Positions 1-64,000 of a DNA stretch of 64,000 bases are shown here, in pieces. The DNA is from a virus. The translations under genes and the position numbers were made by a program. A model generated the notes under the pieces. The model ran no database searches, was not told where the DNA came from, and saw nothing but the letters and a program-made list of their open reading frames with translations. Each line of letters starts with the position of its first letter. Within the stretch, counting starts at the first letter, position 1. The stretch lies in the IMG/VR virus record IMGVR_UViG_3300050821_007016, positions 1-64,000 of that record; one strand, 5' to 3'.

Positions 1-802
1 CGGCGGCCCACTTCGAGACGCCGTCGGTGAAGAGGTAGTAGGCGCCGTTGGTCGACGCGATCGTCACCACGGTGCCGCCGTTGACGGTGTCGGAGCCGGT
101 GCGGGTGATCGTCAGCGTGTTGGTGTTCGTGACCGCGCCCGCGATGTCGGTGACGATGAGACGCTGCCCGGGGTTCATCGAGTTAGCGGGCGGCAGCGTC
201 CACGTGCGGGGGGCGGTGAACGCCGCGGTGGTGCCGACGGATCGGTCCGTGTTCAGGATGGTGTAGTTGGCGTTTCCCACCGTGGTCATCGCGTCGATGT
301 TCAGCCCGGAGGCGGCGCGGGCGGTCGGCGCCGAGGTCCCCCCGGTGCCTCCCTTGGCGAGCGAGAGCGCCGAAGCCAGCGGCCCGATCGCCGTGGCGCC
401 GGTGTATATGGCGAGCTGGTTGGCCGCGCCGGGCGCGATCGAGGCGTTGCCGGTCGCGAGCTGGACGGTCGAGCCGCCGATCTGGGCGAAGATTCCGACC
501 GCCGTCACCCACAGGTCGCCGTTGACCGGCGCGCCGGGGTTGCCGCCGGGCGTAAGGTTGAACCCGGCCAGACCGGTCGGGGCCGGCAGGACCAGGCGCC
601 CGCTCATCACGTCGCCGTTCTTGTTGACCGGGACATAGCCGAGCGCGTCGTTCTTGTTCTGGAAGCACAGGTTCCACTGGCCCGCGGTCAGCACCGCGCC
701 CTGCACGATGGAGGGGCAGGCCGATTGCGCGTGGGCTGCGCCGATGGACAGCGGCGCCAGGGCGGCGGCGACGAAGGCGGCCTTCAGCATCTTCATGTTC
801 AT
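1..802 (-). CDS. Tail-fibre-like protein with N-terminal Sec signal peptide (partial, runs off window start)
   Basis: Not in the ORF track because it has no stop in the window. My translation from ATG 802: MNMKMLKAAFVAAALAPLSIGAAHA|QSACPSIVQG...LAKGGTGGTSAPTARAASGL...TWTLPAAN...ITDIAG...NTLTITRTGSDTVNGG. The GGTG-x-ARxxLG and TLP...D..G...N.LTI...GSDT.NG motifs are typical of fibre proteins. GAGGGG RBS; follows the fibre gene. Confidence 0.7.
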   Translation of the reverse strand, partial: MNMKMLKAAFVAAALAPLSIGAAHAQSACPSIVQGAVLTAGQWNLCFQNKNDALGYVPVNKNGDVMSGRLVLPAPTGLAGFNLTPGGNPGAPVNGDLWVTAVGIFAQIGGSTVQLATGNASIAPGAANQLAIYTGATAIGPLASALSLAKGGTGGTSAPTARAASGLNIDAMTTVGNANYTILNTDRSVGTTAAFTAPRTWTLPPANSMNPGQRLIVTDIAGAVTNTNTLTITRTGSDTVNGGTVVTIASTNGAYYLFTDGVSKWAA

Positions 803-806
803 CCCC

Positions 807-2033
807 TCAGGTGTACTGCCCGCCGGTCGGGTTCGATCCGCCCACGGTCCCGGGGTAGTAGGTCGCGCCGCCGCCGTTGGTGTTGATGACGCCGTTGCGC
901 TCCGCGAGGTACCTCGTGCCGGTGACGTTGCCGGGGTTGGCGATGGAGGAGAACAGCAAGTCGGTGCGCGCGGTGTCCGCGACGATGAAGATCGAGACCG
1001 TGACTGCATTTCGGATCGTCAGCGCCGGGGCGGTCGGCAGCGACCTCATGCTGGCGCCGCTGAGCGCCTGGAAGCCGGGGTTGCCGGTCGTGGAGCCGCT
1101 GATGTACAGGCTGCCGCCGTAGCCCACCGAGGGGCCGAACTCGGCCGTGACATAGCCGCCGAAGCAGGTGCCCCACTCGATGTTCTGTAGCGTGCACGCG
1201 GTGCCGGAGTTGAGCAGCAGAATCCCGCAGCCAGGATCGCCGGTGGCGCCGTTGGCGGCGGCCGCGGTGAACTTGAAGCCGTTGAAGTTGACGTTGTTGG
1301 ACGCGTTGATGATGACGGCCGAGCCGGCCGTGTTGTTGGCGATGACGCAGTTCTGCGGGTTGGTCGTGTCGCCGACGAAGTTGACCGAGCCAGAACCGGA
1401 CATTGGCGGGACGGTGAATGGCGTGGACGACGAGTAGGTGGCGTCGGCGCAGTTGACCGTGACCACGAAGCCGTTGAGGTTGAGACCGGAGATGACGCTG
1501 GCCGCGTGCTGCGGCGTCGCCCACGGCCCGTGCGAGCCGGACACCGTCGCGGAGGTGCCGTCATAGAGCGTGTCGCTGCCGGTCGAGCCATTGACGAAGA
1601 AAACCTGGTTGGCCAGCAGCGCGGCTGGAAACGGCTGCCACTGCGCGGAGTAGCCGGCATCCGGGTTGATCGTGTTGTTGTCGACCAGGCTGATCCAGAA
1701 GTGCCCCGGGTTGCTCAGCGCCGACAGGAACGCGCCGTTGGGGTAGCCGCCGATCGCGGCGGAGAACGTGCCGTCGAATGTTGGAGCGCCGCCGCCCGCG
1801 GACACCCACTGATTCCACGCCGTGATCTGGTTCAAGAGCCCATTGAAGTCCTGGCCGAACGGCGGCACGCCGCCGGCCGCCACGGGGTTGAAGTTCGCCG
1901 GAGGAAAGCCGGTCTGCAGCGACGCCTGCCCCACCGTGCCGGTCGGGTTCTGCGGCACCGTTCGGGTGAAGCCCGCGCCGGCGGAACTCGCGAACGCGAT
2001 GGGAAACTTCGCGGGTATGTTTGAGGCTTGCAC
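807..2033 (-). CDS. Tail fibre / tailspike protein
   Basis: Start re-called to GTG 2033 (GGGGG RBS). N-terminus QASNIPAKFPIAFA...ASLQTGFPP...GGVPPFGQDFNGLLNQIT...IGGYPNGA is the conserved fibre head of Bcep781-like phages. C-terminal half looks like a beta-helix (FFVNGSTGSD...PWATPQHA). Confidence 0.8.
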   Translation of the reverse strand: MQASNIPAKFPIAFASSAGAGFTRTVPQNPTGTVGQASLQTGFPPANFNPVAAGGVPPFGQDFNGLLNQITAWNQWVSAGGGAPTFDGTFSAAIGGYPNGAFLSALSNPGHFWISLVDNNTINPDAGYSAQWQPFPAALLANQVFFVNGSTGSDTLYDGTSATVSGSHGPWATPQHAASVISGLNLNGFVVTVNCADATYSSSTPFTVPPMSGSGSVNFVGDTTNPQNCVIANNTAGSAVIINASNNVNFNGFKFTAAAANGATGDPGCGILLLNSGTACTLQNIEWGTCFGGYVTAEFGPSVGYGGSLYISGSTTGNPGFQALSGASMRSLPTAPALTIRNAVTVSIFIVADTARTDLLFSSIANPGNVTGTRYLAERNGVINTNGGGATYYPGTVGGSNPTGGQYT

Positions 2034-2044
2034 GTGGACCCCCT

Positions 2045-2788
2045 TCAGGCGTTGACGACGACGTAGGCCTTCACCCCGGTCGGCTTCGGAAGTACGCCTG
2101 AAGCCTGCACGATGGCGAGTTCTACGGGAGATAGGGCGAAATTGAAAGTGTAAGTCATCACCATCCGCGGCGCGATCTGCCCGGAGTAGAACGGAGCCTG
2201 GTTGAAGCCGAGACCGTCGGTGGCCTCCTCGAAGCCGAACCACGGACCGAACTGGCCGCCCTCGGTCACGAAGCAGTTGCCCCGGTGCGGGAACAGCGTC
2301 AGCAGCATCTGGTTCAGCATCGGGATAGAGCACTGCGAGATGTTGGCGAACGCCTTCGTCAGGATCAGCCGGCGGTAGGTCAGGTCATCCAGCGTGAAGT
2401 TCACCGTGGTGAACCCGCCGCTCCAGAACGGCGCTTGGTTGAATCCCATCGCGTCGCCCGCCTCCTCGAAGCCGAAGTGCGGGAACGGCTGGAAGATCGT
2501 GATGGTGCGCGCGACGCCGACGATTCGGCCCCAGACGTCGAGGCCGTAGCCGATCGCGCTGTCGACGTTGAAGATCAGGTCGAAGAAGTTGTCGATGTTC
2601 GCCGTCGGGTCGACATAGCCCGCGAAGTTGGTGATCAGCGTCGTCAGGATGGGCGAGTTCGCGTACTGGCTGGCGACCGTGTCCCAGATGTTGAACGGGC
2701 TGATCGTCCCGATCGGGCTGGTGCCGATCGTGAACTCGCCGATGGCGTTGTTGTCCGGGTCTACCGGCGGGTACGGAGGTCCGCTCAC
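2045..2788 (-). CDS. DUF2612-family baseplate wedge protein
   Basis: Start re-called to GTG 2788 (GTGA overlap with the baseplate J stop). Motifs SQYANSP, AIGYGLDVWGRIVGV, LDDLTYRRLI, LPKPTGV. Confidence 0.85.
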   Translation of the reverse strand: MSGPPYPPVDPDNNAIGEFTIGTSPIGTISPFNIWDTVASQYANSPILTTLITNFAGYVDPTANIDNFFDLIFNVDSAIGYGLDVWGRIVGVARTITIFQPFPHFGFEEAGDAMGFNQAPFWSGGFTTVNFTLDDLTYRRLILTKAFANISQCSIPMLNQMLLTLFPHRGNCFVTEGGQFGPWFGFEEATDGLGFNQAPFYSGQIAPRMVMTYTFNFALSPVELAIVQASGVLPKPTGVKAYVVVNA

Positions 2789-4200
2789 AGCAGGACCAGC
2801 TGGGTGTTGCCGGCCGCGGTAACCGGGCTCTGGTCGATGTTGATCAGCACCTCGTCGGCCGACGTGGAGACGCCCTGCATCGTGCCGCTCGCGACGGTCT
2901 GGGTCATGTTCAGCGTCCAGCTGGTGCCGGAGCCGGCGGTGATGATCGTGCCTGGAACGACGCCGTTGCCGGTGATCTGCTGGCCGATGCCGATGATGCC
3001 GGAGGTCACGGAAGTGACAGTCAGCGTCGTGCCGGCGATCGAGCCGACGAACACCGAGGCCGGCAGGTTGGAGCATCCCAGCTTGATGTTGACGATCTGC
3101 GCCCACGACCCCAGCGCCTGCACCACGCCGTAGTAGCGCGACGCCAGCAGCGTGTTGCCGATCCGCGCCCGCGGGCCGCCGTCCTGGCCGGCGAACGCCG
3201 ACAGGATCGCGTTCTGCACCAGCGTCGTCGCGTTGGATGGCACCAGGGGGTTGTTGGAGATGGCCACGGTGAAGGTGACGGTCACGAACGATGGCCGCTC
3301 GAACTGCACGGGGTACGACGGCAGCGGCGGGTTGTAGAGGGAGTTGGTGTCCTGGACGATGACGATGGTGTTGCCGTTGTAACCCGCGCCCGGCGACTTC
3401 TTCGACCACATCGCCTGCGCCACCGCTGCGTCGGTACCGCCGACCGCCGCGACGTAGATCGAGTTGGGGTTCAGCGTGAAGTCACCGACCGCCTGCGCGA
3501 ACTGGTTGACGTTCTCAGTGACGAACGCATCGGTCACGCCGGGCACGCTGAGCACCGCGCCGACGATCGAAGGCAGCGAGCCCTGCGCGTTCTGCGCCAC
3601 CGACAGCGCGCGGCGCTGCTCGAACGCCTGCCGGGTCTCGACGTTGGAGCCGATGGTGCCGTCGGTCAGGTTGGTCGCGGTGTCCCAGCCGTTGATGGCC
3701 TGGAAGATGCCGGAGGTCGACCCGCCGATCGCGCCGGCCGGGCAAGAGATCGGCCCTAGCGTCGTGCAGGCGAACTGGATCACCACGGTGCCCTGCGGCC
3801 CGATCGTCGCCGCGCCTACCGATGTATAGGTGTTGTTGGCGTCGTCGATCACCAGCGCGTTCGCCGGGATCACCACGCCGGGCAGGCCCCCGCAGGTGAC
3901 GTTGACGACGGTCGCGAACGCCGGGATGCGCGATATGAAGTAGATGCGCGCGATCGCATCCTGGTAGCGGCCGGAGTTGAGCGCCGGGTCGATCTGCTGC
4001 GACAGGAACGCGAACGCGTCGTTGGCGTTGCCGATCGCAGCGGTCTGGCTGATCGCGAGCTGCCCCTGCGGCGTCGAGTCGGCCATGTCGAGGTCGCCGC
4101 CGAACGCGTTGTTGATGTCCGACTGCACGGCGGTGAGGATCGCCTGCTCCGTCGGGACGACGAAGCCGTTGGGGCCGAACGATGGCTGCGGAACGGTCAT
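2785..4200 (-). CDS. Baseplate J/gp47-like wedge protein with inserted beta-module
   Basis: STPQGQL, DPALNSGRYQDAIARIYFISR, ETRQAFEQRR, VLSVPGVTDA motifs; synteny. Confidence 0.9.
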   Translation of the reverse strand: MTVPQPSFGPNGFVVPTEQAILTAVQSDINNAFGGDLDMADSTPQGQLAISQTAAIGNANDAFAFLSQQIDPALNSGRYQDAIARIYFISRIPAFATVVNVTCGGLPGVVIPANALVIDDANNTYTSVGAATIGPQGTVVIQFACTTLGPISCPAGAIGGSTSGIFQAINGWDTATNLTDGTIGSNVETRQAFEQRRALSVAQNAQGSLPSIVGAVLSVPGVTDAFVTENVNQFAQAVGDFTLNPNSIYVAAVGGTDAAVAQAMWSKKSPGAGYNGNTIVIVQDTNSLYNPPLPSYPVQFERPSFVTVTFTVAISNNPLVPSNATTLVQNAILSAFAGQDGGPRARIGNTLLASRYYGVVQALGSWAQIVNIKLGCSNLPASVFVGSIAGTTLTVTSVTSGIIGIGQQITGNGVVPGTIITAGSGTSWTLNMTQTVASGTMQGVSTSADEVLINIDQSPVTAAGNTQLVLL

Positions 4201-4203
4201 CTC

Positions 4204-4557
4204 TCAGAACCCCACTGTGGATAGCGCGCCGTTCTCGTCGGTGATCTGAACCTGGCCCGAGACGACGCGGTCGGTGATGTCGTTGATGAAGCACTGCGCC
4301 TGCACCACGGTCGGGACGGTCAGCGCGGCGTTGACGAAGTAGTTCTTCATCAACCCCACCGGCGGCCAGTGGCCGAGGACCTTCTGCCAGTACGGGATTC
4401 CGGCGTTGACGTTGTAGTAGTCGTCGCCCTGGAAATACTTGATCGCGCTCGCCGCGTCCTGGGCGAGCGCGTAGGGCGGCGACGCAACCGCGATGTTGCG
4501 GTTGCCGTCGACCATCAGGTCCCAAGTGGATGGGTTGAGGAGCAGGGTGTTCGGCAT
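4204..4557 (-). CDS. Baseplate wedge / sheath initiator (gp25-like)
   Basis: TLLLNPSTWDL...GNRNIAVASPPYALAQDAASAIK..GD.YY...GIPYW; lies between spike and baseplate J. Confidence 0.75.
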   Translation of the reverse strand: MPNTLLLNPSTWDLMVDGNRNIAVASPPYALAQDAASAIKYFQGDDYYNVNAGIPYWQKVLGHWPPVGLMKNYFVNAALTVPTVVQAQCFINDITDRVVSGQVQITDENGALSTVGF

Positions 4558-5171
4558 CAGTCCTTCTGTCCCGATTCGCTGATCACGGCGAAGACCTTAG
4601 TCGAGGGGCCGTCCACCGTCACCACCGCGTGAGGGGCGTTCTTCATGCCGAGGTCGACCCGGTTCGGCTGTAGCCACACCGCCGTGGTGCCGCCGTCTGG
4701 CGACAGCTCGATGCTACCGTTGCTGTCCCAGCGGACGTAGCTGGTCGGCTTCTGCGACAGGCACATGCCGATGAAGATGCCGTCCGCGATGTTGTTGCTG
4801 CGGGCCGAGCCGGGCGGCGACTCCTTCATGGTCTGCTTGACCGTCGAGATGTCTCGATCGGCCGAGATCACGATGCCGATGTCGTTGACCTGCGGGTCGA
4901 GGATGACCGCGAACTTGCCGCCCATCATGCGGATGTAGGGCAGCCCATGCACCGTGTCGTGGCTGGTGCCGCGCTGCTGGCCGTCGACCATCTTGACCAG
5001 AGGCTGCACGTCGACGGTCCCGATTGCGGCGACCCCGCCGGTGGTCGAAACCTTCTTGACCATGCAGATCGTGCAGGTCATCCGGGCGTCGGACGCCGTC
5101 TGGATGACGTGGCGCAGCGCGTTGTAGTGCGAGGTGCCGCTCGACGGGTCGATGAGTGGGTATGCGTCCAT
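4557..5171 (-). CDS. Baseplate spike (Gp138 N-terminal-domain type)
   Basis: TVDVQPLV...LPYIRMMGGKFAVILDPQVNDIG...ADRDIS...R.NNIADGIFIG. Confidence 0.85.
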   Translation of the reverse strand: MDAYPLIDPSSGTSHYNALRHVIQTASDARMTCTICMVKKVSTTGGVAAIGTVDVQPLVKMVDGQQRGTSHDTVHGLPYIRMMGGKFAVILDPQVNDIGIVISADRDISTVKQTMKESPPGSARSNNIADGIFIGMCLSQKPTSYVRWDSNGSIELSPDGGTTAVWLQPNRVDLGMKNAPHAVVTVDGPSTKVFAVISESGQKD

Positions 5172-5183
5172 TGGATCACTCCG

Positions 5184-6107
5184 TCACAGCATGGTCACCG
5201 GGGCGCCGAGCTTCGAGCCGTCCAGGATCATGAACCAGCTCCCCTTCGGCGTGTTGGCCTGGAGGTCGTAGTCGATTCGGATGATCTGCCAGACCCCGTT
5301 CGCGGGCGCTATAGACGAGCCTTGGATCGTCATGTTGGAGCCGAACTGGACGGCGCGCTTGAACTCGACGCGCACCTGGACGCCGTACTCGGTGAAGGCC
5401 GGGTAGTCCCGCAGTCCGGTCTGCGGGGATATGACGAGCCCGCCGGAGCTGCCACGCGATCCGCCCTTCGGCCACACCGCGAGCACGCCGTTGTCGATCG
5501 CGCCGTAGACCCCGGCGTGCTTGATGATCTCGGAGATCTGCTTCCACGGGCTGCCCCAGTAGTAGGGATTGGTCAGCTTCGTGTTGACGCCGTTGTTCTC
5601 GAACTGGACCCCGCATTGCTGGCAGATTTGCTGCAGCATCTGCGTGACCTGGGTGGGGCCGGAGAAGCTCGTGGGATTGATGACCTTCGAGGACACGTTC
5701 CCCTGATCGCCGCTGCTGCCCATGTTCGCATAGGCCAGGACGCGGAAGGGCACGTCAGGCATCGCGCGCATGTCGCCCCATGCCTGCCGGATGCTGCCGG
5801 TGAACACCGTCGACATGCCATTTTCATCGTCGCCCGCGTCGACCTGAATCCTGTAGCTAGAATCCGGCTGGTAGTAGCGGCCGAAGGTCGAGAGCTGGTT
5901 GATGTGCTGCAGCGACAGCCCGCGAATCTCCAGGCTCATCTCGCCGAAGTTCAGCCCGCCGGCGTGGGTGATGCGCGCGGTCGTTCGCAGCGCGTACTTG
6001 CCCTGCGTGTCGAATGTCAGCGTGCCGCCGGTTCCGCCGCCGGAAAATGAGCCCACCTGGCCGCCGCCGGAGAACGTCACGTTGATCCTGCGCCTGACGT
6101 AGCTCAT
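5184..6107 (-). CDS. Baseplate hub protein
   Basis: LEIRGLS, IQVDAGD...VFTGSI..AW.D, FENNGV, ISPQTGLRDYP motifs; synteny. Confidence 0.8.
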   Translation of the reverse strand: MSYVRRRINVTFSGGGQVGSFSGGGTGGTLTFDTQGKYALRTTARITHAGGLNFGEMSLEIRGLSLQHINQLSTFGRYYQPDSSYRIQVDAGDDENGMSTVFTGSIRQAWGDMRAMPDVPFRVLAYANMGSSGDQGNVSSKVINPTSFSGPTQVTQMLQQICQQCGVQFENNGVNTKLTNPYYWGSPWKQISEIIKHAGVYGAIDNGVLAVWPKGGSRGSSGGLVISPQTGLRDYPAFTEYGVQVRVEFKRAVQFGSNMTIQGSSIAPANGVWQIIRIDYDLQANTPKGSWFMILDGSKLGAPVTML

Positions 6108-6466
6108 GTGTCCGGGATTCCCAGCGTCGCCATGTCGGCGTCGCTCAAGTAGATCAGCTGGTAGCGGGTCCCGAGCCCGGTGTAGTCCGGGTCCGACGTG
6201 CCCTGAGTGTCGTTGAACATGAAGTCGCCGTCAAACCCGGCCTGCACGTTGAGGTACTGGTTGCGGATGATGCGGTTCTGGTTCTCGCAGATCACGCCGC
6301 CGATCTCCAGCACGCCGGCGACGATGACGTCCATGAACAGGCCGTAGCGCAGCTGGTAGACGTTGAGCTGCACCGTCTGGCCGGCGAGGTTCGTCAGCAG
6401 TTGCTGCGACGGCACCGCCTGCAGCGGAATGATCGATGAGCTGGTCAGCGTGATCGCGTCGGCCAT
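6104..6466 (-). CDS. Small baseplate (plug) protein
   Basis: IPLQAVPSQQL...L.GQ...GLFMD...GFDGDFMFNDTQGTSDPDYTGLGTRYQLIY. Confidence 0.75.
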   Translation of the reverse strand: MADAITLTSSSIIPLQAVPSQQLLTNLAGQTVQLNVYQLRYGLFMDVIVAGVLEIGGVICENQNRIIRNQYLNVQAGFDGDFMFNDTQGTSDPDYTGLGTRYQLIYLSDADMATLGIPDT

Positions 6467-6467
6467 G

Positions 6468-7082
6468 TCAGTTGCCCGCCCCGAATCCCCCAGGTGGGGG
6501 TTGAACCGTTATCTGCGTCTGAGTCGACTGCACGTTGCCGGCCGGCGACGGCGAGAAGCCGCTCGGTGACGCCGTGTTCTGGAAATTGTTCGAGTTGTCC
6601 ACCCTGATCTCCAGCAGGCCGACCGTGACCACCATCAGCCCGAGCCCGTTGCTGGCCGTCCGCCGGTAGTTGTAGTGCTCGACGTTGACGCTGGAGTATA
6701 CCGCCTCCGGGGTGACCACGTCGTAGAGCGTCAACGGCTCGGCGATCGAGGCGATCGAGGCCAGCAGCGCCTCGCGGTTGGCTAGGCTTCCGCCGGACGT
6801 GAACTGCACCTCGACCCGGAACGGTATGTCGACCTTGTCGTAGCTCTCGAAGCCGCCGCCCTCGACCGGGTAGTCGGAGATGGCCCAGTCCTGCTGGTAG
6901 CTGAAGGTCGTGACCGTGTCGGCCGTCACCACCGGCGCGCCGTTCAGGAACACGCCCCACTGCGGCGGCGCGCCGAGGCCGTAGCCGATGAAGGTGTCGG
7001 CCGACAGCAGGTTGGTCGGGTCGAGGAACGACGCGCCCTGGCCGGGCAGAAGGTTCGGAACGCCGTCGGGAAGGTCCGCCAT
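6468..7082 (-). CDS. Tail tube initiator / Dit-like baseplate protein
   Basis: WGVF...ISDYPVEGGGFESYDKV..P, LYDVVTPE, YNYRRTA...L.EIR; immediately after the tape measure gene. Confidence 0.75.
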   Translation of the reverse strand: MADLPDGVPNLLPGQGASFLDPTNLLSADTFIGYGLGAPPQWGVFLNGAPVVTADTVTTFSYQQDWAISDYPVEGGGFESYDKVDIPFRVEVQFTSGGSLANREALLASIASIAEPLTLYDVVTPEAVYSSVNVEHYNYRRTASNGLGLMVVTVGLLEIRVDNSNNFQNTASPSGFSPSPAGNVQSTQTQITVQPPPGGFGAGN

Positions 7083-7083
7083 G

Positions 7084-8916
7084 TCAGTTCATCCCCGTCA
7101 GAGAGTGATAGACCGGCGCGACCCGCTCCAAGTGCTCGCGGATGCCGTCGGCGTAGTCGCCGGGGTTGGCCCCCTGCGGCACCGAGACGTTCATGGTGCC
7201 GATGCTCGTGGCGGACGAGCTGGTGTTGTGGGTCGTCGAGCTGTTCGCCGCGGGCGGCCGGCGCGACAGCAGGCCCTGGCTCTGCTTCCACTGGTTGAAG
7301 GTCCCGAGCGATGATCCGCCGGCGAGCGACGCCGACGGCACTCTACTCCCGCTCCGGTGCGTGATCGACGCCTCCGTCGCCGTGCCGTTCGGACCAATGT
7401 GCAGGTACATAGGACCGTTGTTGGCTATCTCGCTGAGCAGGTGCCGCTTGAAGGCCGGCCACTCGTTCTGCGGGACCGCGAAGCAGCCGAGCGTGTAGAG
7501 GTGGTCGAGGTCCCTGCTGCTGCTGGCGTGAAGCTCGATGCCCTCGCGCAGCCTCCCCGTCTTCGGGTCTCGTATCGCGTTGTTGTTGAGACCGATGGCG
7601 CCGTGCGCGGAGCCCCACGGGCCGACCGTTCCCGGCGTGATGGGGTAGTCACCGTAGGGGATCGAGCCGCTGCCTGCCCCGCCGCTGCCCCAGTGGAATT
7701 TGCCGAACCCCTCCATGTATCCCATCCCCCCCATGTAGTAGGGACGGTTGGCCTGGTTGGAGCTGGGTCCTCCGCCGGTCTGGCCGGGCGCGGTGGCCTT
7801 GGGAGACTCCGGCGAGGTGCCGGTAACGGCGCCTTTTATGCGCTTCCACGCATCGCCGAACGAGAAGGAGGACGAACCTCCAGATGATTGAGGTTGCTGA
7901 CCCTCCGGAGAGGTGCCGGTGCCAGAGGGCGAGGACGACGATGATGATGACCCGCTGGCGCCGCCGCCACCTAACGGCGTTCCACCGCCACCGCCACGCA
8001 GTCGTTTCCATGCCCTCCCGAACGGGGAATCGGTCCAGAAGCTGCCGGTCTCGTTTACCGGCGCGTCCGCCCCCGCCGGAGCCTGCATCGCGCCCGTGAT
8101 TTTGGTGATCCAGCCGAGGAATGTGATGAGCGCCGGGGCGAGGTCCGTCACGATGATGCGCGCGAGCTTTTCCGACTCAAGCGACAGCTTGCCGAACGAT
8201 TCCACGAGCTTCTTCGACGCCTCGACCTGCTTCTCCGTGGTCTCGAACTGCTCCGCCTCCTTCAGCGCTTGGCGAAGCTTTTCAGGCCCCTGCAGGGCCA
8301 TGTTGATCGCGCCTTGCGGGAGTCCGACCTGGCCCAGCGCGTACCGTGCTCGGTTCGGGTCCCTCTCCTCCTGGGTCGCGAACTTCGACAGCGCCAGCAG
8401 GACTTCGGAGGGCGGCGCGTTCGCACCATACTTTTGCTGAAGCGCATCGAGGCTGGCGTTCAGGCCGGGATAGGAGCCTGCGAGCCGGCGGAGCGAGCTG
8501 CCCTGCCCATAGCTGAACGAGGCGGCGTTGTTGCCGATGGCGGTGGCGGTGGCGGTGGCGTCTTCCTTCGATTGCCCCATCAGCACCGCGGCGGCCTGCA
8601 GCTTGGTTAGCTCCCTATTGGTCTGCCCGAGGGAGTTCGCCAGGTAGGCGGTCTGCGTGTTCGCCCTCGCGAGGTCGCCGACCAGGCGGTCGAGTCCGAC
8701 GCCTCCCGCGATCAGCGCGCTGATGCCGAGCAGCCGCGACTGGAATTCCTTGAAGGTACCTATGAGCTGGTTGAAGCCGGCCTCGACCGGCTTGATGTGC
8801 GCCTGCGTGGACGACTCGAGCTGGCGCAGCTTGGCGATCGCGTCGCGCTGGCCTTCATCGAGCTGCTTGGTGTCCAGCCCGATCGAAATGACGAGGGAGT
8901 CGATGAGCGTCGCCAC
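7084..8916 (-). CDS. Tape measure protein with C-terminal L,D-transpeptidase-like (Tlde1/DUF2778-like) domain
   Basis: MATLIDSLVISIGLD N-terminus, helical body, position after the chaperone. C-terminal IPYGDY...REGIELH...TLGCF. Confidence 0.8.
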   Translation of the reverse strand: MATLIDSLVISIGLDTKQLDEGQRDAIAKLRQLESSTQAHIKPVEAGFNQLIGTFKEFQSRLLGISALIAGGVGLDRLVGDLARANTQTAYLANSLGQTNRELTKLQAAAVLMGQSKEDATATATAIGNNAASFSYGQGSSLRRLAGSYPGLNASLDALQQKYGANAPPSEVLLALSKFATQEERDPNRARYALGQVGLPQGAINMALQGPEKLRQALKEAEQFETTEKQVEASKKLVESFGKLSLESEKLARIIVTDLAPALITFLGWITKITGAMQAPAGADAPVNETGSFWTDSPFGRAWKRLRGGGGGTPLGGGGASGSSSSSSSPSGTGTSPEGQQPQSSGGSSSFSFGDAWKRIKGAVTGTSPESPKATAPGQTGGGPSSNQANRPYYMGGMGYMEGFGKFHWGSGGAGSGSIPYGDYPITPGTVGPWGSAHGAIGLNNNAIRDPKTGRLREGIELHASSSRDLDHLYTLGCFAVPQNEWPAFKRHLLSEIANNGPMYLHIGPNGTATEASITHRSGSRVPSASLAGGSSLGTFNQWKQSQGLLSRRPPAANSSTTHNTSSSATSIGTMNVSVPQGANPGDYADGIREHLERVAPVYHSLTGMN

Positions 8917-8928
8917 GGCCGGCCCCCT

Positions 8929-9171
8929 TTAATGCCTCTCAGCTTTTCGTCGTGACCACTCGTCGGTCATGAACCTGTTGTGGGCGTCGACCGCGATCAC
9001 CTCCAGCATAAGGTAAACGTCCTCGACTGAGTAGATGGTCTCGCATTCGTGGAAGGTCGCCTTGCCGGCGGAAATCACGTGGCCGATCGGGCGCGGGATG
9101 TTGGCGTAGTCGACGAGGCCTGGGACTTCATCCTGGTGGTATCTGCTCGCCTGGAGGTCTTCCTCGATCAT
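8929..9171 (-). CDS. Tail assembly chaperone, downstream (gpT-like) frame
   Basis: VISAGKATFHECETIYSVEDVYLMLEVIAVDAHN. Reachable by -1 frameshift at a T9 run or by ATGA re-initiation at 9171. Confidence 0.75.
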   Translation of the reverse strand: MIEEDLQASRYHQDEVPGLVDYANIPRPIGHVISAGKATFHECETIYSVEDVYLMLEVIAVDAHNRFMTDEWSRRKAERH

Positions 9172-9587
9172 CTTTCGCGTAAAAAAAAAGCGGTGTGCAG
9201 CCGGAATATGCGCTCCCTGATCTGCCAGAGGGTCGTGATCTCTTCGATGTCGTCGCCCTCCATCTCGTTCATGACCGGCGGGCGCGTGATGTTCGGGCTC
9301 TTCGGGTCGGGGACGACCTCGATGCACGACAGCATCTCGTCTAGCAGCGGCTGCGCTTCCTCGTACTTCAGCGCCTTCAGGGACTGGAACCCGGCATGCG
9401 CGATGGCCGCCATCCCCGCTCCGGCGGCGTCGTCCGGTATCTCCGCCCCCGCGTGCGCCAACGCCAGCAGCGCGCGCAGCGCCCACCGCTCGGCCTTGAG
9501 CGCGGGCATCTCGTGCAGGATGTAGTGCTGGCCCTTCTCCTTGTCCCGGCCGTCGGTCGGGACGAACACTTCCTTCTTGCGCGCCAT
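9168..9587 (-). CDS. Tail assembly chaperone (gpG-like)
   Basis: GRDKEKG.Y.LHEMPA..AERWA.RALLAL...LLDEMLSC...DIEEITTL...LH; lies between tube and tape measure. Confidence 0.8.
   Translation of the reverse strand: MARKKEVFVPTDGRDKEKGQHYILHEMPALKAERWALRALLALAHAGAEIPDDAAGAGMAAIAHAGFQSLKALKYEEAQPLLDEMLSCIEVVPDPKSPNITRPPVMNEMEGDDIEEITTLWQIRERIFRLHTAFFLRER
9181..9189 (-). other. Slippery sequence (TTTTTTTTT) for programmed -1 frameshift
   Basis: A9 on the plus strand at the 3' end of the chaperone gene; the -1 frame is open into 8929. Confidence 0.75.
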
Positions 9588-9606
9588 GCGCTGTCTCCGG
9601 TTTTTA

Positions 9607-10050
9607 CTAGCCGACCGTCCCGGTCGGCGCCGGCGTGACGCTCTGGAAGATCATGCCGAAGGTCCGCGAGCGCAGCGTGCGCGCGGCGTCCGGCATCGTT
9701 CGGTAGGTGGTGAGCACGCCGTTGTTGAGGTTGTACTTGTTGCCGACGCCGGGCAGCCACACCGACCCGTTGCAGCGGAACACGTCCACCGCCTTGAAGT
9801 TCGCCTGGTACCACTGGTCGAAGAAGGCGTTCGACGGCGAGTCCGCCATCAGCGACACCGACCAGTGCACCGGGGCGAACACGAAGCCCGCCGCCAGGAA
9901 GCCGTCGACCCCCATCGCGGTCTCCGCCGCCGCGATCGGGTCGTTGGTGAAGATGTCGTCGGCCGCGAACTGCTGCAGCGCCTGCGGGGCGTTGAAGACG
10001 CCGGTGACCGCCAGCATGACGACCGAGTTAGCGGAGGTGATCGATGCCAT
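9607..10050 (-). CDS. Tail tube protein
   Basis: SITSANSV...LQQFAADD...MGVDG.L.AGFV...L.ADSPS; directly after the sheath. Confidence 0.85.
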   Translation of the reverse strand: MASITSANSVVMLAVTGVFNAPQALQQFAADDIFTNDPIAAAETAMGVDGFLAAGFVFAPVHWSVSLMADSPSNAFFDQWYQANFKAVDVFRCNGSVWLPGVGNKYNLNNGVLTTYRTMPDAARTLRSRTFGMIFQSVTPAPTGTVG

Positions 10051-10062
10051 TTATCGCTCCCG

Positions 10063-12060
10063 TTACTGGACCTCGATGGAGGCCAGCGTGATCGCCTGCA
10101 CAGACTGTCCATCGGTGTACCAAAGCGTGCATGGCGGCGAGGCTCGCGCGGCGCGGACCTGGGCCGACGCGTCGCTGATCTGCAGGTACCACCCGCGCTG
10201 CTGGATCGTGGTCGCCACGTCGACGCCGGCGGCCGTGTTGACCTCCTGAATCTGCGCCTGCGAGAGCGTGATGCCGGCGCGGATCGCGCCGAAGTTGATC
10301 GCCGCGTTGATCGGATCGAGGCACGCCGACTCGATCAGCGCGTAGCCCGTGGTGTTGTAAGGGATCGAGAACACGTTCCCGAGCAGCTCCATCAGCGCCA
10401 GCTGCAGCGCGTTGTTGAGCCAAATCTGGTTGACGTAGCTGTCCGCCCACAGGAACGGGCCGGACACCGTGCCGCGGTTCTCCCAGACGAACTGCTGGTT
10501 CGCCGTCGCGTAGGCGCCGTAGAAGTTGTATCCGTTGCCGAAGTTTCCGATCGACTGCGGCACGCCGCCGAGGTTGTGCGCGATCGTCTGGTTGGTCACG
10601 TCGGCGAACAGCCCGGTCTGCGACTTGAAGGCCAGCGTGATTCGGCCGTTGAGCTGGGTGAAGTCGATCGAAGCCACCATGCCGCAGACAAACGCCGCCT
10701 TGGTCGGTCCCTGGATCGTGTCCGGCGCCCATTGCGGATACGTGCCGGAGAAGTTGCCGTTCTGCAGCAGGTCGCCCATCGAGGATGACGCCGGCAGGTT
10801 CAGGGTCGGCGTCACGTCGTTGTCCCACGCCACGTACATGTACTCGTCATTGGTCGAGTTGACCCACGTCGCGAACTGCATCTTCTGCGCGTTGGCGCCG
10901 CTGTTGCTGTTGTCGGGGTCGAACAGCGTCATCAGCGTCGCCCAGTCCTGGGTGACGGCGACCAGCGAGGTCATGAACGCGACCGGCGTGGCGGCCGCGG
11001 CGCCGGGAGAGAGCACCGCGCCGTCCTGCTGGCGCAGGTTGAGCGGGTCGGCGGTGGTGCCGCTGGCGAAGCCCATCGTCGAGGTCAGCGGCGCCGCCGC
11101 GATCACTGTCGAGGTGATGATGAAGGCGCCGGAGATCGAGTCGAAGGTCACGGTCACGGGCGAGCCCGCCGCCGTGCAGGCACCGGAGCCGGACGTCGTG
11201 TTCGTACTGACGAAGTAGGTGCCGGTGAGGCCGGCGCCAGTTCCGAGCTGGGTGATCTGCGTGCCGGCCGCGATGGTGCCGCCCGCGATGGTCTGGTTGA
11301 CCGACAGCGTGCCGGACCCCACCGCCGTGACGGTGAGGGTGCCGTAGGTCCCGGAGATCGCCAGCGAGGCGACGTTCTGCGAGTTGTTGATCGAGTAGAC
11401 GCCGATGCCGCCCGGCGTGCCGCTGATCTGGCCGGTGATGATGGTGCTGGCCGCGATCGCGCCGCCGGTGATGGTGGTGCCAGCGACGATCGTGCCGGAA
11501 GTGATGGCGGTGACGGTGAGCTGGTTGCCCTGGATCGATCCGGTGAAGGAGTTGGTGCTAGCGGCGAGCGAGGCGGTGAACGTGGCGACGTTCGGGTTGG
11601 CCGCTCCGGCGTTGAGCGCGGTCTGGATCAGGGTCGCGGCGGCCGAGAAGCTCGACGCAGCCGACAGGTTGAGCGCGGAGGCGCTGCGGACGTAGCCATC
11701 GACCGTGATCGTGAGCGTGCCGTTGATCGCCTGCAGCTGCGGGATCGTCAGCCCGGTGACCGCGGCGCCGCGCAGATAAGCGTCGACCGCGGCGGGATTG
11801 TACTGCGCGATCAGCAGCGAGCCTGGCTTCTTGTGGCTGTTGTCGAAGCCGAGGAAGTAGATTTCGGCCATCTGGAACTCGAACGAGGCCGGGCCGAAGT
11901 AGGTCGAGATGTTGGCCGGGCTGGCGAAGGCGAGCACCTGGCCCGCAGGGGCGCGGGTGTTGGTGGTCAGCATCAGCCCGATCATGTCGAGGGCCGAGCC
12001 GCCAGCGGGGAGGACTCCGGGGTTTACCTGGACGATGTCACTGGCGGGAATCGTTGCCAC
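10063..12060 (-). CDS. Tail sheath protein (DUF3383) with inserted beta-modules
   Basis: IPASDIVQVNPGVL, YFLGFDNS, ASIDF...GRITLAFKSQTGL, NFYGAYATAN, WADSYVNQIWLN, IPYN..GY, LWYTDG.SVQ.I; GGAGG RBS. Confidence 0.92.
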   Translation of the reverse strand: MATIPASDIVQVNPGVLPAGGSALDMIGLMLTTNTRAPAGQVLAFASPANISTYFGPASFEFQMAEIYFLGFDNSHKKPGSLLIAQYNPAAVDAYLRGAAVTGLTIPQLQAINGTLTITVDGYVRSASALNLSAASSFSAAATLIQTALNAGAANPNVATFTASLAASTNSFTGSIQGNQLTVTAITSGTIVAGTTITGGAIAASTIITGQISGTPGGIGVYSINNSQNVASLAISGTYGTLTVTAVGSGTLSVNQTIAGGTIAAGTQITQLGTGAGLTGTYFVSTNTTSGSGACTAAGSPVTVTFDSISGAFIITSTVIAAAPLTSTMGFASGTTADPLNLRQQDGAVLSPGAAAATPVAFMTSLVAVTQDWATLMTLFDPDNSNSGANAQKMQFATWVNSTNDEYMYVAWDNDVTPTLNLPASSSMGDLLQNGNFSGTYPQWAPDTIQGPTKAAFVCGMVASIDFTQLNGRITLAFKSQTGLFADVTNQTIAHNLGGVPQSIGNFGNGYNFYGAYATANQQFVWENRGTVSGPFLWADSYVNQIWLNNALQLALMELLGNVFSIPYNTTGYALIESACLDPINAAINFGAIRAGITLSQAQIQEVNTAAGVDVATTIQQRGWYLQISDASAQVRAARASPPCTLWYTDGQSVQAITLASIEVQ

Positions 12061-12089
12061 GTCAAACCCTCCTGTCGCGATTCACGGTT

Positions 12090-12118
12090 CGCTTATACAC
12101 GAATCGCCCCGCTGTCAC
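12090..12118 (-). promoter_or_regulatory. Candidate internal late promoter (GTGACA-N17-TAAGCG) for the sheath
   Basis: Sigma70-like spacing in the only intergenic gap upstream of the sheath. Confidence 0.4.
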
Positions 12119-12125
12119 ACCTCGA

Positions 12126-12887
12126 CTACGGATCGTAGAAGATGTCGACCGGGATCAGGCCGACGTGGACCTTGTCGGCGTAGTCTTGCGGGACCAGGAC
12201 AGTCTGGTTGATCTGGATGTGCGCGTCGAGCACCCAGCGCCACTCGATCTGCTGCTGGTCGTTGGTGAACGGGCGCTGGGCCGGCTCATCCGCATAGAGC
12301 GGCCGCACGTTGTTCTGCGGCGATGGCAGGTCGGCGAAGAACCGCACGCCGTTGTCGGATCGCAGCACGATGCCGACCGTCTGCGCCCACGCGTAGGCCG
12401 TGTAGTCGTCGCTGTGGAAGTCGAGCTGCATCCGCATCCGGTACGCCGCGTGCATGATCCACGTGCCCACCGAGAACGCCTCCGGCCCCGGTATGGTCAT
12501 GGAGTTGTTCAATGTGTAGGTGCCGGCCCCTCCGGGAGGGCCCGAGGTCTGGGCCGCTATGTAGGTCCCCGGCGTTACGCCGGTGCCGTCGAGCGGGTTG
12601 CCGAGCGCGATCGAGCCGATGGTGACGGCGGTGACGGTGAAGGCCTGCCCCGAGATCGAGCCGACCGCGCGCACGTCGCCGTACTGCTCGAAGTTGGTTG
12701 AAAGTCTTTCCAGAGTTACCGGCGTCATCACGACGAAGCTGCCGGTCTGCGGCTCGGCCGCGCGGTTCGCCTGCGCCGCGATCACGTCGGCGCTAGGAAG
12801 CAAGCTCTGGATGAACGCCTGCATGGCGGCCTGAGCGTCAACCTGGACCGGGGTGATGACCGATCCGATGATCGGCGTGACGGCCAT
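12126..12887 (-). CDS. Neck / tail terminator protein with inserted beta-module
   Basis: Start re-called to ATG 12887 (TGATG overlap). AQANRAAEP...FVVMTP...RLSTN, QLDF, PLYADEP.Q.PF.N.QQQ.E.RW. Confidence 0.8.
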   Translation of the reverse strand: MAVTPIIGSVITPVQVDAQAAMQAFIQSLLPSADVIAAQANRAAEPQTGSFVVMTPVTLERLSTNFEQYGDVRAVGSISGQAFTVTAVTIGSIALGNPLDGTGVTPGTYIAAQTSGPPGGAGTYTLNNSMTIPGPEAFSVGTWIMHAAYRMRMQLDFHSDDYTAYAWAQTVGIVLRSDNGVRFFADLPSPQNNVRPLYADEPAQRPFTNDQQQIEWRWVLDAHIQINQTVLVPQDYADKVHVGLIPVDIFYDP

Positions 12888-13468
12888 CAGGGCGACGAGG
12901 ACTTGTAGAACGCGGCGTCGAGCGCGGCGCCGGCGGTGGCGCTGATCACCCGGATGTTGGCGACCGGGCCGCTGTACATCAGAGGCGCCGCGGTGGTCGT
13001 CATTAGCATCCCGACCGTGGTGGTCGGAGCGCCGCCATCGTCGCGCCAGCGCACGTTCTGCGTCTCGGCCTGGAAGAGCACCGCCGTGGCCCCGTTCGGC
13101 GGCCCGACGGTCGTCAGCGAGGCGCCCGATGACGTGCAGGTCTGCGAGGCGATATAGGTTCCCGCGCCGCCGGTGCCGGTGCCCAGCGAGGCGACGAATG
13201 TGCCCGCGGTGATCCCGGTGCCGGAGAGAGGCCATCCGGGATTGATGTCGCCGGTCACGGCCGAGGCGGTGATGACGTTGCCGGCGCACGTGGCGGTGAA
13301 GCTGGCGCCGACGCAGGCGGAGAAGTTCACCTGCGAGTTGAGGCCCGCCGTCGCGATCTGGCAGACGCCGAGCGCCTGCAGCGGCAGCCCGGTCTGGAAC
13401 TGCGCCCGCGCTGGAAGCGGCAGCCAGAGCATGAAAGCGACGAACGCCGCGACGATAAATTTCCTCAT
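12887..13468 (-). CDS. Signal-peptide-bearing virion-type protein (beta-module plus small jelly-roll-like domain)
   Basis: Start ATG 13468 with GAGGA RBS; MRKFIVAAFVAFMLWLPLPARA|QFQ; C-terminal AETQNVRWRDDGGAPT..VGM motif. Confidence 0.7.
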   Translation of the reverse strand: MRKFIVAAFVAFMLWLPLPARAQFQTGLPLQALGVCQIATAGLNSQVNFSACVGASFTATCAGNVITASAVTGDINPGWPLSGTGITAGTFVASLGTGTGGAGTYIASQTCTSSGASLTTVGPPNGATAVLFQAETQNVRWRDDGGAPTTTVGMLMTTTAAPLMYSGPVANIRVISATAGAALDAAFYKSSSP

Positions 13469-13476
13469 TTCAATCC

Positions 13477-13860
13477 TCACGATCCGTTCTGCAGCGTGAT
13501 CAACGCCTTGGTCCACCCGGCTGTGATGCTGAAGCCCTCAAGTATCTTGGTCACCAACCACACGGTGCCATCGGGCAGTGTTACCAGGTCGCCGCCGTTG
13601 TTCGAGACTCGAATCAGCCCGTCGATCTCGCCGTTAAGGTAGATCACTCGGTTTGTGCCCTGCAAGTTGACGCCGTCGACTTGACGAAGATCGGGCCACT
13701 CCATCGGCTGGACCTGCGCCTGCACGGTGACGGCCGGCGCGTAGGTAGGCGTGCGAACTCCGCCCGGGCCTGTGTCGTAGCCGGTCGAGACCTGGACCGA
13801 GACCAGCATGTTTGGGTTAACCGCGCCGATCGGCCCCCTGACGATGTTGTGCAGGTTCAT
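13477..13860 (-). CDS. Head closure / head-tail joining protein
   Basis: MNLHNIVRGPIGAVNP...STGY...AQVQP...IYLNG...R...GGDL...WLV...E...W. Confidence 0.8.
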   Translation of the reverse strand: MNLHNIVRGPIGAVNPNMLVSVQVSTGYDTGPGGVRTPTYAPAVTVQAQVQPMEWPDLRQVDGVNLQGTNRVIYLNGEIDGLIRVSNNGGDLVTLPDGTVWLVTKILEGFSITAGWTKALITLQNGS

Positions 13861-14072
13861 TTCGCCCCCATCGCCGCGACGCGGGCGTGCCCTGAGAGGT
13901 GAGCGCCGAGGCCCTTGTTGGCCGACTGCGGCGCGATCTCATCGCTCCAGCTTTTCGTTGGGTCCGCATAGTCTATCGTCGCCCAGCGCGCGCCGCAGGA
14001 ATGGCAGAAGAGGTAAAAATCCCCCGAGCCGAAGTTCAGGATCAGGTGCGCGCATTCCTCGCGAGGCTTCAT
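13857..14072 (-). CDS. Small zinc-ribbon hypothetical protein
   Basis: C.H...CHSC; coupled by TGATG/ATGA overlaps on both sides. Confidence 0.5.
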   Translation of the reverse strand: MKPREECAHLILNFGSGDFYLFCHSCGARWATIDYADPTKSWSDEIAPQSANKGLGAHLSGHARVAAMGAK

Positions 14073-14401
14073 CAGAACGTCACCAGGTTGGCCGGGTTGG
14101 CGCTGAGGCGGAACATGCCGTCCTCGGCGGTGACCGGGATCGGGTCCGATGCGCCGGTGTGGATCGACCAGTAGATGTCCTGCGGCGCGTGGTTGCGCGT
14201 GTCCCACAGCGCCGTCCACAACGTTCCGATGCCGCCGGGCGGGGTCATCGGCACCGCGATCGGCGCGCTCTCCTGCGCCGGCTGGATGTTGACCGTCGCG
14301 TTGTCCGGGACCACCACGTTGTTGTTTACGTCATAGAAGGTCGTCGCGAACTGCACGGTCGCGCCGCGGATGATTATCTGGGTGTTGCCTTGCAGCGCCA
14401 T
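14072..14401 (-). CDS. Small Ig-like virion protein (possible appendage base)
   Basis: IIRGATVQFATTFYD...ATVNI...WTALWDT...IYW; alternating beta pattern; follows the repeat protein. Confidence 0.6.
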   Translation of the reverse strand: MALQGNTQIIIRGATVQFATTFYDVNNNVVVPDNATVNIQPAQESAPIAVPMTPPGGIGTLWTALWDTRNHAPQDIYWSIHTGASDPIPVTAEDGMFRLSANPANLVTF

Positions 14402-14405
14402 CGAT

Positions 14406-17400
14406 TCACCTTCCCGACGGCTCCCCACTTACCACGGTTTTTGCCGAGGCGGCAGTCACCGCCGTCGAGGCCGACGCCTGGGTGACCGTCGTGATGCCGG
14501 ACGCCTGGGTGACGATGGTCGTGGCGTAGAACACCGAGACGGTTCGAGGCAGCGACCAGCCCTGCTCGAACGGCATCGCGCCGGCCGGGTTGCGGCCTCG
14601 CCGCGCGTACATGTCCGGCGCCCCGAAGACGGTAGGCGTCAGGGGCGGCGGCGGGATGAAGGCGCCGTCGACCGTCCAGACCGCCTGGATGGCCCCGTAG
14701 ACGCGCTGGCGCGGCCTCTGGGGCGCGTCCGTCAGCTCCCAGCCTCGGTACACCCAGGTCGGAATCGACGCGTCGGTGGCCTCCGTACCGCGCGCCAGGG
14801 CGCCGGCCCGGTTGAATGGCTTCCGGTAGTGGATCGGAACCGGCTCGAAGCCCCAGATCGGCAGGGGCTGGGTGGCCTCGATGCCGTCCGCGCCGCGCGC
14901 CAGGGCGCCCGATCGCTCGGGTCGAGGATGAGGCGGCTGGACCGGCTGAACCTCAAAGCTGAACGGGAGGAACTGGAGGAACGGCTGAACCGGGTCGTTC
15001 CAGTCCCGGAACGGGTCGATCGCGCGCCGGTAGCGCTGTAGCGGTGGCTGAAAATCGAACGAGAACGGCGGCGTCGCGATTCGCTGGAACGTGAACTCGA
15101 TCCCCTGATCGCCGGCCGCGATCGCGCCGGCCTTTTCCGGGCGAGGGTGGGGAGGCTGGATGCTCTGCTGCTCGAATCCGGCCGGGTAGAAGTTCACTAG
15201 CGGGAAGTCCGACGCGTCGACGCCGCGCGGCGCGATGGCGCCAGAACGCGCCGGCCTCGGATAAGGCGGCTGCATCGACTGGACCTCGAACCCCCATCCT
15301 ACCGGTGGCCCTGGCACCACGTAGACGCCCTCGGTGCCCTGGTCGCCCGCCATGATGGCGGCGGAGCGCTCCGGGCGAGGGTGGTTCGGCTGGTGCGGCA
15401 CGCTCGGCCACCCATAAGGGAGGAAGTTGATCAGCGGGTACTCGCTGCCGTCGTCGCCGCGGGCGATCGCCGCCGAGTGCTGCTCCGGCCGCGGATGCGG
15501 AGGCTGGACCGGCTGCGCGTCGAACCCGAACGGGAAGAAATTGATCGGTGGTTGCTCGTTGCCGTCGTCCCATCGCGCCAGGGCGCCGGCCTTGATGAAC
15601 CGGTGCGACAGCTGGACCTGCGGCTGATCGAAGCCCCACCCGCTGGTGGTCGGCGACGGCGGGATGAATGCAGCCTCGATCCCGGTGTCGCCGGGATCGA
15701 ACGTCTTGCGGCGAACGCGAAACCAGGTCTGCGCCACGTCGTCGGTCCAGGGCTGGGTGCTTAAGATCGCGAAGGTGCTCTCGCCGTAGGCGCCCTGACC
15801 CCTGGTCGAAACCCGCCGGGCCATCGATGGCAGGATCGTCGGCTGAAATGCCCACGCCGAGAGCGGAGGGGCGGGGAAGACCGGGTAGTCCTCCGCCTTG
15901 TCCTTGATGGCGGGGTAGCGCCCGGCGATCGTTCTCTTCAGCATCGGAAGGGTAGGGTCGAAGCCCCAGCCACTGGTCACCGGGACCGGCGCCATGAGCG
16001 GCGCCTGCGTGCCGGAGTCGCCGGGGTCGAACGGCTTCAGGCGGCGGCGGAAGAAGGTCTGCTGGGCGTCGTCGGCCCACGGCGAGGTGCTAAAGGCCAC
16101 GAACTGGCTGTCGCCGAACGCCGCCTGCGAGCGCGCCGAGATTCGCCCGGCCATCGAGGGCTGCACGGACTGGGTCTCGAAGCCCCAGCCGGTGGTGAGC
16201 GGCGCCGGAGGAGGAATGAACACCGCCTCGTTGCCCTGGTCGCCGGCGGCGAGCGCGCCGCTCCGCTCCGGGCGCGGGTGCGGTGGTTGCGGAGGCTGAA
16301 CGTCGATGAAGATCGGCAGCGTGAGCGCCAGGAACTCGCTGCGGCCCTTGATGCCGGGGTAGCGCTGCGCCGGGGGCACGCGTCGCAGCATCGGCAGCGA
16401 CGCCTCGAAGCCCCAGCCGACCGGTGGCCCGGGCAAGACGTAGACGGCCTCGATGCCGGGTTCCCCGGCCATGATCGCTCCCGACTTCTCGCTCCGGGGA
16501 TGCGGAGGCTGGAACGAGTACTCGAAGCCCCACGTGGTCAGGGCCGGCGGCGCGACGAGCACGCCCTCGATCCCAGAATCGCCGGCCATCACGGATCCGG
16601 ACTTCTCCGGGCGCGGGTGCGGCGGCTGGACGGACTGCACCTCGAATCCCCACGGGTAGAAGTTGATGAACGGGGCCTGGTTGCCATCGTCGCTTCGCGC
16701 GATCATCCCCGATCGCCGCGCCGCTATCGACGCTCGTGCCGGCGGCTGCGGCGGTTGCACGTCCCAGCCAGCGTTGATCCAGTTGATCAGTGGAAACTCG
16801 CTGCCGTCCTCGGAGGTCGTCATCAGCAGCATGCCGCGGCGAGCGACCTTCGGCTGGAGGTAATACTCGAAGCCCCACGTCGTGGGCGGCGGGATCGGCG
16901 GGATGAACGGGGCCTCGATGCCGGGTTCCCCGGCCATGACGGCGCCGCTCCGCTCCGGCTTGGGATGCGGAGGCTGCACCGACTGCACCTCGGTGAACGG
17001 CGCCAGGACGAAGGCCGCGAACTCGCTGCGCCCCTTCGTCGCGGCGACGCGCGCCTGCCTGACGCCGGGGTTGCGCGCGACGATCGGTAACGTGGGATCG
17101 AAGCCCCAGCCTGACGTGACCATCGCCTGCTGCGCCATCACGTTCTCGTTGCCCTGATCCCCGGCCATCAGCGCCCCCGCCTTCACGAAGGGCGACTGGC
17201 GGGTGCTGTACGGGGTCGGCGGCTGGAACGATTGAACCTCCCATCCCATCGGGAAGAAGTTGACCAGCGCGCACTCGATGCCGTCCTCGCGCGGCATGAT
17301 CCCGGCGCGCTTGGCGCGGAACGCCGGTGGCTGCACCGACTGCACCTCGAAGCCCACGTTCTGCCAGACGATCAGCGGCCACTCGATGCCGTCCTCCTTC

Positions 17401-18377
17401 GGTGCGATCGCGCCGATCGGTTTTCTCGCCGGCTTGGCAGGCGGCTGCGGAGGCTGGACCTCGAAGCCGACGTTCTGCCAGGGCGGGAAGATCGCGAACT
17501 CGGCCTTGCCCTTGATGCCCGGGTAGCGACGGGTGATGAGCGGCCTCTGCGACATCAGCGGCAGCGTCGGTTCGAAGCCCACGTTCTGCCAGTTGATCTT
17601 GACCTGCTCGATGCCGTCGTCGCCGCGCATGGTCGCCGCGCGCTGACGGGCCTTCGGCGCCCTGTTCACCAGCGGGTTGCTCATGCCCGCGCCCGAGGAC
17701 TCCCATCCCCAGATCGGCCCCTGCTGGATCAGCAAGGAGACGCCGAGCGACGTCTGGGTCGTGCCGAAAGTCCAGTTATTGGCTCCGGTGGCGCTGGCGC
17801 TCGACAGCGCGAGCGACGCCGCGCCGAATCCGAGCTGCGACGCCGTGCCCGCCACGGTCAGGATGCTCGTCATGCCCGTCGGTATCGTCACGGTGGTGGC
17901 GCCGAGCGCGCCCTCGAAGATGTAGCAGACGAGGGTGTCGTTGACGTTGCCCGCGCCCGGCGTGATGGTTGGCGACGGCGGGGTCGTGCTGGTCGCATTC
18001 AGCGACGTGGTGGGGCTGCCGTCGATCAGGGCCGCGCCCGCGCCCGCCCACTCCTCGAACGACCACTCGCCGCCGGCGGTCGAGGTCGTCGTCCAGGTGA
18101 AGGCGCCCGAGAACGATGCGTTCGGAGACGGCGCTACCTTGGTGAAGATGGCCGCCGACGCCAACCCGCCGGACGCGGTCGTCGTGGTGGCGAGCGTCGT
18201 CGTCCACCCGCCCGGCGGGGTGATCGCGGTGGGCGCCGTCGCGCCGCCCACCAGAATCGTGACGATCATCAGGTTGCCGGCGGTGACGCTGCCATTGCTG
18301 GTCACGGTGATCGTCGTGACGCCGGACCCGATCGTGGCGTTGTTCTTCGTCGCGGCTACTATCGTCGGGTTCGGCAT
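14406..18377 (-). CDS. 1323-aa protein: N-terminal Thr/Gly-rich beta domain plus ~27 Pro-rich repeats
   Basis: Long ORF with genome-like codon usage and AAGGCGGG upstream. Repeat consensus (W/F)GF(E/D)VQSVQPPHPRPERSGAIMAGDxGIEAxF. Confidence 0.85.
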   Translation of the reverse strand: MPNPTIVAATKNNATIGSGVTTITVTSNGSVTAGNLMIVTILVGGATAPTAITPPGGWTTTLATTTTASGGLASAAIFTKVAPSPNASFSGAFTWTTTSTAGGEWSFEEWAGAGAALIDGSPTTSLNATSTTPPSPTITPGAGNVNDTLVCYIFEGALGATTVTIPTGMTSILTVAGTASQLGFGAASLALSSASATGANNWTFGTTQTSLGVSLLIQQGPIWGWESSGAGMSNPLVNRAPKARQRAATMRGDDGIEQVKINWQNVGFEPTLPLMSQRPLITRRYPGIKGKAEFAIFPPWQNVGFEVQPPQPPAKPARKPIGAIAPKEDGIEWPLIVWQNVGFEVQSVQPPAFRAKRAGIMPREDGIECALVNFFPMGWEVQSFQPPTPYSTRQSPFVKAGALMAGDQGNENVMAQQAMVTSGWGFDPTLPIVARNPGVRQARVAATKGRSEFAAFVLAPFTEVQSVQPPHPKPERSGAVMAGEPGIEAPFIPPIPPPTTWGFEYYLQPKVARRGMLLMTTSEDGSEFPLINWINAGWDVQPPQPPARASIAARRSGMIARSDDGNQAPFINFYPWGFEVQSVQPPHPRPEKSGSVMAGDSGIEGVLVAPPALTTWGFEYSFQPPHPRSEKSGAIMAGEPGIEAVYVLPGPPVGWGFEASLPMLRRVPPAQRYPGIKGRSEFLALTLPIFIDVQPPQPPHPRPERSGALAAGDQGNEAVFIPPPAPLTTGWGFETQSVQPSMAGRISARSQAAFGDSQFVAFSTSPWADDAQQTFFRRRLKPFDPGDSGTQAPLMAPVPVTSGWGFDPTLPMLKRTIAGRYPAIKDKAEDYPVFPAPPLSAWAFQPTILPSMARRVSTRGQGAYGESTFAILSTQPWTDDVAQTWFRVRRKTFDPGDTGIEAAFIPPSPTTSGWGFDQPQVQLSHRFIKAGALARWDDGNEQPPINFFPFGFDAQPVQPPHPRPEQHSAAIARGDDGSEYPLINFLPYGWPSVPHQPNHPRPERSAAIMAGDQGTEGVYVVPGPPVGWGFEVQSMQPPYPRPARSGAIAPRGVDASDFPLVNFYPAGFEQQSIQPPHPRPEKAGAIAAGDQGIEFTFQRIATPPFSFDFQPPLQRYRRAIDPFRDWNDPVQPFLQFLPFSFEVQPVQPPHPRPERSGALARGADGIEATQPLPIWGFEPVPIHYRKPFNRAGALARGTEATDASIPTWVYRGWELTDAPQRPRQRVYGAIQAVWTVDGAFIPPPPLTPTVFGAPDMYARRGRNPAGAMPFEQGWSLPRTVSVFYATTIVTQASGITTVTQASASTAVTAASAKTVVSGEPSGR
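14560..17720 (-). repeat. Degenerate coding tandem repeats (~35-40 aa units)
   Basis: I count about 27-28 aromatic-Gly-aromatic-acid anchors (WGFE, VGFE, GWD, FGFD etc.). Recurrent DNA such as ctcgaagcccca and ggcggctg/ggaggctg is visible on the plus strand. Confidence 0.85.
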
Positions 18378-18397
18378 GCCCGCCTTTTAGCAGATTC

Positions 18398-19096
18398 CTA
18401 CCATTCACTAACGACGAAGATGCCGGGCGCGCTCGGCGGCGGCGGGCCAGCTGCCGGCGCCCACGCCACGCCGACGAGGATCGACGACGAGCCGGTCGAG
18501 GCCGTCGAGGCGGTGACCGTCACCGAACCGGTCGAGGTCGTATGGGCGGCGCTGCAGTCCGAGCTTCCGCCGGAGCCGGTGACCGACGTGTAGTAGTCCT
18601 GCGTGGCGTTGGTCCACGACATGCTGTCGACGATGCCGCCGCGATTCATGAACGCCTCGGCCGACCCGCCTCCCGCCGGCACCGAGATCGAGAACGACGG
18701 GTTGTCCGTCGTCGATGTAGCCGTCACCGCCGAGGACGGCGACGACTGGCTGCCGGTCAGGGCATAAAGCGCGCACTGCATGCGGTCGGAGGTGGCGGCT
18801 GTGGACAGCGTCACCACCACGTTGCCGGACGTCCCGGTCGGCACGGCGGCGTACCAGGCGTCGCCGATCAGTGCATTGTCGCCGGAGGTGATCTGCGCGT
18901 TGGTGACCTGCGTCGCGGTGACGCCGGCGATCGTGACGGATGAATAGGATGCACCGGTCTGGTTGACGCGGTCGGTGAGGATCGCCTGCAGGATTCGGTC
19001 GGACGACGGGGTGCCGAGGTTGAGCGCGGAGAACGTGACGACGTTGCTGGTCGAGCCGTCCGTGCCCTTGTCGACGTTGGTATAGCTGAAGGCCAT
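18398..19096 (-). CDS. Ser/Thr-rich beta-sandwich virion (adhesin-like) protein, C-terminus ...GIFVVSEW
   Basis: TFSALNLGTPSSDR...SSVTIAGVTATQ...AAVPTGTSGNVVVT; resembles fibre-tip domains. Confidence 0.7.
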   Translation of the reverse strand: MAFSYTNVDKGTDGSTSNVVTFSALNLGTPSSDRILQAILTDRVNQTGASYSSVTIAGVTATQVTNAQITSGDNALIGDAWYAAVPTGTSGNVVVTLSTAATSDRMQCALYALTGSQSSPSSAVTATSTTDNPSFSISVPAGGGSAEAFMNRGGIVDSMSWTNATQDYYTSVTGSGGSSDCSAAHTTSTGSVTVTASTASTGSSSILVGVAWAPAAGPPPPSAPGIFVVSEW

Positions 19097-19100
19097 TGTG

Positions 19101-19748
19101 TCACCACTCCGACGATGCGATGCCGAGGATGTTCGGCACGATGACGCCGCCGGAGGGCGGCAGCCAAGAGTAGGCTTGTATCATCGCGCCGGAGCCGGAG
19201 GACGCGTTGGTGAACCCCACCGTCTGCGCGCCCGCCGCGCCGACGTTGAGATTGTACTCCGCCTGGTCGAACTGGATGATGTCGTCCAGACCCATGCTCG
19301 TATAGCCGCCGGCCGCGGAGGCGCTGCCGCCGAGGTTGAGCAGCTGACCCACGACCAGGGCGTTCGCTCCGCCGGTCGTGATGCCGATGCTGATGTTGGC
19401 GCCGCTCGTGCTCGAATTGCCGACCGAGGTATCGTAGGTGGCCGGGCCACCGAGGACCTGGAAGGCCCAGAACTGGCTCGTCGGCGTCCCGCTGAGCCCA
19501 AGCGTGAACGTCTTGCTTCCCCCCGAGCTGAGCGTGCAGTCGGCCATCTGCATCTGCCAGAAGCCGGACAGCTGCGTCCCCCTGAGGTTGACCGTCTCTC
19601 CGGGGCAGGTGATGCCGGACACGGTGGTGGGCTCCGTCATGTAGCCGATGATCACGGTTTGGCCCGCCGTGCACCCGGTAAGGGTGAGCACGTTGGTGGC
19701 CGTGCTGGAGTCGTTGAAGACCGGAGAGACGCCGAGGGTGAAGGCCAA
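19101..19748 (-). CDS. Beta-sandwich virion (adhesin-like) protein, C-terminus ...LGIASSEW
   Basis: TTG start with AGGGG RBS; same size and pattern as its neighbour. Confidence 0.7.
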   Translation of the reverse strand: MAFTLGVSPVFNDSSTATNVLTLTGCTAGQTVIIGYMTEPTTVSGITCPGETVNLRGTQLSGFWQMQMADCTLSSGGSKTFTLGLSGTPTSQFWAFQVLGGPATYDTSVGNSSTSGANISIGITTGGANALVVGQLLNLGGSASAAGGYTSMGLDDIIQFDQAEYNLNVGAAGAQTVGFTNASSGSGAMIQAYSWLPPSGGVIVPNILGIASSEW

Positions 19749-19761
19749 ATGATTTCCCCTG

Positions 19762-21762
19762 TCAGAGCTGCGGGAAGTTGAAGCCGCCCCGGATGTAGTT
19801 GTTGGCCGCGTTGGCGGTGTAAGGGACCGACCAGACGCCGCGGCCGCGGTTGCGGGCGTTGTTGATGAAGTCGATGGTGGTGCCGGCGCCGCCGATGCTG
19901 GTGCTGTAGCTGCCGAGGGTGCGGCCGGGCGCCGGGAATGGTTCGCCGGGCTGGCCGCTATTGATTCCCTGCGGATCGAGGGAGTTGCCGGAGAGCGTGA
20001 GGCCCGTGGCCTGATTGTCTATGCCGCCGAAGGAGATCGCGTCGCCGTTGCCGACCGCCGCGAGCGAGTTGGCCGCCAGCGTGACCGTGGTCGACGTGGC
20101 GCTGCTGGTGACGCCGAGGAACGTGTTGGTCGTGGCGTCGATGACGGTGTAGTTGTTCCCGGCGTTGGTTTGGATGAACGACGGCACCGAGGCGAAGTGC
20201 AGCACGGCGCTCGCCGTCGAGGTGGTGCCGTTGGTGATGGCGCTGGCCCCGGCCGTCTGGTTATAGACGATGTTGTTGGTGACGGTGTCCGAGGTCAGCG
20301 TGTGGAAGAGGGTCGCGGTGCCGCTGGAGCTGGCGTTGACGCTGATGGTCAGCGTGCCGTTCGCCCCGGCCGTGGTGAATCCGGACGCGGCCGTGACCGT
20401 CGCCGTGCCGTTGCCCGGCAGCCTGGCCGGGCACGAGATGATCATCCCGTTCGGCCAGCCAAGATTGTTGTAATCGTTGTTGCTGTTGTCGACGTTGGTG
20501 ATGGTGTTCTGATTGAGGGTGAAGTTGCCGGTGACCTGGTAGCCGTTGCTGCTGTTGCCGTCCTGAACCTGGATGCCGAACCCCGAAAGGCTGGTGCTGA
20601 TGCCGTTGGAGATGATGTTGTGGTCAATGGTTGAAGGTGCGCCGCCGTTGTTGAGCAGGCCCTCACCGTCCGACTCCGCCAACGCCCCGGTGATGTCGGT
20701 CGATTCCTGCACCACGTTGTAGGAGATGACGCTGGGGCCGATGCCGATGTTGATGGCCCCCGCCGGTCGAATGAAGAGGTTGTCGTAGACGGTGCCGCCC
20801 GGGCGAATCTGCTCGCTGCTGGCAGGCTGCGAGCAGATGTTGTTTCGGAAATAACCCGGCCCGGTGCCGACCACCGCGATGTAGACGTTGTGGTTGAGGT
20901 TGCACATGATGGCGCCGGTGACGCTGGCGTTCCAGCCGTTGTGGTCGAACGTGCAGTCGTCGATCACCCAGTTGTTCTCGATGTTCGACAGGAAGATGCC
21001 CTGCGACTCGCCGGGCTGATCGTTGAGGTGCGAGTTGGCGTTGTAGTTGTCGACGAAGATGCACTTCCGGATCCATAGTCCGTTGAAGTCCAGCGGCTCC
21101 CAGATGATGCTGTCCCAGAAGAAGCGGAACAGGCAGTCCTCGAACAGGAATTTGCTTCCGACGCTGTTGTTGTTGTTGAAGAAGCCGTCGATCTCCAGCG
21201 TGGTATCGCCGGACACGAAGCCTCCGTTGTTGGGGTCGCGGCTATAGGCGTAGAAGTCCCAGCCGACGATCGCGACGTTGTTGCATTTCTGGAGGTTGTC
21301 CATGAAGATTATGGCGCCGCCCGCGCCGACGTGCGCGACGCTCGACTGGATGCTGGGTCGCGCTCCCGTGCCGTAGGTCGTGCAGACGATCATGCCGCTG
21401 GCGGTGTGGTCGCCGTAGACGGTGAACGCTGGCGAGATCACCGCGCCGGGGCCGGAGAAGCTGCCGAAGCTGCTTAAGTCGTCGTTCAGGAACGTGTCGC
21501 CCTGGTTGAGTAGCAGCCAGTCCGGCTTGCCGTCGCGGATTAACGATAGCCCTTTGCTGATGGTTTTGACCGGACTGGCTTGTGTGCCGGGATTAGTGTC
21601 CAGACCCGCGTTGGCGACGTAGATTTGATTTGTCCCCGTATTGGCGGGGTTGTTCCCCTGCAAGACCGGCGCGGTCGGCGTGAACGTGGTGAAGCCGTTG
21701 TTGCCGGGCGCCTGCTGGACCGGAAACTGGATTATCGGGGCGAGAGGTCCGGTCCTGTACAT
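19762..21762 (-). CDS. Right-handed parallel beta-helix protein (depolymerase/adhesin-like)
   Basis: Start re-called to ATG 21762. IYVANAGLDTNPGTQASPVKTISKG, DWLLLNQGDTF, YGTGARP, Asn-ladder repeats (IDDCTFDHNGW, HNVYI, FRNNI, IDHNII). Confidence 0.8.
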   Translation of the reverse strand: MYRTGPLAPIIQFPVQQAPGNNGFTTFTPTAPVLQGNNPANTGTNQIYVANAGLDTNPGTQASPVKTISKGLSLIRDGKPDWLLLNQGDTFLNDDLSSFGSFSGPGAVISPAFTVYGDHTASGMIVCTTYGTGARPSIQSSVAHVGAGGAIIFMDNLQKCNNVAIVGWDFYAYSRDPNNGGFVSGDTTLEIDGFFNNNNSVGSKFLFEDCLFRFFWDSIIWEPLDFNGLWIRKCIFVDNYNANSHLNDQPGESQGIFLSNIENNWVIDDCTFDHNGWNASVTGAIMCNLNHNVYIAVVGTGPGYFRNNICSQPASSEQIRPGGTVYDNLFIRPAGAINIGIGPSVISYNVVQESTDITGALAESDGEGLLNNGGAPSTIDHNIISNGISTSLSGFGIQVQDGNSSNGYQVTGNFTLNQNTITNVDNSNNDYNNLGWPNGMIISCPARLPGNGTATVTAASGFTTAGANGTLTISVNASSSGTATLFHTLTSDTVTNNIVYNQTAGASAITNGTTSTASAVLHFASVPSFIQTNAGNNYTVIDATTNTFLGVTSSATSTTVTLAANSLAAVGNGDAISFGGIDNQATGLTLSGNSLDPQGINSGQPGEPFPAPGRTLGSYSTSIGGAGTTIDFINNARNRGRGVWSVPYTANAANNYIRGGFNFPQL

Positions 21763-24092
21763 TCCCTGAGTGCCCTCGCCACGTCGTCGATCACGTCCTT
21801 CCAGTAGCCGGGCGTGTCGAACTCGCGCTGCCGAAACAGCCGAATCGAAGGGTACCACGGGCTGGCCTCGTTCCACGAGGCTCCCGGGTGCCAGCACATG
21901 AAGTGCCAGCTCGCGCCGTCGCGCTGCATCATCACCCACGTCGGCTTGCCCATCGCCCCGGCCAGGTGCGCCACCGCCGTGTCGACCGTGATCACCAGGT
22001 CGAGGTTGTCGATTAGCGCCGCCGTCTCCTCGAAGTTGGGCTCCTTCGACAGCAGGTCGCATATCTTGTGGCCATGCTCCTCGCGGCCATCGCCGACCAT
22101 CAGGCTGACCAGCGCGTCGTCATTTTCGATCGCGCCCAGCAGCGGGATGCAGTCCGAGAACCGCATCGACTTCATCCGGCCGTAGCGCTCCAGCCAGATG
22201 CTCTGCGTCTTGCGGATGCCCGATGACCAGCACAGGCCGATCTTGCGCCCCTTGACCTCGGCCAGCAGCTCGGCGAACCCCTGCGAGAGCTTGGGGTCCG
22301 CCTTGAGGTACGGTCCGTCCCACGGCACCGTGTCGATGTCGGTCCCGAACGCATAGGGGAGATCGCCGATCGGGACGTGGTAGTCGATCGTCGGCGGCAG
22401 GCCGACCACCCCGGGGTAGTCGCTCGCCATCGTCACGCACTCCACCTGCGGGAAGTTGCGCCGCGCCAGCGAGAGCATCTCGTCCCCGACCTCGTAGCGG
22501 ACGTGGAAGCCGCGCTCGACCATCAGCGGGAAGTACCGCCACATCGAGATGTTGTCGCCGTAGCCGGCCTCCTGGTGGACGTGGATGACGGCCTTGCGCC
22601 CGTCCAGCTGCGCAGGCTGGTCGACGCTGCCCTCCCAGCGCGGCGCCAGGAAGCGATGGTGCGGCACATAGAGCGCGTACTGCGTGACCTCGTGCGGACC
22701 CCACACCGAGTGCTCCGCGAAGCTCTCCTTGTAGCGGCCGAGGCACTGCAGCGGCAGCGACCGGTTCCAGTGCGCCATCGGCAGGTTACGGCAGTTCAGC
22801 TCGATCGCCTTGTCGAAGTACTCGATCGCCTTCTCGTGGCGCGCGAGCCGGTACTCGATCATCGCCAACAGGTGCCACGCGTCGCCCTTGCGCGCGCCGA
22901 CCTCCAGCATGGAGCGGCACATCTTCCGCACGGTGTCATAGTCGCGGGAGTCCAGCGCGATCACGCCGCGGTTCAGCAGCGCGTCGCAGAATTCATTCGG
23001 GTTGTCGCCTTTGAACGCAGCCTCGATCTGGCGGTCGTAGGCGCGGATCGTCGCCTCGGTGTCCATCAAGTCGCTCTCGACTCCCCCCAGCGTCTGCCAC
23101 GCCAGAGGGTTGTCCGGGGCAATCTCGGTGGCGATCTCCGCGTGGCGCCGCGCCGCCTTGATCGCGCCGGCCGCCACCATCGACTTCACCAGGTCGCAGC
23201 GGTGCTCGATGCATTGCGGGTCGGCGTCCAGCGCCATGAAGAACCAGTCGGCCGCGAAGCCGAACCGCTTCATCTCATGGGCGTTCGTCCCGAAGTTGGC
23301 GCAAGCTTCCGCGCGGGCGATCCGCCACTTGCCGCTCTTGAACGGCGGCTGCGTCAGGTACATCACCAGCCGGTACAGCCGGTCGGCCGCCAGCATGTTG
23401 CCTTCCTCGACGTGCCTCCTGGCGCGCAGGACCACCTGCTCCAGCGAGCTGACGTCCGAGGTCGGTCCCGTCATTCGAGTGAACCCGACCTGGTACTCGC
23501 AAAATTCGATCTCGGCCCCGACCGATAGCGCGTACTCCGCGACCAGCCCGCCTTTGCCGAGTATTTTTCTCTGTGGATAATCGTCGAGTAGGCTCATGCT
23601 GTCGTCCACCGCGACCATCGATTCCTCGCGCAGCGACGGCATGATCGCCATTAGCTCGTTGAAGTGGTGGACCTGCGAGACGGTCTCCGCAGACCAGTCG
23701 TGCGACGACGCGTCGAGGTAGAGCAGGTCGACCACGATCTCCGGTCCGGAGATGAGCTTGAGCCCTTGCACGCTGTCGATGTTCATGACCGTGACGTTCG
23801 GGCACAGCTTGCATGCCCGCGCTGCCTTCTCCGCGTCGATCTCGAACGACATCGCGGTCGATGGCGGGTGCGTCTCGATGTACTTATCGAACAGGATCGT
23901 GCTGCAGCCATTGCCGGCCCAGTTGTCCGGCTCCTCGATGCAGCCGGTCTCGACGATCCGCACCTGGCGGTCGAACTTGTCGAGGTGCTCGAACATCCGA
24001 CGGAACGACCCGTCCCTGCGGGTCGGCCGCCACTTGGCGAGCCTCGGCGCGGCGTACTCGTCGAACCACTTCCAGAACTCGGCTGACCTCAT
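21732..24092 (-). CDS. SAM methyltransferase - TPR - GT-B glycosyltransferase (GT9-like) fusion
   Basis: Start re-called to ATG 24092 (ATGA overlap). IVETG...DLLYLD...VAVDD...GKG (Methyltransf_24-like); TPRs (PDNPLAWQTLG, DAWHLLA, AHWNRS); EAGYGD, DYHVPIGDLP, IGLCWS, TAALIDNLDLVITVDTAVAHLAGAMGKP, SPWYPSIRLFRQ. Confidence 0.88.
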   Translation of the reverse strand: MRSAEFWKWFDEYAAPRLAKWRPTRRDGSFRRMFEHLDKFDRQVRIVETGCIEEPDNWAGNGCSTILFDKYIETHPPSTAMSFEIDAEKAARACKLCPNVTVMNIDSVQGLKLISGPEIVVDLLYLDASSHDWSAETVSQVHHFNELMAIMPSLREESMVAVDDSMSLLDDYPQRKILGKGGLVAEYALSVGAEIEFCEYQVGFTRMTGPTSDVSSLEQVVLRARRHVEEGNMLAADRLYRLVMYLTQPPFKSGKWRIARAEACANFGTNAHEMKRFGFAADWFFMALDADPQCIEHRCDLVKSMVAAGAIKAARRHAEIATEIAPDNPLAWQTLGGVESDLMDTEATIRAYDRQIEAAFKGDNPNEFCDALLNRGVIALDSRDYDTVRKMCRSMLEVGARKGDAWHLLAMIEYRLARHEKAIEYFDKAIELNCRNLPMAHWNRSLPLQCLGRYKESFAEHSVWGPHEVTQYALYVPHHRFLAPRWEGSVDQPAQLDGRKAVIHVHQEAGYGDNISMWRYFPLMVERGFHVRYEVGDEMLSLARRNFPQVECVTMASDYPGVVGLPPTIDYHVPIGDLPYAFGTDIDTVPWDGPYLKADPKLSQGFAELLAEVKGRKIGLCWSSGIRKTQSIWLERYGRMKSMRFSDCIPLLGAIENDDALVSLMVGDGREEHGHKICDLLSKEPNFEETAALIDNLDLVITVDTAVAHLAGAMGKPTWVMMQRDGASWHFMCWHPGASWNEASPWYPSIRLFRQREFDTPGYWKDVIDDVARALRECTGPDLSPR

Positions 24093-24607
24093 AGCACCCC
24101 GTCTCCCCCGGTGCTGAGCGCGCCAGTGCGGCCGACCCTGCGCTGGGTGTCGTCGTTGGCGAACCGCACCCCGCAGTGCGGGCACGCCTTCCACGACAGC
24201 TCGATCCGACCATCGCAGGAGAAGCAGACCGGGTCCGGCGCGCGGCCGCCCGGCAGTTTCGCGTCCTTCGGGTGGATATAGGTCTGGTTCTCGCCGACGA
24301 AGCCGTCGTCATAGTAGCGGACCTCGCCGGTCCCGGCGCAGCGCTTGCACTCCCAGCCGCGGCCCTTGCAGTCCGGGCACTCGCCCTTGACGTAGTGATG
24401 CCAGGGGCAGCCCAGCTTCTTGCCCATGACTATCACGTGGTCGGTGCCGGGCTCGTGCTTGGCGCAGCCGAAGTCGGCGTCGGTCTCGATCTTGAGCTGC
24501 TCGCACGCGCCCTTACCCTCGGCGCATTGCAGGTTGAAGATGCGGTCGCCGTTCTCGTAGTCGGTGACCCGCGCGGTGATCCAGTGCAGGCAGTCGGAGC
24601 AGCTCAT
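24089..24607 (-). CDS. Multi-zinc-finger protein (DnaJ-type CxxCxGxG pair plus zinc ribbons)
   Basis: CSDC, CPDCKGRG, CKRCAGTG, CFSC, CPHC. Confidence 0.7.
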   Translation of the reverse strand: MSCSDCLHWITARVTDYENGDRIFNLQCAEGKGACEQLKIETDADFGCAKHEPGTDHVIVMGKKLGCPWHHYVKGECPDCKGRGWECKRCAGTGEVRYYDDGFVGENQTYIHPKDAKLPGGRAPDPVCFSCDGRIELSWKACPHCGVRFANDDTQRRVGRTGALSTGGDGVL

Positions 24608-24849
24608 TTCACCACCGTCAGAACGGCCTCTTCGGGGTTGACGTGCTGGTTAACCAGGTCCCGCCCGATCGCATAGGTCAGGATGCGCTCGATCGAATCC
24701 CTCTCTTGCTGGTGCAGGCAATTGTGGCCGAGCAGAAGGACCGAGTAGAACTTCCGTCTGTCCCCGTCGTCGGCGAACTGATCCGCCACCGCGCCCAGCA
24801 GAAGGGAAATGTCGGTATTGATTGATGCTTTTCGTTTTGCGTTGGCCAT
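24604..24849 (-). CDS. Hypothetical protein
   Basis: AGGAG RBS before ATG 24849; GTGA/ATGA coupling downstream. Confidence 0.6.
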   Translation of the reverse strand: MANAKRKASINTDISLLLGAVADQFADDGDRRKFYSVLLLGHNCLHQQERDSIERILTYAIGRDLVNQHVNPEEAVLTVVK

Positions 24850-24872
24850 CGTTCTTCTCCTTTGTTTGGGTT

Positions 24873-25181
24873 TCAGTAGCAGCGCCAAGCCTGCATGTGG
24901 ATGCGCGAGTTAATGTAGTGCTCCGTCTCCGCCATCTCAGCCCGCCGCTCGTAGGGGACGCACGGCTTGCCGACGCACTTCAGGCAGATCAGCTTCATGC
25001 AGCCGCGGCAGATGTCGACGTGGTCCATCATGACGCGGCGGGACGGAAACGCCGTGAGGGCTTGGCAGTGGCTGCATGTCGAGGAGTGATCCTCGATCTC
25101 AGTCCCGGTCTCGCCGTCGAAGAAGACGTTGATGCCGCCGGGTCTGAACTTGAGCAGTGCAGGCAAGAGATCGACCCCCAT
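24873..25181 (-). CDS. Cys-rich zinc-binding hypothetical protein
   Basis: TCSHC...ICRGCMKLICLKC...CVPYE. Confidence 0.65.
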   Translation of the reverse strand: MGVDLLPALLKFRPGGINVFFDGETGTEIEDHSSTCSHCQALTAFPSRRVMMDHVDICRGCMKLICLKCVGKPCVPYERRAEMAETEHYINSRIHMQAWRCY

Positions 25182-25249
25182 AAAAAGCTGCGGCCCCGTG
25201 TTCTTTCACACAGGGCCGCTGAATTCGTCAAGGGACTTTTTGCTCTAAC

Positions 25250-25732
25250 TCAGCGCTCGATGAAGGAGATGGTGCCGACCGCCGAGGCCGCATAGCCCGA
25301 GGTGAGCGAGGCGCATCGGAGGCCAAGGGCGCTCGCCGACGCCGGGAGGATGATGTTGTCTCCGTCATCCAAGGCGCGCCAGCGGTAGCTTCCGCGCTGG
25401 TTGATGCCCCATTGCTTCAGGTTGAGGCCGAGGCCGCCGGTCGTGTAGTTGGTCGGCTCGGCGGTCGCCGCGTTCATGAACAGCGTGGCCGCGACGTAGT
25501 CGGCCGGGTCAAGCAGGTTGGCCGCGAGCGTGGTGCCGGTCATGCCCGCCGTCGAGGGGGCGCGGGAGAGGTCCCAGAGCATCGCCGCGTCCTGGGAGGC
25601 GTAGACGCCGAACTGTCCAAGCTCCACCTCATAGATTTGCGCCCGCTTCGTGCCGCCGCCCCAGAGGATGCCGCCGGTCTTCAGGACGGTGCCAACGCCG
25701 TTGTAGAGCACGTAAGCAGAGAAGTTTGCCAT
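25250..25732 (-). CDS. Putative virion appendage subunit (small all-beta protein)
   Basis: GAGGA RBS; RAQIYEV, LDPAD, EPT, GINQRGSYRWRA, IILP, terminal F.E. Confidence 0.7.
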   Translation of the reverse strand: MANFSAYVLYNGVGTVLKTGGILWGGGTKRAQIYEVELGQFGVYASQDAAMLWDLSRAPSTAGMTGTTLAANLLDPADYVAATLFMNAATAEPTNYTTGGLGLNLKQWGINQRGSYRWRALDDGDNIILPASASALGLRCASLTSGYAASAVGTISFIER

Positions 25733-25768
25733 GACCGTAGGTCCTCTTCGGAATCGCCTGGTTGATGA

Positions 25769-25797
25769 TGCTTACCGGAAAAACCGCTCCGGCACAA
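25769..25797 (-). promoter_or_regulatory. Candidate internal promoter (TTGTGC-N17-TAAGCA)
   Basis: Intergenic, upstream of the appendage block; spacer holds a CCGGA/TCCGG inverted repeat. Confidence 0.35.
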
Positions 25798-25802
25798 TTC
25801 GG

Positions 25803-26441
25803 TTAGTTCATCGCGAAGATTTGGCCGAAGTTGAACACCACGTCGCCGTTGGTGGTCGATGAGTTGCCGGTGATCGCCACGGTGATCGTCGCGTTCTCCG
25901 CGAAGGTCGTCTGCGACGGGGCGATCAGGGCGCCGATCGTGCCGCCGATCTGGGCCGATTCATGGATCGCGTTCTGGGTGTTCGATCCTGCCGCGCCGTA
26001 CTTGCAGAGGATGGCGCCGATCTGCCATCCGCCGGTCGCACTGGACGTGAAGCTCGCGATCGTGGTGCCGCCGCTGACCGTGGCGCCGAGGACCGGGGTC
26101 GTCGGGTTGACGATGATCTTGAGCGTCTTGGCGTTGGCGTTCGGGGCGTTGCCGCCGGCGAAAATCTGGACCTCGCGGTTGGCAATGTCGAACCCATTGG
26201 CCGGGATCGTCATAAGCGAGAGAATCTTGTCCGCCGCGGTCCCGCTGGGAGACCTGCCTGCTGACGGGTTGTCGACGGCGATATTGCCGTCATCGCCCAT
26301 CTGGTTCGGGTTCTGCGCATTGGTGCCGAAGGTAGCCGCGCCGTTGCCGAAGGAGGCGCCGATCGCCCCAGCCTGCGCGGACCCGAACAGCACGTCCCCG
26401 ATCGTCGAGGAGAAGAGGACCAGTTGGCTCTTGAGGGACAT
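25803..26441 (-). CDS. Putative head/neck decoration protein
   Basis: AAAGGAG RBS; Gly/Ala/Thr-rich beta protein among neck genes. Confidence 0.65.
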   Translation of the reverse strand: MSLKSQLVLFSSTIGDVLFGSAQAGAIGASFGNGAATFGTNAQNPNQMGDDGNIAVDNPSAGRSPSGTAADKILSLMTIPANGFDIANREVQIFAGGNAPNANAKTLKIIVNPTTPVLGATVSGGTTIASFTSSATGGWQIGAILCKYGAAGSNTQNAIHESAQIGGTIGALIAPSQTTFAENATITVAITGNSSTTNGDVVFNFGQIFAMN

Positions 26442-26456
26442 GGCCGGCAGTCTCCT

Positions 26457-26903
26457 TTAGGTTTTAACTTCGTAGTCGACGCTGTTGAGCATGTGCCCGG
26501 TGTCGACCAGCGGCTTGTCGCTTCCCTTGCGGCGAATCGTTGCCGGTTTCAGGGGTGGCTCGTTCGTGTCTACAATACTTTGCCGGAGTTGTCCTGCTAT
26601 CGCTTCGCCGGCCAGCGCCAGCGCCTGCGATGCGTCCATGTCGGTGCTCTTGAGCAGTCCGGCGATCGCCTTCGGCCACTCGCTCGACTTGGCGTCGATC
26701 ATGTGCCGGAAGAACGGGCGTGGCGGGATGCCTGCGGCCGGGGCGCCGAACTCCTGGATCGCGGCGATCATCGCCACCGGCTTGCCGTCCGGGTAGGTGG
26801 CGCCCTCCAGGAAACCGACCCGCAGCGTACCACCCCTCGACAGGCCGCGGGCTATCTTCTGCAGCGCGGCCTCCATCTTCTTGCCGCCGCTGATCGTCGC
26901 CAT
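26457..26903 (-). CDS. Neck / tail completion protein (HK97 gp10-like)
   Basis: Start ATG 26903; LRVGFLEGATYPDG...AAIQEFG...IPPRPFFR...KPLVDTGHMLNSVDYEV. Confidence 0.85.
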   Translation of the reverse strand: MATISGGKKMEAALQKIARGLSRGGTLRVGFLEGATYPDGKPVAMIAAIQEFGAPAAGIPPRPFFRHMIDAKSSEWPKAIAGLLKSTDMDASQALALAGEAIAGQLRQSIVDTNEPPLKPATIRRKGSDKPLVDTGHMLNSVDYEVKT

Positions 26904-26995
26904 CAGCAATAACCCCACTTCCAGAGTTGGAACGCCAGCATCAGACCGTTCAAGATGGTCAGCGCGGAAAGGAATATATACGCCCGGGCTTTCAC
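26903..26995 (-). CDS. 30-aa single-TM micropeptide
   Basis: MKARAYIFLSALTILNGLMLAFQLWKWGYC; fills the gap exactly with GTGA and TGATG overlaps. Confidence 0.5.
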   Translation of the reverse strand: MKARAYIFLSALTILNGLMLAFQLWKWGYC

Positions 26996-27354
26996 GTCGC
27001 CGCGGCCTCTGGTTCTGCGTGGGTGGGTTGATATTCCTCAAGCTCGCCATCGCCGGTGGGCGCGGGCGGCGTCTCTGGCGCAGGTGCAGGAGGCTCAGCT
27101 GCCGCCGGCGGGGGCGGCTCCTCGGCGACCGTAGGGGCAGGAATGAATCCGACGGCCACCTTGGCGACCATGCCGTCATCGTCGATCTCGCCGTGCGCGA
27201 CGACCGAGACGTGAGCGTCCTTGCCGTGCTTGTTGGTGACGCCAGCGATCCCGATGCGAACCAGGTGCTTGACCGGCTCCGGCGCGTCGAACTCCAGCAG
27301 CATCGCGTGGGCGATGCCCACGCTCTCGTTCTTGATCTCGAATGCGAATGACAC
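26992..27354 (-). CDS. Hypothetical protein with Pro/Glu-rich tail
   Basis: ORF track; AAGGAG RBS. Confidence 0.55.
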   Translation of the reverse strand: MSFAFEIKNESVGIAHAMLLEFDAPEPVKHLVRIGIAGVTNKHGKDAHVSVVAHGEIDDDGMVAKVAVGFIPAPTVAEEPPPPAAAEPPAPAPETPPAPTGDGELEEYQPTHAEPEAAAT

Positions 27355-27388
27355 CTTTAAATCTCCTTTAAAGTCGCTTTTTAGGTAC

Positions 27389-27901
27389 TTACCAGCCTCG
27401 TCCTATGCCGCGAAACCATCCCGGCCACAGCGTCACGCCCGGCGGGATCGCGCCGGCTCTGCCGACGGGGACCGCGGTGCGATAGGCCGCTGTGAAAGCC
27501 CAGAATTGCGCGCCGTAGCGCGTCTGCATGTACCACGCCTGCGACGGCGATCCGGCATTGAGATCGCCCATATCCGTCCCGACCGACACCGACCCCTCGC
27601 TGGCGCTCTTGATCATGCCGACCAGCGATGCCTCGGGCGATCCGGTCGCGGCGATGTTGCCGGACGAATCGCGCGGCGCCATCAGCCACGCGATGTGCGA
27701 GGTCAGAAGATAGAGCAGCGTCAGAAGCGTGTTGCCGGGCGGGGTCTCCGAAGCGGAATAAGCCGGGTTGCTCGTGTTGTTGGGGAAGAGGACGCTGGCC
27801 TGGTTGAAATAGTCGGTCGCCATCGCCTGAGTTACGTTCAGGAATTCTGGCTTGCTTTGCTGCCAGTAGCTGTAGTCGAACGTGACCGCTGGGGCGCTCA
27901 T
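27389..27901 (-). CDS. DUF4054 head-tail adaptor
   Basis: FDY..W....PEF, LLYLLTSHIA, LVG.IKSASEGSVSV, WYMQTRYGAQFW..TAAYR. Confidence 0.9.
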   Translation of the reverse strand: MSAPAVTFDYSYWQQSKPEFLNVTQAMATDYFNQASVLFPNNTSNPAYSASETPPGNTLLTLLYLLTSHIAWLMAPRDSSGNIAATGSPEASLVGMIKSASEGSVSVGTDMGDLNAGSPSQAWYMQTRYGAQFWAFTAAYRTAVPVGRAGAIPPGVTLWPGWFRGIGRGW

Positions 27902-28155
27902 GCCGCGTACCCTCCGCTCCTCAGCACCGCCTCGGTGATCTCCACCGACCCGGGGCTCCAGCCGTCTATAGGTGCGACGTCATCGCTCTGGCCTCGGTCG
28001 CGCAGGAACTGCTTGTAGCGGTCGATCAGGCTCGCCTGCCATGACTTGTCGGGGTTGCGGCGAATCTCCTCGGCCAGGGCGAGGTGGGAGCGCCTGAGTG
28101 CCTCGTATATCTCGTCATCTGTGCGCCTGAGCGCCTCATATGGATCGAGGGTCAC
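27898..28155 (-). CDS. Hypothetical protein
   Basis: Coupled ORF; internal YEALRR duplication. Confidence 0.5.
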   Translation of the reverse strand: MTLDPYEALRRTDDEIYEALRRSHLALAEEIRRNPDKSWQASLIDRYKQFLRDRGQSDDVAPIDGWSPGSVEITEAVLRSGGYAA

Positions 28156-28448
28156 TGCGCTGCCTCCGGCGGCTTGTCGGCATCTGCGGCGTTGATGACC
28201 TCGTTGCCAAGCAGGTCGGTGAACACCGCGTTGGTCTCCTGGCGCTCGGTCCTGACCTTCTTCACGGCCGCGGCGCCGTTGGCTCGGATGTCGGACTCCA
28301 TGCCGGCCAGCTCCGCCGCGATCAGCGCCTGCACGTCAGCCGCTGCCTTCTTGACGCCGGCCATCGCCTCCCGCAGCGATCCTGCCAGCGACCCGTCCAC
28401 CACCTTCGGCATCTCAACCACCTCGATCTCGTCGCCCTCGGGCGTCAC
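28152..28448 (-). CDS. Hypothetical coiled-coil protein
   Basis: Coupled ORF. Confidence 0.55.
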   Translation of the reverse strand: MTPEGDEIEVVEMPKVVDGSLAGSLREAMAGVKKAAADVQALIAAELAGMESDIRANGAAAVKKVRTERQETNAVFTDLLGNEVINAADADKPPEAAQ

Positions 28449-28741
28449 GTAGGGTTTGGCTCCGACAACTCCGGCAGCGCGTAGACCTGCCGCAGCGTCA
28501 CGATCGGGTTCTGCTCGTTCTGCTTCTCCCAGCGGTAGTACCAGTCGCCGTCGACCTCGGTGATGCCGGGCGGCGGGTGGCCGGGGTTGACGCCGCCCGC
28601 GCGACCGTCAGGGCCGTTGAGCCTGATCGCCGGGCCGTCGTGCGCGACCGTCTTGACGTTGTCGCCGGTGCCATCGTCGTAGCCCGGCTTGGTGAGGCCG
28701 ATCAGCAGCCCCCCGATCACGTGGCAAGCGACCTTGACCAT
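28445..28741 (-). CDS. Head-associated protein, short paralogue of the upstream gene
   Basis: AGGAGG RBS; VKVACH..GGL...IRLNG...GITEVDGDWY.RW.KQN..NP.V. Confidence 0.65.
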   Translation of the reverse strand: MVKVACHVIGGLLIGLTKPGYDDGTGDNVKTVAHDGPAIRLNGPDGRAGGVNPGHPPPGITEVDGDWYYRWEKQNEQNPIVTLRQVYALPELSEPNPT

Positions 28742-28742
28742 C

Positions 28743-29396
28743 TCACCCTCCTGCTGCCGGTCGGCGCATGGCCGAGGCGTCCTCGACGTTGCCGACCTCG
28801 GGGCGCGTCGAGCGCGGCACCCGCGGGTCCTTCCCCATGCTTTTCGGGTCGAGCGGCTCAAGGCCGCTGCGCTCCGCGGCGTGCTCCCTGGCGAACCCCG
28901 CGACGTGGTCGGCGCTCTCGTGCGCGAAGATCATGTTGTTCATCACCAGCGGGTTAAGCCTGTTCTGCTTCATCCACTCGTCGAAGAACTCTTTGTCGAC
29001 TCCGGCGTTCATCGCGGCGCCCGCGACGATCAACGGCCGATCGGGAAAGCCATCTGGCGCCGTGCCGCGCGGGTATGCAGTGCCCCTCAGGCGGACCACC
29101 TTGCCGACCCGGATCGCCTCCTTGACCGTGCGCGCGCCCTGCAGCGACTGCTCGGTCTTCTCGACGATCTGGCAGAGCTGGATGTCGAAGTAGGCCACCC
29201 CCAACTTGCAGCCCACCGTCACGGTGTTACCTGACCTGCTCGGCGTCGCCAGCTCGCCGTGCGCGTCAGCCACAGCGCCGGGATTCTTGATCTGCGCCTC
29301 AGCCAGCTTCTCGGTCTCGGTGGGCGCGCCCTCCGCCCTCTGCGCCGCGATCTTCGCCGCCCGCGCCTCGCGCTTCTCCTGTGCCGTCATCGCCAT
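28743..29396 (-). CDS. Conserved post-capsid head-associated protein
   Basis: TVTVGCKL...VRLRG...VDKEFFDEWMKQN...IFA...SGLEPLDP. Confidence 0.75.
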   Translation of the reverse strand: MAMTAQEKREARAAKIAAQRAEGAPTETEKLAEAQIKNPGAVADAHGELATPSRSGNTVTVGCKLGVAYFDIQLCQIVEKTEQSLQGARTVKEAIRVGKVVRLRGTAYPRGTAPDGFPDRPLIVAGAAMNAGVDKEFFDEWMKQNRLNPLVMNNMIFAHESADHVAGFAREHAAERSGLEPLDPKSMGKDPRVPRSTRPEVGNVEDASAMRRPAAGG

Positions 29397-29450
29397 CTCG
29401 TGGTCTCCCCTGCCGTTTCGGCGCGGAGCTTATGCACAATTTGCTACAGA

Positions 29451-29486
29451 ACACAAACGGGCCGGAGAGGGGACCCTCCGACCCGT
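29451..29486 (-). terminator. Probable intrinsic terminator after the major capsid gene
   Basis: ACGGGTCGGAG-loop-CTCCGGCCCGT followed by TTGTGTT. Confidence 0.6.
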
Positions 29487-29518
29487 CACGCGCTGGCCCT
29501 TCCTAGCAAGGACTTTTA

Positions 29519-30625
29519 TCAGACGCCGAGCATGCCGCTGACGGCGAAGGGCATCCGAAGGATCGTTCCCCACACGCCGCTGGTCATCTTCTGCTTCCAG
29601 CTGGAGGGCTCGGGGATGAGCTTGTGCGAGCGGAGCTTCTCGTTGAAGGCCGGGTAGGCGACCTTCTGGTTGTCGACCTTGTCCACGATGATCTGGAACA
29701 GGTTGCCGACGGCCGAGTAGCCCTGGTTGTTCGTGGTCGTCTTGGCGCCGTACTGCGGGGCCGGGACGATCTTCATGTTCGGGAAGCCCTCTTTCAAAAG
29801 TCCCGCCACCGTCACGCCGAAGGAGTTCGCGAACTTCATCGCCAGCTGCGACTGCGGCGACAGCGCCAGCGTCATCGGGTCGTCCATGCCGACGGCGCCG
29901 TTGGTCTGGTTGATGATCTGCTCCACCACGGCGAGGATGTCGTTGTAGACCTCGTTGGCGGTAGCTGCCGGCGAGCCGGAGTTGAACCAGGTGGTGCCGC
30001 CCCAAGCCTTCACCGCCGGCGACAGGTAGGCCGACAGGAACGGGTTGTTGAGCAGGCCGTAGTTCTGCAGGTTCACGATGCCGAACGCGTAGGCGAGGTT
30101 GCCGAAGCGGTTGAGCAGGCCTGAGGCCGTGCCCGTCAGCTCGCTGACGTAGTTGATCCGCATCAGTCCGGCCCGCTCCGTCTCCCGCTCGCCGTAGGCG
30201 ATGAAGGTCTGGAAGAGGTACGACTGGAACTGCGGGTAGTTGAAGTTGATGCCGGTGCGGCCGTTGTTCGAGAAGTCGTCGTAGCTGGTGACCTCGCCGT
30301 CCTCTTCGATGACCGGGAAGATGCGGGTCTCTTCGAGCCAGTCGCCGGCCTTCTTCTCGCCGCCGAGGATTTTCGCGATCTGCAGCGGCGCGAACACGAC
30401 GCGGATCACGTCGGGGTCGATCGCCGTCGTCAGCATCATCGGCAGCGCCGCGTTCGGGTCGGTCGAGAGGTTGCCCGCGGCGTCCATCGCCAGCCCGACT
30501 AGGGACCGGTCCGAGTTCTTCCACTCGTCGGGCACGAGCATCCTGACGCCGGGGAGAACCAGCCCGTTGGCCTCGTAGACCGGCCTAAGCTCATTCCACG
30601 CTGCGATCGCTGCATTCCGGTCCAT
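29519..30625 (-). CDS. Major capsid protein (DUF2184/HK97 fold)
   Basis: LAMDA, IDP.VIRVVFAP, KKAGDW, GEVTSYDDFSNNG, QSYLFQT...YGERE, NYGLLNNP, FNEKLRSH, SSWKQK..G.WG; ATG 30625 best fits the AGGAG RBS. Confidence 0.93.
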   Translation of the reverse strand: MDRNAAIAAWNELRPVYEANGLVLPGVRMLVPDEWKNSDRSLVGLAMDAAGNLSTDPNAALPMMLTTAIDPDVIRVVFAPLQIAKILGGEKKAGDWLEETRIFPVIEEDGEVTSYDDFSNNGRTGINFNYPQFQSYLFQTFIAYGERETERAGLMRINYVSELTGTASGLLNRFGNLAYAFGIVNLQNYGLLNNPFLSAYLSPAVKAWGGTTWFNSGSPAATANEVYNDILAVVEQIINQTNGAVGMDDPMTLALSPQSQLAMKFANSFGVTVAGLLKEGFPNMKIVPAPQYGAKTTTNNQGYSAVGNLFQIIVDKVDNQKVAYPAFNEKLRSHKLIPEPSSWKQKMTSGVWGTILRMPFAVSGMLGV

Positions 30626-30656
30626 CGAGGTCACTCCTGCCTTAGTTGTCCTGGCC

Positions 30657-31616
30657 TCAGTTGTTGCCAGCGTCGCTGGTCGAGCTGATCTTGACGAGTT
30701 CGCCGACCAGGCCGGTCGACCTGGCGAAGAACTTAGTTTCCACCGCGAGGCTCGCGGTGATCGTGGTCGAGCTGACCACCGTGTTGTTGTTGACGACCAT
30801 CGTGCCGCCGGTGCCGCCGGAGCCGGTGAGGTTCGCCGTGATGACGGTGCCGGCCACCACGTTCGTGCCGGTCAGCTGGTCGCCGACCGCGAAGGTGCCG
30901 GTCGCCGTACCGATCGTCAGCGTGCCGTAGGTGCCCGAGATGGTCTCGGAGACCGCAGTGATCTCGCCGACGTTGAGGGAGTAGGTGCCGACGCCGCCCG
31001 GGGTTCCGGTCAGCTGCGAGACGATCTGTGGTGCCGGAGCGGTCGGGATGCCGGTGCCCGAGATCGAGCCGCCGACCACGACCGTGCCGGAGCCGACGAC
31101 GGTGACCGTCATCACGTTGCCCGAGACCGAGCCGGTGACCGAGAAGGTCGAGGCCGCGATCGAGGAGGCGGTCGCCGAGGCCCCGCCGAAGATGGTGCCG
31201 GCAGTCGCGAACGCCACCTTGCCGGTGGCGACGAAGGCGAACGCCTTCTGGCCGACCTCAGCCTCGGTGGTGCCGTCGTTCTGGACGAGGAAGTCGCCCG
31301 CGATCTGCAGCGCGGTCTGCGCGCCGGGCTGGACCTGCATGCCGGCGTCCGAGAGGAACGTGGTGTTCAGCGCCTGCTGGTTCTTCATCAGGAAGCCGTT
31401 CGGCGCGCCGTTGCCGTTGCTGTTGGCCAGCGTCGGTCCGCCGTTGGGGTCGAGCGGCTGCGTCACCCAGGCGAAGCGCCCGACGAACAGCGAGGTGCCC
31501 GAGACCAGCCCGCCGGGGCCGGCTGGATACGAGAAGATCGGGTTCTGGCTCCAACGGTCGCCCGCCACGCCGATCGCCGGCTGAAGGAAAACCTGCGTCT
31601 GAAAGCCGCTGGCCAT
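30657..31616 (-). CDS. Head decoration/cement protein with inserted beta-modules
   Basis: FQTQV..QPAIGVAGD..S.NP, VGRFAW, P.GF, GDF.V, VETKF...S....GELVKISS; lies between protease and capsid. Confidence 0.85.
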   Translation of the reverse strand: MASGFQTQVFLQPAIGVAGDRWSQNPIFSYPAGPGGLVSGTSLFVGRFAWVTQPLDPNGGPTLANSNGNGAPNGFLMKNQQALNTTFLSDAGMQVQPGAQTALQIAGDFLVQNDGTTEAEVGQKAFAFVATGKVAFATAGTIFGGASATASSIAASTFSVTGSVSGNVMTVTVVGSGTVVVGGSISGTGIPTAPAPQIVSQLTGTPGGVGTYSLNVGEITAVSETISGTYGTLTIGTATGTFAVGDQLTGTNVVAGTVITANLTGSGGTGGTMVVNNNTVVSSTTITASLAVETKFFARSTGLVGELVKISSTSDAGNN

Positions 31617-31653
31617 GTTCTGTCTCTCCTACTTCGCGGTTCGAGGCTGCGCC

Positions 31654-33837
31654 TCACAGGGTCGAGATGTTCTCCAGGCCGGGGGCCAGCTTGAGCGCCT
31701 TGTCCACCGCGTCCATCGCGATCGTCTGCGAGGAGTGATGCTCGGGCGCCCGCGCGCCGGCCTTCGGCAGCGTCTTGAGGATCGGCAGCAGCGCGTCAGC
31801 GTGGAGCGTCTTGGCGCCGTCCACGCTACGCATGACCAAGGCGTGGCGGTAGACGTCGGCCGCGCTGTCGAACGCCATCTTGGAGTCGATCTCGCCGACC
31901 CACGGCGCGACCTCCGCGATCGCCACCCTGACGCCGCGCTCGTTGTCCTTGAGTGCCTTCAGCTGCTTCTGGAACTCAGCGGCCTGCACCTGCAGCGCCG
32001 CGTCCATCGCCGGCTTGCTCACCATGTCCTTGTCCTTCTCGTCTTTGTCCGGGAACTCGTCGCCGCCAGCCGGGCTGGCCGAGAGGTTGCTCGACGGTCC
32101 GCCCGCGGCGATGTTCTGCCATTCGGGGGGCATCATGTCGCAGACCTTCTGGATGTCGTCCTCGCCCATGCCCTTCTCGCGCAGGAAGGCTTTCATCGGC
32201 TCGGCGTCGAAACCCTTCTTCTCGCCGGACTCGGCGCCTGGCGGGAAATCCTTCTTCTGGGGCTCTGGCTTGTCGATCGGGCCGACCTTCGCGGCCTCCT
32301 CGACCTCCTCCGGCTTGCCGCCGAACGGCTCGTCAGAAGCTTCCATGCCGCTGAAGGCGTCGACGGCCTTAGCGAGGTCCTCCATCGAGGCGTCGAGCGC
32401 TATGCCCTTGCGGAGCTTGCCCTCGGCCGCCTTGCGGATGCCGGCCAGCAGGTCCTTCTTGCTGGCGTTGAAATTCTTGGTGGTGAGCGACTTGAACAGA
32501 TCGACCGGCAGCGTGATCTTCTGGTCCATCGCGATTTGCGGCGCGATCTTCGCGGCCACGTGGTTGAGGACAACCGCTGCAAACCTGGTCGGCTTAGCCA
32601 TCTCGCTCTCCTTGAGTGCCTCGTCGCCGACGACCACGTCGGGTCCGGCTCGTCCGTCTTCCACTAACGCTACGTGATTGAAAACGATGTCCCGCATCAC
32701 TCCGTCGTAGTCGGTACCACGGAAATTTCCCGGTGTCATGTCCGGCTTGTAGTGGTAGCCGGCCGACAGCTCCTGCTGCCTTCCGGTCTCTATCGCGTCG
32801 ATCGCCTCCTGCGAGTTAACGAACAGCGAGTTGTCGAGGTACTCGCCATCGAACTCCGCGTCGGTCCCGAGCGAGCCAACGGTCTCATACGGGTGATGGT
32901 CGTCCGCGCTTACGGGCACGTGTTTGATAAGCAATTGCACGCCATTCAGCGTCGGCGCGGCCTTCGCAAGCTCCTCCGGGTCCCGTAGCAAAAAGTAGAC
33001 GCGGTCGGGCTCCAGCCCGATCTCTTCCCAGCCCGGAATCTCCTCGCCGCGGTAGGGGCAAACGTTGGCCTTCGAGACGTGGGTTCGCTTGACGATCAGC
33101 CGGCCGTCGCGGGTCTTCTCGCGGACCGAGTCGCGGTCCATCGCGATCTCGAATCGCGAATCAGCGCGCGGGCCGAACGACCTGTCCATCGCCATCGCGG
33201 AGTCCTGCGCCTGACTGACTCGATCTGAGTCACTCTTCTTCGGCGTCTGCGAGTTGCAGCACGCCTTCGGCTCGATCGGCCGGTCCTCGTGGAAGTAATC
33301 GCCGAGCTTCTCGTTCAGCTCCTCGTACCAGCCGCACTTCTCGTTGCCGCCGTAGAAGCAGTTCTCGCAGCGCACCGCGCGCTCGACGTAGCCGACCTCC
33401 TCCTTGGACGCGGAACCCCCCGCGCCCTCGGCCAGCTTGCCGGCGTGCTCCTTGACGACGCCTGGGTCCGGCGTGGCGTCCGGCGTGGGCCAGGACGCGA
33501 ACTCGCCGCACGACCCGCAGTCTTCGCCGCCATCAACGGCCTCCTGCGATCCCAGCACCACGCAGAGGTCGCAGCCCTTCTTGTGCTTGCCCTCCGCCGG
33601 CATCGCGTCCTTCGGAACCAGCATCCGGCAGGCGTAGCACTGCGCGTGCTGGTCGCGCATCTCCGGCGCCGCGTTCTTCGGCGGCTCCATATACTCGAAG
33701 ATCGAGCGGTCGTTCTTGGGGGCCGATTCGTCGGCGGCGACGAACTCCTCGCCCACCTTCTTCGGAATGCCGAGCGTCGAGTGGCCGTGCGCTGCGGCCT
33801 CCATCGCGTTATGCTGCTTCTCGCTCACTGACGGCAT
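31654..33837 (-). CDS. Prohead protease/scaffold (DUF2213) with Cys-rich N-terminal extension
   Basis: SKANVCPYRGEEIPG, LLRDPEEL.KAA.T, QELSAGY, YDGVMRDI.FNHVALVEDGRAGPDVVVGD. Confidence 0.92.
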   Translation of the reverse strand: MPSVSEKQHNAMEAAAHGHSTLGIPKKVGEEFVAADESAPKNDRSIFEYMEPPKNAAPEMRDQHAQCYACRMLVPKDAMPAEGKHKKGCDLCVVLGSQEAVDGGEDCGSCGEFASWPTPDATPDPGVVKEHAGKLAEGAGGSASKEEVGYVERAVRCENCFYGGNEKCGWYEELNEKLGDYFHEDRPIEPKACCNSQTPKKSDSDRVSQAQDSAMAMDRSFGPRADSRFEIAMDRDSVREKTRDGRLIVKRTHVSKANVCPYRGEEIPGWEEIGLEPDRVYFLLRDPEELAKAAPTLNGVQLLIKHVPVSADDHHPYETVGSLGTDAEFDGEYLDNSLFVNSQEAIDAIETGRQQELSAGYHYKPDMTPGNFRGTDYDGVMRDIVFNHVALVEDGRAGPDVVVGDEALKESEMAKPTRFAAVVLNHVAAKIAPQIAMDQKITLPVDLFKSLTTKNFNASKKDLLAGIRKAAEGKLRKGIALDASMEDLAKAVDAFSGMEASDEPFGGKPEEVEEAAKVGPIDKPEPQKKDFPPGAESGEKKGFDAEPMKAFLREKGMGEDDIQKVCDMMPPEWQNIAAGGPSSNLSASPAGGDEFPDKDEKDKDMVSKPAMDAALQVQAAEFQKQLKALKDNERGVRVAIAEVAPWVGEIDSKMAFDSAADVYRHALVMRSVDGAKTLHADALLPILKTLPKAGARAPEHHSSQTIAMDAVDKALKLAPGLENISTL

Positions 33838-33850
33838 GGCGTCGCGTTTA

Positions 33851-34087
33851 TCACGCGACCCGATTCCGCACAAACCGGATGCGCTGCTCTCCGGGCAGCT
33901 TCGCCCTCGGGTTGCCCTCGTCGTCCAGGATCGACTGCACCAGCATGTCCTTGATGATGACCTTCATCAGCCTCTGGACCAGGCGCCGCCGGGAAATCTG
34001 ACGGATGCGGCAGCAGGCATCGATGTAGTTGGCCTGTTCCTCGCTCAGAGTCATTTTGACCCTGATGTCCACGTCATCTACCTCCAT
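33851..34087 (-). CDS. Ribbon-helix-helix-like DNA-binding protein
   Basis: IRVKMTLSEEQANYIDACC...ISRRRLVQRLM. Confidence 0.5.
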   Translation of the reverse strand: MEVDDVDIRVKMTLSEEQANYIDACCRIRQISRRRLVQRLMKVIIKDMLVQSILDDEGNPRAKLPGEQRIRFVRNRVA

Positions 34088-34268
34088 CGGATTTTGCGAT
34101 CCTAACGCATTCGTAACCTTCGAACTTGTGCAACCGATGGACCAACTGGACTCCATCGCCGGCGCACTCGCCTTGAAACTCATACGCTTGAGCCAGGGCG
34201 TGAGCCTCGCACTGAAGCTTGTGCGTGTATTCGGTGGATGAACAAGTCAGCAGGACCAGGAACCACAT
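34074..34268 (-). CDS. Small Cys-containing hypothetical protein
   Basis: MWFLVLLTC...C...C...C. Confidence 0.45.
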   Translation of the reverse strand: MWFLVLLTCSSTEYTHKLQCEAHALAQAYEFQGECAGDGVQLVHRLHKFEGYECVRIAKSDGGR

Positions 34269-34271
34269 GAT

Positions 34272-34796
34272 TCACCCCATCATCCCCGGCATGAAGCAGC
34301 GGATGTGATAGCTGCCCGTGTCGCCGTACCATTCGCGGCTTCCCCACACCATCGCCGGACCGTACTTGTTCGGATCGGTGACGACGGCCTCGTCGGGCAC
34401 GTTGATCCACTTCTGCTCGATCATCACCTTGTAGTGGTTGGCCCCGCGCTCGTCCCTGTAGGTGTCCCATTCGGCGTCCTTGACAAGCGCGCCGTCCTGG
34501 TTCGAGCAGCAACGCGCCTTTCGGCTGCCGTCCGGTGCGCCCTGCGAGTGGAGCTGATTGAACCAGTCATTCAGGTCGACGCGATGGTGGAGGGGGTCGT
34601 GCGCGGCGACTTCGCCAAAGCCAGCCAAAAAAAGATAGATGACCGCGGTGACGATCGCGAGGCTGAGCAGGCCCATGAACGCCTTAGTCGCCCGCTCCCG
34701 CCACACCTCCGACGACAGCTCGATCAGCATGATGAGCGAGCAGATCGCGACCAGCACGACGAACGTCATAAACGTCTTGAATACGATCTCATTCAT
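34272..34796 (-). CDS. Membrane-anchored periplasmic Cys-domain protein
   Basis: Two TM segments, then AHDP...DWF..L...CCSNQDG...WINVPDEAVV..PN..G.A.VW...IRCF.PG. Confidence 0.65.
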   Translation of the reverse strand: MNEIVFKTFMTFVVLVAICSLIMLIELSSEVWRERATKAFMGLLSLAIVTAVIYLFLAGFGEVAAHDPLHHRVDLNDWFNQLHSQGAPDGSRKARCCSNQDGALVKDAEWDTYRDERGANHYKVMIEQKWINVPDEAVVTDPNKYGPAMVWGSREWYGDTGSYHIRCFMPGMMG

Positions 34797-34906
34797 GGCC
34801 CCTTCCCCCGATTCGAATCCCTTAAGCTATTCAACCACGTTTGGGGAAGGTTGCCACACCATGGCCTCACAGCCGTCGGATTTTCGTCACGAGTGACGTT
34901 TTGGCA

Positions 34907-35695
34907 TCAGCTGAAGCCTTTGATGACCGACCGGCTCACGCAGCGGCAGTTGATCAGCGTCCCCGGCCAGATGTAGTCGTTCACCTTGGGATCGGGATCG
35001 AACCAGCCCTTCGCCGGATCGTACTCCTTGCCGGAGTTGGCGAGGTGGGTCGGGCGCGGCTCCTTGCCGCCGTGGGAGTGAAGCCAGACCGCCTTCAGGC
35101 CCAGTTCGACCTGGCGCACGCGGACGAACACTGAAGTCGCCTTGTTGTTTTGATCTCGGGCGATCAGCGCGGCGCGCGCCCGCGTCAGGTCATAGCGCGC
35201 CTCCAGCATCTTCGTCAGCGAGCCGAGGTCGCGGCCGGCGGTGACCGAGCGCATCACCAGGCCCTCGACGTCCGAATGATACTTCTGCGCGATCGAGCGG
35301 ATCAGCCCGACGTTCTCCGCGATCGTCGCCTCGTAGGCGTCGCGCATGGTGGGCGTCATGTTGAAGGCGATCGTCATCCCGGAATCGCCGAGGATGCGCT
35401 TGAGCGACGCCGCGGACCGACGCTCGGCCGACTTGGCGAACCAGCGCGCCAGCTTCGGCGCCGTCTCGTTGATCCGCTTCTCCCAGCGCTTGCCGAGGTA
35501 GGAAAGCTCGCGCTGCAGCTCCTTGGCCGGCGTCGCGTCCATCGCCAGCCGCGGCGGATTGTCCCGGTACTGCGCCTTGATCCAGTGCGCGTAGGACCGC
35601 GCCATAGCCTCGACCAGAGCCGCGATCCGGCGGCGGTAGTCGGCCTGGATGCCGGCGTTGGGGTGCACGGGCCGGAGCGGCTTACTCTTCTTCAA
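34907..35695 (-). CDS. Minor head morphogenesis protein (SPP1 gp7 / Mu gpF)
   Basis: PVHPNAGI, ENVGLIRSI, RAALIARDQNNKA, W.HS.....PRPTH, PGTLINCRC. Start uncertain (TTG 35695 or ATG 35740). Confidence 0.88.
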   Translation of the reverse strand: MKKSKPLRPVHPNAGIQADYRRRIAALVEAMARSYAHWIKAQYRDNPPRLAMDATPAKELQRELSYLGKRWEKRINETAPKLARWFAKSAERRSAASLKRILGDSGMTIAFNMTPTMRDAYEATIAENVGLIRSIAQKYHSDVEGLVMRSVTAGRDLGSLTKMLEARYDLTRARAALIARDQNNKATSVFVRVRQVELGLKAVWLHSHGGKEPRPTHLANSGKEYDPAKGWFDPDPKVNDYIWPGTLINCRCVSRSVIKGFS

Positions 35696-35888
35696 GGTCC
35701 TCGCCCTCGGCTGCGGCCTCGTAGTCGGCTCGCAGATCATCGTCCGAATCGCCGCCGAGCACCGATTCAAACGCCTCTTCCTCGGCGTCGCGATCGGCGA
35801 TCGACCGCGAGGCCTCCTCCGGCGTCATGATCGAGATCGAGCCATCAGCCATCTCACCCGGTGCCCACTTTGCCTTGTCAGAGTTCAT
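35682..35888 (-). CDS. Small, very acidic protein (candidate ART immunity/antitoxin)
   Basis: GGAGGA RBS inside the end of the ART coding region; about one third Asp/Glu. Confidence 0.55.
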   Translation of the reverse strand: MNSDKAKWAPGEMADGSISIMTPEEASRSIADRDAEEEAFESVLGGDSDDDLRADYEAAAEGEDLEEE

Positions 35889-38800
35889 GCCATTCCTCCA
35901 GGTGAATCACGGTGGTGGCGCCGGTCGACAGCGCCTGGGACAGCTTCTCTACCTTGCCAACCTTGAAATAGGTGCGTCCGGCGAAGACTACCTCATCCTC
36001 GCCGCCGTGGACCGACAGCTTCTTGATGTCGGCCGCTCGTGAACTTCCCTTGGTGGGCGTCACGACGAACCGCACGTTGCCGCTAAAGACGCCGTTCGGC
36101 TTCTTCTTGCTTGTGCTCATTAGAGCCTTTTCCTGAATGATATGGCCCTCGGCGTAGTAGGCGATCTGCTCCTGAGACAAGTTCGTGTTGCGGATGAGGG
36201 GTTCGCCCTGGTAGCTCGGCATCGACTTGAGTGCCTTGTTGACCATCGCGACGTAGACGTGCTGGGCCGGGGTCCATTTGTCGGAGCGCAGCGCGGCGTT
36301 GACCTGGCCGAAACCCCCGTCGCTATAGTTCTTTATCAGCGCGCATTCGAAGCCGGAGATCGGGTATCCGTATGCCTCGGCCTCCTTTGCATACTTCTGG
36401 AAGTCCTCGACCAGGTCCGCCTTGCCCATCATCTTCGCCAGAGCGTCGAAGCCCTCGGCCTGGGTCTCGGATATGCCGAGTTCCTTGATGTATTTCTTGT
36501 TCTTTTCGGCCTTTTCCTTGGCGAGCGCGACGGCCTTGTCCGCGAGTGCCTTTGCGTGGGCGGCTGCCTGGGCTTTCTCGGCCTCTAGCTTTGCTGCAGC
36601 TGCCTTTTGCTGTTCGCTCTGCAGCGGCTTCATTGCCTCGACGAGGTCTTTGAAGTCGTTGACCTTCTCTTGCAGCTTATCTGGCGTGGTTTTATTGAGC
36701 CACTTAGCGTTGAACTCGTTGACTAATCCTTGCGCCTTCAGGCTGTCCTGGGGCGCCCCCGGGACATATTGAATTTTCAGCGGCACATTCTTTTTCGCCT
36801 TTTCCAGCTCTCCCGCGGTCGCTGGACCGTGCTTCGTGGCAGGTGGCGGCGCTGGCGCCTTTGGTGGCTCCTGCTTGATCTCGACCTTCTGAGGCTCGGG
36901 TTTCGATTTGGCAGCCTCGGCTTTGGCCGCGGCCAGTTCCTCCGGCGTCATCTTCACGCCCTTGTATTTGGTGACGCCGCCCTCCTTGGTTTTCTCCAAC
37001 TTCATGCCGAGGGTTTTCGCCATCTGAGGCATCGAGATAGTCGGCCAGTTCAGCGCCGCCAGCATCTCCTGCGTCGTAGTCCCCTTCGTGAGCAGGTGCG
37101 CGGCGTGCTCCTTTTTCGATTTGAATGCGGGCGTCGATCCCCCGCCGCCGCCTCCAGAGGTGAACTTGCCATCTGGCGCCCGGGGATGCTTGGACTCCTC
37201 GAAGGAGGCCTCGTCAGTGGCGCCAAAAGGGCCGGCGGCATCGTTAGCCCCGCCTCCCTCTCCGCCTTGCCCGTCGGCCTCTTTCTCGAACTCGGTGGCG
37301 CTCCCTCCCGCGCCCGGCCCGAGCAGGCCCTCCTCGGCCGGCGGCTCCGGCACGTCGTCGGGGTCGAGCCCGGTATAGGGCAGGTCCGGGTCCTCGATGA
37401 TCGCCTTCCTGATCTCGCCCGGCGCCAGCGCGCCCATGTCGACGTACTTCTGGTTGCGGTCGGCGTCGTCCTTCTCCTTCTGGCCCTTCTCCGCCAGCGT
37501 CATCTCGCGCAGCGGCTTCCATGTGAAGGTGATCTCGGGGTCGATCTCGCCCCACAGCGACAGCTGCTCGAAGTTGATGATCCGCCGCAGGTTCGGGTCC
37601 AGCACCCGCTTCTGGTAGGCCGCGATCGTGTCGTCGTAGGTCTTGATCTCGCCCTCGCTCGACGCGTTCAGCCCCGAGGGCTGGATGCCGGTGAACTTCA
37701 CGAGCGGGATGCGGTGCACGCTCGCCATGTGCTCCTGCGCCTGCGCCTGCAGCTCGTGCAGCCCGCTCAGCGGCGCGGACACGTTGGCGAAGTCCTCGGT
37801 CGCTTCGTTGATCACGTAGGTGTTGGCGTTGTCGCGCATCATGTTGAACATCGCGACGCGGGACAGCATCTGCGCCGCGTTGTTGTTGTTCAACAGCGTC
37901 GACAGGTCGGTCTTGAGCACCATCACCGAGAACGAGTGGATCAGCTGCGCCACCGAGGAGCGGGTCTGCAGCCAGATGTCGACGTATGGCTTGGCCATCT
38001 CCGACAGCGATATGCCGCCGAAAGCGTAGGCCGGCTTGAGCATGTCCGGCACCGGGTGCGCGATGAACGTCTGCAGCCGCGAGCCGTGGAACTCCTTGCC
38101 CATCACGAACCAGACCTGCGGGTTGTACCAGTCCGCCCGCGTCGGGTCCCACGCGTTGTAGGCCAGCGGGTAGGTCCAGACCGGCTCGATCGTTTGCAGC
38201 CGCTTGAACGAGCCGGGCGTGACCTTGCTCCGGCTGACTGCGTCATCGGCGACGCCGGTGCCGATCGCCGTCTTCATCTCGTCCGCCGTCGGCTCGATGT
38301 TGTTGGTCCAGATGTCCAGCAGCAGGTGCGACCGGCCGAAGAAGCCGTTGTTGCGCGACTGCGCGTGGAAGCGGTGCGCGACCTCCAGCCGGAGCTGGTC
38401 GTCCTGCAGCGCCTTGACCTTGTCGGTCTTGCCGGCCTCCTTGACGCGCTTCCTCTTCTCGTCCGGATCGGCCATGCGCTCGGCGAAGCCCTCCGGGTCT
38501 TTCTCGGCCTCCTCCTGGTTGGCCTTCTCGTCGCCGACCACATCAAAATCAATCCATTCTCTCGTCGCATCGTCGGCGATCGTCTCGGCCATCACCCGAT
38601 ACTCGGGCCGCTGCGCCAGGGCGCTTAGGAAGCTGTAGCCAAGGAAGCCATTGCCGTCGCCGGGGAAGTTGTCGAAGCTGCCGCCGGCCGCCCACGCGTC
38701 GCTGCAGAAGCTGAGGTTGCCCATCAGGGCGCTGTCCATCGCCATCGACATCGTGGCCGGGACCGCAGCCTTCGGGAAATCCGGCAGCCGGAACGGCGAG

Positions 38801-39333
38801 TTGTCCCTGGTGCGCTCGACGCGCTGCGAGTAGCGCTCGAAGACCTCGGTGATCTGCGGCAGCATCTCCATCCAGCGGTTGGGATCGACCTTATCTTTTG
38901 GCTCGGCTGGTACGGTTTCCGACATGATAGACGTAGGAGCCGGAGATGCTGGCGTTATCGGTGCTTCTTCTGATTTATGGTGGCGAGCGCCGCCCCATTG
39001 GGGGCCATGATGAACCTTCTTGATCTTAAGATGCTCTCTGAACATCTTTGCTTCGATCGCTTCGATCACCTCTAGCGGCGTTTTGCTTACCCATTCCCCT
39101 ACCGTTTTGGCGTCCGTTTTCAGGTCGGAGATTATCTCCCATTCGAACCGAGTAGCCGTCTCCTGGTCGGGCATCTCATAGGCGGCGAAAATCTTCAGCT
39201 TATGGCCGTTGCCGGTCTGCAGCTGCCGAAGCCTCTTGTCGATGTCGCGGTAGGTGAGGCCGATTTTGGTAACGCGGTGACCGCGAGAACGCGCGATGAC
39301 GTAGAGCTTGGGAACCTCGACCGTTTCCGTCAT
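35878..39333 (-). CDS. Portal protein (DUF1073) fused to N-terminal GIY-YIG and C-terminal wHTH plus ADP-ribosyltransferase domains
   Basis: LYVI...TKIGLT...RLRQLQTGN...E...GEW (T5orf172-type GIY-YIG). FLGY..L..LAQRPEYR, IEPVWTYP, LKPAYAFGGISL, IPLVKFTGIQPSGLNASSEGEI (portal). Y...F..VNAALR, LIR, MSTS, EDEVVF (R-STS-ExE ART). Confidence 0.9.
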   Translation of the reverse strand: MTETVEVPKLYVIARSRGHRVTKIGLTYRDIDKRLRQLQTGNGHKLKIFAAYEMPDQETATRFEWEIISDLKTDAKTVGEWVSKTPLEVIEAIEAKMFREHLKIKKVHHGPQWGGARHHKSEEAPITPASPAPTSIMSETVPAEPKDKVDPNRWMEMLPQITEVFERYSQRVERTRDNSPFRLPDFPKAAVPATMSMAMDSALMGNLSFCSDAWAAGGSFDNFPGDGNGFLGYSFLSALAQRPEYRVMAETIADDATREWIDFDVVGDEKANQEEAEKDPEGFAERMADPDEKRKRVKEAGKTDKVKALQDDQLRLEVAHRFHAQSRNNGFFGRSHLLLDIWTNNIEPTADEMKTAIGTGVADDAVSRSKVTPGSFKRLQTIEPVWTYPLAYNAWDPTRADWYNPQVWFVMGKEFHGSRLQTFIAHPVPDMLKPAYAFGGISLSEMAKPYVDIWLQTRSSVAQLIHSFSVMVLKTDLSTLLNNNNAAQMLSRVAMFNMMRDNANTYVINEATEDFANVSAPLSGLHELQAQAQEHMASVHRIPLVKFTGIQPSGLNASSEGEIKTYDDTIAAYQKRVLDPNLRRIINFEQLSLWGEIDPEITFTWKPLREMTLAEKGQKEKDDADRNQKYVDMGALAPGEIRKAIIEDPDLPYTGLDPDDVPEPPAEEGLLGPGAGGSATEFEKEADGQGGEGGGANDAAGPFGATDEASFEESKHPRAPDGKFTSGGGGGGSTPAFKSKKEHAAHLLTKGTTTQEMLAALNWPTISMPQMAKTLGMKLEKTKEGGVTKYKGVKMTPEELAAAKAEAAKSKPEPQKVEIKQEPPKAPAPPPATKHGPATAGELEKAKKNVPLKIQYVPGAPQDSLKAQGLVNEFNAKWLNKTTPDKLQEKVNDFKDLVEAMKPLQSEQQKAAAAKLEAEKAQAAAHAKALADKAVALAKEKAEKNKKYIKELGISETQAEGFDALAKMMGKADLVEDFQKYAKEAEAYGYPISGFECALIKNYSDGGFGQVNAALRSDKWTPAQHVYVAMVNKALKSMPSYQGEPLIRNTNLSQEQIAYYAEGHIIQEKALMSTSKKKPNGVFSGNVRFVVTPTKGSSRAADIKKLSVHGGEDEVVFAGRTYFKVGKVEKLSQALSTGATTVIHLEEWHEL

Positions 39334-39390
39334 TCGAATCGTTCTCTTGGTTCAAGATGAAACGGCATCTTGCATCAAGATGAACGTCGG

Positions 39391-39870
39391 TCAATGCCGG
39401 CGATGATGCCGCGGGCACGCTACCTGGTACCCGAAGGGCCATCCGACGTAGCAGATTTCAGAGCCGCCTCCGCCCGATCCGCCACTGTAAGCGCCACCCG
39501 AACCGCCACCAGCGCCGCCAGCTCCACCGCCTCCACCACCAGCTCCAGCGCCAGCGCCGCCTCCCGCGCCTCCAGAGCCAGCTCCCGCGCCGCCTCCTCC
39601 ACCAGCACCGCCGCCACCTGAACCTCCACCGCCGCCAGCGCCCGCGCCTCCGCCTCCTGAACCCCCTCCAGAACCGCCACCGCCGCCTCCTGAGCCGCCT
39701 CCGCCTCCCCCGCCACCTGACCCGCCCCCTCCGCCGCCGGAGCCACCACCGGCCCCGCCACCGCCACCAGCGCCGCAACCAGCGCCGCCTCCCCCACCGC
39801 CGCCCCCGTGCGCGAGCGCGGGGCCGGCCAAAAGGATCAGCGTGAGGGTAGCGGCGAGGAGCTTCTTCAT
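39391..39870 (-). CDS. Secreted glycine-rich protein
   Basis: Start ATG 39870 with GGAGG RBS; MKKLLAATLTLILLAGPALA| then >100 aa of Gly/Ala/Ser, ending ICYVGWPFGYQVACPRHHRRH. Confidence 0.7.
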   Translation of the reverse strand: MKKLLAATLTLILLAGPALAHGGGGGGGGAGCGAGGGGGAGGGSGGGGGGSGGGGGGGGSGGGGGGSGGGSGGGGAGAGGGGGSGGGGAGGGGGAGAGSGGAGGGAGAGAGGGGGGAGGAGGGSGGAYSGGSGGGGSEICYVGWPFGYQVACPRHHRRH

Positions 39871-39974
39871 ATCCAGCCTCCAGTAAGCCAGTGCGCGATG
39901 ACCAGCACCGCGATGACCACGAGCACCCAGAAGCCGAAGGCGACCAGGGCGGCCTCGCGGTCGTTCAGGTCCAT
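39867..39974 (-). CDS. 35-aa single-TM protein
   Basis: MDLNDREAALVAFGFWVLVVIAVLVIAHWLTGGWI; overlaps both neighbours. Confidence 0.55.
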   Translation of the reverse strand: MDLNDREAALVAFGFWVLVVIAVLVIAHWLTGGWI

Positions 39975-40393
39975 CAGGACGCGGTTGCGACGATCTGGAC
40001 AGAACCGAGGACTTGCGGCGCGGCGTCGACCTCAACGTCGATCAAGGCCGAGAAGCTGGCACCGCCCACCGCTAGCGCGACGCTGACGACGTCGGTTCCG
40101 GCCGCGAGCGCGACGCCGGTGGCCGTCAGGCCGTCCGCGGACGCCGTGACCGTCTCCGTGGCAGGCGTGGTGTTCGTCCAGGCCGGGGCCGCGTCGGGCT
40201 TCGGCGTGACGATCATGGGATTGCCGTTCGTGTCGAAGAACGCCAGCGAATACGCGACCGAGTGACCGACCGTTACCTTGATGCCCATGATGTGTCTCCG
40301 ATTCGGGTGAGGATGATGGTGATGCCGAACGTGCGCGATGATTACCACACTTTTCAAGACCTGGCGGCGACGGTGGAGGAATTGACTCAGCAT
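39974..40393 (-). CDS. Ig-like (Big_2-type) domain protein with His-rich leader
   Basis: D.NGNP...W......TV..SADGLTA.....G...V.V. Two in-frame starts with RBS (40393 and 40288). Confidence 0.65.
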   Translation of the reverse strand: MLSQFLHRRRQVLKSVVIIAHVRHHHHPHPNRRHIMGIKVTVGHSVAYSLAFFDTNGNPMIVTPKPDAAPAWTNTTPATETVTASADGLTATGVALAAGTDVVSVALAVGGASFSALIDVEVDAAPQVLGSVQIVATAS

Positions 40394-40596
40394 TATTTTG
40401 TCTCCCCGATGGACGGCCTGGTCCTTGGCGCATGCTCGCTCTGGACCATGAGCCTGTCGCCGTAGCGCTTGCGAAGGGTCTGCTGCCGGGTTCGGTGGCA
40501 CTTCTTGCATTTCCCCATCTTACCGTCGCTATTGCCATCGGCGGCGTAGTAGTCGTCGAGGGGTTTGCGCTGGAGGCAGTGGCTGCATGTTTTCAT
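40393..40596 (-). CDS. Small zinc-finger protein (HNH/EndoVII-associated type)
   Basis: MKTCSHC...KPL..YY......DG....CKKC. Confidence 0.6.
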   Translation of the reverse strand: MKTCSHCLQRKPLDDYYAADGNSDGKMGKCKKCHRTRQQTLRKRYGDRLMVQSEHAPRTRPSIGETK

Positions 40597-40799
40597 GTCC
40601 AGCTCCCGTCGATGCCTGCCAGCAGCATCTTCCACGATAACTGCATGGCCTCGAACGATGCCTCGCAGAGCAGGGCGACTTCGTCCTTGCGCTTCGGTAG
40701 CGGGAGGATGGTGGCCTCGGCGTCGATCGAGCCGCGCCTCATAGCCTTCTCGATCGGGAATCGGATCAGGGTCGCGGTCATGAGCTTGTGTGTCCGCAC
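40593..40799 (-). CDS. Hypothetical protein
   Basis: Coupled ORF. Confidence 0.4.
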   Translation of the reverse strand: MRTHKLMTATLIRFPIEKAMRRGSIDAEATILPLPKRKDEVALLCEASFEAMQLSWKMLLAGIDGSWT

Positions 40800-41017
40800 C
40801 AGGGAGGGGAATAGCCGGCTCCGGGAGAGGCCTCGCGGGCCTCCTGCTCCTCCTTTTTCCGCCGCTTGATCTCGTCGTCCATCTTGACCTGGACGGCCGT
40901 GAGGCCCTGCAAGAATCCAATTTTGTAGGCGAGGGCATAATTACGGCCAACATGCTCTGTGCTGATCTCTAAGAGCCAGCCGTCGATCTGCTCGTTGGTG
41001 AATGTTTCGGTCGTCAT
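40778..41017 (-). CDS. Hypothetical protein
   Basis: ATGA-coupled start at 41017. Confidence 0.5.
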   Translation of the reverse strand: MTTETFTNEQIDGWLLEISTEHVGRNYALAYKIGFLQGLTAVQVKMDDEIKRRKKEEQEAREASPGAGYSPPWCGHTSS

Positions 41018-41271
41018 TGCATCGTTCCCTTCACCGTTTTTACCGCCTGGCGCTTTCCGTTTGTCGCTAGGGTCTCCTGGATGTAGTGGACGATCCAGTC
41101 GATCCTCCAGTCCTGTTGCTCCACATCGGCGTCGCACGCGTTAATGATGTTGTTCGCCAGGACAAGGCATAAAGCCGCGGAGTAGTGATTCCCCGGCAAT
41201 CCATCCGGCCACGGGAGAACCGAGGCCTGGATTTTCTTCGCCAACTCCTCGACGATCTTAGGGTCGAGCAT
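41014..41271 (-). CDS. Hypothetical protein
   Basis: ORF track; coupled. Confidence 0.5.
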   Translation of the reverse strand: MLDPKIVEELAKKIQASVLPWPDGLPGNHYSAALCLVLANNIINACDADVEQQDWRIDWIVHYIQETLATNGKRQAVKTVKGTMQ

Positions 41272-41272
41272 C

Positions 41273-41971
41273 TCAGGTCCCCGTGATGTAGCGCCGCACC
41301 TTGGTCAGGTAGCTCTCGTGGTACGGCTTGTCCTCGTCCTCGTCGCCGTCCCAATACTCTGTCTCGTCGTAGTCGTCCGACCACGCAGAGGCCGAGGATG
41401 CGATCGCTTCCTGCTTCTGGCGCTCGCGCTCCTGCCGTGCCTTGAGGCTGTTGTCCGGCTCAAAGAAACTAACGACCGGCGGATCGTAGACGCCGTCGAC
41501 GATTCGCCACGTCTCGATCAGCTGGATCGGCGGGCCATTGTCGACCTTGTCGAGGCACAACATATCGATGTGGACCGGAATCCTGGACAGCTCCGGCCGC
41601 GTGTAGTCGATCGCGATGTTGATGGGGCTGGTCGGCACCGACAGCAGCATATCCTCGTCCGCCAGCGCTCGCCATCGATAGCAACCGCGTATGTTAATGC
41701 CCATGTAGTGCAGGTCCGGCTCGGCTACGTTCAGGCGCCTCACGTGGATGAGCGCGGCGCCGTCGGAAGCCAGCAGCGCGCGGCCCTTCGGGTCGAGCGG
41801 CAGCTCGAAGCCGACCATCATGTCGTAAATCTTGCGGCGCAGGTACGGGTGCGGCGAGGGCAGCCGCACCAGCTCGTTCGCCGGCACCATCGGAACGGCG
41901 AACGTCGCCGCGGTCGCTGCGGCGGCCAGCAGGAAGAAGCGTCGGCTGATCTGGACGGGCTCGTTGCTCAT
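41273..41971 (-). CDS. Tat-signal protein paralogous to the 25250..25732 product
   Basis: SRRFFLLAAAATAA twin-arginine leader; GINIRGCYRWRAL motif; AAGGTG RBS. Confidence 0.7.
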   Translation of the reverse strand: MSNEPVQISRRFFLLAAAATAATFAVPMVPANELVRLPSPHPYLRRKIYDMMVGFELPLDPKGRALLASDGAALIHVRRLNVAEPDLHYMGINIRGCYRWRALADEDMLLSVPTSPINIAIDYTRPELSRIPVHIDMLCLDKVDNGPPIQLIETWRIVDGVYDPPVVSFFEPDNSLKARQERERQKQEAIASSASAWSDDYDETEYWDGDEDEDKPYHESYLTKVRRYITGT

Positions 41972-42084
41972 TGTTCACCTTCCTCCGAGCGTGTAGCCGA
42001 TCAGCGCCATGAAAAGCAGGAGGATGCCGCCGATCATGCCGACGTTGAACATTAGATTTGCCAGATGATGTGCCATCCCGCCAG

Positions 42085-42105
42085 CTTAGGAACTTTTTTC
42101 CCCAA
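42085..42105 (-). promoter_or_regulatory. Operator-like repeat TTGGGGAAAAAAGTTCCTAAG
   Basis: 20 bp identical to 57791-57810; intergenic, upstream of the head/tail genes. Confidence 0.7.
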
Positions 42106-42215
42106 AAGCTAGAGCTTCTTTGACCTCTATCCAGTGCGGCCATCGCTCGCCGAGGCAGGCGCCCTTCCCGCTTCGGGGGCTGGCGCGGCATTTTAAAATC
42201 CATTTAAAATCACTT

Positions 42216-43886
42216 TTAAATCCGGCCGGCCCGCGCGATCTGCTGCAGCATCGATCCGGTCACCTCGATCGGCTCCGGCGGCATCGGCGCGTAGCGGATC
42301 ACGACCGCGTCCGCCTGGTTCGGGCTCTTGGTGCCCTCCGGCTTCTTTTCGATCACGATCTTGCCGAGGTCGTTCTGCTTGTAGGTCGCCTGCGACAGCT
42401 CCGCCACCAGCTTCATCAGGTTCGGGTTGTTGCGGCTGAGCGAGACCATGTCGTCGACCTTGCACGGCGTGCCCTCGGCGCCGCCGGTCTCCATGTGCCG
42501 CACGGCGCGGTAGGTCTTCTGAAATCGCTTCCGCAGCGCCCACCACGATTGTGCCTTGTGGTTGGCGAAGTAATCCTCGTTAGTGCGGCCGGTGTCTCCC
42601 GAGAGGCCGATCGTGCCCTCGACGATGCCCTCCGGGTCCACCACACCCACCGAGCCTCGGTAGCCTATGGCCTTGACCATCCGAGCCTTGGCCCGCTGGC
42701 GCCGCTCGTTGATCACCCTGGAGTCGCCGCCCACGCCAGCCCCGAGGCCGTCGGCGTCGTAGCGGAACTCGGTCAGCTCGTGGTCATCGCAGAGGTCGAA
42801 CACGTACTCCGTCGACGAGAAGATGTCCGAGCCCTTGCCGCTCCACTCCTCGGTCTCCAGCACCTCGATGCCCTTGCAGATGCAGACCGCGTTCTTGTCA
42901 TCGCCCTCGTCGGCCACGTCGAACGCGATCGCCTTGCGCCCAGCCGGCGCGATGCCGAGCTTCTCGCAGGCGCCGATCGCCGCGCGCACCCAGATGCCGG
43001 GGATCACCACGCCCTTGACAGAGGCCGCGTAGTCGCGGTCGATCTCCTGCGCCACCACGACCGGGTCTAGCTCCGCGCACTGCTTGTCGTACCACGCCTG
43101 GTCCTTCCGAGGGTCGTCGCGCCAGTCGAAGATGAACACGTCGATCTTGCCGCCCCAGCGCTTCTGGGCGAACGGGTTCGCCATGCCGCGCACCGACGAC
43201 ATGTCGATCCGGCAGTTGGTGGTCTGCGACAGCGAGGCCTCGACCAGCTCGGGCCGCGGCAGATGGGCCGCCTCGTCCACGAAGTAGATGCTGGTGCGGT
43301 CGCCGCGGCCGATGTCGTCGCCGCCTTCTCCCGCGATCAGCGAGCCGGTGTTCGGGAACGTGATCCGCATGAACGGGGCGTCGCGCCACGCCACCCAGTC
43401 GCCCTTGAACTCAATGGGCAGGTTTTCCATGAAGGTCCGGCCCTTGGGGAAGATAGGCTTGAGCGTACCGATCTTGTCGACGTACTCGCCCTTGCGCGAA
43501 CCGAACCCGATCGACAGCCCCTCGTAGAGCAGGCAGAGCGTGCATGACAGCGCCATCGACAGCCAGGTCGCGCCCACGTCGCGGGACTTCTCGATCAGGC
43601 CGGGGCGGCGGTTGCGCCACTTGTCGATCACGTACTCGACGAACTCGCGCTGCTTCGGGAACATGATGAAAGGGATCGCCGCCGGCAGGCCGATCTCGAC
43701 GTTGCGCGGTTCGTGCATCATGCCCCAGTCGCAGATGAAGTCGGCCGGCGCGGTGCGGTAGTGGTCCATGTAGGCCGGCACGACCTCGGGGTGCTCGCGC
43801 AGCCGCTTCAGGTTTTCCATGCGGGTGTTCATCGCCAGCGCGTAGTCGGGGTTCTTCCAGTCCCACTTGATCGGCTTAAGCAACAT
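42216..43886 (-). CDS. terL: Terminase large subunit
   Basis: IEKSRDVGATW (Walker A-like), YFVDEAAH (Walker B), FDVADEGDD and YDADGLGAGV (RNase H fold), KSPNQADA. Confidence 0.95.
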   Translation of the reverse strand: MLLKPIKWDWKNPDYALAMNTRMENLKRLREHPEVVPAYMDHYRTAPADFICDWGMMHEPRNVEIGLPAAIPFIMFPKQREFVEYVIDKWRNRRPGLIEKSRDVGATWLSMALSCTLCLLYEGLSIGFGSRKGEYVDKIGTLKPIFPKGRTFMENLPIEFKGDWVAWRDAPFMRITFPNTGSLIAGEGGDDIGRGDRTSIYFVDEAAHLPRPELVEASLSQTTNCRIDMSSVRGMANPFAQKRWGGKIDVFIFDWRDDPRKDQAWYDKQCAELDPVVVAQEIDRDYAASVKGVVIPGIWVRAAIGACEKLGIAPAGRKAIAFDVADEGDDKNAVCICKGIEVLETEEWSGKGSDIFSSTEYVFDLCDDHELTEFRYDADGLGAGVGGDSRVINERRQRAKARMVKAIGYRGSVGVVDPEGIVEGTIGLSGDTGRTNEDYFANHKAQSWWALRKRFQKTYRAVRHMETGGAEGTPCKVDDMVSLSRNNPNLMKLVAELSQATYKQNDLGKIVIEKKPEGTKSPNQADAVVIRYAPMPPEPIEVTGSMLQQIARAGRI

Positions 43887-44058
43887 TCCAGGGACCAAAA
43901 TCGTTGGCGATTGGCCAGAACGCCCCGTCGGATACCGGCCACCGAAAGCAGGCGATGGTCACGGTCGAGCCCGCGGTTATGATCCAGCGCAGCCTGAACT
44001 CGGCGATCGCCTGGTTCGACGCGTCCTTCCATGCCGGGTAGAAGAACAGGTCGATCAT
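43876..44058 (-). CDS. Hypothetical protein
   Basis: ATGA-coupled; GGTGAGG RBS. Confidence 0.45.
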   Translation of the reverse strand: MIDLFFYPAWKDASNQAIAEFRLRWIITAGSTVTIACFRWPVSDGAFWPIANDFGPWNVA

Positions 44059-44297
44059 GACGGCCTCACCACCCCGAACTCCAGCATCAGCGCCATCCAC
44101 TCGTCGCGGTTCGTGATGGCGTACTGGCGCTCGATGCGGGCCGCCTTGATCTCCGGCTTGAGCAGCTGGACCGTTTCAGGCCCCCTTCGGACCGTTCTGA
44201 CGGCCCCGAGCGGCCAGAACATCCACCACATCAGATTCGGGATGCTGTAGCCGTTCCGCATGAACCTCTGGTGCCGCGCGATCATATTTCTGCTCAT
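44055..44297 (-). CDS. Hypothetical protein
   Basis: Coupled ORF. Confidence 0.45.
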   Translation of the reverse strand: MSRNMIARHQRFMRNGYSIPNLMWWMFWPLGAVRTVRRGPETVQLLKPEIKAARIERQYAITNRDEWMALMLEFGVVRPS

Positions 44298-44464
44298 CCC
44301 CGGGCCTCACCCTTGTAGGACATCAGAGGCCGCTTCAGGATTGATCCGTCTTCCTGCGGGGGCTCCTCGTACCACCAAAAGCCAAGGCCATCAGTTTTCG
44401 CCTCGCCGTAGAAGCGACATTCGGGCCAACCTGGCAGGTGAAGGGATGGCTGCTTTGGTTTCAT
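44294..44464 (-). CDS. Hypothetical protein (56 aa)
   Basis: MKPKQPSLHLPGWPECRFYG...; ATGA overlaps at both ends. Confidence 0.45.
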   Translation of the reverse strand: MKPKQPSLHLPGWPECRFYGEAKTDGLGFWWYEEPPQEDGSILKRPLMSYKGEARG

Positions 44465-45111
44465 GTCGTGCTCCAGGCGAACGTGGTGGTCGGGCCGGCA
44501 TTTATCATCATCACCTGCTCGAAGCTGTAGTTGTACTCCTTGAGCAGCGCCAGCGCGGCCTCGCGAATCTTGATGGCTTTGCGGTTGTTAGCGATCGATT
44601 CCTCGGCCCTGGCAGCGCTCGTCTGCAGCGCCCGCGCGAGCGGGTCCTCTCCGTCGCCCTTGTGCTTGCGCTTGAGGCGCTCGACCATGCCGTGGGCCGT
44701 CTTGACGCAGCGCTCCAGATCGGAGCAGGCCTTCCTCGACTTGCCCAGCTCGTCCTGGATGCCGGCGGCCACCACACGCAGCACGTCGATCTTCTCCGGG
44801 TCCTTGCTCGGGTGGAAGCCGCTCTGCTGGAACTGCTGCACCAGCTGGTTGAGCGCCTCGGCGATCAGGCCCAGCGCCGCCGGCCGCGTCTGGTCCGGCT
44901 CGGGCTCCTCGGCCACGCCCGTGTCGTCAAACTTCTTGCGCTTGCCGCTGTTCGTAAGGATCGCGTAGGCCAGCGCCACCTTGGCGAAGGCTTCCTCGCT
45001 GCCCCCAGTGTCGGGGTGGGTCTCCATGCATCGCTTGCGGTAGGCGGCGCGGATCGCCGGCTTGCGCGCGTTCGGCTCCAGGCCCAGCTCCTCGTAGGGG
45101 TTCCAGGTCAT
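44461..45111 (-). CDS. J-domain (DnaJ-type) co-chaperone protein
   Basis: NPYEELGL...IRAAYRK...THPDTGG..EAF..V..AY.IL....KRKKFD. Confidence 0.85.
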   Translation of the reverse strand: MTWNPYEELGLEPNARKPAIRAAYRKRCMETHPDTGGSEEAFAKVALAYAILTNSGKRKKFDDTGVAEEPEPDQTRPAALGLIAEALNQLVQQFQQSGFHPSKDPEKIDVLRVVAAGIQDELGKSRKACSDLERCVKTAHGMVERLKRKHKGDGEDPLARALQTSAARAEESIANNRKAIKIREAALALLKEYNYSFEQVMMINAGPTTTFAWSTT

Positions 45112-45205
45112 TTGCTTCCCAATTTCCCTAACGCCCAAAAGAAAACGCAGACAGCTGCGGCCACACAAAACGCCATCCCTACGTCATGAAATGCCTGAGG
45201 CCAGG

Positions 45206-45646
45206 TCACGCGATCCTCCTCACCATCTGCTGGTATACCCGCGTCGCCGCGGCCGCGTCGTCTATCACGAGCACCTTGCCCTTGGCCGCCGCATCCACGA
45301 CCGGCTCGGGCGCCGGCATCGTCACCTTGATCGTCGAGAACGTCGGGTCCTGGTACGGTGCCAGGTTCTTCGCGAACGTCCCCGCCAGCTCCATGCCCTC
45401 CACGAACCGCTCATAGTCCAGCGGGTCGAACGGCTGGTTCATGTTGGCGGACGCCATCAGCTTGTTGTGGTGCCGCGCCGCGTAGTTCATCGCCAGCATC
45501 ATCAGCTCGTTGAGCACCTCGGTCGCCTTCTTCTGGCCCGAGCGCTTGATCGCTCCGACCTGCTCTGACGCCTCGCGCAGTTGGGCTATTGTTCGCTTGT
45601 TGAGCGAGCCCTTCTGGCGTCCGCCGTATCTGGTTCCCTTGGGCAC
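45206..45646 (-). CDS. Probable terminase small subunit
   Basis: GTG start; PKG.R.GGRQKGSLNKRT and AK.LAPYQ.P motifs; upstream of terL. Confidence 0.65.
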   Translation of the reverse strand: MPKGTRYGGRQKGSLNKRTIAQLREASEQVGAIKRSGQKKATEVLNELMMLAMNYAARHHNKLMASANMNQPFDPLDYERFVEGMELAGTFAKNLAPYQDPTFSTIKVTMPAPEPVVDAAAKGKVLVIDDAAAATRVYQQMVRRIA

Positions 45647-46011
45647 TAAATTAGTCTCGAATAGCCGGGCGGCGGCGGGATGACGCGCAGCACCCCTGTT
45701 TGCTCGATCGCCTCCATGAACATGCCGGCGATGATTGATCCTGGCTCCAGGGCCTTCTTGAATATTGAGATGTCTGTGGGGCGGTCGCATACAGGTCTGA
45801 ACGCCCATGCTCCGAAGGCCATCTCAGCGTCGCAGTCCAGGTACTTGCGGGGCTGGTTCTTGATCTCGTAGAACCGCAGGTATGGCTTGCCGTCGACCTC
45901 ATGGATGGTGCGAATGGTGTAGACGACGCCGAAGCTCGGAGTGATCTCGCCGTTTATGGACACCCACCTGATGTCGCGGACTTGCGTCACCTTCTGACCG
46001 ATCCTCAGCAT
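45646..46011 (-). CDS. Hypothetical phage protein
   Basis: RIGQKV...G.VYTIR...FRPV..R.TDISIF. Confidence 0.6.
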   Translation of the reverse strand: MLRIGQKVTQVRDIRWVSINGEITPSFGVVYTIRTIHEVDGKPYLRFYEIKNQPRKYLDCDAEMAFGAWAFRPVCDRPTDISIFKKALEPGSIIAGMFMEAIEQTGVLRVIPPPPGYSRLI

Positions 46012-46241
46012 CTGGTAAGAGCCTCGTCTACGTGATGTTTGGTGATACCGCCATTGTCGGCAAACCACTCCCAAGAACCGGGCTTGAGAAGCCCCAAGCG
46101 CTCGCACCGCAAAACAAGCTGTTTCGGCGTGGTCCCGTCCATACGAGCCAAGGCAATGGCCATCCTACGGGTGAATTTGTCGCTACCCTCTATATGTTTT
46201 TTGAAGGCGGCGGCCAGTGAATCCATATCCATCATACTCAC
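46005..46241 (-). CDS. Hypothetical protein
   Basis: ORF track; coupled. Confidence 0.5.
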   Translation of the reverse strand: MSMMDMDSLAAAFKKHIEGSDKFTRRMAIALARMDGTTPKQLVLRCERLGLLKPGSWEWFADNGGITKHHVDEALTRC

Positions 46242-47290
46242 GCACCGCCTCCAGATTTATCAACGGATTGGCCATGTGCCGGAGCCACGGTGCGGGAATT
46301 CCACATTTCGACCGACTTCGCTTTACTATCAGTCGACGGAGGCGGCAGAAGCCGCTTCGCCAGCAGCTTATTGATAATCATGCAGGCTATGCTGTTAGAT
46401 GTCGCTTCGGCAGCCCGGCCAGCGTTGATCAGGTCCTTGAGATTGCAAAGCAGATCGTCCCATGCCGGCTCTTTGGCGGTCCTATCAGTCGATGCAACAG
46501 GTATGAGAGCCAAAACATCGCGGGCGGCATGGCGCACGTTGCTGTAAGTGGTGCCTCCCGCGAGGGCATTAGCGATCGCGTTATGGATAGCGTTCTCGGT
46601 CGGAGCGTGGCGTTGGGCAATAGCGCCCACCTCCTGAAAGATGCCTTCGATAGTTTCGTCATCGCTTAGGAAGTCATCTTTGAACAGGCGCAGGAGTTCT
46701 TTCAGCTTCGGGCGCGCATCCTCTTGTGCCGGTGTTTGGGCACGAAGTCTCTGTAACTCGTCGTCCATCTCTGCGATCTTGTCCGCTTGATGTATAAGTT
46801 GCTGCGTTAACTGAGCGACGGACGTTGATTGGGCAGGAGCAGCGAACCGCCCGAACTCTCGGAACATCGCTTTCAGTTCCTCAGTTGGCGCGGGAGGATT
46901 TTCGCAAGTCTCAATGAACTTATCGAATGCCTCCCGCGAGATGACCGTGTTGTGTTGTTGGGCAGGAAAGCCGAGGGCGGCGTTAATCGCGTCAAGCAGC
47001 CACTTCCGATCATCCTCAGTGGCCGGCCGGCGAAAATGCAGTTGGATTATTCTGTCGTCCTCAGTCGAGCCTGACATAGCTTTGAGGTCAGGAGGGCCGC
47101 CGACCAAATAGGTGTCCTGCACTGGCTGGGCGTGTCCTTGGGCAACACAGAGCCGATCATATTCGGCCAGTAGAACTTTGATGTCGTCGAACGGGCTATG
47201 ATCGCCGAATTCTAGCGTGGGATCGTCCCCAGTCACGGAGGCGCGCAGGCGGCGGATCGCTTCGTGTTCTGTTGCAGGGGAAGTCAGCAT
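46238..47290 (-). CDS. Mosaic hypothetical protein (lower GC)
   Basis: Start ATG 47290 with GGGAG RBS; segments joined by PAQ/STD-type linkers. Confidence 0.55.
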   Translation of the reverse strand: MLTSPATEHEAIRRLRASVTGDDPTLEFGDHSPFDDIKVLLAEYDRLCVAQGHAQPVQDTYLVGGPPDLKAMSGSTEDDRIIQLHFRRPATEDDRKWLLDAINAALGFPAQQHNTVISREAFDKFIETCENPPAPTEELKAMFREFGRFAAPAQSTSVAQLTQQLIHQADKIAEMDDELQRLRAQTPAQEDARPKLKELLRLFKDDFLSDDETIEGIFQEVGAIAQRHAPTENAIHNAIANALAGGTTYSNVRHAARDVLALIPVASTDRTAKEPAWDDLLCNLKDLINAGRAAEATSNSIACMIINKLLAKRLLPPPSTDSKAKSVEMWNSRTVAPAHGQSVDKSGGGA

Positions 47291-47754
47291 TCGATGCTCC
47301 CTTCGTCGGTCTTCTTCAGCAAACTCCGCAGCGGGTCCGCCATCGGCGTCGATGGCCGTTCTGGTTGGCGCAGGCCTCGCGCTCTCTTCTGGCGCTTGCG
47401 AGCCTCGGCCCTGCGCTGCTTGCGGGCTCCGTCGAGCCACCAGCCGGGGTTATCAGCCATGAACTCCTCCCACTCCGCCGCCGTGCGATCGGCCTTGACC
47501 ATGTTGCAGACCCGGCAGCAGACCAGCGTGCGCGTCCCGCCCTTCGAGCGCGGGACCGGGTGGTGGTCCCTGGTCGGGCAGATGTCGACGTGGTCGACGC
47601 TCATCGGGCGCTCGCAGTAGGGGCATGGCTTGCCGTCGTGCTGCCTGTGGCGCTTCAGGTAGGCCTTGCTGCCGATCATCATGGAATCCCCCGCTCGATC
47701 GCAGGATAAGCGAGCGGGCGCCGGCGGGCAAGCTTGTGAACAATTGTCGATCAT
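47284..47754 (-). CDS. HNH endonuclease
   Basis: CPYC...TRDHHPVPRSKGG...CCRVCN..K. Confidence 0.8.
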   Translation of the reverse strand: MIDNCSQACPPAPARLSCDRAGDSMMIGSKAYLKRHRQHDGKPCPYCERPMSVDHVDICPTRDHHPVPRSKGGTRTLVCCRVCNMVKADRTAAEWEEFMADNPGWWLDGARKQRRAEARKRQKRARGLRQPERPSTPMADPLRSLLKKTDEGSIEC

Positions 47755-47927
47755 GGCCGTTCCACTATGATGATCCGCTCATTCCTTAAAAACTCGGTTC
47801 GGCCATCCTCGAATTTTACTTCTGTTTTTCCCAATCGAAGAACATTCGGAATTGCAAAAACGACTTTCTGCCCATCGATCCTGTCGCCCGGAAGCACCCT
47901 GTCAGCTCTGGTCGTCATCTTTGTCAT
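47751..47927 (-). CDS. Hypothetical protein (58 aa)
   Basis: ATGA overlaps at both ends. Confidence 0.45.
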   Translation of the reverse strand: MTKMTTRADRVLPGDRIDGQKVVFAIPNVLRLGKTEVKFEDGRTEFLRNERIIIVERP

Positions 47928-48109
47928 AGCGCACCCACCAACCAGCTGAGCGCGAGGCAGGCGAGCGCGATCATGACCAGCTCGGCCCCGCCGCTATGAT
48001 CCGTCAGGTACGACAGGATGCCGAGCACGCCGCACATGATGCCAAGCGGGATAAGCAAGAGCCACGCGATCATGCGGGCGATGTCGACGGTTAGGATGAT
48101 GACGTCCAT
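47924..48109 (-). CDS. Small two-TM membrane protein
   Basis: GGAG RBS; hydrophobic; first gene of the leftward late unit. Confidence 0.5.
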   Translation of the reverse strand: MDVIILTVDIARMIAWLLLIPLGIMCGVLGILSYLTDHSGGAELVMIALACLALSWLVGAL

Positions 48110-48145
48110 GTACCACTCCGTAACATTCCGACTCGACCTTTTATA

Positions 48146-48195
48146 GAAAAAAGTTCCTAAGCGCCACTGGACAAACCTGGCCGTGGCGGTAAAGG
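48146..48195 (+). promoter_or_regulatory. Operator-like repeat (GAAAAAAGTTCCTAAG) plus TGGACA...TAAAGGT promoter-like element
   Basis: Lies in the divergent gap 48109/48225; matches the 57785-57819 element. Confidence 0.6.
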
Positions 48196-48224
48196 TGGCG
48201 CCCCCAGCGGGAGAGGCATCACAA

Positions 48225-48611
48225 ATGATTTCCAACCACAAGATTCTCCGCATGACCTTCGCGCAGCGTTCCCTTCTCATGCTGCACATCGACGGCGCGC
48301 TCGTGCCGATCATCGCCGGAGAGCACGTCAAGTCTCGCGCGGTGCTCACCGCGTACCATCTGATCGAACCGGCGACGCGCCACTCCCGCCCGACCCACTC
48401 GATCGCCACCTGCGCCGGGCGCCACGCGATCGCCGTCCTGCTCGCAGCCGCGGCCGAGGAGCTGGCCCGGGCCGGCTACCTGGAGCTGGCGCCGAACGAG
48501 CCGGTGCTGGAGACCCTGCGGCGCTGGAAGGCTGCCCGGGTGGGCAAAACCGGCCCGGTCGGAGCCGAAACCGTCCAGTTTGGCGTATTGAGCCCCGAAA
48601 AGGGCGGCTGA
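48225..48611 (+). CDS. Hypothetical protein (possible wHTH)
   Basis: GGAGAGG RBS; T.AQR.LL...T.AGR pattern. Confidence 0.55.
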   Translation: MISNHKILRMTFAQRSLLMLHIDGALVPIIAGEHVKSRAVLTAYHLIEPATRHSRPTHSIATCAGRHAIAVLLAAAAEELARAGYLELAPNEPVLETLRRWKAARVGKTGPVGAETVQFGVLSPEKGG

Positions 48612-48674
48612 CCCACCCCACAATTCAGTGGACATCTAGCCGAAACCACGCATTTATTGTCCTGCGATTTGGCG

Positions 48675-48687
48675 ACTTTTTTCCCCA
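48675..48687 (-). promoter_or_regulatory. Operator-like repeat TGGGGAAAAAAGT
   Basis: Between a TGGACA box (48629) and the DUF932 start. Confidence 0.6.
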
Positions 48688-48734
48688 GATCGGCCCGGCG
48701 GCAATTAAGCCTTCCGGCCCAGCAGGAGATACCC

Positions 48735-49946
48735 ATGCTAGACGTCACCAAGAGCAGCGAAACCAGCACGGCCTACCGAGTCGACCCGACCCGCGGCGGC
48801 CACAACGGCGAGGTCTCGATGCAATGGATGGCCCGCCCCGCGGACCAGCGATTCCTCTCCCTCGATGACCTCCACGACTACAAGCGCCAGTTCTGGATGG
48901 GCGCTTTCCAGACCAGAGCCAAGACCGACGCCTTCGAACTGATCGCCCCGGAGATCAAGGAGCAGGCGGACCTGCACCGCCTCACGGTCGGAGTCACCGT
49001 CGACCTCGGCGACACCAAGGACGCCCGCGAGATCGCGCCGACGCACTGGGCCTTCGGCCAGCTCGCCGGCCTCGCGAAGTCCCCGGCCTCCTTCCTCCGC
49101 GAATTGCCTAGCCCGCTCGTCAGCGACGTGCTGACCTGGAGGCTTCGCCATGCGCGCGAGATCGAGGAGGTGAAGTTATATGGCGGCTCCACCGAGCTAT
49201 ACGCGGCGACCGGCCCCGACTACGGCCGCATCCCCGACTTCGAGGTGGTGGAGGCGGTGCGGCAGGTCGCGGGCAGCGGCCGCGGCGAGATGCGCTGGAA
49301 GATTCCCGGCGTGCTCGACTGGAACACCAACATGTACAACCCCGACGCGCCGGTCACCAAGGACTCGACCAGCCTCTACGCTTCGGATCGGGACGTCTTC
49401 ATGTTCCTCGTCGACGATCGCAACCCGATCGAGGTCGGCAAGCTGGCGTCCGGCGAGCCCGATTTGATGTTCAGGGGTTTCTACATCCAGAACAGCGAGA
49501 TGGGATCGCGCAGCCTCAAATTGGCGTGCTTCTATCTCCGCGCGGTCTGCATGAACCGCAACCTCTGGGGCGTCGAGAACTTCGACGAGATCAAGATCAA
49601 CCACACGCGGCTCGCCCCGGATCGCTGGCTGCAGCAGGCGGTCCCCGCGCTCAACTCCTACGCCAGCGGGTCTTCGGACAAGCTGATCGAGGGCGTCAAG
49701 CTGGCGAAGGCGACGAAGGTCGCCGACGACCATGAGAAGGCCGTCGAGTTCCTCACTGCCCGCAAGTTCTCCCTATCGAAGGCCAAGTCGATCTTGGAGC
49801 AGGGCGAGAAGGAGGAAGGCCACCCGCCGCGCTCGGCTTGGGATTTTGCTCAAGCCATTACTGCCAATGCCCGCAACGCCCTGAACACCGACGACCGGCT
49901 GGAGCAGGAGAAGCAGGCCCAGGCGATCCTCGACAAGGTCGCCTAG
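48735..49946 (+). CDS. DUF932-family protein
   Basis: AGGAG RBS; QWMARPADQRFLSL, PTHWAFGQLA, TGPDYGRI, LYASDRDVF.FLVD, FRGF...NSE.G, VCMNRNLWG. Confidence 0.85.
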   Translation: MLDVTKSSETSTAYRVDPTRGGHNGEVSMQWMARPADQRFLSLDDLHDYKRQFWMGAFQTRAKTDAFELIAPEIKEQADLHRLTVGVTVDLGDTKDAREIAPTHWAFGQLAGLAKSPASFLRELPSPLVSDVLTWRLRHAREIEEVKLYGGSTELYAATGPDYGRIPDFEVVEAVRQVAGSGRGEMRWKIPGVLDWNTNMYNPDAPVTKDSTSLYASDRDVFMFLVDDRNPIEVGKLASGEPDLMFRGFYIQNSEMGSRSLKLACFYLRAVCMNRNLWGVENFDEIKINHTRLAPDRWLQQAVPALNSYASGSSDKLIEGVKLAKATKVADDHEKAVEFLTARKFSLSKAKSILEQGEKEEGHPPRSAWDFAQAITANARNALNTDDRLEQEKQAQAILDKVA

Positions 49947-49964
49947 TTTCAACCCCCAAACTCG

Positions 49965-49992
49965 GCGCCCGCTTCGGCGGGCGCTAATTTTT
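49965..49992 (+). terminator. Intrinsic terminator
   Basis: GCGCCCGC-TTCG-GCGGGCGC then TAATTTTT. Confidence 0.8.
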
Positions 49993-50009
49993 CAAAAGGA
50001 GGTTTAGCA

Positions 50010-50519
50010 GTGACGCTGAGGATCGAATGCGCGGCCGAGGGCTTCTTCTCAATCAAGCTGCGCGAGGTCGAGATCGAGACCGCCCCCCACACGGGGCGGA
50101 CCTACTACATCCACGGCGGCCGGATCATCGCCGTCGCAACCAGGGAAGAGAACGATGACGAACCAGAAACTAGATCAAGCGTTGGCCTTCCTGCAGGGCC
50201 GAAAGCTGGACGCGATGCTACTCGGGCCGGCCGATCGGATCACGGAGAACCAGAGCGTAAGCGATCAGGCGGTCGAATTGTTGGAGCAGATGCTTCCGGG
50301 CCAGAAACTCATGGTGGCGGACGGATTGCCGCCCACCGCGATCATCGCCCCGGAGGAGAGGAAGAACGCGTGGAAAGGCAAGCGGCCTCGACCCACGCAC
50401 TCGATGCACTTCGAACAATCTTCGAAGAAGGAGGAGGACCCGGCGACCAGAAAGCTCCGCAAGGAGCTGGCCGACGCGGAGGCGAAGAAGAAGGCCGAGC
50501 GCTTAGCGCGGCTGAATGA
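50010..50519 (+). CDS. Hypothetical protein (3' two-thirds overlaps the next gene)
   Basis: Strong AAAGGAGG RBS; only the first ~50 aa look protein-like. Confidence 0.35.
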   Translation: MTLRIECAAEGFFSIKLREVEIETAPHTGRTYYIHGGRIIAVATREENDDEPETRSSVGLPAGPKAGRDATRAGRSDHGEPERKRSGGRIVGADASGPETHGGGRIAAHRDHRPGGEEERVERQAASTHALDALRTIFEEGGGPGDQKAPQGAGRRGGEEEGRALSAAE

Positions 50520-50907
50520 ACTCAAACAGGCGGCCAAGGCTGCCGCAACCCCGAAGGAGAGTACCATGAGTGCTGCTACCCACCACACCACCACGAAGGC
50601 CGATCAGGTGAAGGCCTTGCGCGTCAAGCGGGCGACGACCAAGGCCGCACCCAAGAAGGCCGCACCGGCGAAGCCGGCTAAGGCCAAGCAGACCGCAAAG
50701 GCGATCCCAGGCATCCGTCCTGGTTCCAAGTTGGAAATTGTGGCCGGCCTGTTGACCCGCAAGGAGGGTTGCACCACGGCCGACGTCCTCAAGGCCACCG
50801 ACTGGCCGGCGGTCTCGATGCCGCAAATGGCGAAGTCGGCCGGGCTGAAGCTCCGCAAGGAGAAGGCCAAAGGGGAACCCACCCGGTATTATGGGACGGC
50901 GGCTTAG
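50155..50907 (+). CDS. Lys/Ala-rich protein with C-terminal DUF3489-like wHTH
   Basis: RPGSKLEIVAGLLTRKEGCTTADVLKATDW...GLKL...TRYY; internal AAGGAG-ATG start at 50566. Confidence 0.7.
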   Translation: MTNQKLDQALAFLQGRKLDAMLLGPADRITENQSVSDQAVELLEQMLPGQKLMVADGLPPTAIIAPEERKNAWKGKRPRPTHSMHFEQSSKKEEDPATRKLRKELADAEAKKKAERLARLNELKQAAKAAATPKESTMSAATHHTTTKADQVKALRVKRATTKAAPKKAAPAKPAKAKQTAKAIPGIRPGSKLEIVAGLLTRKEGCTTADVLKATDWPAVSMPQMAKSAGLKLRKEKAKGEPTRYYGTAA

Positions 50908-50932
50908 GAGGCTCGCTGGTGCGTTTAGAATG

Positions 50933-50960
50933 GCCGGGGCTAGGTGGCCCCGGCTTTTTC
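50933..50960 (+). terminator. Intrinsic terminator at a convergent junction
   Basis: GCCGGGGCT-AGGT-GGCCCCGGC then TTTTTCGTT. Confidence 0.8.
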
Positions 50961-51293
50961 GTTCGGGCGCACGTACAGCCAGCGCCGCTCGATAGGGCGG
51001 CCTTCCACGCTGGCCCGATTGATACCCTGGAGCATCCCCTGGCTGATCCCCCGGTCGCAATAAACCACCGTCGCCTCGGCGGCGATCCCCCAGGCCAGCC
51101 CAGCCTCAATCCCGAGCGCGCGCTCCTCGGGCCGGGCGTCGTCAAGAATCCCCGGCCACAAGAGGTGACTCGCGAGTGGGCTTTCGTTTCGCAGCAGGCT
51201 GTCGAGCATCGCCTCCCGCGCGTACTGCTTGTTTCGTTCCGTTTCCATTGGCGTGCTGCCGCGAAACGGCGACTCGAGGATTACGCGTCGCAT
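50940..51293 (-). CDS. Nucleoside deoxyribosyltransferase-like fold protein
   Basis: VILESPFRG...N..YAR....DSL.R.E.P.ASHLL....LDD..PEER..GI.AG..W.......VY.DRGIS.GM. Confidence 0.7.
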   Translation of the reverse strand: MRRVILESPFRGSTPMETERNKQYAREAMLDSLLRNESPLASHLLWPGILDDARPEERALGIEAGLAWGIAAEATVVYCDRGISQGMLQGINRASVEGRPIERRWLYVRPNEKAGAT

Positions 51294-52599
51294 CCTTGCC
51301 TCCCTTTCGTGCTTTGGTGATCTCGGCGAACGTGCGGCCATCGCCGGCCAGGACAGCTTCGGCCTTGGCGAAGGTCTGCCAGCGCTCGATGCAGACGTCG
51401 ACATAAGCCGGGTTGATCTCGATCGCGATCGCGTAGCGGTTCATCATCTCGGCTGCGATGATCGTGGTGCCGCTGCCGGCGAATGGCTCATAGACATAGT
51501 TGCCGGGCTTGCTGTTGTTCTGGATCGGGCGGCGCATGCACTCGATCGGCTTTTGGGTGCTGTGGCCTGTCTCCGAAGCCCGGTGTTCGATGTCCCACAT
51601 CGTAGTCTGCTTGCGATCTCCGGACCACGCGCCCGTGGCGCCTTTGCGAACCAGATACCAGCACGGCTCGTGAGCCCAATGGTAGTCGCCTCGGCCGATG
51701 ACCATCCGTCCTTTATTCCAGATAATCTGAGCGCGGACCTCGAAGCCCACAGATCGAAAAGAAAGATCGACGCTGCTGGCATGCCGACCGGCATGCCAGC
51801 AGTAAGCGACGTTGCCAGGAAACAGACTCCATGCCTCTCGCCAGTCCGATTGATCGTCGTTCTCGACTTTTCCGATCGCTCTCGCGCCGATTGGCTTGTC
51901 CGCTTTCCCGCTTCTTAGACGCTGAAAACCCCCATTGAGTGTTCGGCCGGCTTCGTTGCGCCAGTTTGCATCATACTCAACGCCATAGGGAGGATCGGTC
52001 ACCATCAGATGCGGCTTCTTGCCATCCAGCACGCGCTCGACGTCCTCGGTCTTGGTGCTGTCGCCGCATAAGATCCGATGCTTGCCCAGCTGCCACAGAT
52101 CGCCGACGCGGCTGATTGGTTTGACCGGCGGCTCCGGCGTGGCTTCGGGATCGGCGCCGTTCGGCACCGACAGAAACGATACCAGTTGCACATCATCGAA
52201 GCCGAGCAGCGGCATTTCGTAGCCGGCCAGCGACAGCTCGCTCAGTTCAATCCGCAGCAATTCTGGTGACCATGTCGACAGCAGCGCATAGCTGTTGTCC
52301 TTGATCCGATAGGCCCGCTTCTGCTCCTCGCTCCAGCCGCGCGCCACTACGACCGGGTATTTCGCGAAAGCATTTTTCTCCGCGGCCAGCCGGCGGCCGT
52401 GGCCGTAGATGATCACGCCTTCCTCATCGACCAGGATCGGCGAGGTAACGCCGTCGTCCTTCATCGAGCCCGCGATCAGATCGACCTGCTCTGGCGAATG
52501 CTGCCGCGGATTCCCGGGATACGGGATGATGCGCTCCAGCGCCCACAGCTCGGTCTTTGACGCAGGCCACGACTCTTCCATCGCCTTCGGTTTTTTCAC
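51142..52599 (-). CDS. ParB-N domain plus N6/N4 DNA methyltransferase
   Basis: PYPGNPRQH...PILVD...GHGR..AA; WQLGKHRILCGDS; TDPPY; HSTQKP; EPFAGSGTT. Start re-called to GTG 52599. Confidence 0.92.
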   Translation of the reverse strand: MKKPKAMEESWPASKTELWALERIIPYPGNPRQHSPEQVDLIAGSMKDDGVTSPILVDEEGVIIYGHGRRLAAEKNAFAKYPVVVARGWSEEQKRAYRIKDNSYALLSTWSPELLRIELSELSLAGYEMPLLGFDDVQLVSFLSVPNGADPEATPEPPVKPISRVGDLWQLGKHRILCGDSTKTEDVERVLDGKKPHLMVTDPPYGVEYDANWRNEAGRTLNGGFQRLRSGKADKPIGARAIGKVENDDQSDWREAWSLFPGNVAYCWHAGRHASSVDLSFRSVGFEVRAQIIWNKGRMVIGRGDYHWAHEPCWYLVRKGATGAWSGDRKQTTMWDIEHRASETGHSTQKPIECMRRPIQNNSKPGNYVYEPFAGSGTTIIAAEMMNRYAIAIEINPAYVDVCIERWQTFAKAEAVLAGDGRTFAEITKARKGGKDATRNPRVAVSRQHANGNGTKQAVRAGGDARQPAAKRKPTRESPLVAGDS

Positions 52600-52788
52600 A
52601 GCGGATACCTCTGCGCGGAGTAATAGACCCTCGGCTTGCGCCGCCTCGGTGGCTTGTAGCTCATCAGGATAGCGCCGCGTCGCGCCAAGAGTAGAAGTGC
52701 AGGTCATCACGAAAAACGACCAAACGACCATCCTCAACATCATATGCCGCGCGATAACCGCGAACAATTGCAATCAATTTCCACAACA

Positions 52789-53232
52789 TCAGAACCCCTC
52801 CTTGAGTGACTCGGCCGCGTGCTCCTCGCGGGTCTTGCGCGGAGACATTTGCCATTTGCGAGAGTCTACGTCGTAAACTAGCGACCGCTTGCCCTCGACC
52901 TCCTCGATCCGCCAGCCGAGCGACAGCATCAGCGAGAGCGAGACCGCCATTTCGGTCGCCGGCGGCTCCAGCCCAGCCCTCTTGTACTCGTCGATCAGCG
53001 CCATCTTGTTCGCCCGCATCGTGTGCTCCGTCGCCCTGGCGCGGGCTTCGGCCTCGCGCTTCGTCTCCTGCTCGTCCAGCTCGGCCATCCGCTCCTTGAA
53101 GCCGGCGTGCGCCACCTCGATCCGCGCGATCAGGTCAGCGCGGTCCTCCTCCTCGGGAAACTCCAGCGCGCGCTCGTAGCGCTTCCTGCGCTGGACCTTG
53201 TCGTACTCGGTCTCAAGGCCGTCGCGCTTCAT
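52789..53232 (-). CDS. Hypothetical coiled-coil protein
   Basis: ORF track; coupled. Confidence 0.55.
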   Translation of the reverse strand: MKRDGLETEYDKVQRRKRYERALEFPEEEDRADLIARIEVAHAGFKERMAELDEQETKREAEARARATEHTMRANKMALIDEYKRAGLEPPATEMAVSLSLMLSLGWRIEEVEGKRSLVYDVDSRKWQMSPRKTREEHAAESLKEGF

Positions 53233-53420
53233 CTTGCGAAACTCGACGACTCGTGGCCGCGCTTGCCGCGCCTGTGGCGATCGACCGCGGCCTTCTTGAT
53301 CGGCCTGATGTTTCCCTCGCTCGTGGCGATGGCTCGCTTCAATTGCCGAACCGAACGGTTGTCGCGCAGCGAACGGTCAATTATCTTTTTCATTTGATGC
53401 CTCCTCTTAGGTTCATCCAC
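53229..53420 (-). CDS. Small basic hypothetical protein
   Basis: GAGGAGG RBS before the internal ATG. Confidence 0.45.
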   Translation of the reverse strand: MDEPKRRHQMKKIIDRSLRDNRSVRQLKRAIATSEGNIRPIKKAAVDRHRRGKRGHESSSFAR

Positions 53421-53641
53421 CGCATACCCGACGAGCAGCTCGCGTCATAGACTAGAACCTGATCGCGGTAGCCGGGGTAGGCCAGCACGACGCGGCCCGA
53501 GAGCGGACCGTCCTCCTCGATCTTCTGCTGCACGACGCAGTTCTCCGGGATCGCCGGCGGAGGGAAAACCGCCAGCATCCCTACGACTATCACGCCAGAG
53601 ATCAGCGCCGCGCCGGCCATGATCCGGTGCCCGTCCATCAT
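53390..53641 (-). CDS. Membrane-anchored hypothetical protein
   Basis: N-terminal TM, Cys pair. Confidence 0.5.
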   Translation of the reverse strand: MMDGHRIMAGAALISGVIVVGMLAVFPPPAIPENCVVQQKIEEDGPLSGRVVLAYPGYRDQVLVYDASCSSGMRWMNLRGGIK

Positions 53642-53805
53642 GGCTTGATCCTCCGGGGTGGGTCGCTCCGCAGGAAAGCCGCGAACGCGATCGCCACCAC
53701 CGCGCTGACGGTGTGCGACGCGCCGGCCGCGTCGATGACCAGGTAGGCAATGCTGCCGTAGATGAACGCGGCGCTGCCCCAGTAAATCCCGTGACTGCTC
53801 AACAT
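53638..53805 (-). CDS. Small two-TM protein (55 aa)
   Basis: GGAGGT RBS; coupled. Confidence 0.5.
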   Translation of the reverse strand: MLSSHGIYWGSAAFIYGSIAYLVIDAAGASHTVSAVVAIAFAAFLRSDPPRRIKP

Positions 53806-54287
53806 TTTTCTACCTCCGCCGTGAGAAGTTTCTGGGCGCTGTCGTAGGTGTCGCGATAGAGCCTAGTTTGTGTGGCGACGGCGGCCACGATCTCTGGGTC
53901 AGACGGAGGCCAATGTCGCTCGATCTTCTCGCCACTGTCGTACCCCTTAGTGCGGATCGTCTCGCACGTTCGAACGATCGCCCATGCCGGGTATTGCGTG
54001 AGAAGCGATCGGACCGATTCCACCCTTGCTGCGGCCTCGTCGGCGCCCTGCCTCATGGATGGGAAAGATCCGAACATGTCAAGCAGTGCAAGCGCAACCT
54101 CATCAAGCTCCGCTTCGTGAAAACCCTGAATCCACGGTTCAATCTCGGTCTTGCGCGCCGTCAACTGCGATCGCTCGGTCGCCGTCAGCGCGCGGCGCAG
54201 CTCCCTATTTCCGAAATCCGGTTTCCAAGCGCTCCACGCTTGCCGCGGTATCTCGATGTCCGTCTGCCGGTTCAATATCGATGGCAT
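53799..54287 (-). CDS. Replication accessory protein (helicase-loader / P-like position)
   Basis: Follows the initiator; L..YPAWAI...C......WPPS.PEI. Start uncertain. Confidence 0.5.
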   Translation of the reverse strand: MPSILNRQTDIEIPRQAWSAWKPDFGNRELRRALTATERSQLTARKTEIEPWIQGFHEAELDEVALALLDMFGSFPSMRQGADEAAARVESVRSLLTQYPAWAIVRTCETIRTKGYDSGEKIERHWPPSDPEIVAAVATQTRLYRDTYDSAQKLLTAEVEKC

Positions 54288-55110
54288 CGATTCCGAACGA
54301 CGCCTGCTCAAAAGCATTTCTTTCCGCGATGCTTCGTCGGAGACGCGCTGCAAGTCCCGAGAAGCCAATTTTTGAATTACCATTCCCAACGGTTTCATGT
54401 CGTCTGATGTGCTCATCGTCCCAGCATCCTTTGTTGAGCCAGACCTCCGGCGCTTTGGTGAACTGAGGTTCGGGCTGGCTATCGACGTAGTGTTTCAATC
54501 CCAGCATCAATTTGGTGAACGTGACGTCGCCGCGCTTTCTGATGGTGTCGAACTTTCGCTGCGCGGCGCCTTTTCCGGTCTTGCGACCGGGCGGGTAATA
54601 CCTCCAAAAAATTTCGAACGCATTCGGCGGATAATCATCAGCGCGGGTCGGCTTGTCCGACCCCGCAGATTCTTTCTTAGGTATTGGCTCTGGTACTGGT
54701 TCTGGTATATGGGGGTTAGGCTCCGGTTGAACCTGATTTTTATTTCCTTTTGCTTTCAAAAGGTTCGGGTTTCCGCCAAGTCTGCCGTTGCTTCGACTCT
54801 TCTCGGCCCGAACCATCCTTCTACAGTAGATGATCCCCCTCCGGTCGCGGCTGAAAACGCCGTTTAGCTCCAGCTCCTGGAGGAGCGTGAAGACCTCGAC
54901 CTCGGTGCTGCAGTTCGTCATCCGGGCGATCTCCACCTCGGTCAGCTTGCGGCCGTTGAGGGAGACGAAGCCGTGGTCCTTCCCCTTGTTCGCGCCGGCA
55001 TAGCAGAGCAGGTCCATCCACAGTCCGCGCGCCGCCAGAGATGACGCCCGCAGGCCTGGGTCGCTGAGCCAGTCCGGGAAATAGAACCTCGTCGAAACCG
55101 TGCCACTCAT
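54205..55110 (-). CDS. Phage replication initiator (lambda O-like)
   Basis: FY..DWLSDPGLR..SLAARGLWMDLLC...GVFSR...IY.RRM; FE.FW..YP.....K..A...F; P..WLN...W.DE. Confidence 0.8.
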   Translation of the reverse strand: MSGTVSTRFYFPDWLSDPGLRASSLAARGLWMDLLCYAGANKGKDHGFVSLNGRKLTEVEIARMTNCSTEVEVFTLLQELELNGVFSRDRRGIIYCRRMVRAEKSRSNGRLGGNPNLLKAKGNKNQVQPEPNPHIPEPVPEPIPKKESAGSDKPTRADDYPPNAFEIFWRYYPPGRKTGKGAAQRKFDTIRKRGDVTFTKLMLGLKHYVDSQPEPQFTKAPEVWLNKGCWDDEHIRRHETVGNGNSKIGFSGLAARLRRSIAERNAFEQASFGIDAIDIEPADGHRDTAASVERLETGFRK

Positions 55111-55307
55111 GGGCGCCTCGCGGCCAGAAAGGCGTCGATCGCGTCCTGCGTGGCCTTGTCGATCACCTTGACCGCGTGCGAAGTCGGGCCGGCGGATGAC
55201 TCCCGCGGCGTCGAGGCCTCGCGCAGGTCTATCCGCGCAAGCGCGTGCATGCGCCGCGCCTTGGTGCGCTTCTCATTTTCGTACGGACGCAAATTCCGCG
55301 GCATCAT
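55107..55307 (-). CDS. Hypothetical protein
   Basis: GGGGGA RBS; coupled. Confidence 0.5.
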   Translation of the reverse strand: MMPRNLRPYENEKRTKARRMHALARIDLREASTPRESSAGPTSHAVKVIDKATQDAIDAFLAARRP

Positions 55308-55992
55308 CTTCCCCCATTAGGTCACAACCTATGAACTCGCGGCCCGCCAGCCGGCAGGCCTCCAGCACGACGTAGCCTCCGGCGCACGGATCAACGACGA
55401 GGTCGCCGCGCGCGGTGCAGCTGCGGATCAGCCGGTCGATCAGGACGTGCGGCTTGGCGTGGGCATGGCGAACGGCGTCCTTTCCCTCCGACCAGCAGTC
55501 GGGGATCGCCTTGTCGGACCAGGTCCCGCCGACCATCGTCGGAGGCTTCTGCGCCACGACCAGGTACTCGCTGGCGGCGCGCAGTCGCTTGCCCATGCCT
55601 ATCCGCATCTTGTTCCAGGTGAGGAGGTCAACGACCTGCAGGCCGGATCGGCGCAGCCATTTGAGGTGGGTCGCCGTGCCGATCGAAAACTTGTCGCACC
55701 ATAGCATGAGGTAGCGCGACGGCTTCAGCACGCGGGCCGATTCCTCCGCGAAGAACGCTATGGTGTCGTCGGTCATCTGCGGGAGCCTGTGCCGCGCGGA
55801 CTGCCGCGCCCCCTCGTTGCCTAGCTTCAGGTAGTCCAAGCCGGTGCGGTACTGCGGGTCACAGAAAACAAGCGATGCTATCCCGTCCGGCAATCGACCC
55901 AGCAGCTCGATCCCATTCATGCGCTGGCGCGCGTTGCGCCGTAGGCCTTTCAAATAAAGTAGGCGGCGGTCGCCACCTTTAAGGCTTGCCAT
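55273..55992 (-). CDS. DNA methyltransferase (N6/N4 family, DPQY variant)
   Basis: LVFCDPQY, RVLKPS.YL.LW, TWNK, EYL, HAHAKP, DLVVDPCAG. Confidence 0.85.
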   Translation of the reverse strand: MASLKGGDRRLLYLKGLRRNARQRMNGIELLGRLPDGIASLVFCDPQYRTGLDYLKLGNEGARQSARHRLPQMTDDTIAFFAEESARVLKPSRYLMLWCDKFSIGTATHLKWLRRSGLQVVDLLTWNKMRIGMGKRLRAASEYLVVAQKPPTMVGGTWSDKAIPDCWSEGKDAVRHAHAKPHVLIDRLIRSCTARGDLVVDPCAGGYVVLEACRLAGREFIGCDLMGEDDAAEFASVRK

Positions 55993-56109
55993 GTTCGGGA
56001 ATCGGTTTACGCCTGCCTTGATTCGAAAAGGTAGCCATAGACCGCCACCGAAGTCCAGCCTAGCGCGGGAACAAAAGTCGATAGCGTAGAATAGCGCGCA
56101 CAACTCGGC

Positions 56110-56628
56110 TCAGGCGGCTGGATTTCTCGGAATGAACTCCCGCACCTCGATTCGCAGCGCGGGGAAGCGCGAGTACTGCTTGATCACCCTGGCATCCACG
56201 ATCTGGGCGTCGTCGCGCCAGACGATCCCGTTCAGGGCATCCTGGGCCGCCTTCAGATAATTGTCACCATCTGGCCGCGGCGTCGGGCGGATCGCGCCGG
56301 CCAGCGCCTTCTCCCTGTCGCGCGCCGGCCAGCTCGCCGGTACCTCCCGGTAGGCGTGGACTAGCAGCGCCAGCGGCCCCTCCGTCGGCCGCTTGCCGCG
56401 CATGTAGAGCGAGGCGGCCTCCGCCAGCGTGCGCTCGTAGGCCTCGGTCTGTGGATCAGGGTAGGTCTGGACGAACGGCTTCTTGTCCTTATCCTTCGGC
56501 GTGATGAGGCGGTGGCGGTGGCGCCCCTTGTGGCCCGGCGGCCCGGTCAGCTCGAAGGCGAGAAAGATCGGGCCGGCCACCAGAGGCGCCGGCCCGAGAT
56601 CGGGTAGTTGAAGCTGGTCGGGCTTCAC
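56110..56628 (-). CDS. rusA: RusA-family Holliday junction resolvase
   Basis: G.P..KGRHR...YP...T..YE; P..RPDGDNYLKAAQDALNGIVWRDDAQIV. Confidence 0.9.
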   Translation of the reverse strand: MKPDQLQLPDLGPAPLVAGPIFLAFELTGPPGHKGRHRHRLITPKDKDKKPFVQTYPDPQTEAYERTLAEAASLYMRGKRPTEGPLALLVHAYREVPASWPARDREKALAGAIRPTPRPDGDNYLKAAQDALNGIVWRDDAQIVDARVIKQYSRFPALRIEVREFIPRNPAA

Positions 56629-56819
56629 CTGACCAACCCCAACAGATCGACCAAGCGATGCCGCCCTTCGGCACGCTTCGTGTGCTCCTGGGCGCGGGCG
56701 ACGGATGCGTCGGCCGTCACGGTGGCTCGTTCTACTGAAGCATGTGCCAGAAACCACAGGCTGGCAGTGATGGTGACCATCGCCGCCAGCCAAACCACCA
56801 TCGTTCTCCGGTCCATCAT
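56625..56819 (-). CDS. Small membrane protein
   Basis: TM segment; coupled at both ends. Confidence 0.5.
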   Translation of the reverse strand: MMDRRTMVVWLAAMVTITASLWFLAHASVERATVTADASVARAQEHTKRAEGRHRLVDLLGLVR

Positions 56820-57214
56820 CAGGCCCCGGCTTCCTCGACGACCTTCCTCGCAGCGTCGCCGATCTTGGTCACGTTGCCGACGTTGTCCTCGAACATTCGC
56901 TCCTGCGCTTCGGCGCGCTTCTTGACGCCGAGCCATTCGAGGTACTCCAGCAGGTGGTGGTAGGTGACGTGCAGCTTCTCGTCCGGCAGAGCGTCCAGCG
57001 CGCACGCGATCGACAGCGCCTTGCGGTCGAGGTGCTTGTTCTCGACCGCCTTGCCGATCGCCTCGCCCAGCTCTCCCGCGATCGACTGCGTCCGCTTCTT
57101 GGCGTTGCGCTTCTCCCGCGCCAGGTCCTCCACCGTTTTTCGTGGGGGCAGCAGCAGGGTGGTCGCGACTACCTCGGTGGGTCCGCTCTTGCCGTTCTTG
57201 GGTGCTCTGGCCAT
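56819..57214 (-). CDS. GapR/DUF2312-like DNA-binding protein
   Basis: AAAGGA RBS; GELGEAIGKAVENKHLDRKAL...L...LEYLEWLG pattern. Confidence 0.55.
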   Translation of the reverse strand: MARAPKNGKSGPTEVVATTLLLPPRKTVEDLAREKRNAKKRTQSIAGELGEAIGKAVENKHLDRKALSIACALDALPDEKLHVTYHHLLEYLEWLGVKKRAEAQERMFEDNVGNVTKIGDAARKVVEEAGA

Positions 57215-57225
57215 CGGCCGTCCTT

Positions 57226-57426
57226 TCAGTTGAGGGTTACTTCCCCGGCCGCCATCGCGGCCGGCAGGTTCGCCTCCTCGTCGTCGGCCAGCACGTCGCG
57301 CAGCAGAACGGCTGCAATCTTCTCCGGCGCCGCGTGGCACATATCGGCGAAGTTGCGCAGCCGCTCGGCGGATTCGCCGTCCAGAGGAATCTTGATCCAG
57401 GTCGTTTCGAGGAGGTTTTTCATCAT
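57226..57426 (-). CDS. Small regulator (CII position, RHH-like)
   Basis: AGAGGA RBS; IKIPLD.ESAERL...A..LLRDVL. Confidence 0.5.
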   Translation of the reverse strand: MMKNLLETTWIKIPLDGESAERLRNFADMCHAAPEKIAAVLLRDVLADDEEANLPAAMAAGEVTLN

Positions 57427-57459
57427 CGCGATCCTCTTACAGGATTCGCGAATCGGCCA

Positions 57460-57735
57460 CTAGCCTTCGTCGAATCCCTTATCCACTTTTTTCCCCAACT
57501 TCGGCACCGGGGCCGTCCTCGGCCAGGGGGTGCCGCGGGGCCACTTCGAGCGCATCCGGTTCACCATCAGGAAGTACGTCTTGATCGTCGTCGACATCGA
57601 CCCGGCCAGATACTTCTCAAGAAACTGGTGATTCCCATGGATTTCCTTGCTGACGGTTGCCAGAGCCCATCCCCGCGCGTTGGCGTAGGTCTGGGCCAGG
57701 ACCATCAAGTTTTGGCGCATTATCTCCTCGGACAT
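57460..57735 (-). CDS. Cro-like HTH regulator
   Basis: L..LA..YA.A.G..LATVS......FL....G...T.........WP....WP; first gene of the leftward replication operon. Confidence 0.65.
   Translation of the reverse strand: MSEEIMRQNLMVLAQTYANARGWALATVSKEIHGNHQFLEKYLAGSMSTTIKTYFLMVNRMRSKWPRGTPWPRTAPVPKLGKKVDKGFDEG
57485..57498 (-). promoter_or_regulatory. Operator-like repeat TTGGGGAAAAAAGT within the 3' end of cro
   Basis: Exact match to the core motif. Confidence 0.55.
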
Positions 57736-57784
57736 GGTCCGTTAACTACCACCCCAAAAAGGCGCGCACAAGCCCCCTTGAAGC

Positions 57785-57813
57785 TGGACATTGGGGAAAA
57801 AAGTTCCTAAAGT
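57785..57813 (+). promoter_or_regulatory. Early promoter TGGACA-N17-TAAAGT whose spacer is the operator-like repeat
   Basis: Sigma70-like geometry in the divergent gap. Confidence 0.7.
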
Positions 57814-57854
57814 GGCGCCACGAACGTTGCCACCTTAACCCGGAGCGATTCGAA

Positions 57855-57998
57855 ATGTTCCAGCCGAAACTTCGGCGCGCGCCCAAGCATCCACGCCTCG
57901 CCGCGCCCGACCACTTCCTCCTCATCTTCATTCCCCTCCTGCTGGCGCTGGTTGCCAGCGTCGGGATGCTCGTCATCTTCGCGCTGGGGGTGCTCTGA
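57855..57998 (+). CDS. Small single-TM protein
   Basis: GGAG RBS; first rightward early gene. Confidence 0.5.
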   Translation: MFQPKLRRAPKHPRLAAPDHFLLIFIPLLLALVASVGMLVIFALGVL

Positions 57999-58195
57999 TG
58001 CGCTGCACCCTCTCCAACCTCGACATCGCAGTCCTGATAGAGGCCCTCGAAATGGCGGCCTCAAGGCACGAGAGCATGGCCCGCGCACAGAAGTTCGGCC
58101 GGCACCATGACCTTAAGGCCGAGGCGATGCGCCGGCTGCGGCTCCGCCTCTACGAGCAGAAGCACCTCGGCGTGACCGTGGAGCACGCGTCATGA
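57998..58195 (+). CDS. Hypothetical protein
   Basis: TGATG coupling. Confidence 0.55.
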   Translation: MRCTLSNLDIAVLIEALEMAASRHESMARAQKFGRHHDLKAEAMRRLRLRLYEQKHLGVTVEHAS

Positions 58196-58401
58196 CCAAT
58201 CCCTACCGCGACAAAATGGTCCAACAATATCGCCAGCGCCTGCTGAAGGCGCTGAGCGCCGACGATCTGAGCGCCGTCTTCGCCAAATTGGAGAGGACCT
58301 ACCCGCGCGGCGAGGCGCATATCGCGCGCTACATTCTGCTCAGGCAGTGGGATGACGCAATCCGCGACGCGATCCTCGAACGGATCGGGGAATTCCTATG
58401 A
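58192..58401 (+). CDS. Hypothetical protein
   Basis: ATGA coupling. Confidence 0.55.
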   Translation: MTNPYRDKMVQQYRQRLLKALSADDLSAVFAKLERTYPRGEAHIARYILLRQWDDAIRDAILERIGEFL

Positions 58402-58496
58402 TCACCCGAGACGAGCGCGACTTCATCGTCGCCACCACTTTCCTCCTCTTCTGCGCCGTCGCCGGCTGGACCGGCCTGTTCGGAGTGCTGCCATGA
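58398..58496 (+). CDS. 32-aa TM micropeptide
   Basis: MITRDERDFIVATTFLLFCAVAGWTGLFGVLP; coupled. Confidence 0.45.
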   Translation: MITRDERDFIVATTFLLFCAVAGWTGLFGVLP

Positions 58497-58695
58497 GCAA
58501 GTTCGGGGTTGCCATGTGGGAAGTCATCGTTAGCACCGCCATCGGCCTCGCGATCGCCGCAGCGATGGTCGCGGCCATGCTCGTCGGCGAGTTCGTCGCC
58601 GCCGGCATCATCGATCTGGCGTTCGACTTGGGGGCGCTCCGATGACCAAGACTCGTCGTCGACATCGACCCGGCCTGTTCGGAGTGCTGCCATGA
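58471..58695 (+). repeat. 26-bp direct repeat CCGGCCTGTTCGGAGTGCTGCCATGA (58471-58496, 58670-58695)
   Basis: Exact duplicate containing RBS plus ATGA. Confidence 0.9.
58493..58645 (+). CDS. Small hydrophobic membrane protein
   Basis: RBS lies in the repeat; coupled. Confidence 0.5.
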   Translation: MSKFGVAMWEVIVSTAIGLAIAAAMVAAMLVGEFVAAGIIDLAFDLGALR

Positions 58696-58889
58696 CTCAA
58701 AAGCAAGCCGTCCTGCTGATCATCTTGGCCGTCATCGTCAGGCATCAGCTCGGCGATGACAGCGCGCTTAGCGCTCTGATCAAACACATGATCGGAGATG
58801 TTGCCCGCGAATTGAACCAGCTCGGCGTGTCTTCGCCGGACCTGGAAACGATCCTCGAACAGCTGGACCATCTGCGGAGCCTTCAATGA
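58692..58889 (+). CDS. Hypothetical protein
   Basis: RBS lies in the repeat; coupled. Confidence 0.5.
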   Translation: MTQKQAVLLIILAVIVRHQLGDDSALSALIKHMIGDVARELNQLGVSSPDLETILEQLDHLRSLQ

Positions 58890-59053
58890 GAATCGTCGAA
58901 TGCCCGAAGTGCGGGGCCGACATCAGCGAGACCTATCAGTCCGCTGAACCGGACGTCGGCATCATTGGCAGCGGCTGGTTCTGCGACGCCTGCGAGGAGT
59001 TCGTCGAGGATGACGGAGACGACTTCGACTTTTACCCCGAGGACCTCACATGA
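58886..59053 (+). CDS. Small acidic zinc-ribbon protein
   Basis: CPKC...CDAC, acidic tail. Confidence 0.55.
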   Translation: MRIVECPKCGADISETYQSAEPDVGIIGSGWFCDACEEFVEDDGDDFDFYPEDLT

Positions 59054-59208
59054 CCAAGACCGTCCACGAGTGGATCAAGCAGGGCTTCAAACCCCACGGT
59101 CCCTACCAGTGCCGCTGCCCGCGCTGCGGCAAGGTCATATCCACCAACGCGCTCGCGCGCCGCAACCACCAGTGCCAAACGGAGGAAAAACCACGATGTC
59201 AGGCATGA
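59050..59208 (+). CDS. Small zinc-finger protein
   Basis: CPRC...H.C; GAGGA RBS. Confidence 0.45.
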   Translation: MTKTVHEWIKQGFKPHGPYQCRCPRCGKVISTNALARRNHQCQTEEKPRCQA

Positions 59209-60059
59209 TCGGCGATAATACGCAAACCATCGACTACGCGCGGGAGGAGTCGGAACGACTCCAACGCGATTACGCGGAGCTGGCCCGCACGGCGCAGAGT
59301 CTTTTCGACGAGGCGGCGGAAGTCCCCGACGTTATCGAGGTCGAGCACAAGTCGGCCGTCGTCGAGCTGATCAAGCGAATACGCGATGTCACTAAACGCG
59401 TGACCGGCATCCACGAATTAGAAAAACTACCTCACCTCCGGCGCGGCCAGGGCGTGGACAACTTCTTCTTTGGACTTCATGACAGCCTGATGCGGCGGGA
59501 CAAGAAGAACCGGCCCGGCATCGGCGACACTCTCAACCAGCGGCTCACCGAGCTGGACGTGCGGCTTCTCGCGGAGGAGAACGAGCGGCGCCGGCTCGCG
59601 GCCGAGGAGGCGGCCCGGATCGCCCGGGCGAAGGCCGAGGCCGAAGCCAAGGCCGCCAGGGAGGCCGACGAGAAGCGTCTGGCCGCCGAGCGGGCTAGGC
59701 TGGCCGAGACCCGCGCGGCGAAGCAGGAGGCCGCCGCTGAGGCGGAGAGGGCCGCTTCAGCCGCGATCGTCGAGGCCAAGGTGGCGGAGGCCGCCGCCGA
59801 GGAGGCGCACGTCGCGACGCTGTCCCGGCCGGCGGACATCATGCGCCAGCGCACCGCCGCCGGCACGCTCTCGACCATGCAGCAGGAGACCTTCGCCGAG
59901 ATCGAGGACCCGGCGCTGCTCGATGCGATCCGGCTGTGGACGTTCGTGACCTTCGAAGCCAAGCAGAAGGCGCTCAACGGCTGGGCGCGCTCGACCGATT
60001 GGCGCGAGCAGATGCCCGGCGCCCGGGTCGGCAGGCGCCCGAAGTCACAGGTGCGGTGA
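59196..60059 (+). CDS. Coiled-coil early protein (Gam/gp157-like position)
   Basis: GGAGG RBS; IGDN start, EK.PHL..G..VD.FF, long Ala/Glu coil, terminal PG. Confidence 0.7.
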   Translation: MSGMIGDNTQTIDYAREESERLQRDYAELARTAQSLFDEAAEVPDVIEVEHKSAVVELIKRIRDVTKRVTGIHELEKLPHLRRGQGVDNFFFGLHDSLMRRDKKNRPGIGDTLNQRLTELDVRLLAEENERRRLAAEEAARIARAKAEAEAKAAREADEKRLAAERARLAETRAAKQEAAAEAERAASAAIVEAKVAEAAAEEAHVATLSRPADIMRQRTAAGTLSTMQQETFAEIEDPALLDAIRLWTFVTFEAKQKALNGWARSTDWREQMPGARVGRRPKSQVR

Positions 60060-60514
60060 TGGCGAGGAAACCTCATTTGCGCGAGCGCAAGATCACGGTC
60101 GACATGTCCGAGTGGGAACTCGGCGACTGGCCCGAGAAGATCGAGGAGGCAATCACCATCGATCGGATCGGAGGAAAGCTCATCATCAAGATCGGGGACA
60201 AGCAGTTCGAGGATGCGGCCCGCGAGATCGCCGAGGACGCAGTGAAGGCGTTCTTCGAGCAGGAATTGTTCTTTCACTGCATGGCAGCTGGCATCGTACA
60301 GTCCGACCTTGAAGGCACCACGACGCTCATGATCCCGTGGAACGACATCTGGCTGATGCATCATCATGAGCCCGGGCGGACGACCCTGCGCGCCGCCCTC
60401 CAATGGATGATCGATGGCCTGCGCGACGCCACCCTCGAAGGCGAGGAGGAGCTGCGAGACGAGGTCGCGGCCATCCTCGACGAGGCGCTAAAAAAATGCG
60501 GAGACAAGCCATGA
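60059..60514 (+). CDS. Hypothetical protein
   Basis: TGATG-coupled start at 60059. Confidence 0.55.
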   Translation: MARKPHLRERKITVDMSEWELGDWPEKIEEAITIDRIGGKLIIKIGDKQFEDAAREIAEDAVKAFFEQELFFHCMAAGIVQSDLEGTTTLMIPWNDIWLMHHHEPGRTTLRAALQWMIDGLRDATLEGEEELRDEVAAILDEALKKCGDKP

Positions 60515-60693
60515 TGGTCGCGTGGCCGATCGTAAAGGCGGAGATGCGGCGCAACCCGCCGCGCCCGCGCGCCAAGCGGCGGCGGTTCCTCCACTGGCAG
60601 TTCTGGTTCGGATTCTGGCTCGGCGGCCTCGCCGTCGCCGCGATGATACTAGCGTGGCGGCTGTATCTGCCGCTTTGGACGTTGGGAGTTTAA
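60511..60693 (+). CDS. Small membrane protein
   Basis: Basic N-terminus, Trp-rich TM. Confidence 0.45.
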   Translation: MMVAWPIVKAEMRRNPPRPRAKRRRFLHWQFWFGFWLGGLAVAAMILAWRLYLPLWTLGV

Positions 60694-60695
60694 AC

Positions 60696-61004
60696 ATGCC
60701 TAGATACTCAATCGTCGGGATGAGCCACCTAAAAACCGAAAACCTCGTCGCCGAGATGGACGAGGGTGAGCCGGTCGCGCTGGTGCGTGAGCCGGACAAC
60801 CCGTTCGACCCCAACGCCGTCGCGGTGTGGGCGCGCAATGTCAAAGTAGGCTACGTGCCGAAGGCCACCAACGCCGTGCTTGCCGGGTTCATTGACCGGA
60901 GCGGCGCCGGCCCGATTATGGGACTGGACTCCGCGCACACAAAATTCATTCACGCTAAGTTCGTCCGGTCGCCCAATAGCCGGTATCCACAAGTGGAGAC
61001 TTAG
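60696..61004 (+). CDS. HIRAN domain protein
   Basis: IVG......L...GE.V.LVREPDNPFDPNAVAV.....VGYVP. Confidence 0.85.
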   Translation: MPRYSIVGMSHLKTENLVAEMDEGEPVALVREPDNPFDPNAVAVWARNVKVGYVPKATNAVLAGFIDRSGAGPIMGLDSAHTKFIHAKFVRSPNSRYPQVET

Positions 61005-61018
61005 GAGATAATAGTCGA

Positions 61019-61112
61019 TAAGCGGACGCGTTATGTCGAAAGGCTGCTGAGCGTTTTGCGGGCTCCCGGGAAGCTCTGAATGGCAGGATAAAGCGCCCTG
61101 CACGTCCGTTTA
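61019..61112 (+). ncRNA. Candidate structured RNA leader (multi-stem with pseudoknot) upstream of erf
   Basis: Hand-folded helices (see finding); no family recognised. Confidence 0.4.
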
Positions 61113-61146
61113 ATATTTAAGGATCGTAACCATGAAGGAGAAAACA

Positions 61147-62031
61147 ATGCAGCCGGAACTGCCGATGAAGGACGTCACCCCGAAGAAGGCGCCTCCGCCC
61201 GCGAAGAAAAAGGCGCCAGCGAAGTCCAAGGCCGTCGCCGTCGCGGAGCCGCCGGCCCAGCGCGAGGCCAAGAGCCTGCTCGCCGTCATCGCCGATGCCG
61301 CCGCCAACCCGAACTGCAACCCGGAGAACATGCGGGCGCTGCTCGACATGCAGAAGGAGATCATGAACGAGCAGTCGCGGCGCGACTTCAACGACGCATT
61401 CGTCAAGCTGCAGGCCGAGCTGCCCGTGATCCGCGCCGACCGCAAGATCGAGATCAGGAAGGACGGCAGGCTGCTTCAATCGACGCCCTACGCCACGTTC
61501 GCCGGCATATCGAAGGTGATCGGACCGCTGTTGAAGAAGTACCACTTCTCACTGGCGTTCTCGACCGAGCCGATGCCACCGCCGGACACGCGAATCCTTA
61601 TCCGCGGCTACCTACGCGGCTACGGCCATGAGACGACGACCGCGTTTCCGCTGCCGATGGAGAAGTCCGGCTCCAAGAACGAGAACCAGGCGTGGGGTTC
61701 GTCACAGAGCTACGGTAAGCGCTATTGCACGATCGCACTTCTCAACATCGTCAGCGAGGCGATCGAGGATGCCGACACCGACGGCCACGAAGGTAACTTC
61801 CAGCGCGCCAAGGGCGGCAACCTCGCCGCGATCACCGAGGACCCGAAGATCACCACGGCGCAGCACGACCGGCTCACCGAGCTTTTGATCGACGCCGGCA
61901 TCGAGCGCGACAAGTTCCGCCAGCGCTACGGCCTCGCGAAGGTCGAGGACCTGCCGCAGCGGCTGTTCATGGCAGCGCAGAAGGCGATCGCCGACCACAA
62001 GGCCAGCACGGGCGGCGGGAAGGTCAAGTGA
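61147..62031 (+). CDS. erf: ERF-family single-strand annealing protein
   Basis: AAGGAG RBS; FN.AF..LQ.ELP.I, YAT...I...I.PLL, GH, QAWGSSQSYGKRY...ALLNI.....DTDG. Confidence 0.88.
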   Translation: MQPELPMKDVTPKKAPPPAKKKAPAKSKAVAVAEPPAQREAKSLLAVIADAAANPNCNPENMRALLDMQKEIMNEQSRRDFNDAFVKLQAELPVIRADRKIEIRKDGRLLQSTPYATFAGISKVIGPLLKKYHFSLAFSTEPMPPPDTRILIRGYLRGYGHETTTAFPLPMEKSGSKNENQAWGSSQSYGKRYCTIALLNIVSEAIEDADTDGHEGNFQRAKGGNLAAITEDPKITTAQHDRLTELLIDAGIERDKFRQRYGLAKVEDLPQRLFMAAQKAIADHKASTGGGKVK

Positions 62032-62708
62032 TGGCCAAGAGGGCAGCCGCAAAGAAGCAGGAGTCGGAGGCCGGGCTCGTCATCCACCACTTCGAGCAGG
62101 GCGGCGAGGAGTGGTTTCAGGCGCGGCTGGGCATCCCCTCGGCGTCGAACTTCGCGACCATCATGGCGACCGGCAAGGACGGCGGCGACTCGATCACGCG
62201 CGCCGAGTATCTGCGCCGCCTCGCTGGCGAGATCATCACCGGCATCCCGGCCGAGGAAACCTTCAAGAGCGCCGCCATGAACCGCGGCAAGGAAATGGAG
62301 CCGCAGGCGATCGCCGACTACGAGAGCAGAATGAAGTGCGAGGTCCAGCGCGTCGGCCTCGGCATCAACTTCTCCGGGCTCAAGCGCTGCTGCGCCAGCC
62401 CCGACGGGCTGGTCGGATTCGACGGCGGGCTCGAAACAAAAACAATGAGACCTGACAAGATGATCCCGCTGCTGGAGCGCGGCGCAACCATGCTGCCGGC
62501 CCACCGGGCTCAGGTGTTTGGCAACATGCTGGTGTTCGAAAGAGACTGGTGGGATATGAAAATTTTCTATCCGAAAATGCCGGATTACACCGTCCGGGTT
62601 CGTCGCGACGAGTCCTACATCCGCGAACTGCATAACCAGATTGAGGTATTCAACCACGATCTTCGGCAGCTGGTGGCGAAGCTGCGGGCGATGGGGGCGA
62701 CGGGATGA
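62028..62708 (+). CDS. YqaJ / lambda-exonuclease family nuclease
   Basis: EQG.EEW...RLG..SAS, AM.RG.E.EP.A...YE, ASPDGLV...GLE.K, QV...M.V.....WD. Confidence 0.92.
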   Translation: MMAKRAAAKKQESEAGLVIHHFEQGGEEWFQARLGIPSASNFATIMATGKDGGDSITRAEYLRRLAGEIITGIPAEETFKSAAMNRGKEMEPQAIADYESRMKCEVQRVGLGINFSGLKRCCASPDGLVGFDGGLETKTMRPDKMIPLLERGATMLPAHRAQVFGNMLVFERDWWDMKIFYPKMPDYTVRVRRDESYIRELHNQIEVFNHDLRQLVAKLRAMGATG

Positions 62709-63229
62709 GCAGGAGGCCGCGCCCGGTCAGGTACGTCTACATCGGCAACGGCACTATGGTCGCGCTGCCGCGTTTCCACAACCTTTGCGCCGCGCAGTTC
62801 GCCGTCGATGAGGAATACGATCTGGATCTCGTCCAAGGCCGGTCGCGCGCCTCTCACAACCACTACTTCGCCGCCGTCGCCGAGGGTTATCTCAACCTCG
62901 CCGAGGAGTACGCGCAGGAGTTCCACAGCGAGGACCATCTCCGCTACTGGTGCCTCTGCAAGACGGGATACTGCACCACGACGAAGTGGGTTCTCAACAC
63001 CGCTGAGGACGCCCGCAAGATGCTCCAGGCGCTGAAGCAGGAGAACGCCGATACCATCGTTGGCGTCTCCGGCAACATCTGCACCGTCTACCACCCGGCG
63101 TCGCAGTCGCGGCCGGCGATGAACAAGGAGCAGTTCGAGGAGAGCAAGCGAGCGGTGCTCGACCTGATCGCAAGCATGGCTAGGACCACCCGCAAGGAGT
63201 TGGAGAAAAATGCCGGAAGGAGCGCTTAA
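62705..63229 (+). CDS. NinB/DUF1367-like recombination accessory protein
   Basis: RS.ASH.HYFA...E.LR...L...GY...SQS...M....F......VLD. Confidence 0.65.
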   Translation: MSRRPRPVRYVYIGNGTMVALPRFHNLCAAQFAVDEEYDLDLVQGRSRASHNHYFAAVAEGYLNLAEEYAQEFHSEDHLRYWCLCKTGYCTTTKWVLNTAEDARKMLQALKQENADTIVGVSGNICTVYHPASQSRPAMNKEQFEESKRAVLDLIASMARTTRKELEKNAGRSA

Positions 63230-63230
63230 A

Positions 63231-63578
63231 GTGAACGACCTTTTCGACTGGAAACCACCGCCGCCGAGGCTCATGACCGAGCCGCGCTCCCACAAGGGCG
63301 TCGCGACCAGCGAGGCCGCGGCCAAGAGCATGCGGAAGTGCTCGGGGCCGATGCAGAAGGCGATCATGCGCTACATCGATCTGATGGGATCGGCGACCTA
63401 CGACGAGATATGCCGCGACCTAAAGATGGAAAAACCGACCGTCGCGGGCCGGCTGAACGACCTGACGAACGCCGGCTTCATAACGCCGATGGGGACACGC
63501 CGTACGCGGGCCGGACGCCCAGCTAATGTCCACCACCTCACGCCGGTGGGATTCAGGTTCATCAGGGAGAACGGATAA
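63231..63578 (+). CDS. Winged-helix DNA-binding protein
   Basis: TS.AAA......Q..I......G.AT.DEI...L......V..RL.DL...G.I.....R.T..GR.A.V; GTG start after AAGGAG. Confidence 0.7.
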   Translation: MNDLFDWKPPPPRLMTEPRSHKGVATSEAAAKSMRKCSGPMQKAIMRYIDLMGSATYDEICRDLKMEKPTVAGRLNDLTNAGFITPMGTRRTRAGRPANVHHLTPVGFRFIRENG

Positions 63579-63579
63579 A

Positions 63580-63816
63580 ATGGCAGAGACCGTGAACCAT
63601 CCGGCCCACTATGGCGGAGCCGACAACCCCTACGAGGCGATCAAGGTGATCGAGGCATGGCAGCTCGGCTTCTGCCTCGGCAATGCCGTGAAGTACATCT
63701 CGCGAGCCGGGAAGAAGGTCACCCATCCGACCCCGGAGGCCTCGCGACTAGAGGACCTCAAGAAGGCCCGCTGGTACATCGACCGCGAGATCGAATACCT
63801 GAAAGGGTTTCTGTGA
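63580..63816 (+). CDS. DUF3310 protein
   Basis: VNHPAHY....YEAI.VIE....GFCLGNAVKYI.RAGKK...EDLKKARWY. Confidence 0.9.
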   Translation: MAETVNHPAHYGGADNPYEAIKVIEAWQLGFCLGNAVKYISRAGKKVTHPTPEASRLEDLKKARWYIDREIEYLKGFL

Positions 63817-64000
63817 TGGCCCTGCGGATGATGAGCGTCGAGGACAAGCTGGCCGTGGTCGAGCGGGTGATCCGCAACCACCGCGACCAGCGCTCGCCCA
63901 CGGTGCAGACGCTGAAGGCGCTGGCGAAGGACCTGCGGGCGCGGGTCGAGGTGCCGCGCAGCAACGCGCTCGGCGCCCTGGAGCGCGCGCTGCAGAAGAT
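63816..64000 (+). CDS. Hypothetical protein (partial)
   Basis: TGATG-coupled; open to the window end. Confidence 0.5.
   Translation, partial: MALRMMSVEDKLAVVERVIRNHRDQRSPTVQTLKALAKDLRARVEVPRSNALGALERALQK

Follow-up and report, generated by a model that had tools for sequence, protein, structure and literature searches.

The window analysed here, a 64,000-nt stretch of IMGVR_UViG_3300050821_007016, derives from an uncultured soil phage and carries a block of about 12 kb (13857–26441, minus strand) between two neck genes. As described in the original prediction, the block is co-oriented and tightly coupled: all gene calls from 13477 to 26903 lie on the minus strand, gaps and overlaps within the block range from −31 to +70 nt, and GC3 is 0.72–0.94 for every gene call of the block and its flanks. 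The two separated genes, neck1 (homologues in more than 1000 cultured phages) and p127, are normally adjacent, as had been supposed, with a spacing of about 9 nt in some 55 of the 80 related IMG/VR contigs. From the upstream flank, the features are:

26457–26903, minus strand: neck1, upstream flank, a tail completion or Neck1 protein, HK97 gp10-like (phrog_222, E 2e-51)
25803–26441, minus strand: p212, a flanking gene outside the cassette described below
25250–25732, minus strand: p160, a 160-aa jelly-roll protein, first core gene
25190–25219, minus strand: terminator-like hairpin between p160 and zf102 (12-bp stem, 9 G–C pairs, T-run)
24873–25181, minus strand: zf102, a small Zn-binding protein, core member
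24604–24888, minus strand: p94, a small ORF found only in the present genome (GC3 0.72), not core
24089–24607, minus strand: zf172, a Zn-ribbon protein with two DnaJ-type CxxCxGxG motifs, core member
21732–24092, minus strand: MT-TPR-GT, 786 aa, methyltransferase-like, TPR and GT9-like GT-B regions
19762–21762, minus strand: cargo 1, 666 aa, a probable right-handed beta-helix
19101–19748, minus strand: cargo 2 (sew215), 215 aa, Ser/Thr-rich, ending in GIASSEW
18398–19096, minus strand: cargo 3 (sew232), 232 aa, Ser plus Thr 0.31, ending in FVVSEW
14406–18377, minus strand: rep1323, head (aa 1–225), about 26 units of a 39-aa Pro-rich repeat, Ser/Thr-rich tail
14072–14401, minus strand: ig109, 109 aa, restricted to cassettes located in the neck
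13857–14072, minus strand: p71, a small Cys-containing ORF found only in the present genome (GC3 0.81)
13477–13860, minus strand: p127, downstream flank (phrog_1912), the usual neighbour of neck1

The block is a single copy of a mobile and conserved cassette that uncultured soil myoviruses carry within late structural operons. The core genes always come in the same order, i.e., p160, zf102, zf172, a TPR–GT9-like enzyme with or without the methyltransferase domain, a variable cargo slot of 0–7 kb with genes that are interchangeable between phages, and the Pro-rich repeat protein. This order is kept in 23 IMG/VR contigs and about ten metagenome fragments at 40–75% identity; the p160–zf102–zf172–GT run is present in all contigs of sufficient length, the repeat protein follows downstream in 16 of the 16 loci that reach far enough, and in 11 cases homologues of p160 and the GT share contigs of the same length. 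Within the family of at least 40% identity, the core genes for p160, both Zn proteins, GT and repeat protein are not seen apart, and the self-contained unit that had been proposed is upheld by this linkage. None of the cassette proteins has a signal peptide, and there are no sugar-nucleotide genes within the block.

Of the remaining genes, p212 had been counted as a decoration-like member of the block and is now placed outside it, because the p212/G1_p200 family also directly follows neck1 in relatives from which the rest of the block is absent (L003, L006, L008, L031, L035, L009 and L019). Neither p94 nor p71 has a homologue in the related loci, and p94 matches no family. The proposed anchoring through the Ig-like protein finds no support, since ig109 is restricted to the neck-located version (G000, G001, 69% identical, and L124), is absent downstream of the repeat protein on other phage backbones, and has no family match. 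A promoter predicted at 25769–25797 was not recovered by a consensus scan.

Cassettes occur only in structural operons, at three genomic sites: in the neck (G000, G001, L124 and L100), downstream of p127, the next neck gene (L097 and L122), and between the portal/MuF-like genes and the protease/scaffold/MCP genes (L116). Given these alternative sites, the neck filament originally envisaged finds no support. Cassettes are always co-oriented with the head–neck gene array and translationally coupled to it, and across the sites neither a constant neighbour nor a conserved anchor protein is found. The neck region of this lineage is, moreover, an insertion hot spot in general, and several of the inserted genes have signal peptides, so that the position of the cassette by itself is weak evidence for a role in the virion. 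Ordinary tail-fibre and baseplate genes are located elsewhere in the genome, and the cassette product would thus be an extra structure. The L116 arrangement is what would favour the repeat protein being an internal head protein or an ejected protein, with p160 and the enzyme serving its packaging; this is extremely improbable, given that lectin- or knob-like heads and depolymerase-like cargo would be hard to account for inside a capsid, and that the other cassette positions are in the neck.

The p160 family comprises 353 clusters and has no Pfam domain. Its AF2 model (pLDDT 86.6) is an eight-stranded jelly roll, which VIA-align matches to a nanovirus coat protein (Z 9.0), the KHP40 trimeric cement protein (Z 8.5), Ena pilus subunits (Z 7.0–8.2) and TNF-like folds, all structural matches of p160 and of the rep1323 N-domain having Z below 9.1, a range in which a mere common arrangement is possible. 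Matches in BFVD include many uncharacterised phage proteins. An invariant Thr-Thr is located in a low-confidence loop of the model. In MW202566 a distant homologue lies two genes past the putative MCP. Distant homology to p160 is also met without a GT or repeat protein, and in L093, p160 is present without detectable partners. Together with the likeness to trimeric cement proteins and an N-domain protein that L019 carries without the cassette, these last cases would suit an arrangement that is no single machine, in which the enzyme glycosylates p160, a cement or decoration protein of the capsid, to give a glycan shield, as in mycobacteriophages, and the repeat protein and cargo form an independent, co-travelling fibre. 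We regard this as rather unlikely in view of the unbroken linkage described above and the joint movement of the same genes between three genomic positions. Virion glycosylation itself is known in actinobacteriophages: according to Freeman et al. (2023, cited in PMC12582341), mycobacteriophage glycosyltransferases encoded beside structural genes, as in the present locus, modify the phage's own particle proteins, namely capsid and tail-tube subunits. That system differs in enzyme type (no TPR–GT9 fusion) and hosts, and is without a repeat scaffold, tag or Zn proteins.

The predicted Zn-finger character of the two small core proteins is confirmed by conserved Cys/His sets in both. Across 23 homologues of zf102, which is always directly 3′ of p160, the conserved residues are C36, H38, C39, C58, C61, C66, C69 and C74; Pfam gives only weak FYVE/Zn-finger matches. 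The motifs of zf172 are CPDCKGRG and CKRCAGTG; conservation across 22 homologues covers C3, C6, C35, C48, C77, C80 and C90, there are weak double-zinc-ribbon matches, and the gene overlaps that of the glycosyltransferase by 4 nt.

The enzyme consists of a class I methyltransferase-like region (~1–230), a TPR array (~250–470) and a GT9-like GT-B region (~480–786). Of the fusion that had been predicted, the TPR and GT9 parts stand, with a TPR match, a heptosyltransferase motif and PF01075 at 29.5 bits (cutoff 22; only 35 residues matched). The methyltransferase part is less firm, PF13578 being sub-threshold here (13.1 bits), though present on many homologues; residues 25–205 match phrog_24975, motif I (E-T-G-C...G-x-S-T) is invariant in a 14-sequence alignment, and some GT homologues of about 550 aa lack the methyltransferase. 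FlmG from Caulobacter crescentus, a soluble cytoplasmic flagellin O-glycosyltransferase, combines an N-terminal TPR array that binds the acceptor with a GT-B domain (PMC7591256). A comparison of architectures finds a TPR array followed by GT-B in the phage enzyme too, and, just as the FlmG gene adjoins its polymerising substrate, the best cellular homologues of the phage GT lie 3–6 kb from a flagellin gene in one alphaproteobacterial MAG. The phage enzyme differs, however, in its extra N-terminal methyltransferase-like domain, in its location in a virion operon, and in having no pseudaminic-acid pathway nearby. The FlmG architecture and the flagellin neighbourhood are consistent with a host protein target (flagellin or a surface adhesin), modified for takeover or superinfection exclusion, with the other cassette proteins as decoys or accessories; this is very unlikely, since the gene is placed in a late structural operon with no early-gene context and is strictly linked to p160 and the repeat protein, and the tag system described below would be left without a reason.

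The repeat protein rep1323 has no sequence relative in Pfam, PHROG or the PDB. Its Pro-rich repeat, as predicted, comprises 21 HMM-detected 39-aa units and about five variant units, followed by the C-terminal Ser/Thr-rich tail. A profile built over 182 units from 15 homologues contains no conserved Ser or Thr, and the units are therefore unlikely O-glycan acceptors. Across cassettes, repeat proteins have 740–1600 aa and 10–28 units, and the unit number differs even on the same phage backbone, so that the suggested role as a ruler finds no support. The head is a double jelly roll with a confident beta-sandwich model (AF2 pLDDT 91.4); its best VIA-align matches, with Z 6.4 and thus in the range noted above, are to a phage needle knob, PRD1 P5 and C1q/TNF-like folds, and it looks like the tandem TNF/C1q-like jelly rolls of phage knobs. 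The N-domain family has 46 representatives, many of them free-standing at 205–255 aa. Free N-domain proteins (HMM E 1e-9 to 1e-6) accompany the repeat proteins that lack the domain (L112, L119, L121 and L123), and G001 encodes separately a Gly-rich domain that is part of a fusion in L114, as judged from a compositionally biased alignment.

The cargo was expected to be interchangeable, and beta-helix, BNR/sialidase-like, Vgb-lyase propeller and Gly-rich domains indeed occupy the slot in different phages. Cargo 1 has no sequence match in Pfam, PHROG or the PDB and no homologue in the related loci; its assignment as a beta-helix is a lead from the nearest named ESM Atlas clusters, all of the beta-helix/NosD/Pel9A clan (scores 0.88–0.92). 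For sew215 there are only three homologues, one with a signal peptide and none retaining EW, and for sew232 no homologue was detected in the loci. The proposed kinship of these two proteins with the repeat N-domain is not seen by BLASTP; hhalign against the N-domain family is suggestive for the sew215 family (E 8.6e-4, probability 23%) and not significant for sew232. As anticipated, the N-domain and both SEW proteins are the most Ser/Thr-rich proteins in the genome (0.24–0.31).

Both SEW proteins end in S-E-W, as first noticed, and sew215 carries the C-terminal tag of the cassette, G-phi-x-x-x-[E/D]-W-COOH, which is found on free slot proteins of several sizes and different folds. Ends of the type [ED]W occur in 11 of 50 slot ORFs versus none of about 290 ORFs outside the cassette in the same loci, and as only two spurious cases among 4888 six-frame ORFs of cassette-free relatives. 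A cassette-specific tag on cargo of different folds is new here, as are head domains that occur both as fusions with the repeat protein and as free, tagged proteins, and the anticipated tie between cargo and repeat protein is supported by both. Cellulosomes combine a scaffoldin of repeated cohesins with enzymes bearing C-terminal dockerins. By analogy, the cassette may pair a long tandem-unit protein with co-encoded, diverse glycan-active or glycan-binding proteins through a short shared C-terminal signature, fused and free versions alternating; the two are, however, unrelated in sequence, with units of 39 aa versus some 150 for a cohesin and a tag of about 7 residues versus about 70 for a dockerin. 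No natural phage example of such a system was found in the literature.

We tentatively propose, as the likeliest reading, that the cassette encodes an accessory fibre of the virion that is glycosylated and bears cargo either by fusion or by docking through the tag; its site, head or neck, would vary between phages. The stalk or scaffold would be the repeat protein, joined covalently or via the tag by lectin-like or glycan-degrading heads, and p160 would be an abundant jelly-roll subunit that either anchors the fibre on the capsid like trimeric cement proteins or polymerises along it. Before assembly, the TPR arm would pick Ser/Thr-rich heads and/or p160 in the cytoplasm for O-glycosylation by the GT domain, the optional methyltransferase domain would then modify sugar or protein, and the two Zn proteins may act as chaperones or specificity factors. 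The likely use would be to bind glycans of the host surface or of a matrix reversibly, or to digest them. Virion association is inferred from gene position and fold: the modelled folds of p160 and the N-domain are typical of virion surface parts, and the cargo has a receptor-binding or depolymerase-like appearance. Against the fibre count the unrelated classes of repeat-protein C-termini, the Sec/Tat leaders on N-domain and sew215 homologues elsewhere, a partial p160 paralogue with a twin-arginine leader in the present genome, the lack of conserved Ser or Thr in the repeat units and of sugar-nucleotide genes in the block, and the failure to find the cassette in cultured phages or in any paper. 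The two kinds of leader, the exported proteins in the neck hot spot of relatives, the variable position without a conserved anchor and the likeness of the cargo to glycan-degrading enzymes would also fit a late-expressed, soluble, cellulosome-like scaffold-plus-enzyme complex that is freed at lysis and digests or binds extracellular polysaccharide or debris, or acts on the host envelope. Such a non-virion product is unlikely, as the cassette proteins themselves lack leaders, the coupling to head–neck arrays is invariable, and the p160 fold and its distant homologue near the MCP point to the capsid.

Optional surface structures encoded in head–neck arrays include the T4 fibritin (wac) collar whiskers and the head fibres and neck appendages of phi29. 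The proposed fibre shares folds with accessory fibres and cement trimers such as those of KHP40 and BPP-1 (jelly-roll cement trimers, beta-helix appendages), but none of these systems is homologous to the cassette, and none is known to include a glycosyltransferase of its own, Zn proteins, a stalk of Pro-rich 39-aa repeats or a C-terminal tag. Bacillus Ena appendages pair jelly-roll pilus subunits, to which p160 is matched as given above, with C1q-like tip fibrils, and the head domain matches C1q/BclA-type knobs (Z ~5), both sets of values being in the range of chance arrangement; p160 differs in lacking the Cys-rich N-terminal connector, and there is no sequence relation.

The strong hairpin directly after p160 was missed by the original prediction. 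Comparable hairpins are present 3′ of p160 in some relatives (L108 and the L113/L102 group), not in all, and the position of the hairpin suggests that p160 is produced in larger amounts than the enzymes.

The complete phage genome (74,647 bp, 65% G+C, with a 97-bp terminal repeat), of which the window comprises bases 1–64000, is that of a myovirus, and the following genes were assigned.

42216–43898, minus strand, terminase
35878–39333, minus strand, portal fusion
34907–35770, minus strand, MuF-like head morphogenesis protein
31654–33873, minus strand, protease/scaffold
29519–30634, minus strand, major head protein (MCP; phrog_264, E 6e-53)
27389–27901, minus strand, DUF4054 adaptor
26457–26903, minus strand, Neck1
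within 12126–13289, minus strand, tail terminator
10063–12060, minus strand, sheath
9607–10050, minus strand, tube
7084–8916, minus strand, tape measure
2785–4200, minus strand, baseplate wedge
807–2333, minus strand, tail fibre

Between Neck1 and the neck gene p127 (13477–13860), 12 co-oriented genes occupy 13857–26441, with spacings of −31 to +70 nt between neighbours and a third-codon-position G+C of 0.72–0.94 in all 12. The tail fibre gene lies outside this block, and ordinary tail fibres are therefore encoded elsewhere in the genome. In the original prediction the block comes between two neck genes that are otherwise neighbours, and this is borne out by the 80 IMG/VR loci retrieved with Neck1, since a p127 homologue follows 9 nt downstream of Neck1 in about 55 of them. 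Closer relatives carry a single extra gene at that place, a member of the p212 family (25803–26441 here), for which reason p212 is assigned as a flanking gene outside the inserted unit and not, as proposed, as part of the block; the promoter placed at 25769–25797 was not recovered by a scan. A few relatives have other inserts of 1–10 kb, and the junction of Neck1 with p127 is a hot spot for insertions in general. In one locus (L012, 1742–11443), a 9.7-kb insert with nine unrelated genes separates Neck1 from p127; one of the encoded proteins starts with a Rossmann G-G-A-G-Y-L-G motif, possibly that of a sugar epimerase or dehydratase, and another has 810 aa. Sec- or Tat-like signal peptides open several neck-region proteins of relatives (L011, 11014–11616 and 13876–15897; L072, 10537–11292, 11889–12464 and 12475–15213) and also p209 in the present genome (12887–13516); such leaders would not be expected on components of a virion assembled in the cytoplasm.

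The same block is present at the same position in a complete 73-kb phage (G001), in the order Neck1, p200, p163, zf96, zf170, MT-TPR-GT, five different genes, a 1360-aa repeat protein, an ig109 homologue and p127; identity is 53% for MT-TPR-GT and 69% for the ig109 homologue. Queries with p160 (25250–25732) and the MT-TPR-GT enzyme (21732–24092) retrieved 23 viral contigs and about 10 metagenome fragments. The predicted linkage of homologues was confirmed by this co-occurrence search: p160, the two Zn-finger proteins zf102 (24873–25181) and zf172 (24089–24607), and the enzyme are encoded in the same order in every contig of sufficient length, and the repeat protein (14406–18377 here) follows downstream in 16 of 16 loci reaching far enough. 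The slot between enzyme and repeat protein holds 0–7 kb of unrelated genes. In a large protein collection, homologues of p160 and the glycosyltransferase (GT) were found on contigs of identical length in 11 cases. The cassette is a self-contained mobile unit with a fixed core and an exchangeable slot.

Its position varies among genomes. The cassette lies between Neck1/p200 and p127 in the present phage, G001 and two further loci (L124 and L100), and downstream of p127 in L097 and L122. L116 has it within a head module of otherwise conserved synteny, with the portal/MuF-like genes on one side and those for the protease, minor head protein and MCP on the other. The positions in L097, L122 and L116 contradict, or leave unsupported, the earlier proposal that the structure is anchored at the neck; the same holds for the anchoring role given to the Ig-like protein, as ig109 is confined to the neck version of the cassette. 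The genes p94 and p71 occur in this genome alone. A derivation of ig109 as the split-off C-terminal domain of class-B repeat proteins was considered and rejected (hhalign E 0.46). The cassette was not found in 50,697 GenBank phage records, searched as DNA and as protein, and no cultured phage has it; these searches returned one p160 homologue of 37% identity that lacks the partner genes, and three partial matches to the GT or the methyltransferase. A divergent cassette (L102, 7292–8098 and 10850–11872) has a NUMOD3 protein of homing-endonuclease type upstream, and a Vgb_lyase-family β-propeller (E 1e-96) and a 302-aa protein are encoded between its two Zn-protein genes, not in the usual slot.

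In the repeat protein, rep1323, a 225-aa head precedes 21 units detected by HMM and about five variant units. The head is modeled with a pLDDT of 91.4 as two jelly-roll halves, each resembling phage knobs, PRD1 P5 and C1q/TNF domains (Z 5–6.4). The repeat consensus, derived from 182 units of 15 homologues, reads G-W-E-(I/V)-Q-P-x-Q-P-P-H-P-R-x-E-R-x-G-A-...-G-D-D-G-x-E-...-F. The units were rejected as O-glycan acceptors, having no conserved Ser/Thr and no position above 28% Ser+Thr in the 182 units. The number of units varies between 10 and 28 per repeat protein, and the role of a ruler, assigned to this protein in the original prediction, is contradicted or unsupported. Sequence searches of the PDB with the head-domain profile and the repeat region gave no relative, and a literature search on the repeat motif returned nothing relevant.

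Of the 46 representatives of the head domain, many are free proteins of 205–255 aa. In four loci (L112, L119, L121 and L123) the repeat protein begins directly with a unit, and exactly these four encode a free head-domain protein in the slot (HMM E 1e-9 to 1e-6). Furthermore, a Gly-rich domain forms a separate protein in G001 and L117 and part of the repeat protein in L114, in an alignment that is compositionally biased. Heads and scaffold are joined by a Rosetta-stone (fusion/fission) link.

Slot proteins of 165–488 aa in at least nine contigs terminate, after a Pro/Ala/Ser-rich linker, in a tag of the form G-phi-x-x-x-[E/D]-W. Ends of the type [ED]W are found in 11 of 50 slot ORFs and in 0 of about 290 other ORFs of the same loci, with a further case two genes after a repeat protein; in cassette-free relatives they occur in only 2 of 4888 six-frame ORFs, both spurious-looking. 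This C-terminal tag is private to the cassette. Its carriers in the present genome are sew215 (19101–19748) and sew232 (18398–19096) only, and the cellular homologues of sew215, one of which has a signal peptide, are without it. Neither BLASTP, which gave no match, nor single-sequence hhalign, which gave nothing significant, relates sew215, sew232 and the head domain of the repeat protein to one another. Slot cargo in relatives includes BNR/sialidase-like, Vgb-lyase propeller, Gly_rich_2 and weak β-helix domains. The 666-aa slot protein of this genome (19762–21762) has ESM Atlas neighbours that all belong to the β-helix clan, and no sequence match in the PDB. The highest Ser/Thr contents of the genome are those of sew232, the head domain and sew215.

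C-terminal peptides are common ligands of TPR domains, and the tag may serve either to attach cargo to the scaffold or to offer acceptors to the enzyme's TPR arm. Likened by architecture, the system shares with the cellulosome a multi-unit scaffold (10–28 units) and diverse proteins with a common C-terminal signature; however, the units are not homologous to cohesin nor the tags to dockerin, and neither the repeat nor the tagged proteins have a Pfam match. A literature search on phage scaffoldin/dockerin systems found nothing relevant.

The p160 family comprises 353 clusters, nearly all from soil, and has no Pfam domain. The model of p160 is an eight-strand jelly roll (pLDDT 86.6). Small coat proteins of viruses come closest in structure (Z 9.0), ahead of the KHP40 trimeric cement protein (Z 8.5) and Ena pilus subunits (Z 8.2), with TNF-like trimers also among the best matches. 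Superposition with 7dou_4 aligns 106 of 124 residues (Z 8.5, rmsd 2.6), and 3j4u_H scores Z 6.4; unrelated jelly rolls score equally, and Z values of this size do not prove kinship. Matches in BFVD include many uncharacterised phage proteins, a PDB search with the p160 profile gave no match, and comparison of the p160 and head-domain profiles found the two unrelated. Unlike in the KHP40/BPP-1 cement type, the p160 gene is not adjacent to the MCP gene and is found 3.8 kb downstream of it, after Neck1. In phage record MW202566, a p160 homologue of 37% identity is encoded two genes after the putative MCP, and the enzyme is absent. A terminator-like hairpin with a 12-bp stem lies 3′ of p160 here, consistent with a subunit produced in excess over the enzymes; a terminator conserved after p160 was rejected, the hairpin being found in few lineages only. 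Of the Zn proteins, zf102 retains eight Cys/His positions, and zf172 seven Cys, among them those of two DnaJ-type CxxCxGxG motifs. Elsewhere in the genome, a 232-aa protein (41273–41971, minus strand) with a twin-arginine-type leader (SRRFFL...) and no PHROG match shares with p160 only the best-kept motif of the latter, G-I-N-x-R-G-x-Y-R-W-R-A-L-x-D-x-D (BLASTP E 1e-6; p160 HMM E 2e-6, profile positions 104–137); it may be an exported partial paralogue of p160.

The enzyme comprises a methyltransferase-like N-terminal domain, a TPR array (TPR_1/2/8/12 matches at residues ~260–450) and a GT9-like C-terminal domain with the GT9 motif at 684–718; an FlmG-type architecture, with the TPR array N-terminal to a GT-B domain in one soluble polypeptide, is thus present. 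Its sequence shows neither a signal peptide nor a transmembrane segment. With PF01075 (GT9; cutoff 22 bits) the enzyme scores 29.5–31 bits in an alignment confined to profile positions 171–205 of 247, and it falls far below the cutoffs of the NCBIfam heptosyltransferase models. PF13578 (Methyltransf_24) reaches 13.1 bits against a cutoff of 26.3, spanning profile positions 7–104 of 105, and is carried by many homologues of 45–60% identity. Residues E48, T49, G50, C51, G62, S64, T65, D127 and D163-D164, motif I included, are invariant in the aligned enzymes; versions of ~550 aa without the methyltransferase also occur. The protein collection holds more than 6800 TPR-GT9 proteins, and PDB sequence searches with the GT returned nothing or only TPR designs.

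The closest cellular homologues, in an alphaproteobacterial MAG (G002), lie 3–6 kb from a Flagellin_N gene. In FlmG, the TPR domain binds the acceptor protein (PMC7591256), and some flagellin glycosyltransferases also require a small cis-encoded specificity factor (10.1101/2023.12.03.569772). The homologues near flagellin fit the FlmG paradigm, to which the enzyme is likened by domain architecture. Virion glycosylation of the actinobacteriophage type has in common with the cassette a GT gene in or next to the structural genes, here between neck genes and translationally coupled to its neighbours.

We infer, tentatively and at somewhat less than even chances, that the cassette specifies an accessory fibre on the virion and its glycosylation. 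A fuller version, which we consider rather unlikely as a whole, is that tailed phages of soil bacteria possess a plug-and-play virion display made of a Pro-rich scaffold of 10–28 units, 7-residue Glu-Trp-ended tags, lectin/glycosidase modules and a sugar coating. Interchangeable lectin or glycosidase modules would be taken up by the virion scaffold through the C-terminal tag, and the parts would receive their sugar coat before assembly from the dedicated TPR-guided glycosyltransferase/methyltransferase, assisted by the two Zn-finger proteins; such a display system would be a viral counterpart of the scaffoldin–dockerin logic of the cellulosome. Against all virion readings stand the middling fold matches and the fact that the neck of this lineage also collects genes for exported proteins. 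The main competing readings are a non-virion complex set free at lysis, two separate functions that merely move as one, glycosylation aimed at the host, and an internal head protein. If correct, the accessory fibre would represent a widespread, uncharacterised route by which phages add or swap host-binding or matrix-degrading functions with the tail untouched, and, among phages other than actinobacteriophages, the first candidate for a system that glycosylates virion proteins. The tag and the fusion/fission pattern offer direct handles for peptide binding, pull-downs and co-expression mass spectrometry, and a natural tag-and-scaffold pair could find use in phage display or engineering.

Sequence words of the region are partly present in soil metagenome DNA runs, at fractions of 0.24–0.38, and the sequencing runs listed with these words include no RNA run. 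An exact 97-bp terminal repeat ends both complete genomes, the present one (74.6 kb) and G001 (73.2 kb), and in both assemblies a gene spans the contig ends, a tail-fibre-region gene here and the repeat protein in G001. The 1151-aa product of the portal ORF (35878–39333, minus strand) extends past the portal core at both termini and has an endonuclease-like PHROG match at residues 10–98; its homologue in L116 has 1694 aa. Two long ORFs, 29430–30524 and 29519–30634 (minus strand), overlap: the 371-aa ORF at 29519–30634 is the major head protein (GC3 0.94), and the 364-aa ORF is a wrong frame (GC3 0.42, S+T 0.02). Wrong frames stay open in this high-G+C genome and still yield tblastn matches in relatives. 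Finally, a module of ~70 aa (phrog_21413/phrog_38233 matches) recurs in several structural proteins on the minus strand, namely the baseplate wedge (2785–4200), the sheath (10063–12060), the terminator-region proteins p387/p209 (12126–13516) and the minor head protein p319 (30657–31616).

Follow-up and report, generated by a model that had tools for sequence, protein, structure and literature searches.

A protein of 37-residue Pro-rich repeats in the late structural operon of a soil phage, a possible stalk for an accessory fibre of the virion

The window analysed here is a stretch of 64,000 nucleotides of viral DNA, and the genome that it represents is a complete soil phage genome. Its minus strand carries a gene, REP, for a long repeat protein with the following parts.

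14406..18377, minus strand: REP (P0001), repeat protein gene, a 1323-residue ORF that fills exactly this span
17712..18377, minus strand: REP N-terminal head, residues 1-222, by composition 20% Thr and 10% Ser, with charged residues nearly absent
14703..17711, minus strand: REP repeat region, residues 223-1225, about 27 units of about 37 residues by HMM decomposition, with a spacing peak at 37 residues
15639..16187, minus strand: higher-order duplication in REP, comprising C1 (731-803), a subtype-B unit (804-841) and C2 (842-913), seen in the protein sequence and as DNA repeat family D8
14406..14702, minus strand: REP C-terminal tail, residues 1226-1323 (98 residues), with 9-residue T/V/Q/A/S tandem repeats at its end

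An earlier note on this DNA had proposed a 1323-residue protein at this position, naming no strand; the ORF is confirmed, and lies on the minus strand. That the gene is real is clear from its homologues on unrelated contigs, the best with an E-value of 1e-234. A plausible Shine-Dalgarno sequence, AAGGCGG, stands 5 nt before the ATG.

An HMM seeded with six clear units gives 24 matches between residues 240 and 1208, 18 of them full units with per-unit E-values of 1e-11 to 2e-24, and the same units are picked up by a family HMM trained on 1050 units from 73 other proteins. The estimate of about 27 repeats in the earlier note agrees with the length of the region (residues 223-1225) divided by 37, and the three subtypes that it distinguished are present among the units. 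Subtype B, WGF(D/E)-PTLP...RYPGIKG(K/R)(A/S)EF, which had been counted about four times, occurs four times, with starts near residues 265, 424, 655 and 804, and is recognisable in the family consensus too. The two-unit block PSMAxR...DPGD(S/T)G was rightly said to occur twice (residues 731-803 and 842-913); in the DNA its copies are 204 nt long, 70% identical and spaced 330 nt apart. The order of subtypes is irregular, with no fixed super-repeat. The family unit consensus is FFPAGWEVQPPQPPHPRPERAGAIMRGDDGIEAPFINW; neither it nor the REP sequence has the Gly-X-Y or heptad pattern whose lack had already been remarked on, and a collagen-like or coiled-coil fibre was therefore rejected. DNA copies of the repeats are merely 60-80% identical and Tandem Repeats Finder gave no array with their period, and the repeats are therefore old and maintained by selection at the protein level, rather than products of recent duplication. 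The C-terminal tail, in the coding DNA of which there is a 27-nt tandem repeat (14458-14513), is conserved in about 20 family members and is a candidate virion anchor.

The repeat family is rare, with 167 clusters among 1.84 billion proteins, and among the proteins searched it was found in uncultured phage contigs only. Membership was defined as at least 3 units of G-W-E-V/I-Q-P-x-Q-P-P-H-P-R-P-E-R ... G-D-D-G-x-E with a period of about 37 residues, and P0001, with 18 full units plus variants, belongs to the family so defined. Across 1531 spacings the mode is 37 residues and the range 34-42 residues. Comparison of repeat counts between homologues, an approach put forward in the earlier note, reveals wide variation in the counts themselves, with 174 proteins carrying 2-36 units. 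Searches of Pfam, PHROG, NCBIfam, PADLOC and PDB sequences with REP returned no match, and ESM Atlas feature matches were at most 0.81, and unnamed. As judged from these searches, the REP repeat is a family without prior description, with no Pfam family and no cultured representative. BLAST groups the heads of 84 family members into 29 clusters, which implies that the N-terminal head is a swappable module; a match to PF21722 was obtained with the head of one member, P0066, only.

AlphaFold2 predictions were made for REP residues 200-1323 (pLDDT 37.5, pTM 0.26) and for four in-register units (pLDDT 45.6, pTM 0.11). Neither run gave any secondary structure, helix included, in the repeat region, the sole predicted element being a β-hairpin in the C-terminal tail, with a pLDDT of about 61. 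The alignments used were shallow (52-54 rows), and MAFFT shifted overlapping repeat windows by whole units. The proposal that the repeats cannot fold alone is consistent with these runs, in neither of which was an autonomous fold, including the solenoid that would have contradicted it, observed. An autonomous solenoid or β-propeller was rejected for want of a confident monomer fold, a result that, given the shallow alignments, is not final. We nonetheless consider it very improbable that a monomeric solenoid or propeller-like fold was missed through alignment depth or misregister: the row numbers and slid windows make such a miss conceivable, and a folded repeat would be in keeping with the period and hydrophobic content, but two independent runs, one of them in register, lacked any secondary structure, direct-coupling analysis of 521 unit pairs gave neither long-range contacts nor a hairpin pattern, and a small number of sequences usually suffices for AlphaFold2 to fold a monomeric solenoid. 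Intertwined trimeric fibre shafts, by comparison, usually give no fold in AlphaFold2 monomer runs.

The composition of the repeat region (11% aromatic, 16.8% ILVM, net charge 0) and its mean hydropathy of 0.451, versus a boundary of 0.413, place it on the folded side of the charge-hydropathy plot. The aromatic and aliphatic content, the hydropathy and the fixed spacing are all contrary to an intrinsically disordered linker, which was rejected, and with 11% aromatic and 17% aliphatic residues the region is too rich for a plain disordered thread, which weakens the extended-peptide reading of the earlier note. The lack of a monomer fold, yet with a non-disordered composition and a fixed 37-residue length, suggests that the repeats fold through self-association or on a partner.

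REP lies, on the same strand, within the late structural operon, between the Neck1 and head-tail joining genes, and forms a cassette with the following genes.

25250..25732, minus strand: g25250 (P0076), conserved 160-residue protein, first gene of the conserved set, 41-65% identical across loci
25190..25219, minus strand: terminator-like hairpin, 12-bp stem and T-run, directly 3' of g25250
24089..24607, minus strand: P0077, 172-residue Cys-rich protein, DnaJ-type zinc finger with two CxxCxGxG motifs
21732..24092, minus strand: P0079, methyltransferase-TPR-GT9-like glycosyltransferase, probable start Met35, matching Pfam TPR families and Glyco_transf_9
19762..21762, minus strand: P0074 (from Met101), Asn/Gly/Thr-rich protein of about 666 residues, variable cassette gene
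18398..19096, minus strand: P0075, 232-residue Thr/Ser-rich protein, variable cassette gene with a homologue in L013/L037 only

The conserved set (g25250, zinc finger, glycosyltransferase) is followed by REP in 20 of the 21 related loci with enough downstream sequence. Of 27 loci with a close glycosyltransferase, 20 have REP downstream on the same strand, and in six of the remaining seven the sequence stops less than 3.7 kb downstream. The genes between glycosyltransferase and REP vary; as read from their sequences they encode tailspike-like, Gly-rich-domain and 220-residue β-rich proteins, receptor-binding-like kinds to which the REP heads also belong. P0074 is itself a putative β-helical, tailspike-like protein, with no family or PDB match and no conservation in the other loci. 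The position of the cassette differs among related phages, lying in head, neck or tail gene modules; sites elsewhere are between the MuF and protease genes, after a phrog_1912 gene, and beside podovirus virion and head-closure genes. In one complete genome, L040, the enzyme is present and a REP-type repeat is absent. L040 and L128 have other repeat proteins after related glycosyltransferases, likewise Pro-rich and aromatic-anchored with 35-37-residue units, but differing from the REP repeats in sequence, and the C-terminal segment of the L040 protein is homologous to the C terminus of head-closure proteins of the P22 gp10 type, a class of virion component.

With respect to P0079, the match to PF01075 Glyco_transf_9 scores 29.4 bits (cut-off 22) over 35 residues only, whereas NCBIfam heptosyltransferase models score 24 bits, far below their 185-bit cut-off; the part that is demonstrably GT9-like is thus the nucleotide-sugar-binding part only, as far as sequence comparison goes. 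Its N terminus is matched by phrog_24975, PF13578 Methyltransf_24 is present in its homologues, and its TPR part is similar to the TPRs of OGT and SPINDLY. The P0077-type gene always adjoins the glycosyltransferase gene in related loci. Its motifs, CPDCKGRG and CKRCAGTG, have Cys and Gly positions that are invariant in 23 homologues, and the family profile (A6) weakly matches DnaJ (PDB 1exk, E = 0.008); P0077 as DnaJ proper was rejected because the J-domain is absent. The most conserved cassette gene is g25250, the product of which has no PDB or Pfam match, many viral clusters and an Atlas model with a pTM of 0.80. At about 6 of 22 related loci the homologous gene is likewise followed by a GC-rich hairpin with a U-run, and from the hairpin g25250 is probably expressed more highly than the downstream genes.

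It is improbable that the cassette products have their site of action inside the host cell or at its surface, e.g. in surface modification or exclusion, with REP never entering the particle. Movement of the cassette as a unit between structural-module sites and the classical action of GT9-type enzymes on LPS core would fit such a role, but REP has neither a signal peptide nor a membrane segment in its sequence, no cassette gene has a defence-family match, the cassette shares the orientation of the surrounding late structural operon in every case, its variable genes resemble those for receptor-binding proteins, and the analogous L040 protein has a virion-protein C terminus.

We favour, with a probability of about 0.45, the reading that REP serves as the stalk for an accessory fibre on the virion, one that carries a swappable head and may be glycosylated. 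The strongest evidence is the invariant linkage to the TPR-glycosyltransferase set. This reading draws on the position of REP inside the late structural operon and of the set at other structural sites in relatives, on the glycosyltransferase linkage combined with variable receptor-binding-like intervening genes, on the foldless AlphaFold2 monomer runs, and on the L040 and L128 look-alikes; a regular structure, rather than a loose linker, is favoured by the fixed unit length, the aromatic and aliphatic content and the charge-hydropathy position. Direct observation covers the repeat anatomy and family, the failure of prediction to give a monomer fold, the fixed period, and the linkage of the genes and their place in structural modules; we infer the virion location, polarity, oligomeric folding, glycosylation and three accessory roles. 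The fibre would occupy a head-, neck- or tail-proximal site, with the C-terminal tail fastening REP to the particle, the 37-residue repeats forming a long periodic shaft that would fold only by self-association or on a partner, and the exchangeable head as the distal, adhesin-like end. The DnaJ-type zinc-finger protein likely serves the extended chain as a holdase or in its assembly; the methyltransferase-TPR-GT9-like enzyme probably grips the fibre or the Thr/Ser-rich head with its TPRs and adds a possibly methylated sugar; and g25250, which is small, folded and probably abundant, is a candidate dock or co-subunit. Against a fibre stalk, a distal variable N terminus with an anchored C terminus is the reverse of the arrangement in most tail fibres, L040 encodes the enzyme yet lacks a REP-type repeat, the unit has no conserved Ser or Thr for glycosylation of the repeats themselves, and the direct-coupling analysis lacks long-range contacts.

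Alternatively, the motif may exist mainly for recognition by the TPR-glycosyltransferase, making REP a poly-acceptor glycoprotein that is stiffened or shielded by sugars, a proposal that we consider unlikely. It would account for the near-obligate gene linkage and for the combination of TPRs, a GT9-like nucleotide-sugar-binding part and a Methyltransf_24 domain in one enzyme; from general knowledge of OGT, an extended unfolded substrate suits TPR binding, and the DnaJ-type zinc finger could keep the chain unfolded. A parallel is offered by the heptosyltransferases TibC and Aah, which act on the TibA and AIDA-I repeats. Another is FlmG, the TPR domain of which binds its flagellin substrate (PMC7591256). 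However, no column of the unit is conserved as Ser or Thr (position 19 is Ala in 35% and Ser in 21%) and 11% of units have neither residue, making the repeats doubtful as O-glycosylation sites; sugars would more obviously be accepted by the head (30% Ser plus Thr), by the tail and by the small cassette proteins. Further, the L040 and L128 repeats differ in sequence, yet pair with related enzymes, and the enzyme family is very large (at least 6683 relatives), mostly with no REP nearby.

A ruler or thread, in which every 37-residue unit is the docking site for a single copy or oligomer of a repetitive partner and repeat number sets length or copy number, we likewise judge unlikely. Its most plausible partner would be g25250, or a capsid or tail lattice position, bound in the manner of nebulin on actin, and g25250 could be the repeat partner envisaged in the earlier note. 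The absence of a predicted autonomous fold and of intrachain couplings, the very tight period, the common 35-37-residue period and aromatic anchor of three sequence-divergent repeat families, and the conservation and confident predicted fold of g25250 are in accord with a ruler, and the hairpin after g25250, read as higher expression, would fit a many-to-one stoichiometry. On the other hand, g25250-like proteins exist without REP, in L125 and in GenBank MW202566.1, where the gene comes after putative capsid genes; the subtype pattern is irregular; and the many aromatic and aliphatic residues would serve just as well as the core of a shaft formed by self-assembly. Compared with the extended binding peptide first proposed, such a fibre shaft accounts for the data no less well. 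The broader idea that REP and its L040 and L128 look-alikes are non-helical molecular rulers, with units of about 37 residues docking a partner and 2-36 repeats setting appendage length or copy number, is more doubtful still.

If REP is a virion fibre, a new structural repeat is added to the few viral fibre shafts known so far, accompanied by an apparent maturation kit of a zinc-finger factor and a methyltransferase-TPR-glycosyltransferase. Phage virion glycosylation, studied mainly in mycobacteriophages, would then extend to uncultured soil phages with a tail sheath similar to that of Burkholderia, Xanthomonas and Pseudomonas phages, and 29 or more head types on a conserved stalk would constitute a modular host-adhesion system of relevance to host-range biology. 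The occurrence of two further Pro-rich families with a 35-37-residue period beside related enzymes suggests a shared geometric constraint; were this periodic docking on a partner, it would amount to a new kind of length ruler, i.e. a nebulin-like principle in a virus.

REP had been likened to a second tape measure, and as in tape measure proteins its length could set an assembly length, but it is not one: the tape measure gene of the phage, with PHROG tape-measure matches, is a 610-residue ORF at 8916..7084, while REP matches no PHROG or Pfam tape-measure family, has no helical character, and is surrounded by neck genes instead of standing between the genes for the tail chaperone and the baseplate hub. 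The adenovirus triple β-spiral and the T4 gp12, gp34 and gp37 shafts have short degenerate repeats of fixed period with conserved Gly, Pro and hydrophobic positions, fold only as oligomers and carry exchangeable globular ends. REP resembles them in its short, sequence-degenerate repeats, fixed period and exchangeable end domain, but differs in its 37-residue unit, its QPPHPRPER core and the N-terminal, rather than C-terminal, location of its variable domain; no sequence or profile similarity between REP and viral fibre shafts was found. Nebulin, the ruler of the muscle thin filament, has repeats of about 35 residues, one per actin subunit, which are helical on actin and carry an SDxxYK motif. 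Very many units of about 35-37 residues, a tight length, subtype patterns, a lack of structure alone and a variable repeat number are common to both, but REP is Pro-rich with no helix propensity, and the likeness is one of analogy only.

Phage glycosyltransferases, often with a methyltransferase and TPRs, are encoded beside virion or fibre genes, the products of which they are thought to decorate; virion glycosylation in mycobacteriophages is reportedly the subject of work by Freeman et al. in 2023. The REP system differs in having a new Pro-rich repeat, rather than a collagen-like one or a C-terminal extension of capsid or tube proteins, and a GT9-like rather than GT2 enzyme. In the TibC-TibA and Aah-AIDA-I systems, an enzyme related to LPS heptosyltransferases is encoded beside a long repeat protein, which it modifies in the cytoplasm before export or assembly; TibC and Aah have no TPR or methyltransferase domains, and Ser and Thr residues of 19-residue β-helix repeats are modified. 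Both are bacterial autotransporter heptosyltransferase systems, for which PMC7591256 cites Lu et al. 2014. The pairing of a GT9-like enzyme gene with a long repeat-protein gene is shared with REP, the units of which, unlike the TibA and AIDA-I repeats, have no conserved Ser or Thr. FlmG of Caulobacter crescentus is a cytoplasmic protein O-glycosyltransferase, without a methyltransferase domain, in which N-terminal TPRs bind the substrate and a C-terminal GT-B domain transfers pseudaminic acid onto flagellins (PMC7591256). In domain architecture only, P0079 follows the same logic of TPRs joined to a glycosyltransferase, to which its homologues add a methyltransferase.

The best-supported reading of the 1323-residue Pro-rich repeat protein is that of an accessory virion fibre, to which we assign a probability of about 0.45. 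Its ORF lies at the coordinates given in the earlier note, on the minus strand (18377..14406), within a complete 74,647-bp IMG/VR virus genome with direct terminal repeats, and a Shine-Dalgarno-like AAGGCGG stands 5 nt ahead of the ATG. The surrounding genes share one orientation and, according to profile matches, constitute a late module of myovirus type, in the following minus-strand order:

39333-35878, minus: portal
After the portal, minus: MuF-like head morphogenesis protein, then protease/scaffold
Next, minus: minor head protein, then major capsid protein (30634-29519)
After the major capsid protein, minus: virion protein, then Neck1 (27179-26457)
26441-14406, minus: 12-kb block without structural-family matches, the repeat protein being its final gene
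After the repeat protein, minus: two small genes, the second matching phrog_1912 (annotated 'head protein')
After the phrog_1912 gene, minus: neck terminator, then DUF3383 sheath (12060-10063)
Next, minus: tape measure gene (8916-7084), then baseplate genes and tail fibre gene

A tape measure protein was considered and rejected: the repeat protein has no defining tape-measure feature, and the tape measure gene is a separate one (8916-7084). Elsewhere in the module, the portal ORF (35878-39333, minus) is unusually long at 1151 residues, with the portal core match limited to residues ~195-760, so that both termini extend beyond this core. A module of ~65-80 residues matching phrog_21413, which we suspect to be an Ig-like decoration domain spread across many virion proteins, is inserted in four virion genes:

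2785-4200, minus: baseplate wedge
10063-12060, minus: sheath
12126-13289, minus: neck terminator
30657-31616, minus: minor head protein

The family to which the repeat protein belongs is, judged by sequence comparison, undescribed. No matches were found in Pfam, PHROGs, NCBIfam, PADLOC or PDB sequences, and a role as a defence system was considered and rejected given the lack of a PADLOC match. A word-indexed protein search returned 73 clusters, and exhaustive phmmer against 1.84 billion representatives returned 167 at E <= 1e-3 (94 at E <= 1e-30), all of them without names and nearly all metagenome-derived; the number of units ranges from 2 to 36 among 174 family proteins. In tblastn none of 50,697 phage records matched, hence no cultured phage, and pattern scanning of single proteins in IMG/VR was equally empty. 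Pattern scanning of 185,579 representative prokaryote genomes also gave no hit, and with it no sign of prophage copies. The sequencing runs containing the gene or close relatives are soil metagenomes, with no RNA datasets among the listed runs; four runs yielded only short, low-depth contigs and repeat-induced joints, from which no usable signal of variation in repeat number emerged.

An HMM built from six clear units gave 24 matches over residues 240-1208, 18 of which are full units (E-values 1e-11 to 2e-24), and the span 223-1225 divided by the 37-residue period gives ~27 units, the number put forward in the earlier note. Its further claims, that subtype B, WGF(D/E)PTLP...RYPGIKG(K/R)(A/S)EF, occurs four times and a two-unit block twice, were also borne out, the latter as a 204-nt pair in the DNA with 70% identity, 330 nt apart. 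Because DNA copies of the repeat are 60-80% identical to one another, and Tandem Repeats Finder reported no array for it in the window, the repeats are ancient and maintained by selection at the protein level. The consensus from >1000 units, FFPAGWEVQPPQPPHPRPERAGAIMRGDDGIEAPFINW, is most conserved at Gly5 (93%), Trp6 (71%, with Phe in a further 19%), Gln12 (79%), Pro13 (84%) and Gly30 (97%), and contains no conserved Ser/Thr across the >1000 aligned units. Start-to-start spacing peaks sharply at 37 residues (range 34-42, 1531 neighbour pairs), with secondary peaks at ~74 and ~108 produced by skipped variant units. A collagen-like fibre and a coiled coil were both considered and rejected, the unit having neither Gly-X-Y nor a heptad pattern. 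At the extreme C terminus, a 27-nt tandem repeat (2.1 copies, 14458-14513 in the window) encodes 9-residue T/V/Q/A/S repeats, which fall in the sole segment with an AlphaFold2-predicted beta-hairpin.

An autonomous solenoid, which would be at odds with the extended chain envisaged in the earlier note, was seen in neither of two AlphaFold2 monomer runs, both on shallow alignments. Residues 200-1323, modeled with a 52-sequence alignment, gave a mean pLDDT of 37.5 and pTM of 0.26, with the C-terminal hairpin as the only predicted secondary structure; four-unit windows gave a pLDDT of 45.6, a pTM of 0.11 and no secondary structure. The windows for the latter alignment were cut at unit boundaries, from the window and 12 related loci; MAFFT shifted overlapping four-unit windows by whole units. 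The repeat region differs from typical disorder in its composition (14.7% Pro, 11% aromatic and 16.8% Ile/Leu/Val/Met residues, with a net charge of 0) and in its hydropathy, which places it with folded proteins relative to the Uversky line. Its period is rigid, and a plain disordered linker was rejected on the basis of the aromatic content, the Uversky position and the rigid 37-residue period. Mean-field direct-coupling analysis of 521 adjacent-unit pairs (Meff 484) revealed couplings above the shuffled control only at the same position in neighboring units and at one local pair; no long-range couplings exceeded the control in these pairs, giving no sign of an intrachain hairpin. ESM Atlas searches with the repeat region returned nothing usable. 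Taken together, the lack of a predicted monomer fold, the composition unlike that of typical disorder, the rigid period and the lack of a hairpin signal point to a chain that would gain order only through self-association or partner binding.

Other repeat proteins are present beside related enzymes of the methyltransferase-TPR-GT9-like glycosyltransferase (MT-TPR-GT) type:

8930-11800 in L040 (IMGVR_UViG_3300043777_000102, a complete 70.9-kb podovirus-like genome): 956-residue protein, after a related MT-TPR-GT enzyme
15952-20016 in L128 (IMGVR_UViG_3300047160_004735): 1355-residue protein, after a 34%-identical TPR-GT

The L040 protein has a Gly-rich head, then a different Pro-rich repeat of 35 residues, (W/F)xEPLSEPxRP...QQxAWxGP, in nine or more copies, and then a segment that looks FN3-like to us; the final ~70 residues match the C terminus of podoviral P22 gp10-type 'stabilization / head closure Hc3' proteins. 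The L128 protein, also with a Gly-rich head, carries a third, Pro-rich repeat with an aromatic anchor, GWSIVLPDLPAFRRxQALPE..., in 18 or more copies at 37-residue spacing, apparently of two alternating subtypes. In hhalign profile comparison, the unit of our protein pairs in register with that of L128 (65% probability; pairwise E = 6e-5), and the L040 unit showed no significant similarity. Comparison of the units indicates three repeat families with a common layout: each has an aromatic anchor, a Pro-rich core and a basic patch, and repeats every 35-37 residues. The literature on the L040 motif and on phage virion glycosylation by TPR enzymes yielded nothing on the present family. The earlier note had viewed the repeats as a ruler, i.e. 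a chain binding one partner oligomer per unit, such that repeat number would set appendage length; this model predicts a fixed period in three divergent families and the lack of a monomer fold or intrachain coupling, but a self-assembling shaft predicts identical observations.

In tblastn searches of the window proteins against loci fetched with the repeat-protein alignment, the repeat protein always lies 3' of three genes, i.e. those for a conserved 160-residue protein (g25250), a 172-residue Cys-rich protein (g24089) and the 820-residue MT-TPR-GT enzyme (P0079). The reverse search with the enzyme alignment identified 80 viral loci, 27 of them with a close enzyme (>=39% identity), and in 20 of these 27 the repeats lie downstream on the same strand; the counts are bounded by contig ends, and in six of the other seven the contig stops <3.7 kb past the enzyme. 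L040 is the only close-enzyme locus with 10 kb downstream yet no repeat protein of this family. In the remaining 53 loci, where the TPR-GT is only distantly related (<=35% identity), the repeat protein and both small genes are absent. Enzyme and repeat protein are separated by as little as ~20 bp or as much as ~9 kb, and the location of the set varies among related phages:

Neck1/set/phrog_1912 order: window, L011/L032, L034
Neck1 upstream of the set, contig ending inside the repeat protein: L016
MuF/set/protease order: L008, L024, L108, L123
Set after phrog_1912: L111
Other morphotypes, repeat protein beside 'virion structural protein', head-closure or tail-spike PHROG matches: L004, L015, L005

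The functional assignments of the partner genes are based on domain similarity. The enzyme, from a huge family without functional names, has an N terminus of Methyltransf_24 type (phrog_24975; PF13578 in homologues) and OGT- and SPINDLY-like TPRs; its C-terminal region exceeds the Pfam GT9 threshold over the nucleotide-sugar-binding motif only. At L013:5351-7713 (same contig as L037), the methyltransferase (236 residues) and TPR-GT (551 residues) are separate, adjacent, unfused genes, and in L034, L036, L038, L039 and L041 the enzyme match begins only at residue ~210. Two invariant CxxCxGxG motifs identify g24089 as a DnaJ-type zinc finger, its profile matching DnaJ 1exk weakly. The genes between enzyme and repeat protein vary by phage, and we read them as including a beta-helix-like protein, Gly-rich-domain proteins and beta-rich proteins of ~220 residues. 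The N-terminal heads of the repeat proteins are of the same kinds (29 BLAST clusters among 84 proteins); BLASTP of the present head against its 232-residue neighbor did not support a relationship. PDB sequence and profile searches returned nothing for the repeat protein, g25250 or the beta-helix-like protein.

Within the set, conservation is highest for g25250 (41-65% identity across loci), the Atlas model of which is confident (pTM 0.80), with many viral clusters. PDB searches and the Atlas, where its relatives are unnamed viral clusters, gave no named relative; a weak Atlas lead to DUF6143 was unconfirmed by Pfam and was rejected. Among GenBank phages just one, the Manatee Spring myovirus MW202566.1 (L096), has a homologue (8917-9360, 37% identity). 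This gene is flanked on one side by unannotated ORFs just 3' of the portal, which by position probably encode scaffold and capsid proteins, and on the other by a series of small ORFs; within 18 kb of this genome, neither the repeat protein nor a TPR-GT is annotated. Directly 3' of g25250, in mid late operon, is a strong terminator-like hairpin (25219-25190, minus; 12-bp stem, nine GC pairs, T-run), with similar hairpins after the homologue in about six of 22 related loci, including L017, L020, L022, L034 and L037. We take the hairpin as a sign that this protein is made in excess over downstream products. A co-conserved, probably abundant small protein is also predicted by the ruler model; however, g25250-like genes occur without the repeat protein too. 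We keep the ruler as a less likely rival to the fibre reading.

As an accessory virion fibre, the repeat protein would have its exchangeable N-terminal head at the distal end, a stalk of periodic 37-residue repeats that orders upon assembly, and its C-terminal tail as the anchor. It would be made along with g24089 as a holdase-like factor and with P0079 as a TPR-guided glycosyltransferase/methyltransferase. Since the repeat is without conserved Ser/Thr and the head is 30% Ser plus Thr, the repeat appears less suited as an O-acceptor, and the head, the tail and the small cassette proteins would be better ones. A precedent for such an enzyme is FlmG, in which TPRs capture the substrate for a cytoplasmic protein O-glycosyltransferase (PMC7591256).

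Follow-up and report, generated by a model that had tools for sequence, protein, structure and literature searches.

A phage portal protein with a T5orf172 domain at its N-terminal end and an ADP-ribosyltransferase at its C-terminal end as a probable carrier of enzyme cargo

The window, a stretch of 64,000 nucleotides of viral DNA, contains on its minus strand an open reading frame (ORF) of 1151 aa that lies between the genes for the large terminase and MuF (Table 1). As the earlier note had stated, this ORF is free of in-frame stops; it begins at the first ATG, six codons past an upstream in-frame stop. The gene belongs to an uncultured soil phage whose complete 74.6-kb genome has direct terminal repeats, and across this genome the ORF is the sole match to a portal. 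Thus, the overall observation of a GIY-YIG-like domain, a portal, an HPR motif, a winged helix-turn-helix (wHTH) and an ADP-ribosyltransferase (ART) in one ORF was confirmed.

Table 1. Coordinates of the portal gene, its segments and the neighbouring head genes (all on the minus strand; residues refer to the encoded protein).
Feature	Residues	Position	Basis or remark
Whole gene, polyvalent portal	1-1151	35878..39333	1151 aa, stop codon 35878-35880
T5orf172/MUG113 domain, GIY-YIG superfamily	1-110	39004..39333	Pfam MUG113, alignment, AF2
Joint HHGPQ-WGGAR and conserved N-terminal leader	111-197	38743..39003	relatives' starts
Predicted head-protease site A-M-D in SMAMD/SALMG (SMAMD|SALMG)	198-200	38734..38742	position conserved in relatives
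Portal core PF06381/phrog_146, C-terminal end ..IIEDPDLPYTGLDPDDVPEPP..	201-690	37264..38733	Pfam and PHROG matches
Predicted protease site A-T-D in PFGATD|EASF, before cargo	705-707	37213..37221	inferred from motif
HPR joint/tag EASFEESKHPRAPDGKFTSGGGGGGSTP	708-735	37129..37212	single copy in genome
Winged helix-turn-helix, DUF3489 type	736-810	36904..37128	AF2 model, paralogue
P/A/K-rich linker, conserved segment (ELEKAKKNVPLKIQYVPGAP..), ~70-residue helix	811-955	36469..36903	predicted model
ART, R-S-ExE type	956-1151	35881..36468	Pfam and PDB matches, fold
ART catalytic residue R1048	1048	36190-36192
ART catalytic residue S1073	1073	36115-36117
ART catalytic residue E1112	1112	35998-36000
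ART catalytic residue E1114	1114	35992-35994
MuF head-morphogenesis gene, RLAMD|ATPAK	74-83	34907..35770	neighbouring gene
DUF2213 head-maturation protease/scaffold, presumed cutter		31654..33873	739 aa, five AMD sites bracketing own domains
Major capsid protein, LVGLAMD|AAGNL	45-56	29519..30634	phrog_264

Separate genes could be fused into such a long ORF by a missed stop, by a frameshift or in a chimera, and the origin of the genome from a metagenome assembly as well as the low (~2-3x), patchy read cover in public runs would fit such an artefact. We nevertheless regard it as highly improbable, as the portal runs into the ART in 68 relatives, the genome is rated complete with its terminal repeats and the independent protein P0121 shows the identical N-terminal junction. 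Moreover, short soil-metagenome contigs of other runs bridge both joints, positions 38945-39212 at the N-terminal junction (run X4) and 37083-37238 at the C-terminal junction (run X1), with zero differences and zero indels; the two runs come from different studies, their cover is patchy and one of them is possibly the source sample. Neither a missed stop nor a frameshift, for which the earlier note had proposed a read-level check, appears in these contigs. With the junction repeated in P0121 and both joints bridged without indels, the fusion is genuine as judged from sequence. An internal portal start at MSETVP, which had also been considered, lacks a Shine-Dalgarno sequence and would fall within a region kept by the relatives.

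The DUF1073 core expected at about 37330-38730 was borne out by a match to Phage_portal_3 (formerly DUF1073; residues 235-627, E 6e-68) and by a match to the portal family phrog_146 (residues 195-683, E 2e-88). Its third codon positions are as GC-rich (GC3 0.95) as those of the neighbouring genes for TerL (0.93) and MuF (0.91), whereas GC3 drops to 0.72 in the N-terminal domain, to 0.46 in the junction codons 101-150 and to 0.68-0.86 in the C-terminal module. The excess of A/T-ending codons claimed for both extensions was therefore found again (0.46-0.86 against 0.95). Their recent capture, which had been deduced from it, is plausible from codon usage but unproven, since Lys/Glu/Ala-rich linkers likewise lower GC3. 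A dip, though a milder one, is also seen in the cargo of a relative.

Within the C-terminal module, the AF2 model of the wHTH shows three helices and a beta hairpin with a pLDDT above 90. This segment has a paralogue at 50725-50898 on the plus strand (55% identity) that matches DUF3489 at E 9e-7, while the wHTH of the ORF alone reaches E 0.29. Residues 811-955 are homologous in 54 of the 121 relatives and gave no family match; their long helix comprises model residues 149-217. Both the wHTH and the coil of the earlier description thus reappear in a confident predicted model (mean pLDDT 88). The ART, previously placed at about 35880-36340, is matched by Pfam ADPrib_exo_Tox (residues 1055-1136, 24.3 bits at a cut-off of 23.4), and none of its R-S-ExE residues (R1048, S1073, E1112 and E1114) varies among 31 relatives. 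Sequence matches in the PDB were Vis (5e-7) and Tre1 (1e-5), and Foldseek returned Tre1 (6drh/6dre; E 3e-10, TM 0.77-0.79, rmsd 2.8 A) followed by XopAI, C3, Vis, SpvB and ExoT. According to these matches and the model, the C-terminal domain is an intact ART of the arginine type, a predicted enzyme with a fold closest to Tre1, Vis and C3. Tre1 and Vis are both arginine-specific. As the best structural and sequence matches, Tre1 from Serratia (PDB 6DRE/6DRH) and Vis from Vibrio (4XZJ) have the R, STS and ExE motifs in common with the phage domain, but they are only about 24% identical to it and are delivered by a type VI secretion system (T6SS) or secreted. Tre1, a T6SS effector, has an ARH-type immunity partner, whereas a gene of this kind is absent from this phage. 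The search of the genome for antidote genes yielded no Nudix, ARH or Macro gene, which fits an injected enzyme like T4 Alt and not a toxin-immunity pair.

The HPR-motif sequence FEESKHPRAPDGKFTSGGGG, reported earlier at about 37150-37200, was located at residues 711-730 (about nt 37144-37203), and the joint pattern FEESKHPR..GKF..GGGG occurs once in the ORF. Among the relatives, 105 of 121 possess the HPR joint in one to four copies, one per module boundary, with the consensus [FW]xE[SG][DK]HPRxxxG[KQ]F[GAT]SGGGG. Judging from these alignments the joint is found at every module boundary of the family, which goes beyond the searched literature, where no paper describing it was found. In the ORF the joint is a hybrid, resembling the first joint of P0002 in its upstream part and the second one from FEESK onward. 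This phage's portal would correspond to that of its closest relative with a Nudix-plus-kinase-like module between two HPR joints taken out, and the joint would be the family's standard boundary at which cargo modules are exchanged, acquired or dropped. It probably is also a tag at the protein level. P0055, P0084 and P0107 stop just past the motif and carry no cargo, so it may serve the portal instead of tagging cargo. Among the 120 long relatives, ART, Nudix, zeta-kinase, TopoIB, ART-PolyVal, His-phosphatase and inteins were found as additions, and a homologous ART terminates 68 of 121. This variety of predicted domains supports a use of the portal as a carrier of enzyme cargo with the architecture that the earlier note had described.

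The proposed GIY-YIG-like domain at about 39030-39333 turned out to be a T5orf172/MUG113 domain. Pfam matched residues 23-94 with 23.5 bits against a cut-off of 22.3, while the generic GIY-YIG model gave only E 0.2. The AF2 model of this domain (pLDDT 87) found the GIY-YIG nucleases Slx1, HIGLE and UvrC-N as best folds with a probability of up to 1.0, although E was only 0.016. For both MUG113 and the ART the Pfam score lies merely about 1 bit above the cut-off. In an alignment with 38 free-standing relatives all family-invariant residues (Y11, K23, G25, R34, E64, G79, E80 and W81) are kept, and by this measure the domain is intact. It is followed by the joint and the family leader VPAEPK..LPQI..NPFRLPDFP. 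As the portals of relatives begin with M[AG]WGG[AR]RPGAGRK, the nuclease-fold domain is attached exactly at the ancestral start. Only one other case of this fusion was found, P0121, with the identical HHGPQWGGAR junction; its portal is 44% identical overall and its N-terminal domain 60%. The N-terminal T5orf172 fusion is thus rare and goes beyond the searched literature, so that of the claim that extensions at both ends are unusual the N-terminal half stands, but the C-terminal ART cargo is common (68/121) and described in kind.

Instead of being an effector, the N-terminal domain might be a selfish gene of the homing-endonuclease type, or its relic, that became joined in frame to the 5' end of the portal gene, where it would be tolerated because the leader is flexible or removed at the AMD site; the reading of the ART as cargo would be unaffected. 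We consider this a serious possibility, if somewhat short of probable. T5orf172 proteins are phage homing endonucleases of the GIY-YIG type that cluster beside essential genes and mark recombination boundaries (bioRxiv 10.1101/2023.03.23.533998), and those of ICP1-like and T5-like phages share with the domain described here the nuclease fold with a conserved Glu and the position next to an essential structural gene. All other relatives of the domain are free-standing proteins of 80-275 aa, its low GC3 and that of the joint contrast with the core, and a second low-GC3 gene, HNH/EndoVII, sits between terminase and portal. Furthermore, the fusion is present in two portals that are merely 44% identical and absent from closer relatives (60-85% identical), which suggests that the cassette was transferred together with its joint. 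However, the frame and every invariant residue are kept in the two diverged copies, an argument for selection acting on the fusion protein. Moreover, the homing enzymes of those phages are free-standing with Zn-finger DNA-binding domains, whereas this domain is portal-fused without a DNA-binding partner domain, and its position ahead of a likely protease site is what packaged cargo would require. The missing partner domain and the number of just two such fusions count, in turn, against the domain as cargo.

The A-x-D sites, suggested earlier as cleavage sites, exceed chance and gained concrete, if indirect, support. In the proteome of 20,233 aa all eight AMD tripeptides fall in the capsid protein, the protease-scaffold, MuF and the portal, with about 0.39 expected (Fisher 6e-8). 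Two uncultured relatives as well as PE067 and RCIP0114, which are cultured phages, have them at identical positions. The capsid protein is homologous to that of PB1 (E 1e-19), and the alignment begins exactly at the AMD site. In the PB1-like phage KPP12 the Edman N-terminus of the capsid protein, SNFTAPV.., comes after ..GSAMD of the PB1 precursor, and the capsid AMD site aligns with this AMD|S cut. The SMAMD site of the portal is in register with LSVAMD|SA of PB1, and about 90 of 121 relatives have [MLI]AMD at this position. Ahead of the HPR joint, an A.D occurs within 10 residues in 80% of 163 instances against a background of 6.5%. Confined to head proteins, conserved in position and in register with a cut known from KPP12/PB1, hydrophobic-A-x-D is very probably the site of the DUF2213 head protease, an assignment that goes beyond the searched literature. 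With Gly at P4, the A-T-D site before the cargo is a weaker one than the [ILM]-A-M-D sites. Order in E217 begins at residue 66 of the capsid protein and covers residues 97-528 of 765 in the homologous portal, which ends in a barrel directed into the head; in Pa193 neither the map nor LC-MS shows the first 93 residues of the portal. As the cleaved N-terminus of the portal is undetected in PB1-like virions, the N-terminal piece may be lost and not retained as cargo.

We regard it as moderately likely, from sequence and by analogy, that this sole portal is built as a carrier of two add-on domains that are loaded, cut and delivered as follows. The fusion would assemble as the dodecameric portal of the procapsid, bringing up to 12 copies of each add-on into the head, with the C-terminal module hanging off the inward-pointing end. 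The DUF2213 protease would cut after hydrophobic-Ala-x-Asp in the capsid protein (after D51), its own scaffold part, MuF and the portal, here after D200 (SMAMD|S) and probably also after D707 (GATD|E). Besides a standard portal core, this would release an N-terminal piece of 200 residues that holds the nuclease-fold domain, and a cargo of about 48 kDa starting with the HPR peptide. At infection the cargo could exit with the DNA in the manner of T4 Alt and mono-ADP-ribosylate arginine on host proteins, and the winged helix may direct it to DNA-bound proteins. In contrast to the portal-fused enzyme described here, with its presumed hydrophobic-A-x-D site for the DUF2213 protease, T4 Alt is made as a protein of its own that is directed to the scaffold core and cleaved by gp21 at L/I-x-E. 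Alt belongs to the same R-S-E catalytic class, although no direct sequence match between it and the ART domain was obtained; it is packaged into the head, undergoes processing through the prohead protease and, at the onset of infection, acts on host proteins, a route which is only predicted for the phage ART.

It is unlikely, in our view, that the extensions stay covalently bound to the portal and act in the producing cell or within the head, where late in infection the ART might have host or phage proteins as its substrates, and the winged helix and the long helix might retain the DNA end or block the channel. Expression of the portal gene accompanies that of the late structural genes, and subunits that are still free could be active in the cytoplasm; the portal ends of E217 and Pa193 including the InPase domain are merely invisible in maps, which is no proof of cutting; the A-T-D site is the weaker one and some relatives have the HPR motif without cargo. 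Nevertheless, an A-x-D precedes 80% of the joints and matches the site cut in the homologous capsid protein, cargo types like Nudix, zeta kinase, TopoIB and InPase are without a structural function, and with T4 Alt there is a known example of an ART that is packaged and injected.

The fusion of enzyme domains to a head protein is real here but not unprecedented; fusions of ART, Nudix, InPase, 2H and PBECR to portal or MuF were explicitly described (Iyer et al. 2017, PMC5512222; 2022, PMC9503650). These effectors share with the present protein the multiple enzyme domains on a late-gene-encoded head protein and the predicted packaging and injection, but the polyvalent-type ARTs belong to a clade different from the R-S-ExE enzyme. 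The 2017 paper by Iyer, Burroughs, Anand, de Souza and Aravind mentions neither GIY-YIG nor T5orf172, contains no junction peptide or head-protease cut site and discusses processing solely via MPTase domains. Temperate phages have MuF polymorphic toxins (Jamet et al. 2017, PMC5576092), which likewise combine a head protein with a swappable C-terminal toxin domain, but in the phage described here the portal is the carrier, MuF is a separate, unextended neighbour gene and no immunity gene was found. The PB1-like Pseudomonas phages (PB1 ORF17, E217 gp19, Pa193 portal) have the PF06381 portal, MuF, DUF2213 and a homologous capsid protein in common with it, as well as the AMD site in register in portal and capsid protein, with the capsid cut Edman-proven in KPP12 and the portal ends invisible in maps or absent from virions. 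They also carry an enzyme at the C-terminal end of the portal, InPase in PB1 and ART here, but the PB1 portal lacks the HPR joint and a folded N-terminal domain, both of which are present in this phage.

As the earlier note had proposed, the gene is one stop-free reading frame of 1151 aa, and its domains lie at the coordinates assigned to them there, all of which were correct when compared with the Pfam domain placement. The DUF1073 portal core claimed for it was recovered as a match of residues 235–627 to the portal profile PF06381 (Phage_portal_3, formerly DUF1073; 229.5 bits, cut-off 33.8, E 6e-68), and the portal also matches phrog_146 (E 2e-88). The source record has 74,647 bp with direct terminal repeats, is rated 100% complete and contributes its bases 1–64000 to the window; no other portal-type match was found in this complete genome, so the gene is its sole portal. 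The gene lies within a head module that also encodes the terminase, MuF, a DUF2213 ‘head maturation protease’ protein and the capsid protein (see table). Both extensions had been said to contain more A/T-ending codons than the core, and the GC3 values agree with this, being 0.95 for the core and 0.88–0.94 for the neighbouring head genes versus 0.72 for the N-terminal domain, 0.46 for the junction and 0.68–0.86 for the C-terminal module. The N-terminal T5orf172 domain and the HNH/EndoVII-type gene upstream are two nuclease-type insertions in this region whose codon usage is foreign. Following the definition of Iyer et al. 2017, a polyvalent protein unites at least two conflict-type domains in one phage polypeptide within a virion-gene context, and the portal fits this definition with its putative nuclease-fold domain and ADP-ribosyltransferase (ART) on a late-module protein. 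It does not belong to the MuF polymorphic toxins, in which an N-terminal MuF domain carries the toxin, as MuF is a separate and unextended neighbour gene here.

Features of the head module and of a second locus with a related winged helix (arrow, predicted cleavage position; all coordinates refer to the window)
Feature	Coordinates	Strand	Location, AMD site and remarks
Large terminase (TerL)	42216-43898		upstream of portal
HNH/EndoVII-type endonuclease gene	40393-40953	-	between terminase and portal; phrog_1035, E 9e-11; GC3 0.63
Portal, 1151 aa	35878-39333	-	SMAMD↓SAL, residues 196-203
MuF	34907-35770	-	downstream of portal; RLAMD↓ATP
DUF2213 ‘head maturation protease’ protein, 739 aa	31654-33873	-	downstream of portal; five AMD sites bracketing its own domains
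Minor head protein			between DUF2213 gene and major capsid gene
Major capsid protein	29519-30634	-	downstream of portal; LAMD↓AAG, residues 48-54
ORF ending in a DUF3489 winged helix, 250 aa	50155-50907	+	
ParB-DNA methyltransferase fusion gene	51142-52773	-	adjoins the 250-aa ORF

Parts of the gene are contained in sequencing runs from soil metagenomes, for which public read cover is thin, and no RNA data covering the gene are listed among the public runs. The terminase DNA is 68% identical to that of Burkholderia phages. Representative bacterial genomes were scanned twice for prophage relatives, at first without any match and then, with the cargo alignment as query, with a single match in a Sulfuritalea MAG, which is too thin for naming a host.

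We compiled 120 long relatives (633–2015 aa), in which the same portal occurs together with ART, Nudix, zeta-type kinase, TopoIB, ART-PolyVal and His-phosphatase domains as well as inteins. A homologous ART at the C-terminal end is common in this clade (68 of the 121 proteins including the studied one), the whole module of winged helix, helix and ART is found in 22 of them and the N-terminal domain in only two. An HPR peptide with the consensus [FW]xE[SG][DK]HPRxxxG[KQ]F[GAT]SGGGG is present in 105 of the 121 proteins in one to four copies each and always at a module boundary; the HPR motif reported for the reading frame is indeed there, as the only copy in the whole phage genome and at such a boundary. 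The closest relative P0002 has two HPR joints enclosing a Nudix-plus-kinase-like block, and the upstream part of the single joint in our portal corresponds to the first of these joints while the part from FEESK onward corresponds to the second. The two forms are therefore set apart by a single block that was lost or gained at the joints. The HPR joint is most likely the exchange point of the family and probably serves as a protein tag, too.

In P0002–P0006 and others the Nudix domain between the two joints is followed by a conserved module of ~250 residues (KKVGGKMGSNEGG..FYVKRP..HAWL.NWD..G.GGDN), which resembles a kinase or HipA and is without a Pfam match in the precomputed lists; some of the relatives with this arrangement also bear a CxxC..C..C zinc ribbon. 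Hint/intein domains (PF13403, PF14890) occur in the portals P0036, P0038, P0041, P0048, P0065, P0072, P0109 and P0112, so some portal genes have also been invaded by inteins. Three further portals (P0055, P0084 and P0107) end 25–60 residues past the HPR motif and carry no cargo, which may then be encoded in the following ORF or have been lost, or else the motif may serve the portal itself. We also looked for free-standing cargo beginning at the HPR tag and obtained 12 matches among shorter proteins, none of which is a clean case, as they resemble split genes or fragments at contig ends.

The GIY-YIG-like domain proposed for the N-terminus is a MUG113/T5orf172 match (Pfam, residues 23–94, 23.5 bits against a cut-off of 22.3), whereas the generic GIY-YIG model reaches only an E-value of 0.2. 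The residues Y11, K23, G25, R34, E64, G79, E80 and W81, invariant or nearly so in the family, are all present. A PDB sequence search with the domain gave no match; its confident structural model (pLDDT 87) has the GIY-YIG nucleases Slx1, HIGLE and UvrC-N together with UPF0213 as top PDB folds, with probabilities of up to 1.0 and yet weak statistics (best E-value only 0.016, TM-score ~0.5). An exhaustive search of 1.8 billion representatives yielded 62 relatives of the domain, and all except three are free-standing proteins of 79–275 aa; the three free relatives that we checked all match both T5orf172 and MUG113. From the three long ones, two match only in part, with the second half of the query aligned inside the protein, and the third, P0121 (1218 aa), is a portal with a 60% identical N-terminal domain and the identical junction HHGPQWGGAR. 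Both portals share 44% identity overall and differ in their C-terminal cargo. P0121 is the one other T5orf172-portal fusion in this search, and a word-indexed search with residues 1–135 returned only the query itself.

Related portals start with M[AG]WGG[AR]RPGAGRK, and thus the N-terminal domain has been joined exactly at the ancestral start with WGGAR as the surviving remnant. An internal start of the portal at MSETVP (near 38925) was rejected because no ribosome-binding site in the form of a Shine-Dalgarno sequence precedes it, and a nearby ATG behind AAGAAGG is out of frame. That the domain was inserted precisely downstream of a conserved ribosome-binding site was another idea we gave up, since the DNA in front of the portal starts, when aligned, was not usefully conserved. 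Phage homing endonucleases of the T5orf172 type adjoin essential genes (bioRxiv 10.1101/2023.03.23.533998), and for this reason the N-terminal domain may have arrived as a selfish gene. Such homing endonucleases are typically free-standing genes with a DNA-binding domain (bioRxiv 10.1101/2023.03.23.533998), namely CapR, DUF723 or DUF4397 Zn fingers, whereas the domain studied here forms part of the portal protein, in which Pfam revealed none of these fingers. A basic motif M-A-x-GWGG-x-R-x-G-S-G-R-K heads most portals of the family (as in the starts in L003–L007) and also some free T5orf172 proteins (P0126 and P0132). This portable N-terminal motif is a possible recombination point for the fusion of domain and portal.

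The C-terminal cargo was modelled together with 30 relatives (pLDDT 88) and consists, in this order, of a winged helix, a disordered P/A/K-rich linker, a helix of ~70 residues and the ART, in line with the wHTH and coil that the earlier note had placed between portal and ART. The R/STS/EDE-type ART described there could also be confirmed, as the model has an ART fold and the catalytic motifs LIR(1048)NT, MS(1073)TS and GE(1112)DE(1114)VVF are intact. The match to ADPrib_exo_Tox, the Pfam family of Alt/VIP2/C3-like R-S-E enzymes (PF03496, residues 1055–1136), is marginal with 24.3 bits against a cut-off of 23.4; the relative P0002 scores 34 bits with the same profile. All 31 relatives compared share R1048, S1073, E1112 and E1114 without exception, and in a sequence alignment with Vis and Tre1 the R, STS and ExE motifs are in register. 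Using Foldseek, Tre1 was the closest structure (E 3e-10, TM 0.77–0.79, rmsd 2.8 Å), followed by XopAI, C3, Vis, SpvB and ExoT; 127 PDB chains were found at E≤1e-3, and among the matches listed all are ARTs. The ExE motif of the R-S-E class is associated with arginine-specific protein mono-ADP-ribosylation, and it therefore points to this activity for the predicted cargo enzyme. Nudix, ARH and Macro genes were not found in the genome. The winged helix of the cargo is 55% identical to a DUF3489-matching paralogue at the end of the 250-aa ORF next to the ParB-DNA methyltransferase fusion gene, and its occurrence in both proteins could mean that they share a partner, either DNA or protein.

AMD tripeptides occur eight times in the predicted proteome (20,233 aa) versus 3.1 expected, and all eight are located in four head proteins (Fisher 6e-8; see table). 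They keep their positions in two uncultured relatives (G001 and G002), in the cultured Burkholderia phage PE067 and Klebsiella phage RCIP0114 and in PB1, and ~90 of the 121 portals contain [MLI]AMD. Independently of this, A.D is found at most 10 residues ahead of the HPR joint in 80% of 163 joints versus a background of 6.5%. The Pseudomonas phage PB1 has the same head module with a PF06381 portal, MuF and DUF2213, and its capsid protein is homologous to that of our phage (E 1e-19) with an alignment starting exactly at the AMD site. The mature N-terminus of the capsid protein from the PB1-like phage KPP12 has been Edman-sequenced and, in the precursor from PB1, lies directly behind ..RSGSAMD. 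Order begins at residue 66 in the E217 capsid protein, and the E217 portal, which terminates in a barrel pointing into the head, is ordered from 97 to 528 of 765 residues; the Pa193 portal lacks its first 93 residues in the map as well as in LC-MS, for which its authors suggest a possible cleavage. Cleavage behind AMD is proven in the homologous capsid protein (KPP12/PB1) and likely in the homologous portals; for the portal studied here we infer a cut between D200 and S201 and, less firmly, a second one between D707 and E708. The PB1 portal (L016, 1112–3421) also carries a cargo, a C-terminal InPase (E 2e-43) behind A-x-D sites of the type LEALD↓D, but lacks the HPR motif, showing that the tag is not obligatory for portal-borne cargo.

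Beyond the architecture, we infer as the most likely chain of events that the fusion protein would assemble as the portal ring and would then be trimmed at both sites by the DUF2213 protease while the head matures. Two products would remain in the head, an N-terminal fragment of ~200 residues that contains the putative nuclease-fold domain and a ~48 kDa cargo beginning with the HPR peptide, and the cargo would enter the next host together with the DNA and ADP-ribosylate arginine on its target. The HPR joint would be the point at which the family exchanges its modules, and probably a tag as well. More generally, phages with a DUF2213 protease might use a two-part grammar, a hydrophobic-Ala-x-Asp cut site plus a [FW]xExxHPRxxxGxF-Gly-rich tag, for loading enzyme modules on head proteins, swapping them and freeing them in the capsid. 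Here both cargoes would be released by the same protease, the nuclease-like domain with its GIY-YIG fold at the N-terminal and the arginine ADP-ribosyltransferase at the C-terminal end, making the portal a double-ended delivery vehicle. We give this reading as a whole, grammar and double-ended release together, somewhat less than even chances.

Phage-packaged enzymes are the first phage proteins that meet the host and its defences, and T4 Alt is to our knowledge almost the only packaged ART that has been studied. The gene belongs to a large uncultured family with swappable enzymes on the portal, to which it adds a rare N-terminal domain with a putative nuclease fold. Effectors fused to portal or MuF, ART and Nudix among them, have been described by Iyer et al. 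(2017, PMC5512222; 2022, PMC9503650), so this kind of system is already known; a phi24B preprint mentions polyvalent proteins and has no bearing on the portal family. In the literature searched we found neither a T5orf172 domain on a portal nor a description of the HPR joint or tag, of the hydrophobic-A-x-D rule or DUF2213 protease specificity, or of the two-part grammar. The cut-site rule is based on the experimentally sequenced capsid N-terminus in PB1-like phages and predicts the exact fragment ends S201 and E708 in the portal and A52 in the capsid protein, and the junction tag gives exact module boundaries. With this knowledge the cargo hypothesis is directly testable by virion proteomics, and the cultured relatives sharing the head module include therapeutic PB1-like Pseudomonas phages.

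The DUF2213 protein itself is extended at its N-terminus by ~227 residues with many Cys pairs (CYAC.., CDLC.., CGSC.., CENC..). Two of its AMD sites, at residues 228 and 244, separate this extension from the protease domain and the three others divide the C-terminal scaffold-like part; the protein looks like a second self-processed polyprotein with a small cargo of its own.
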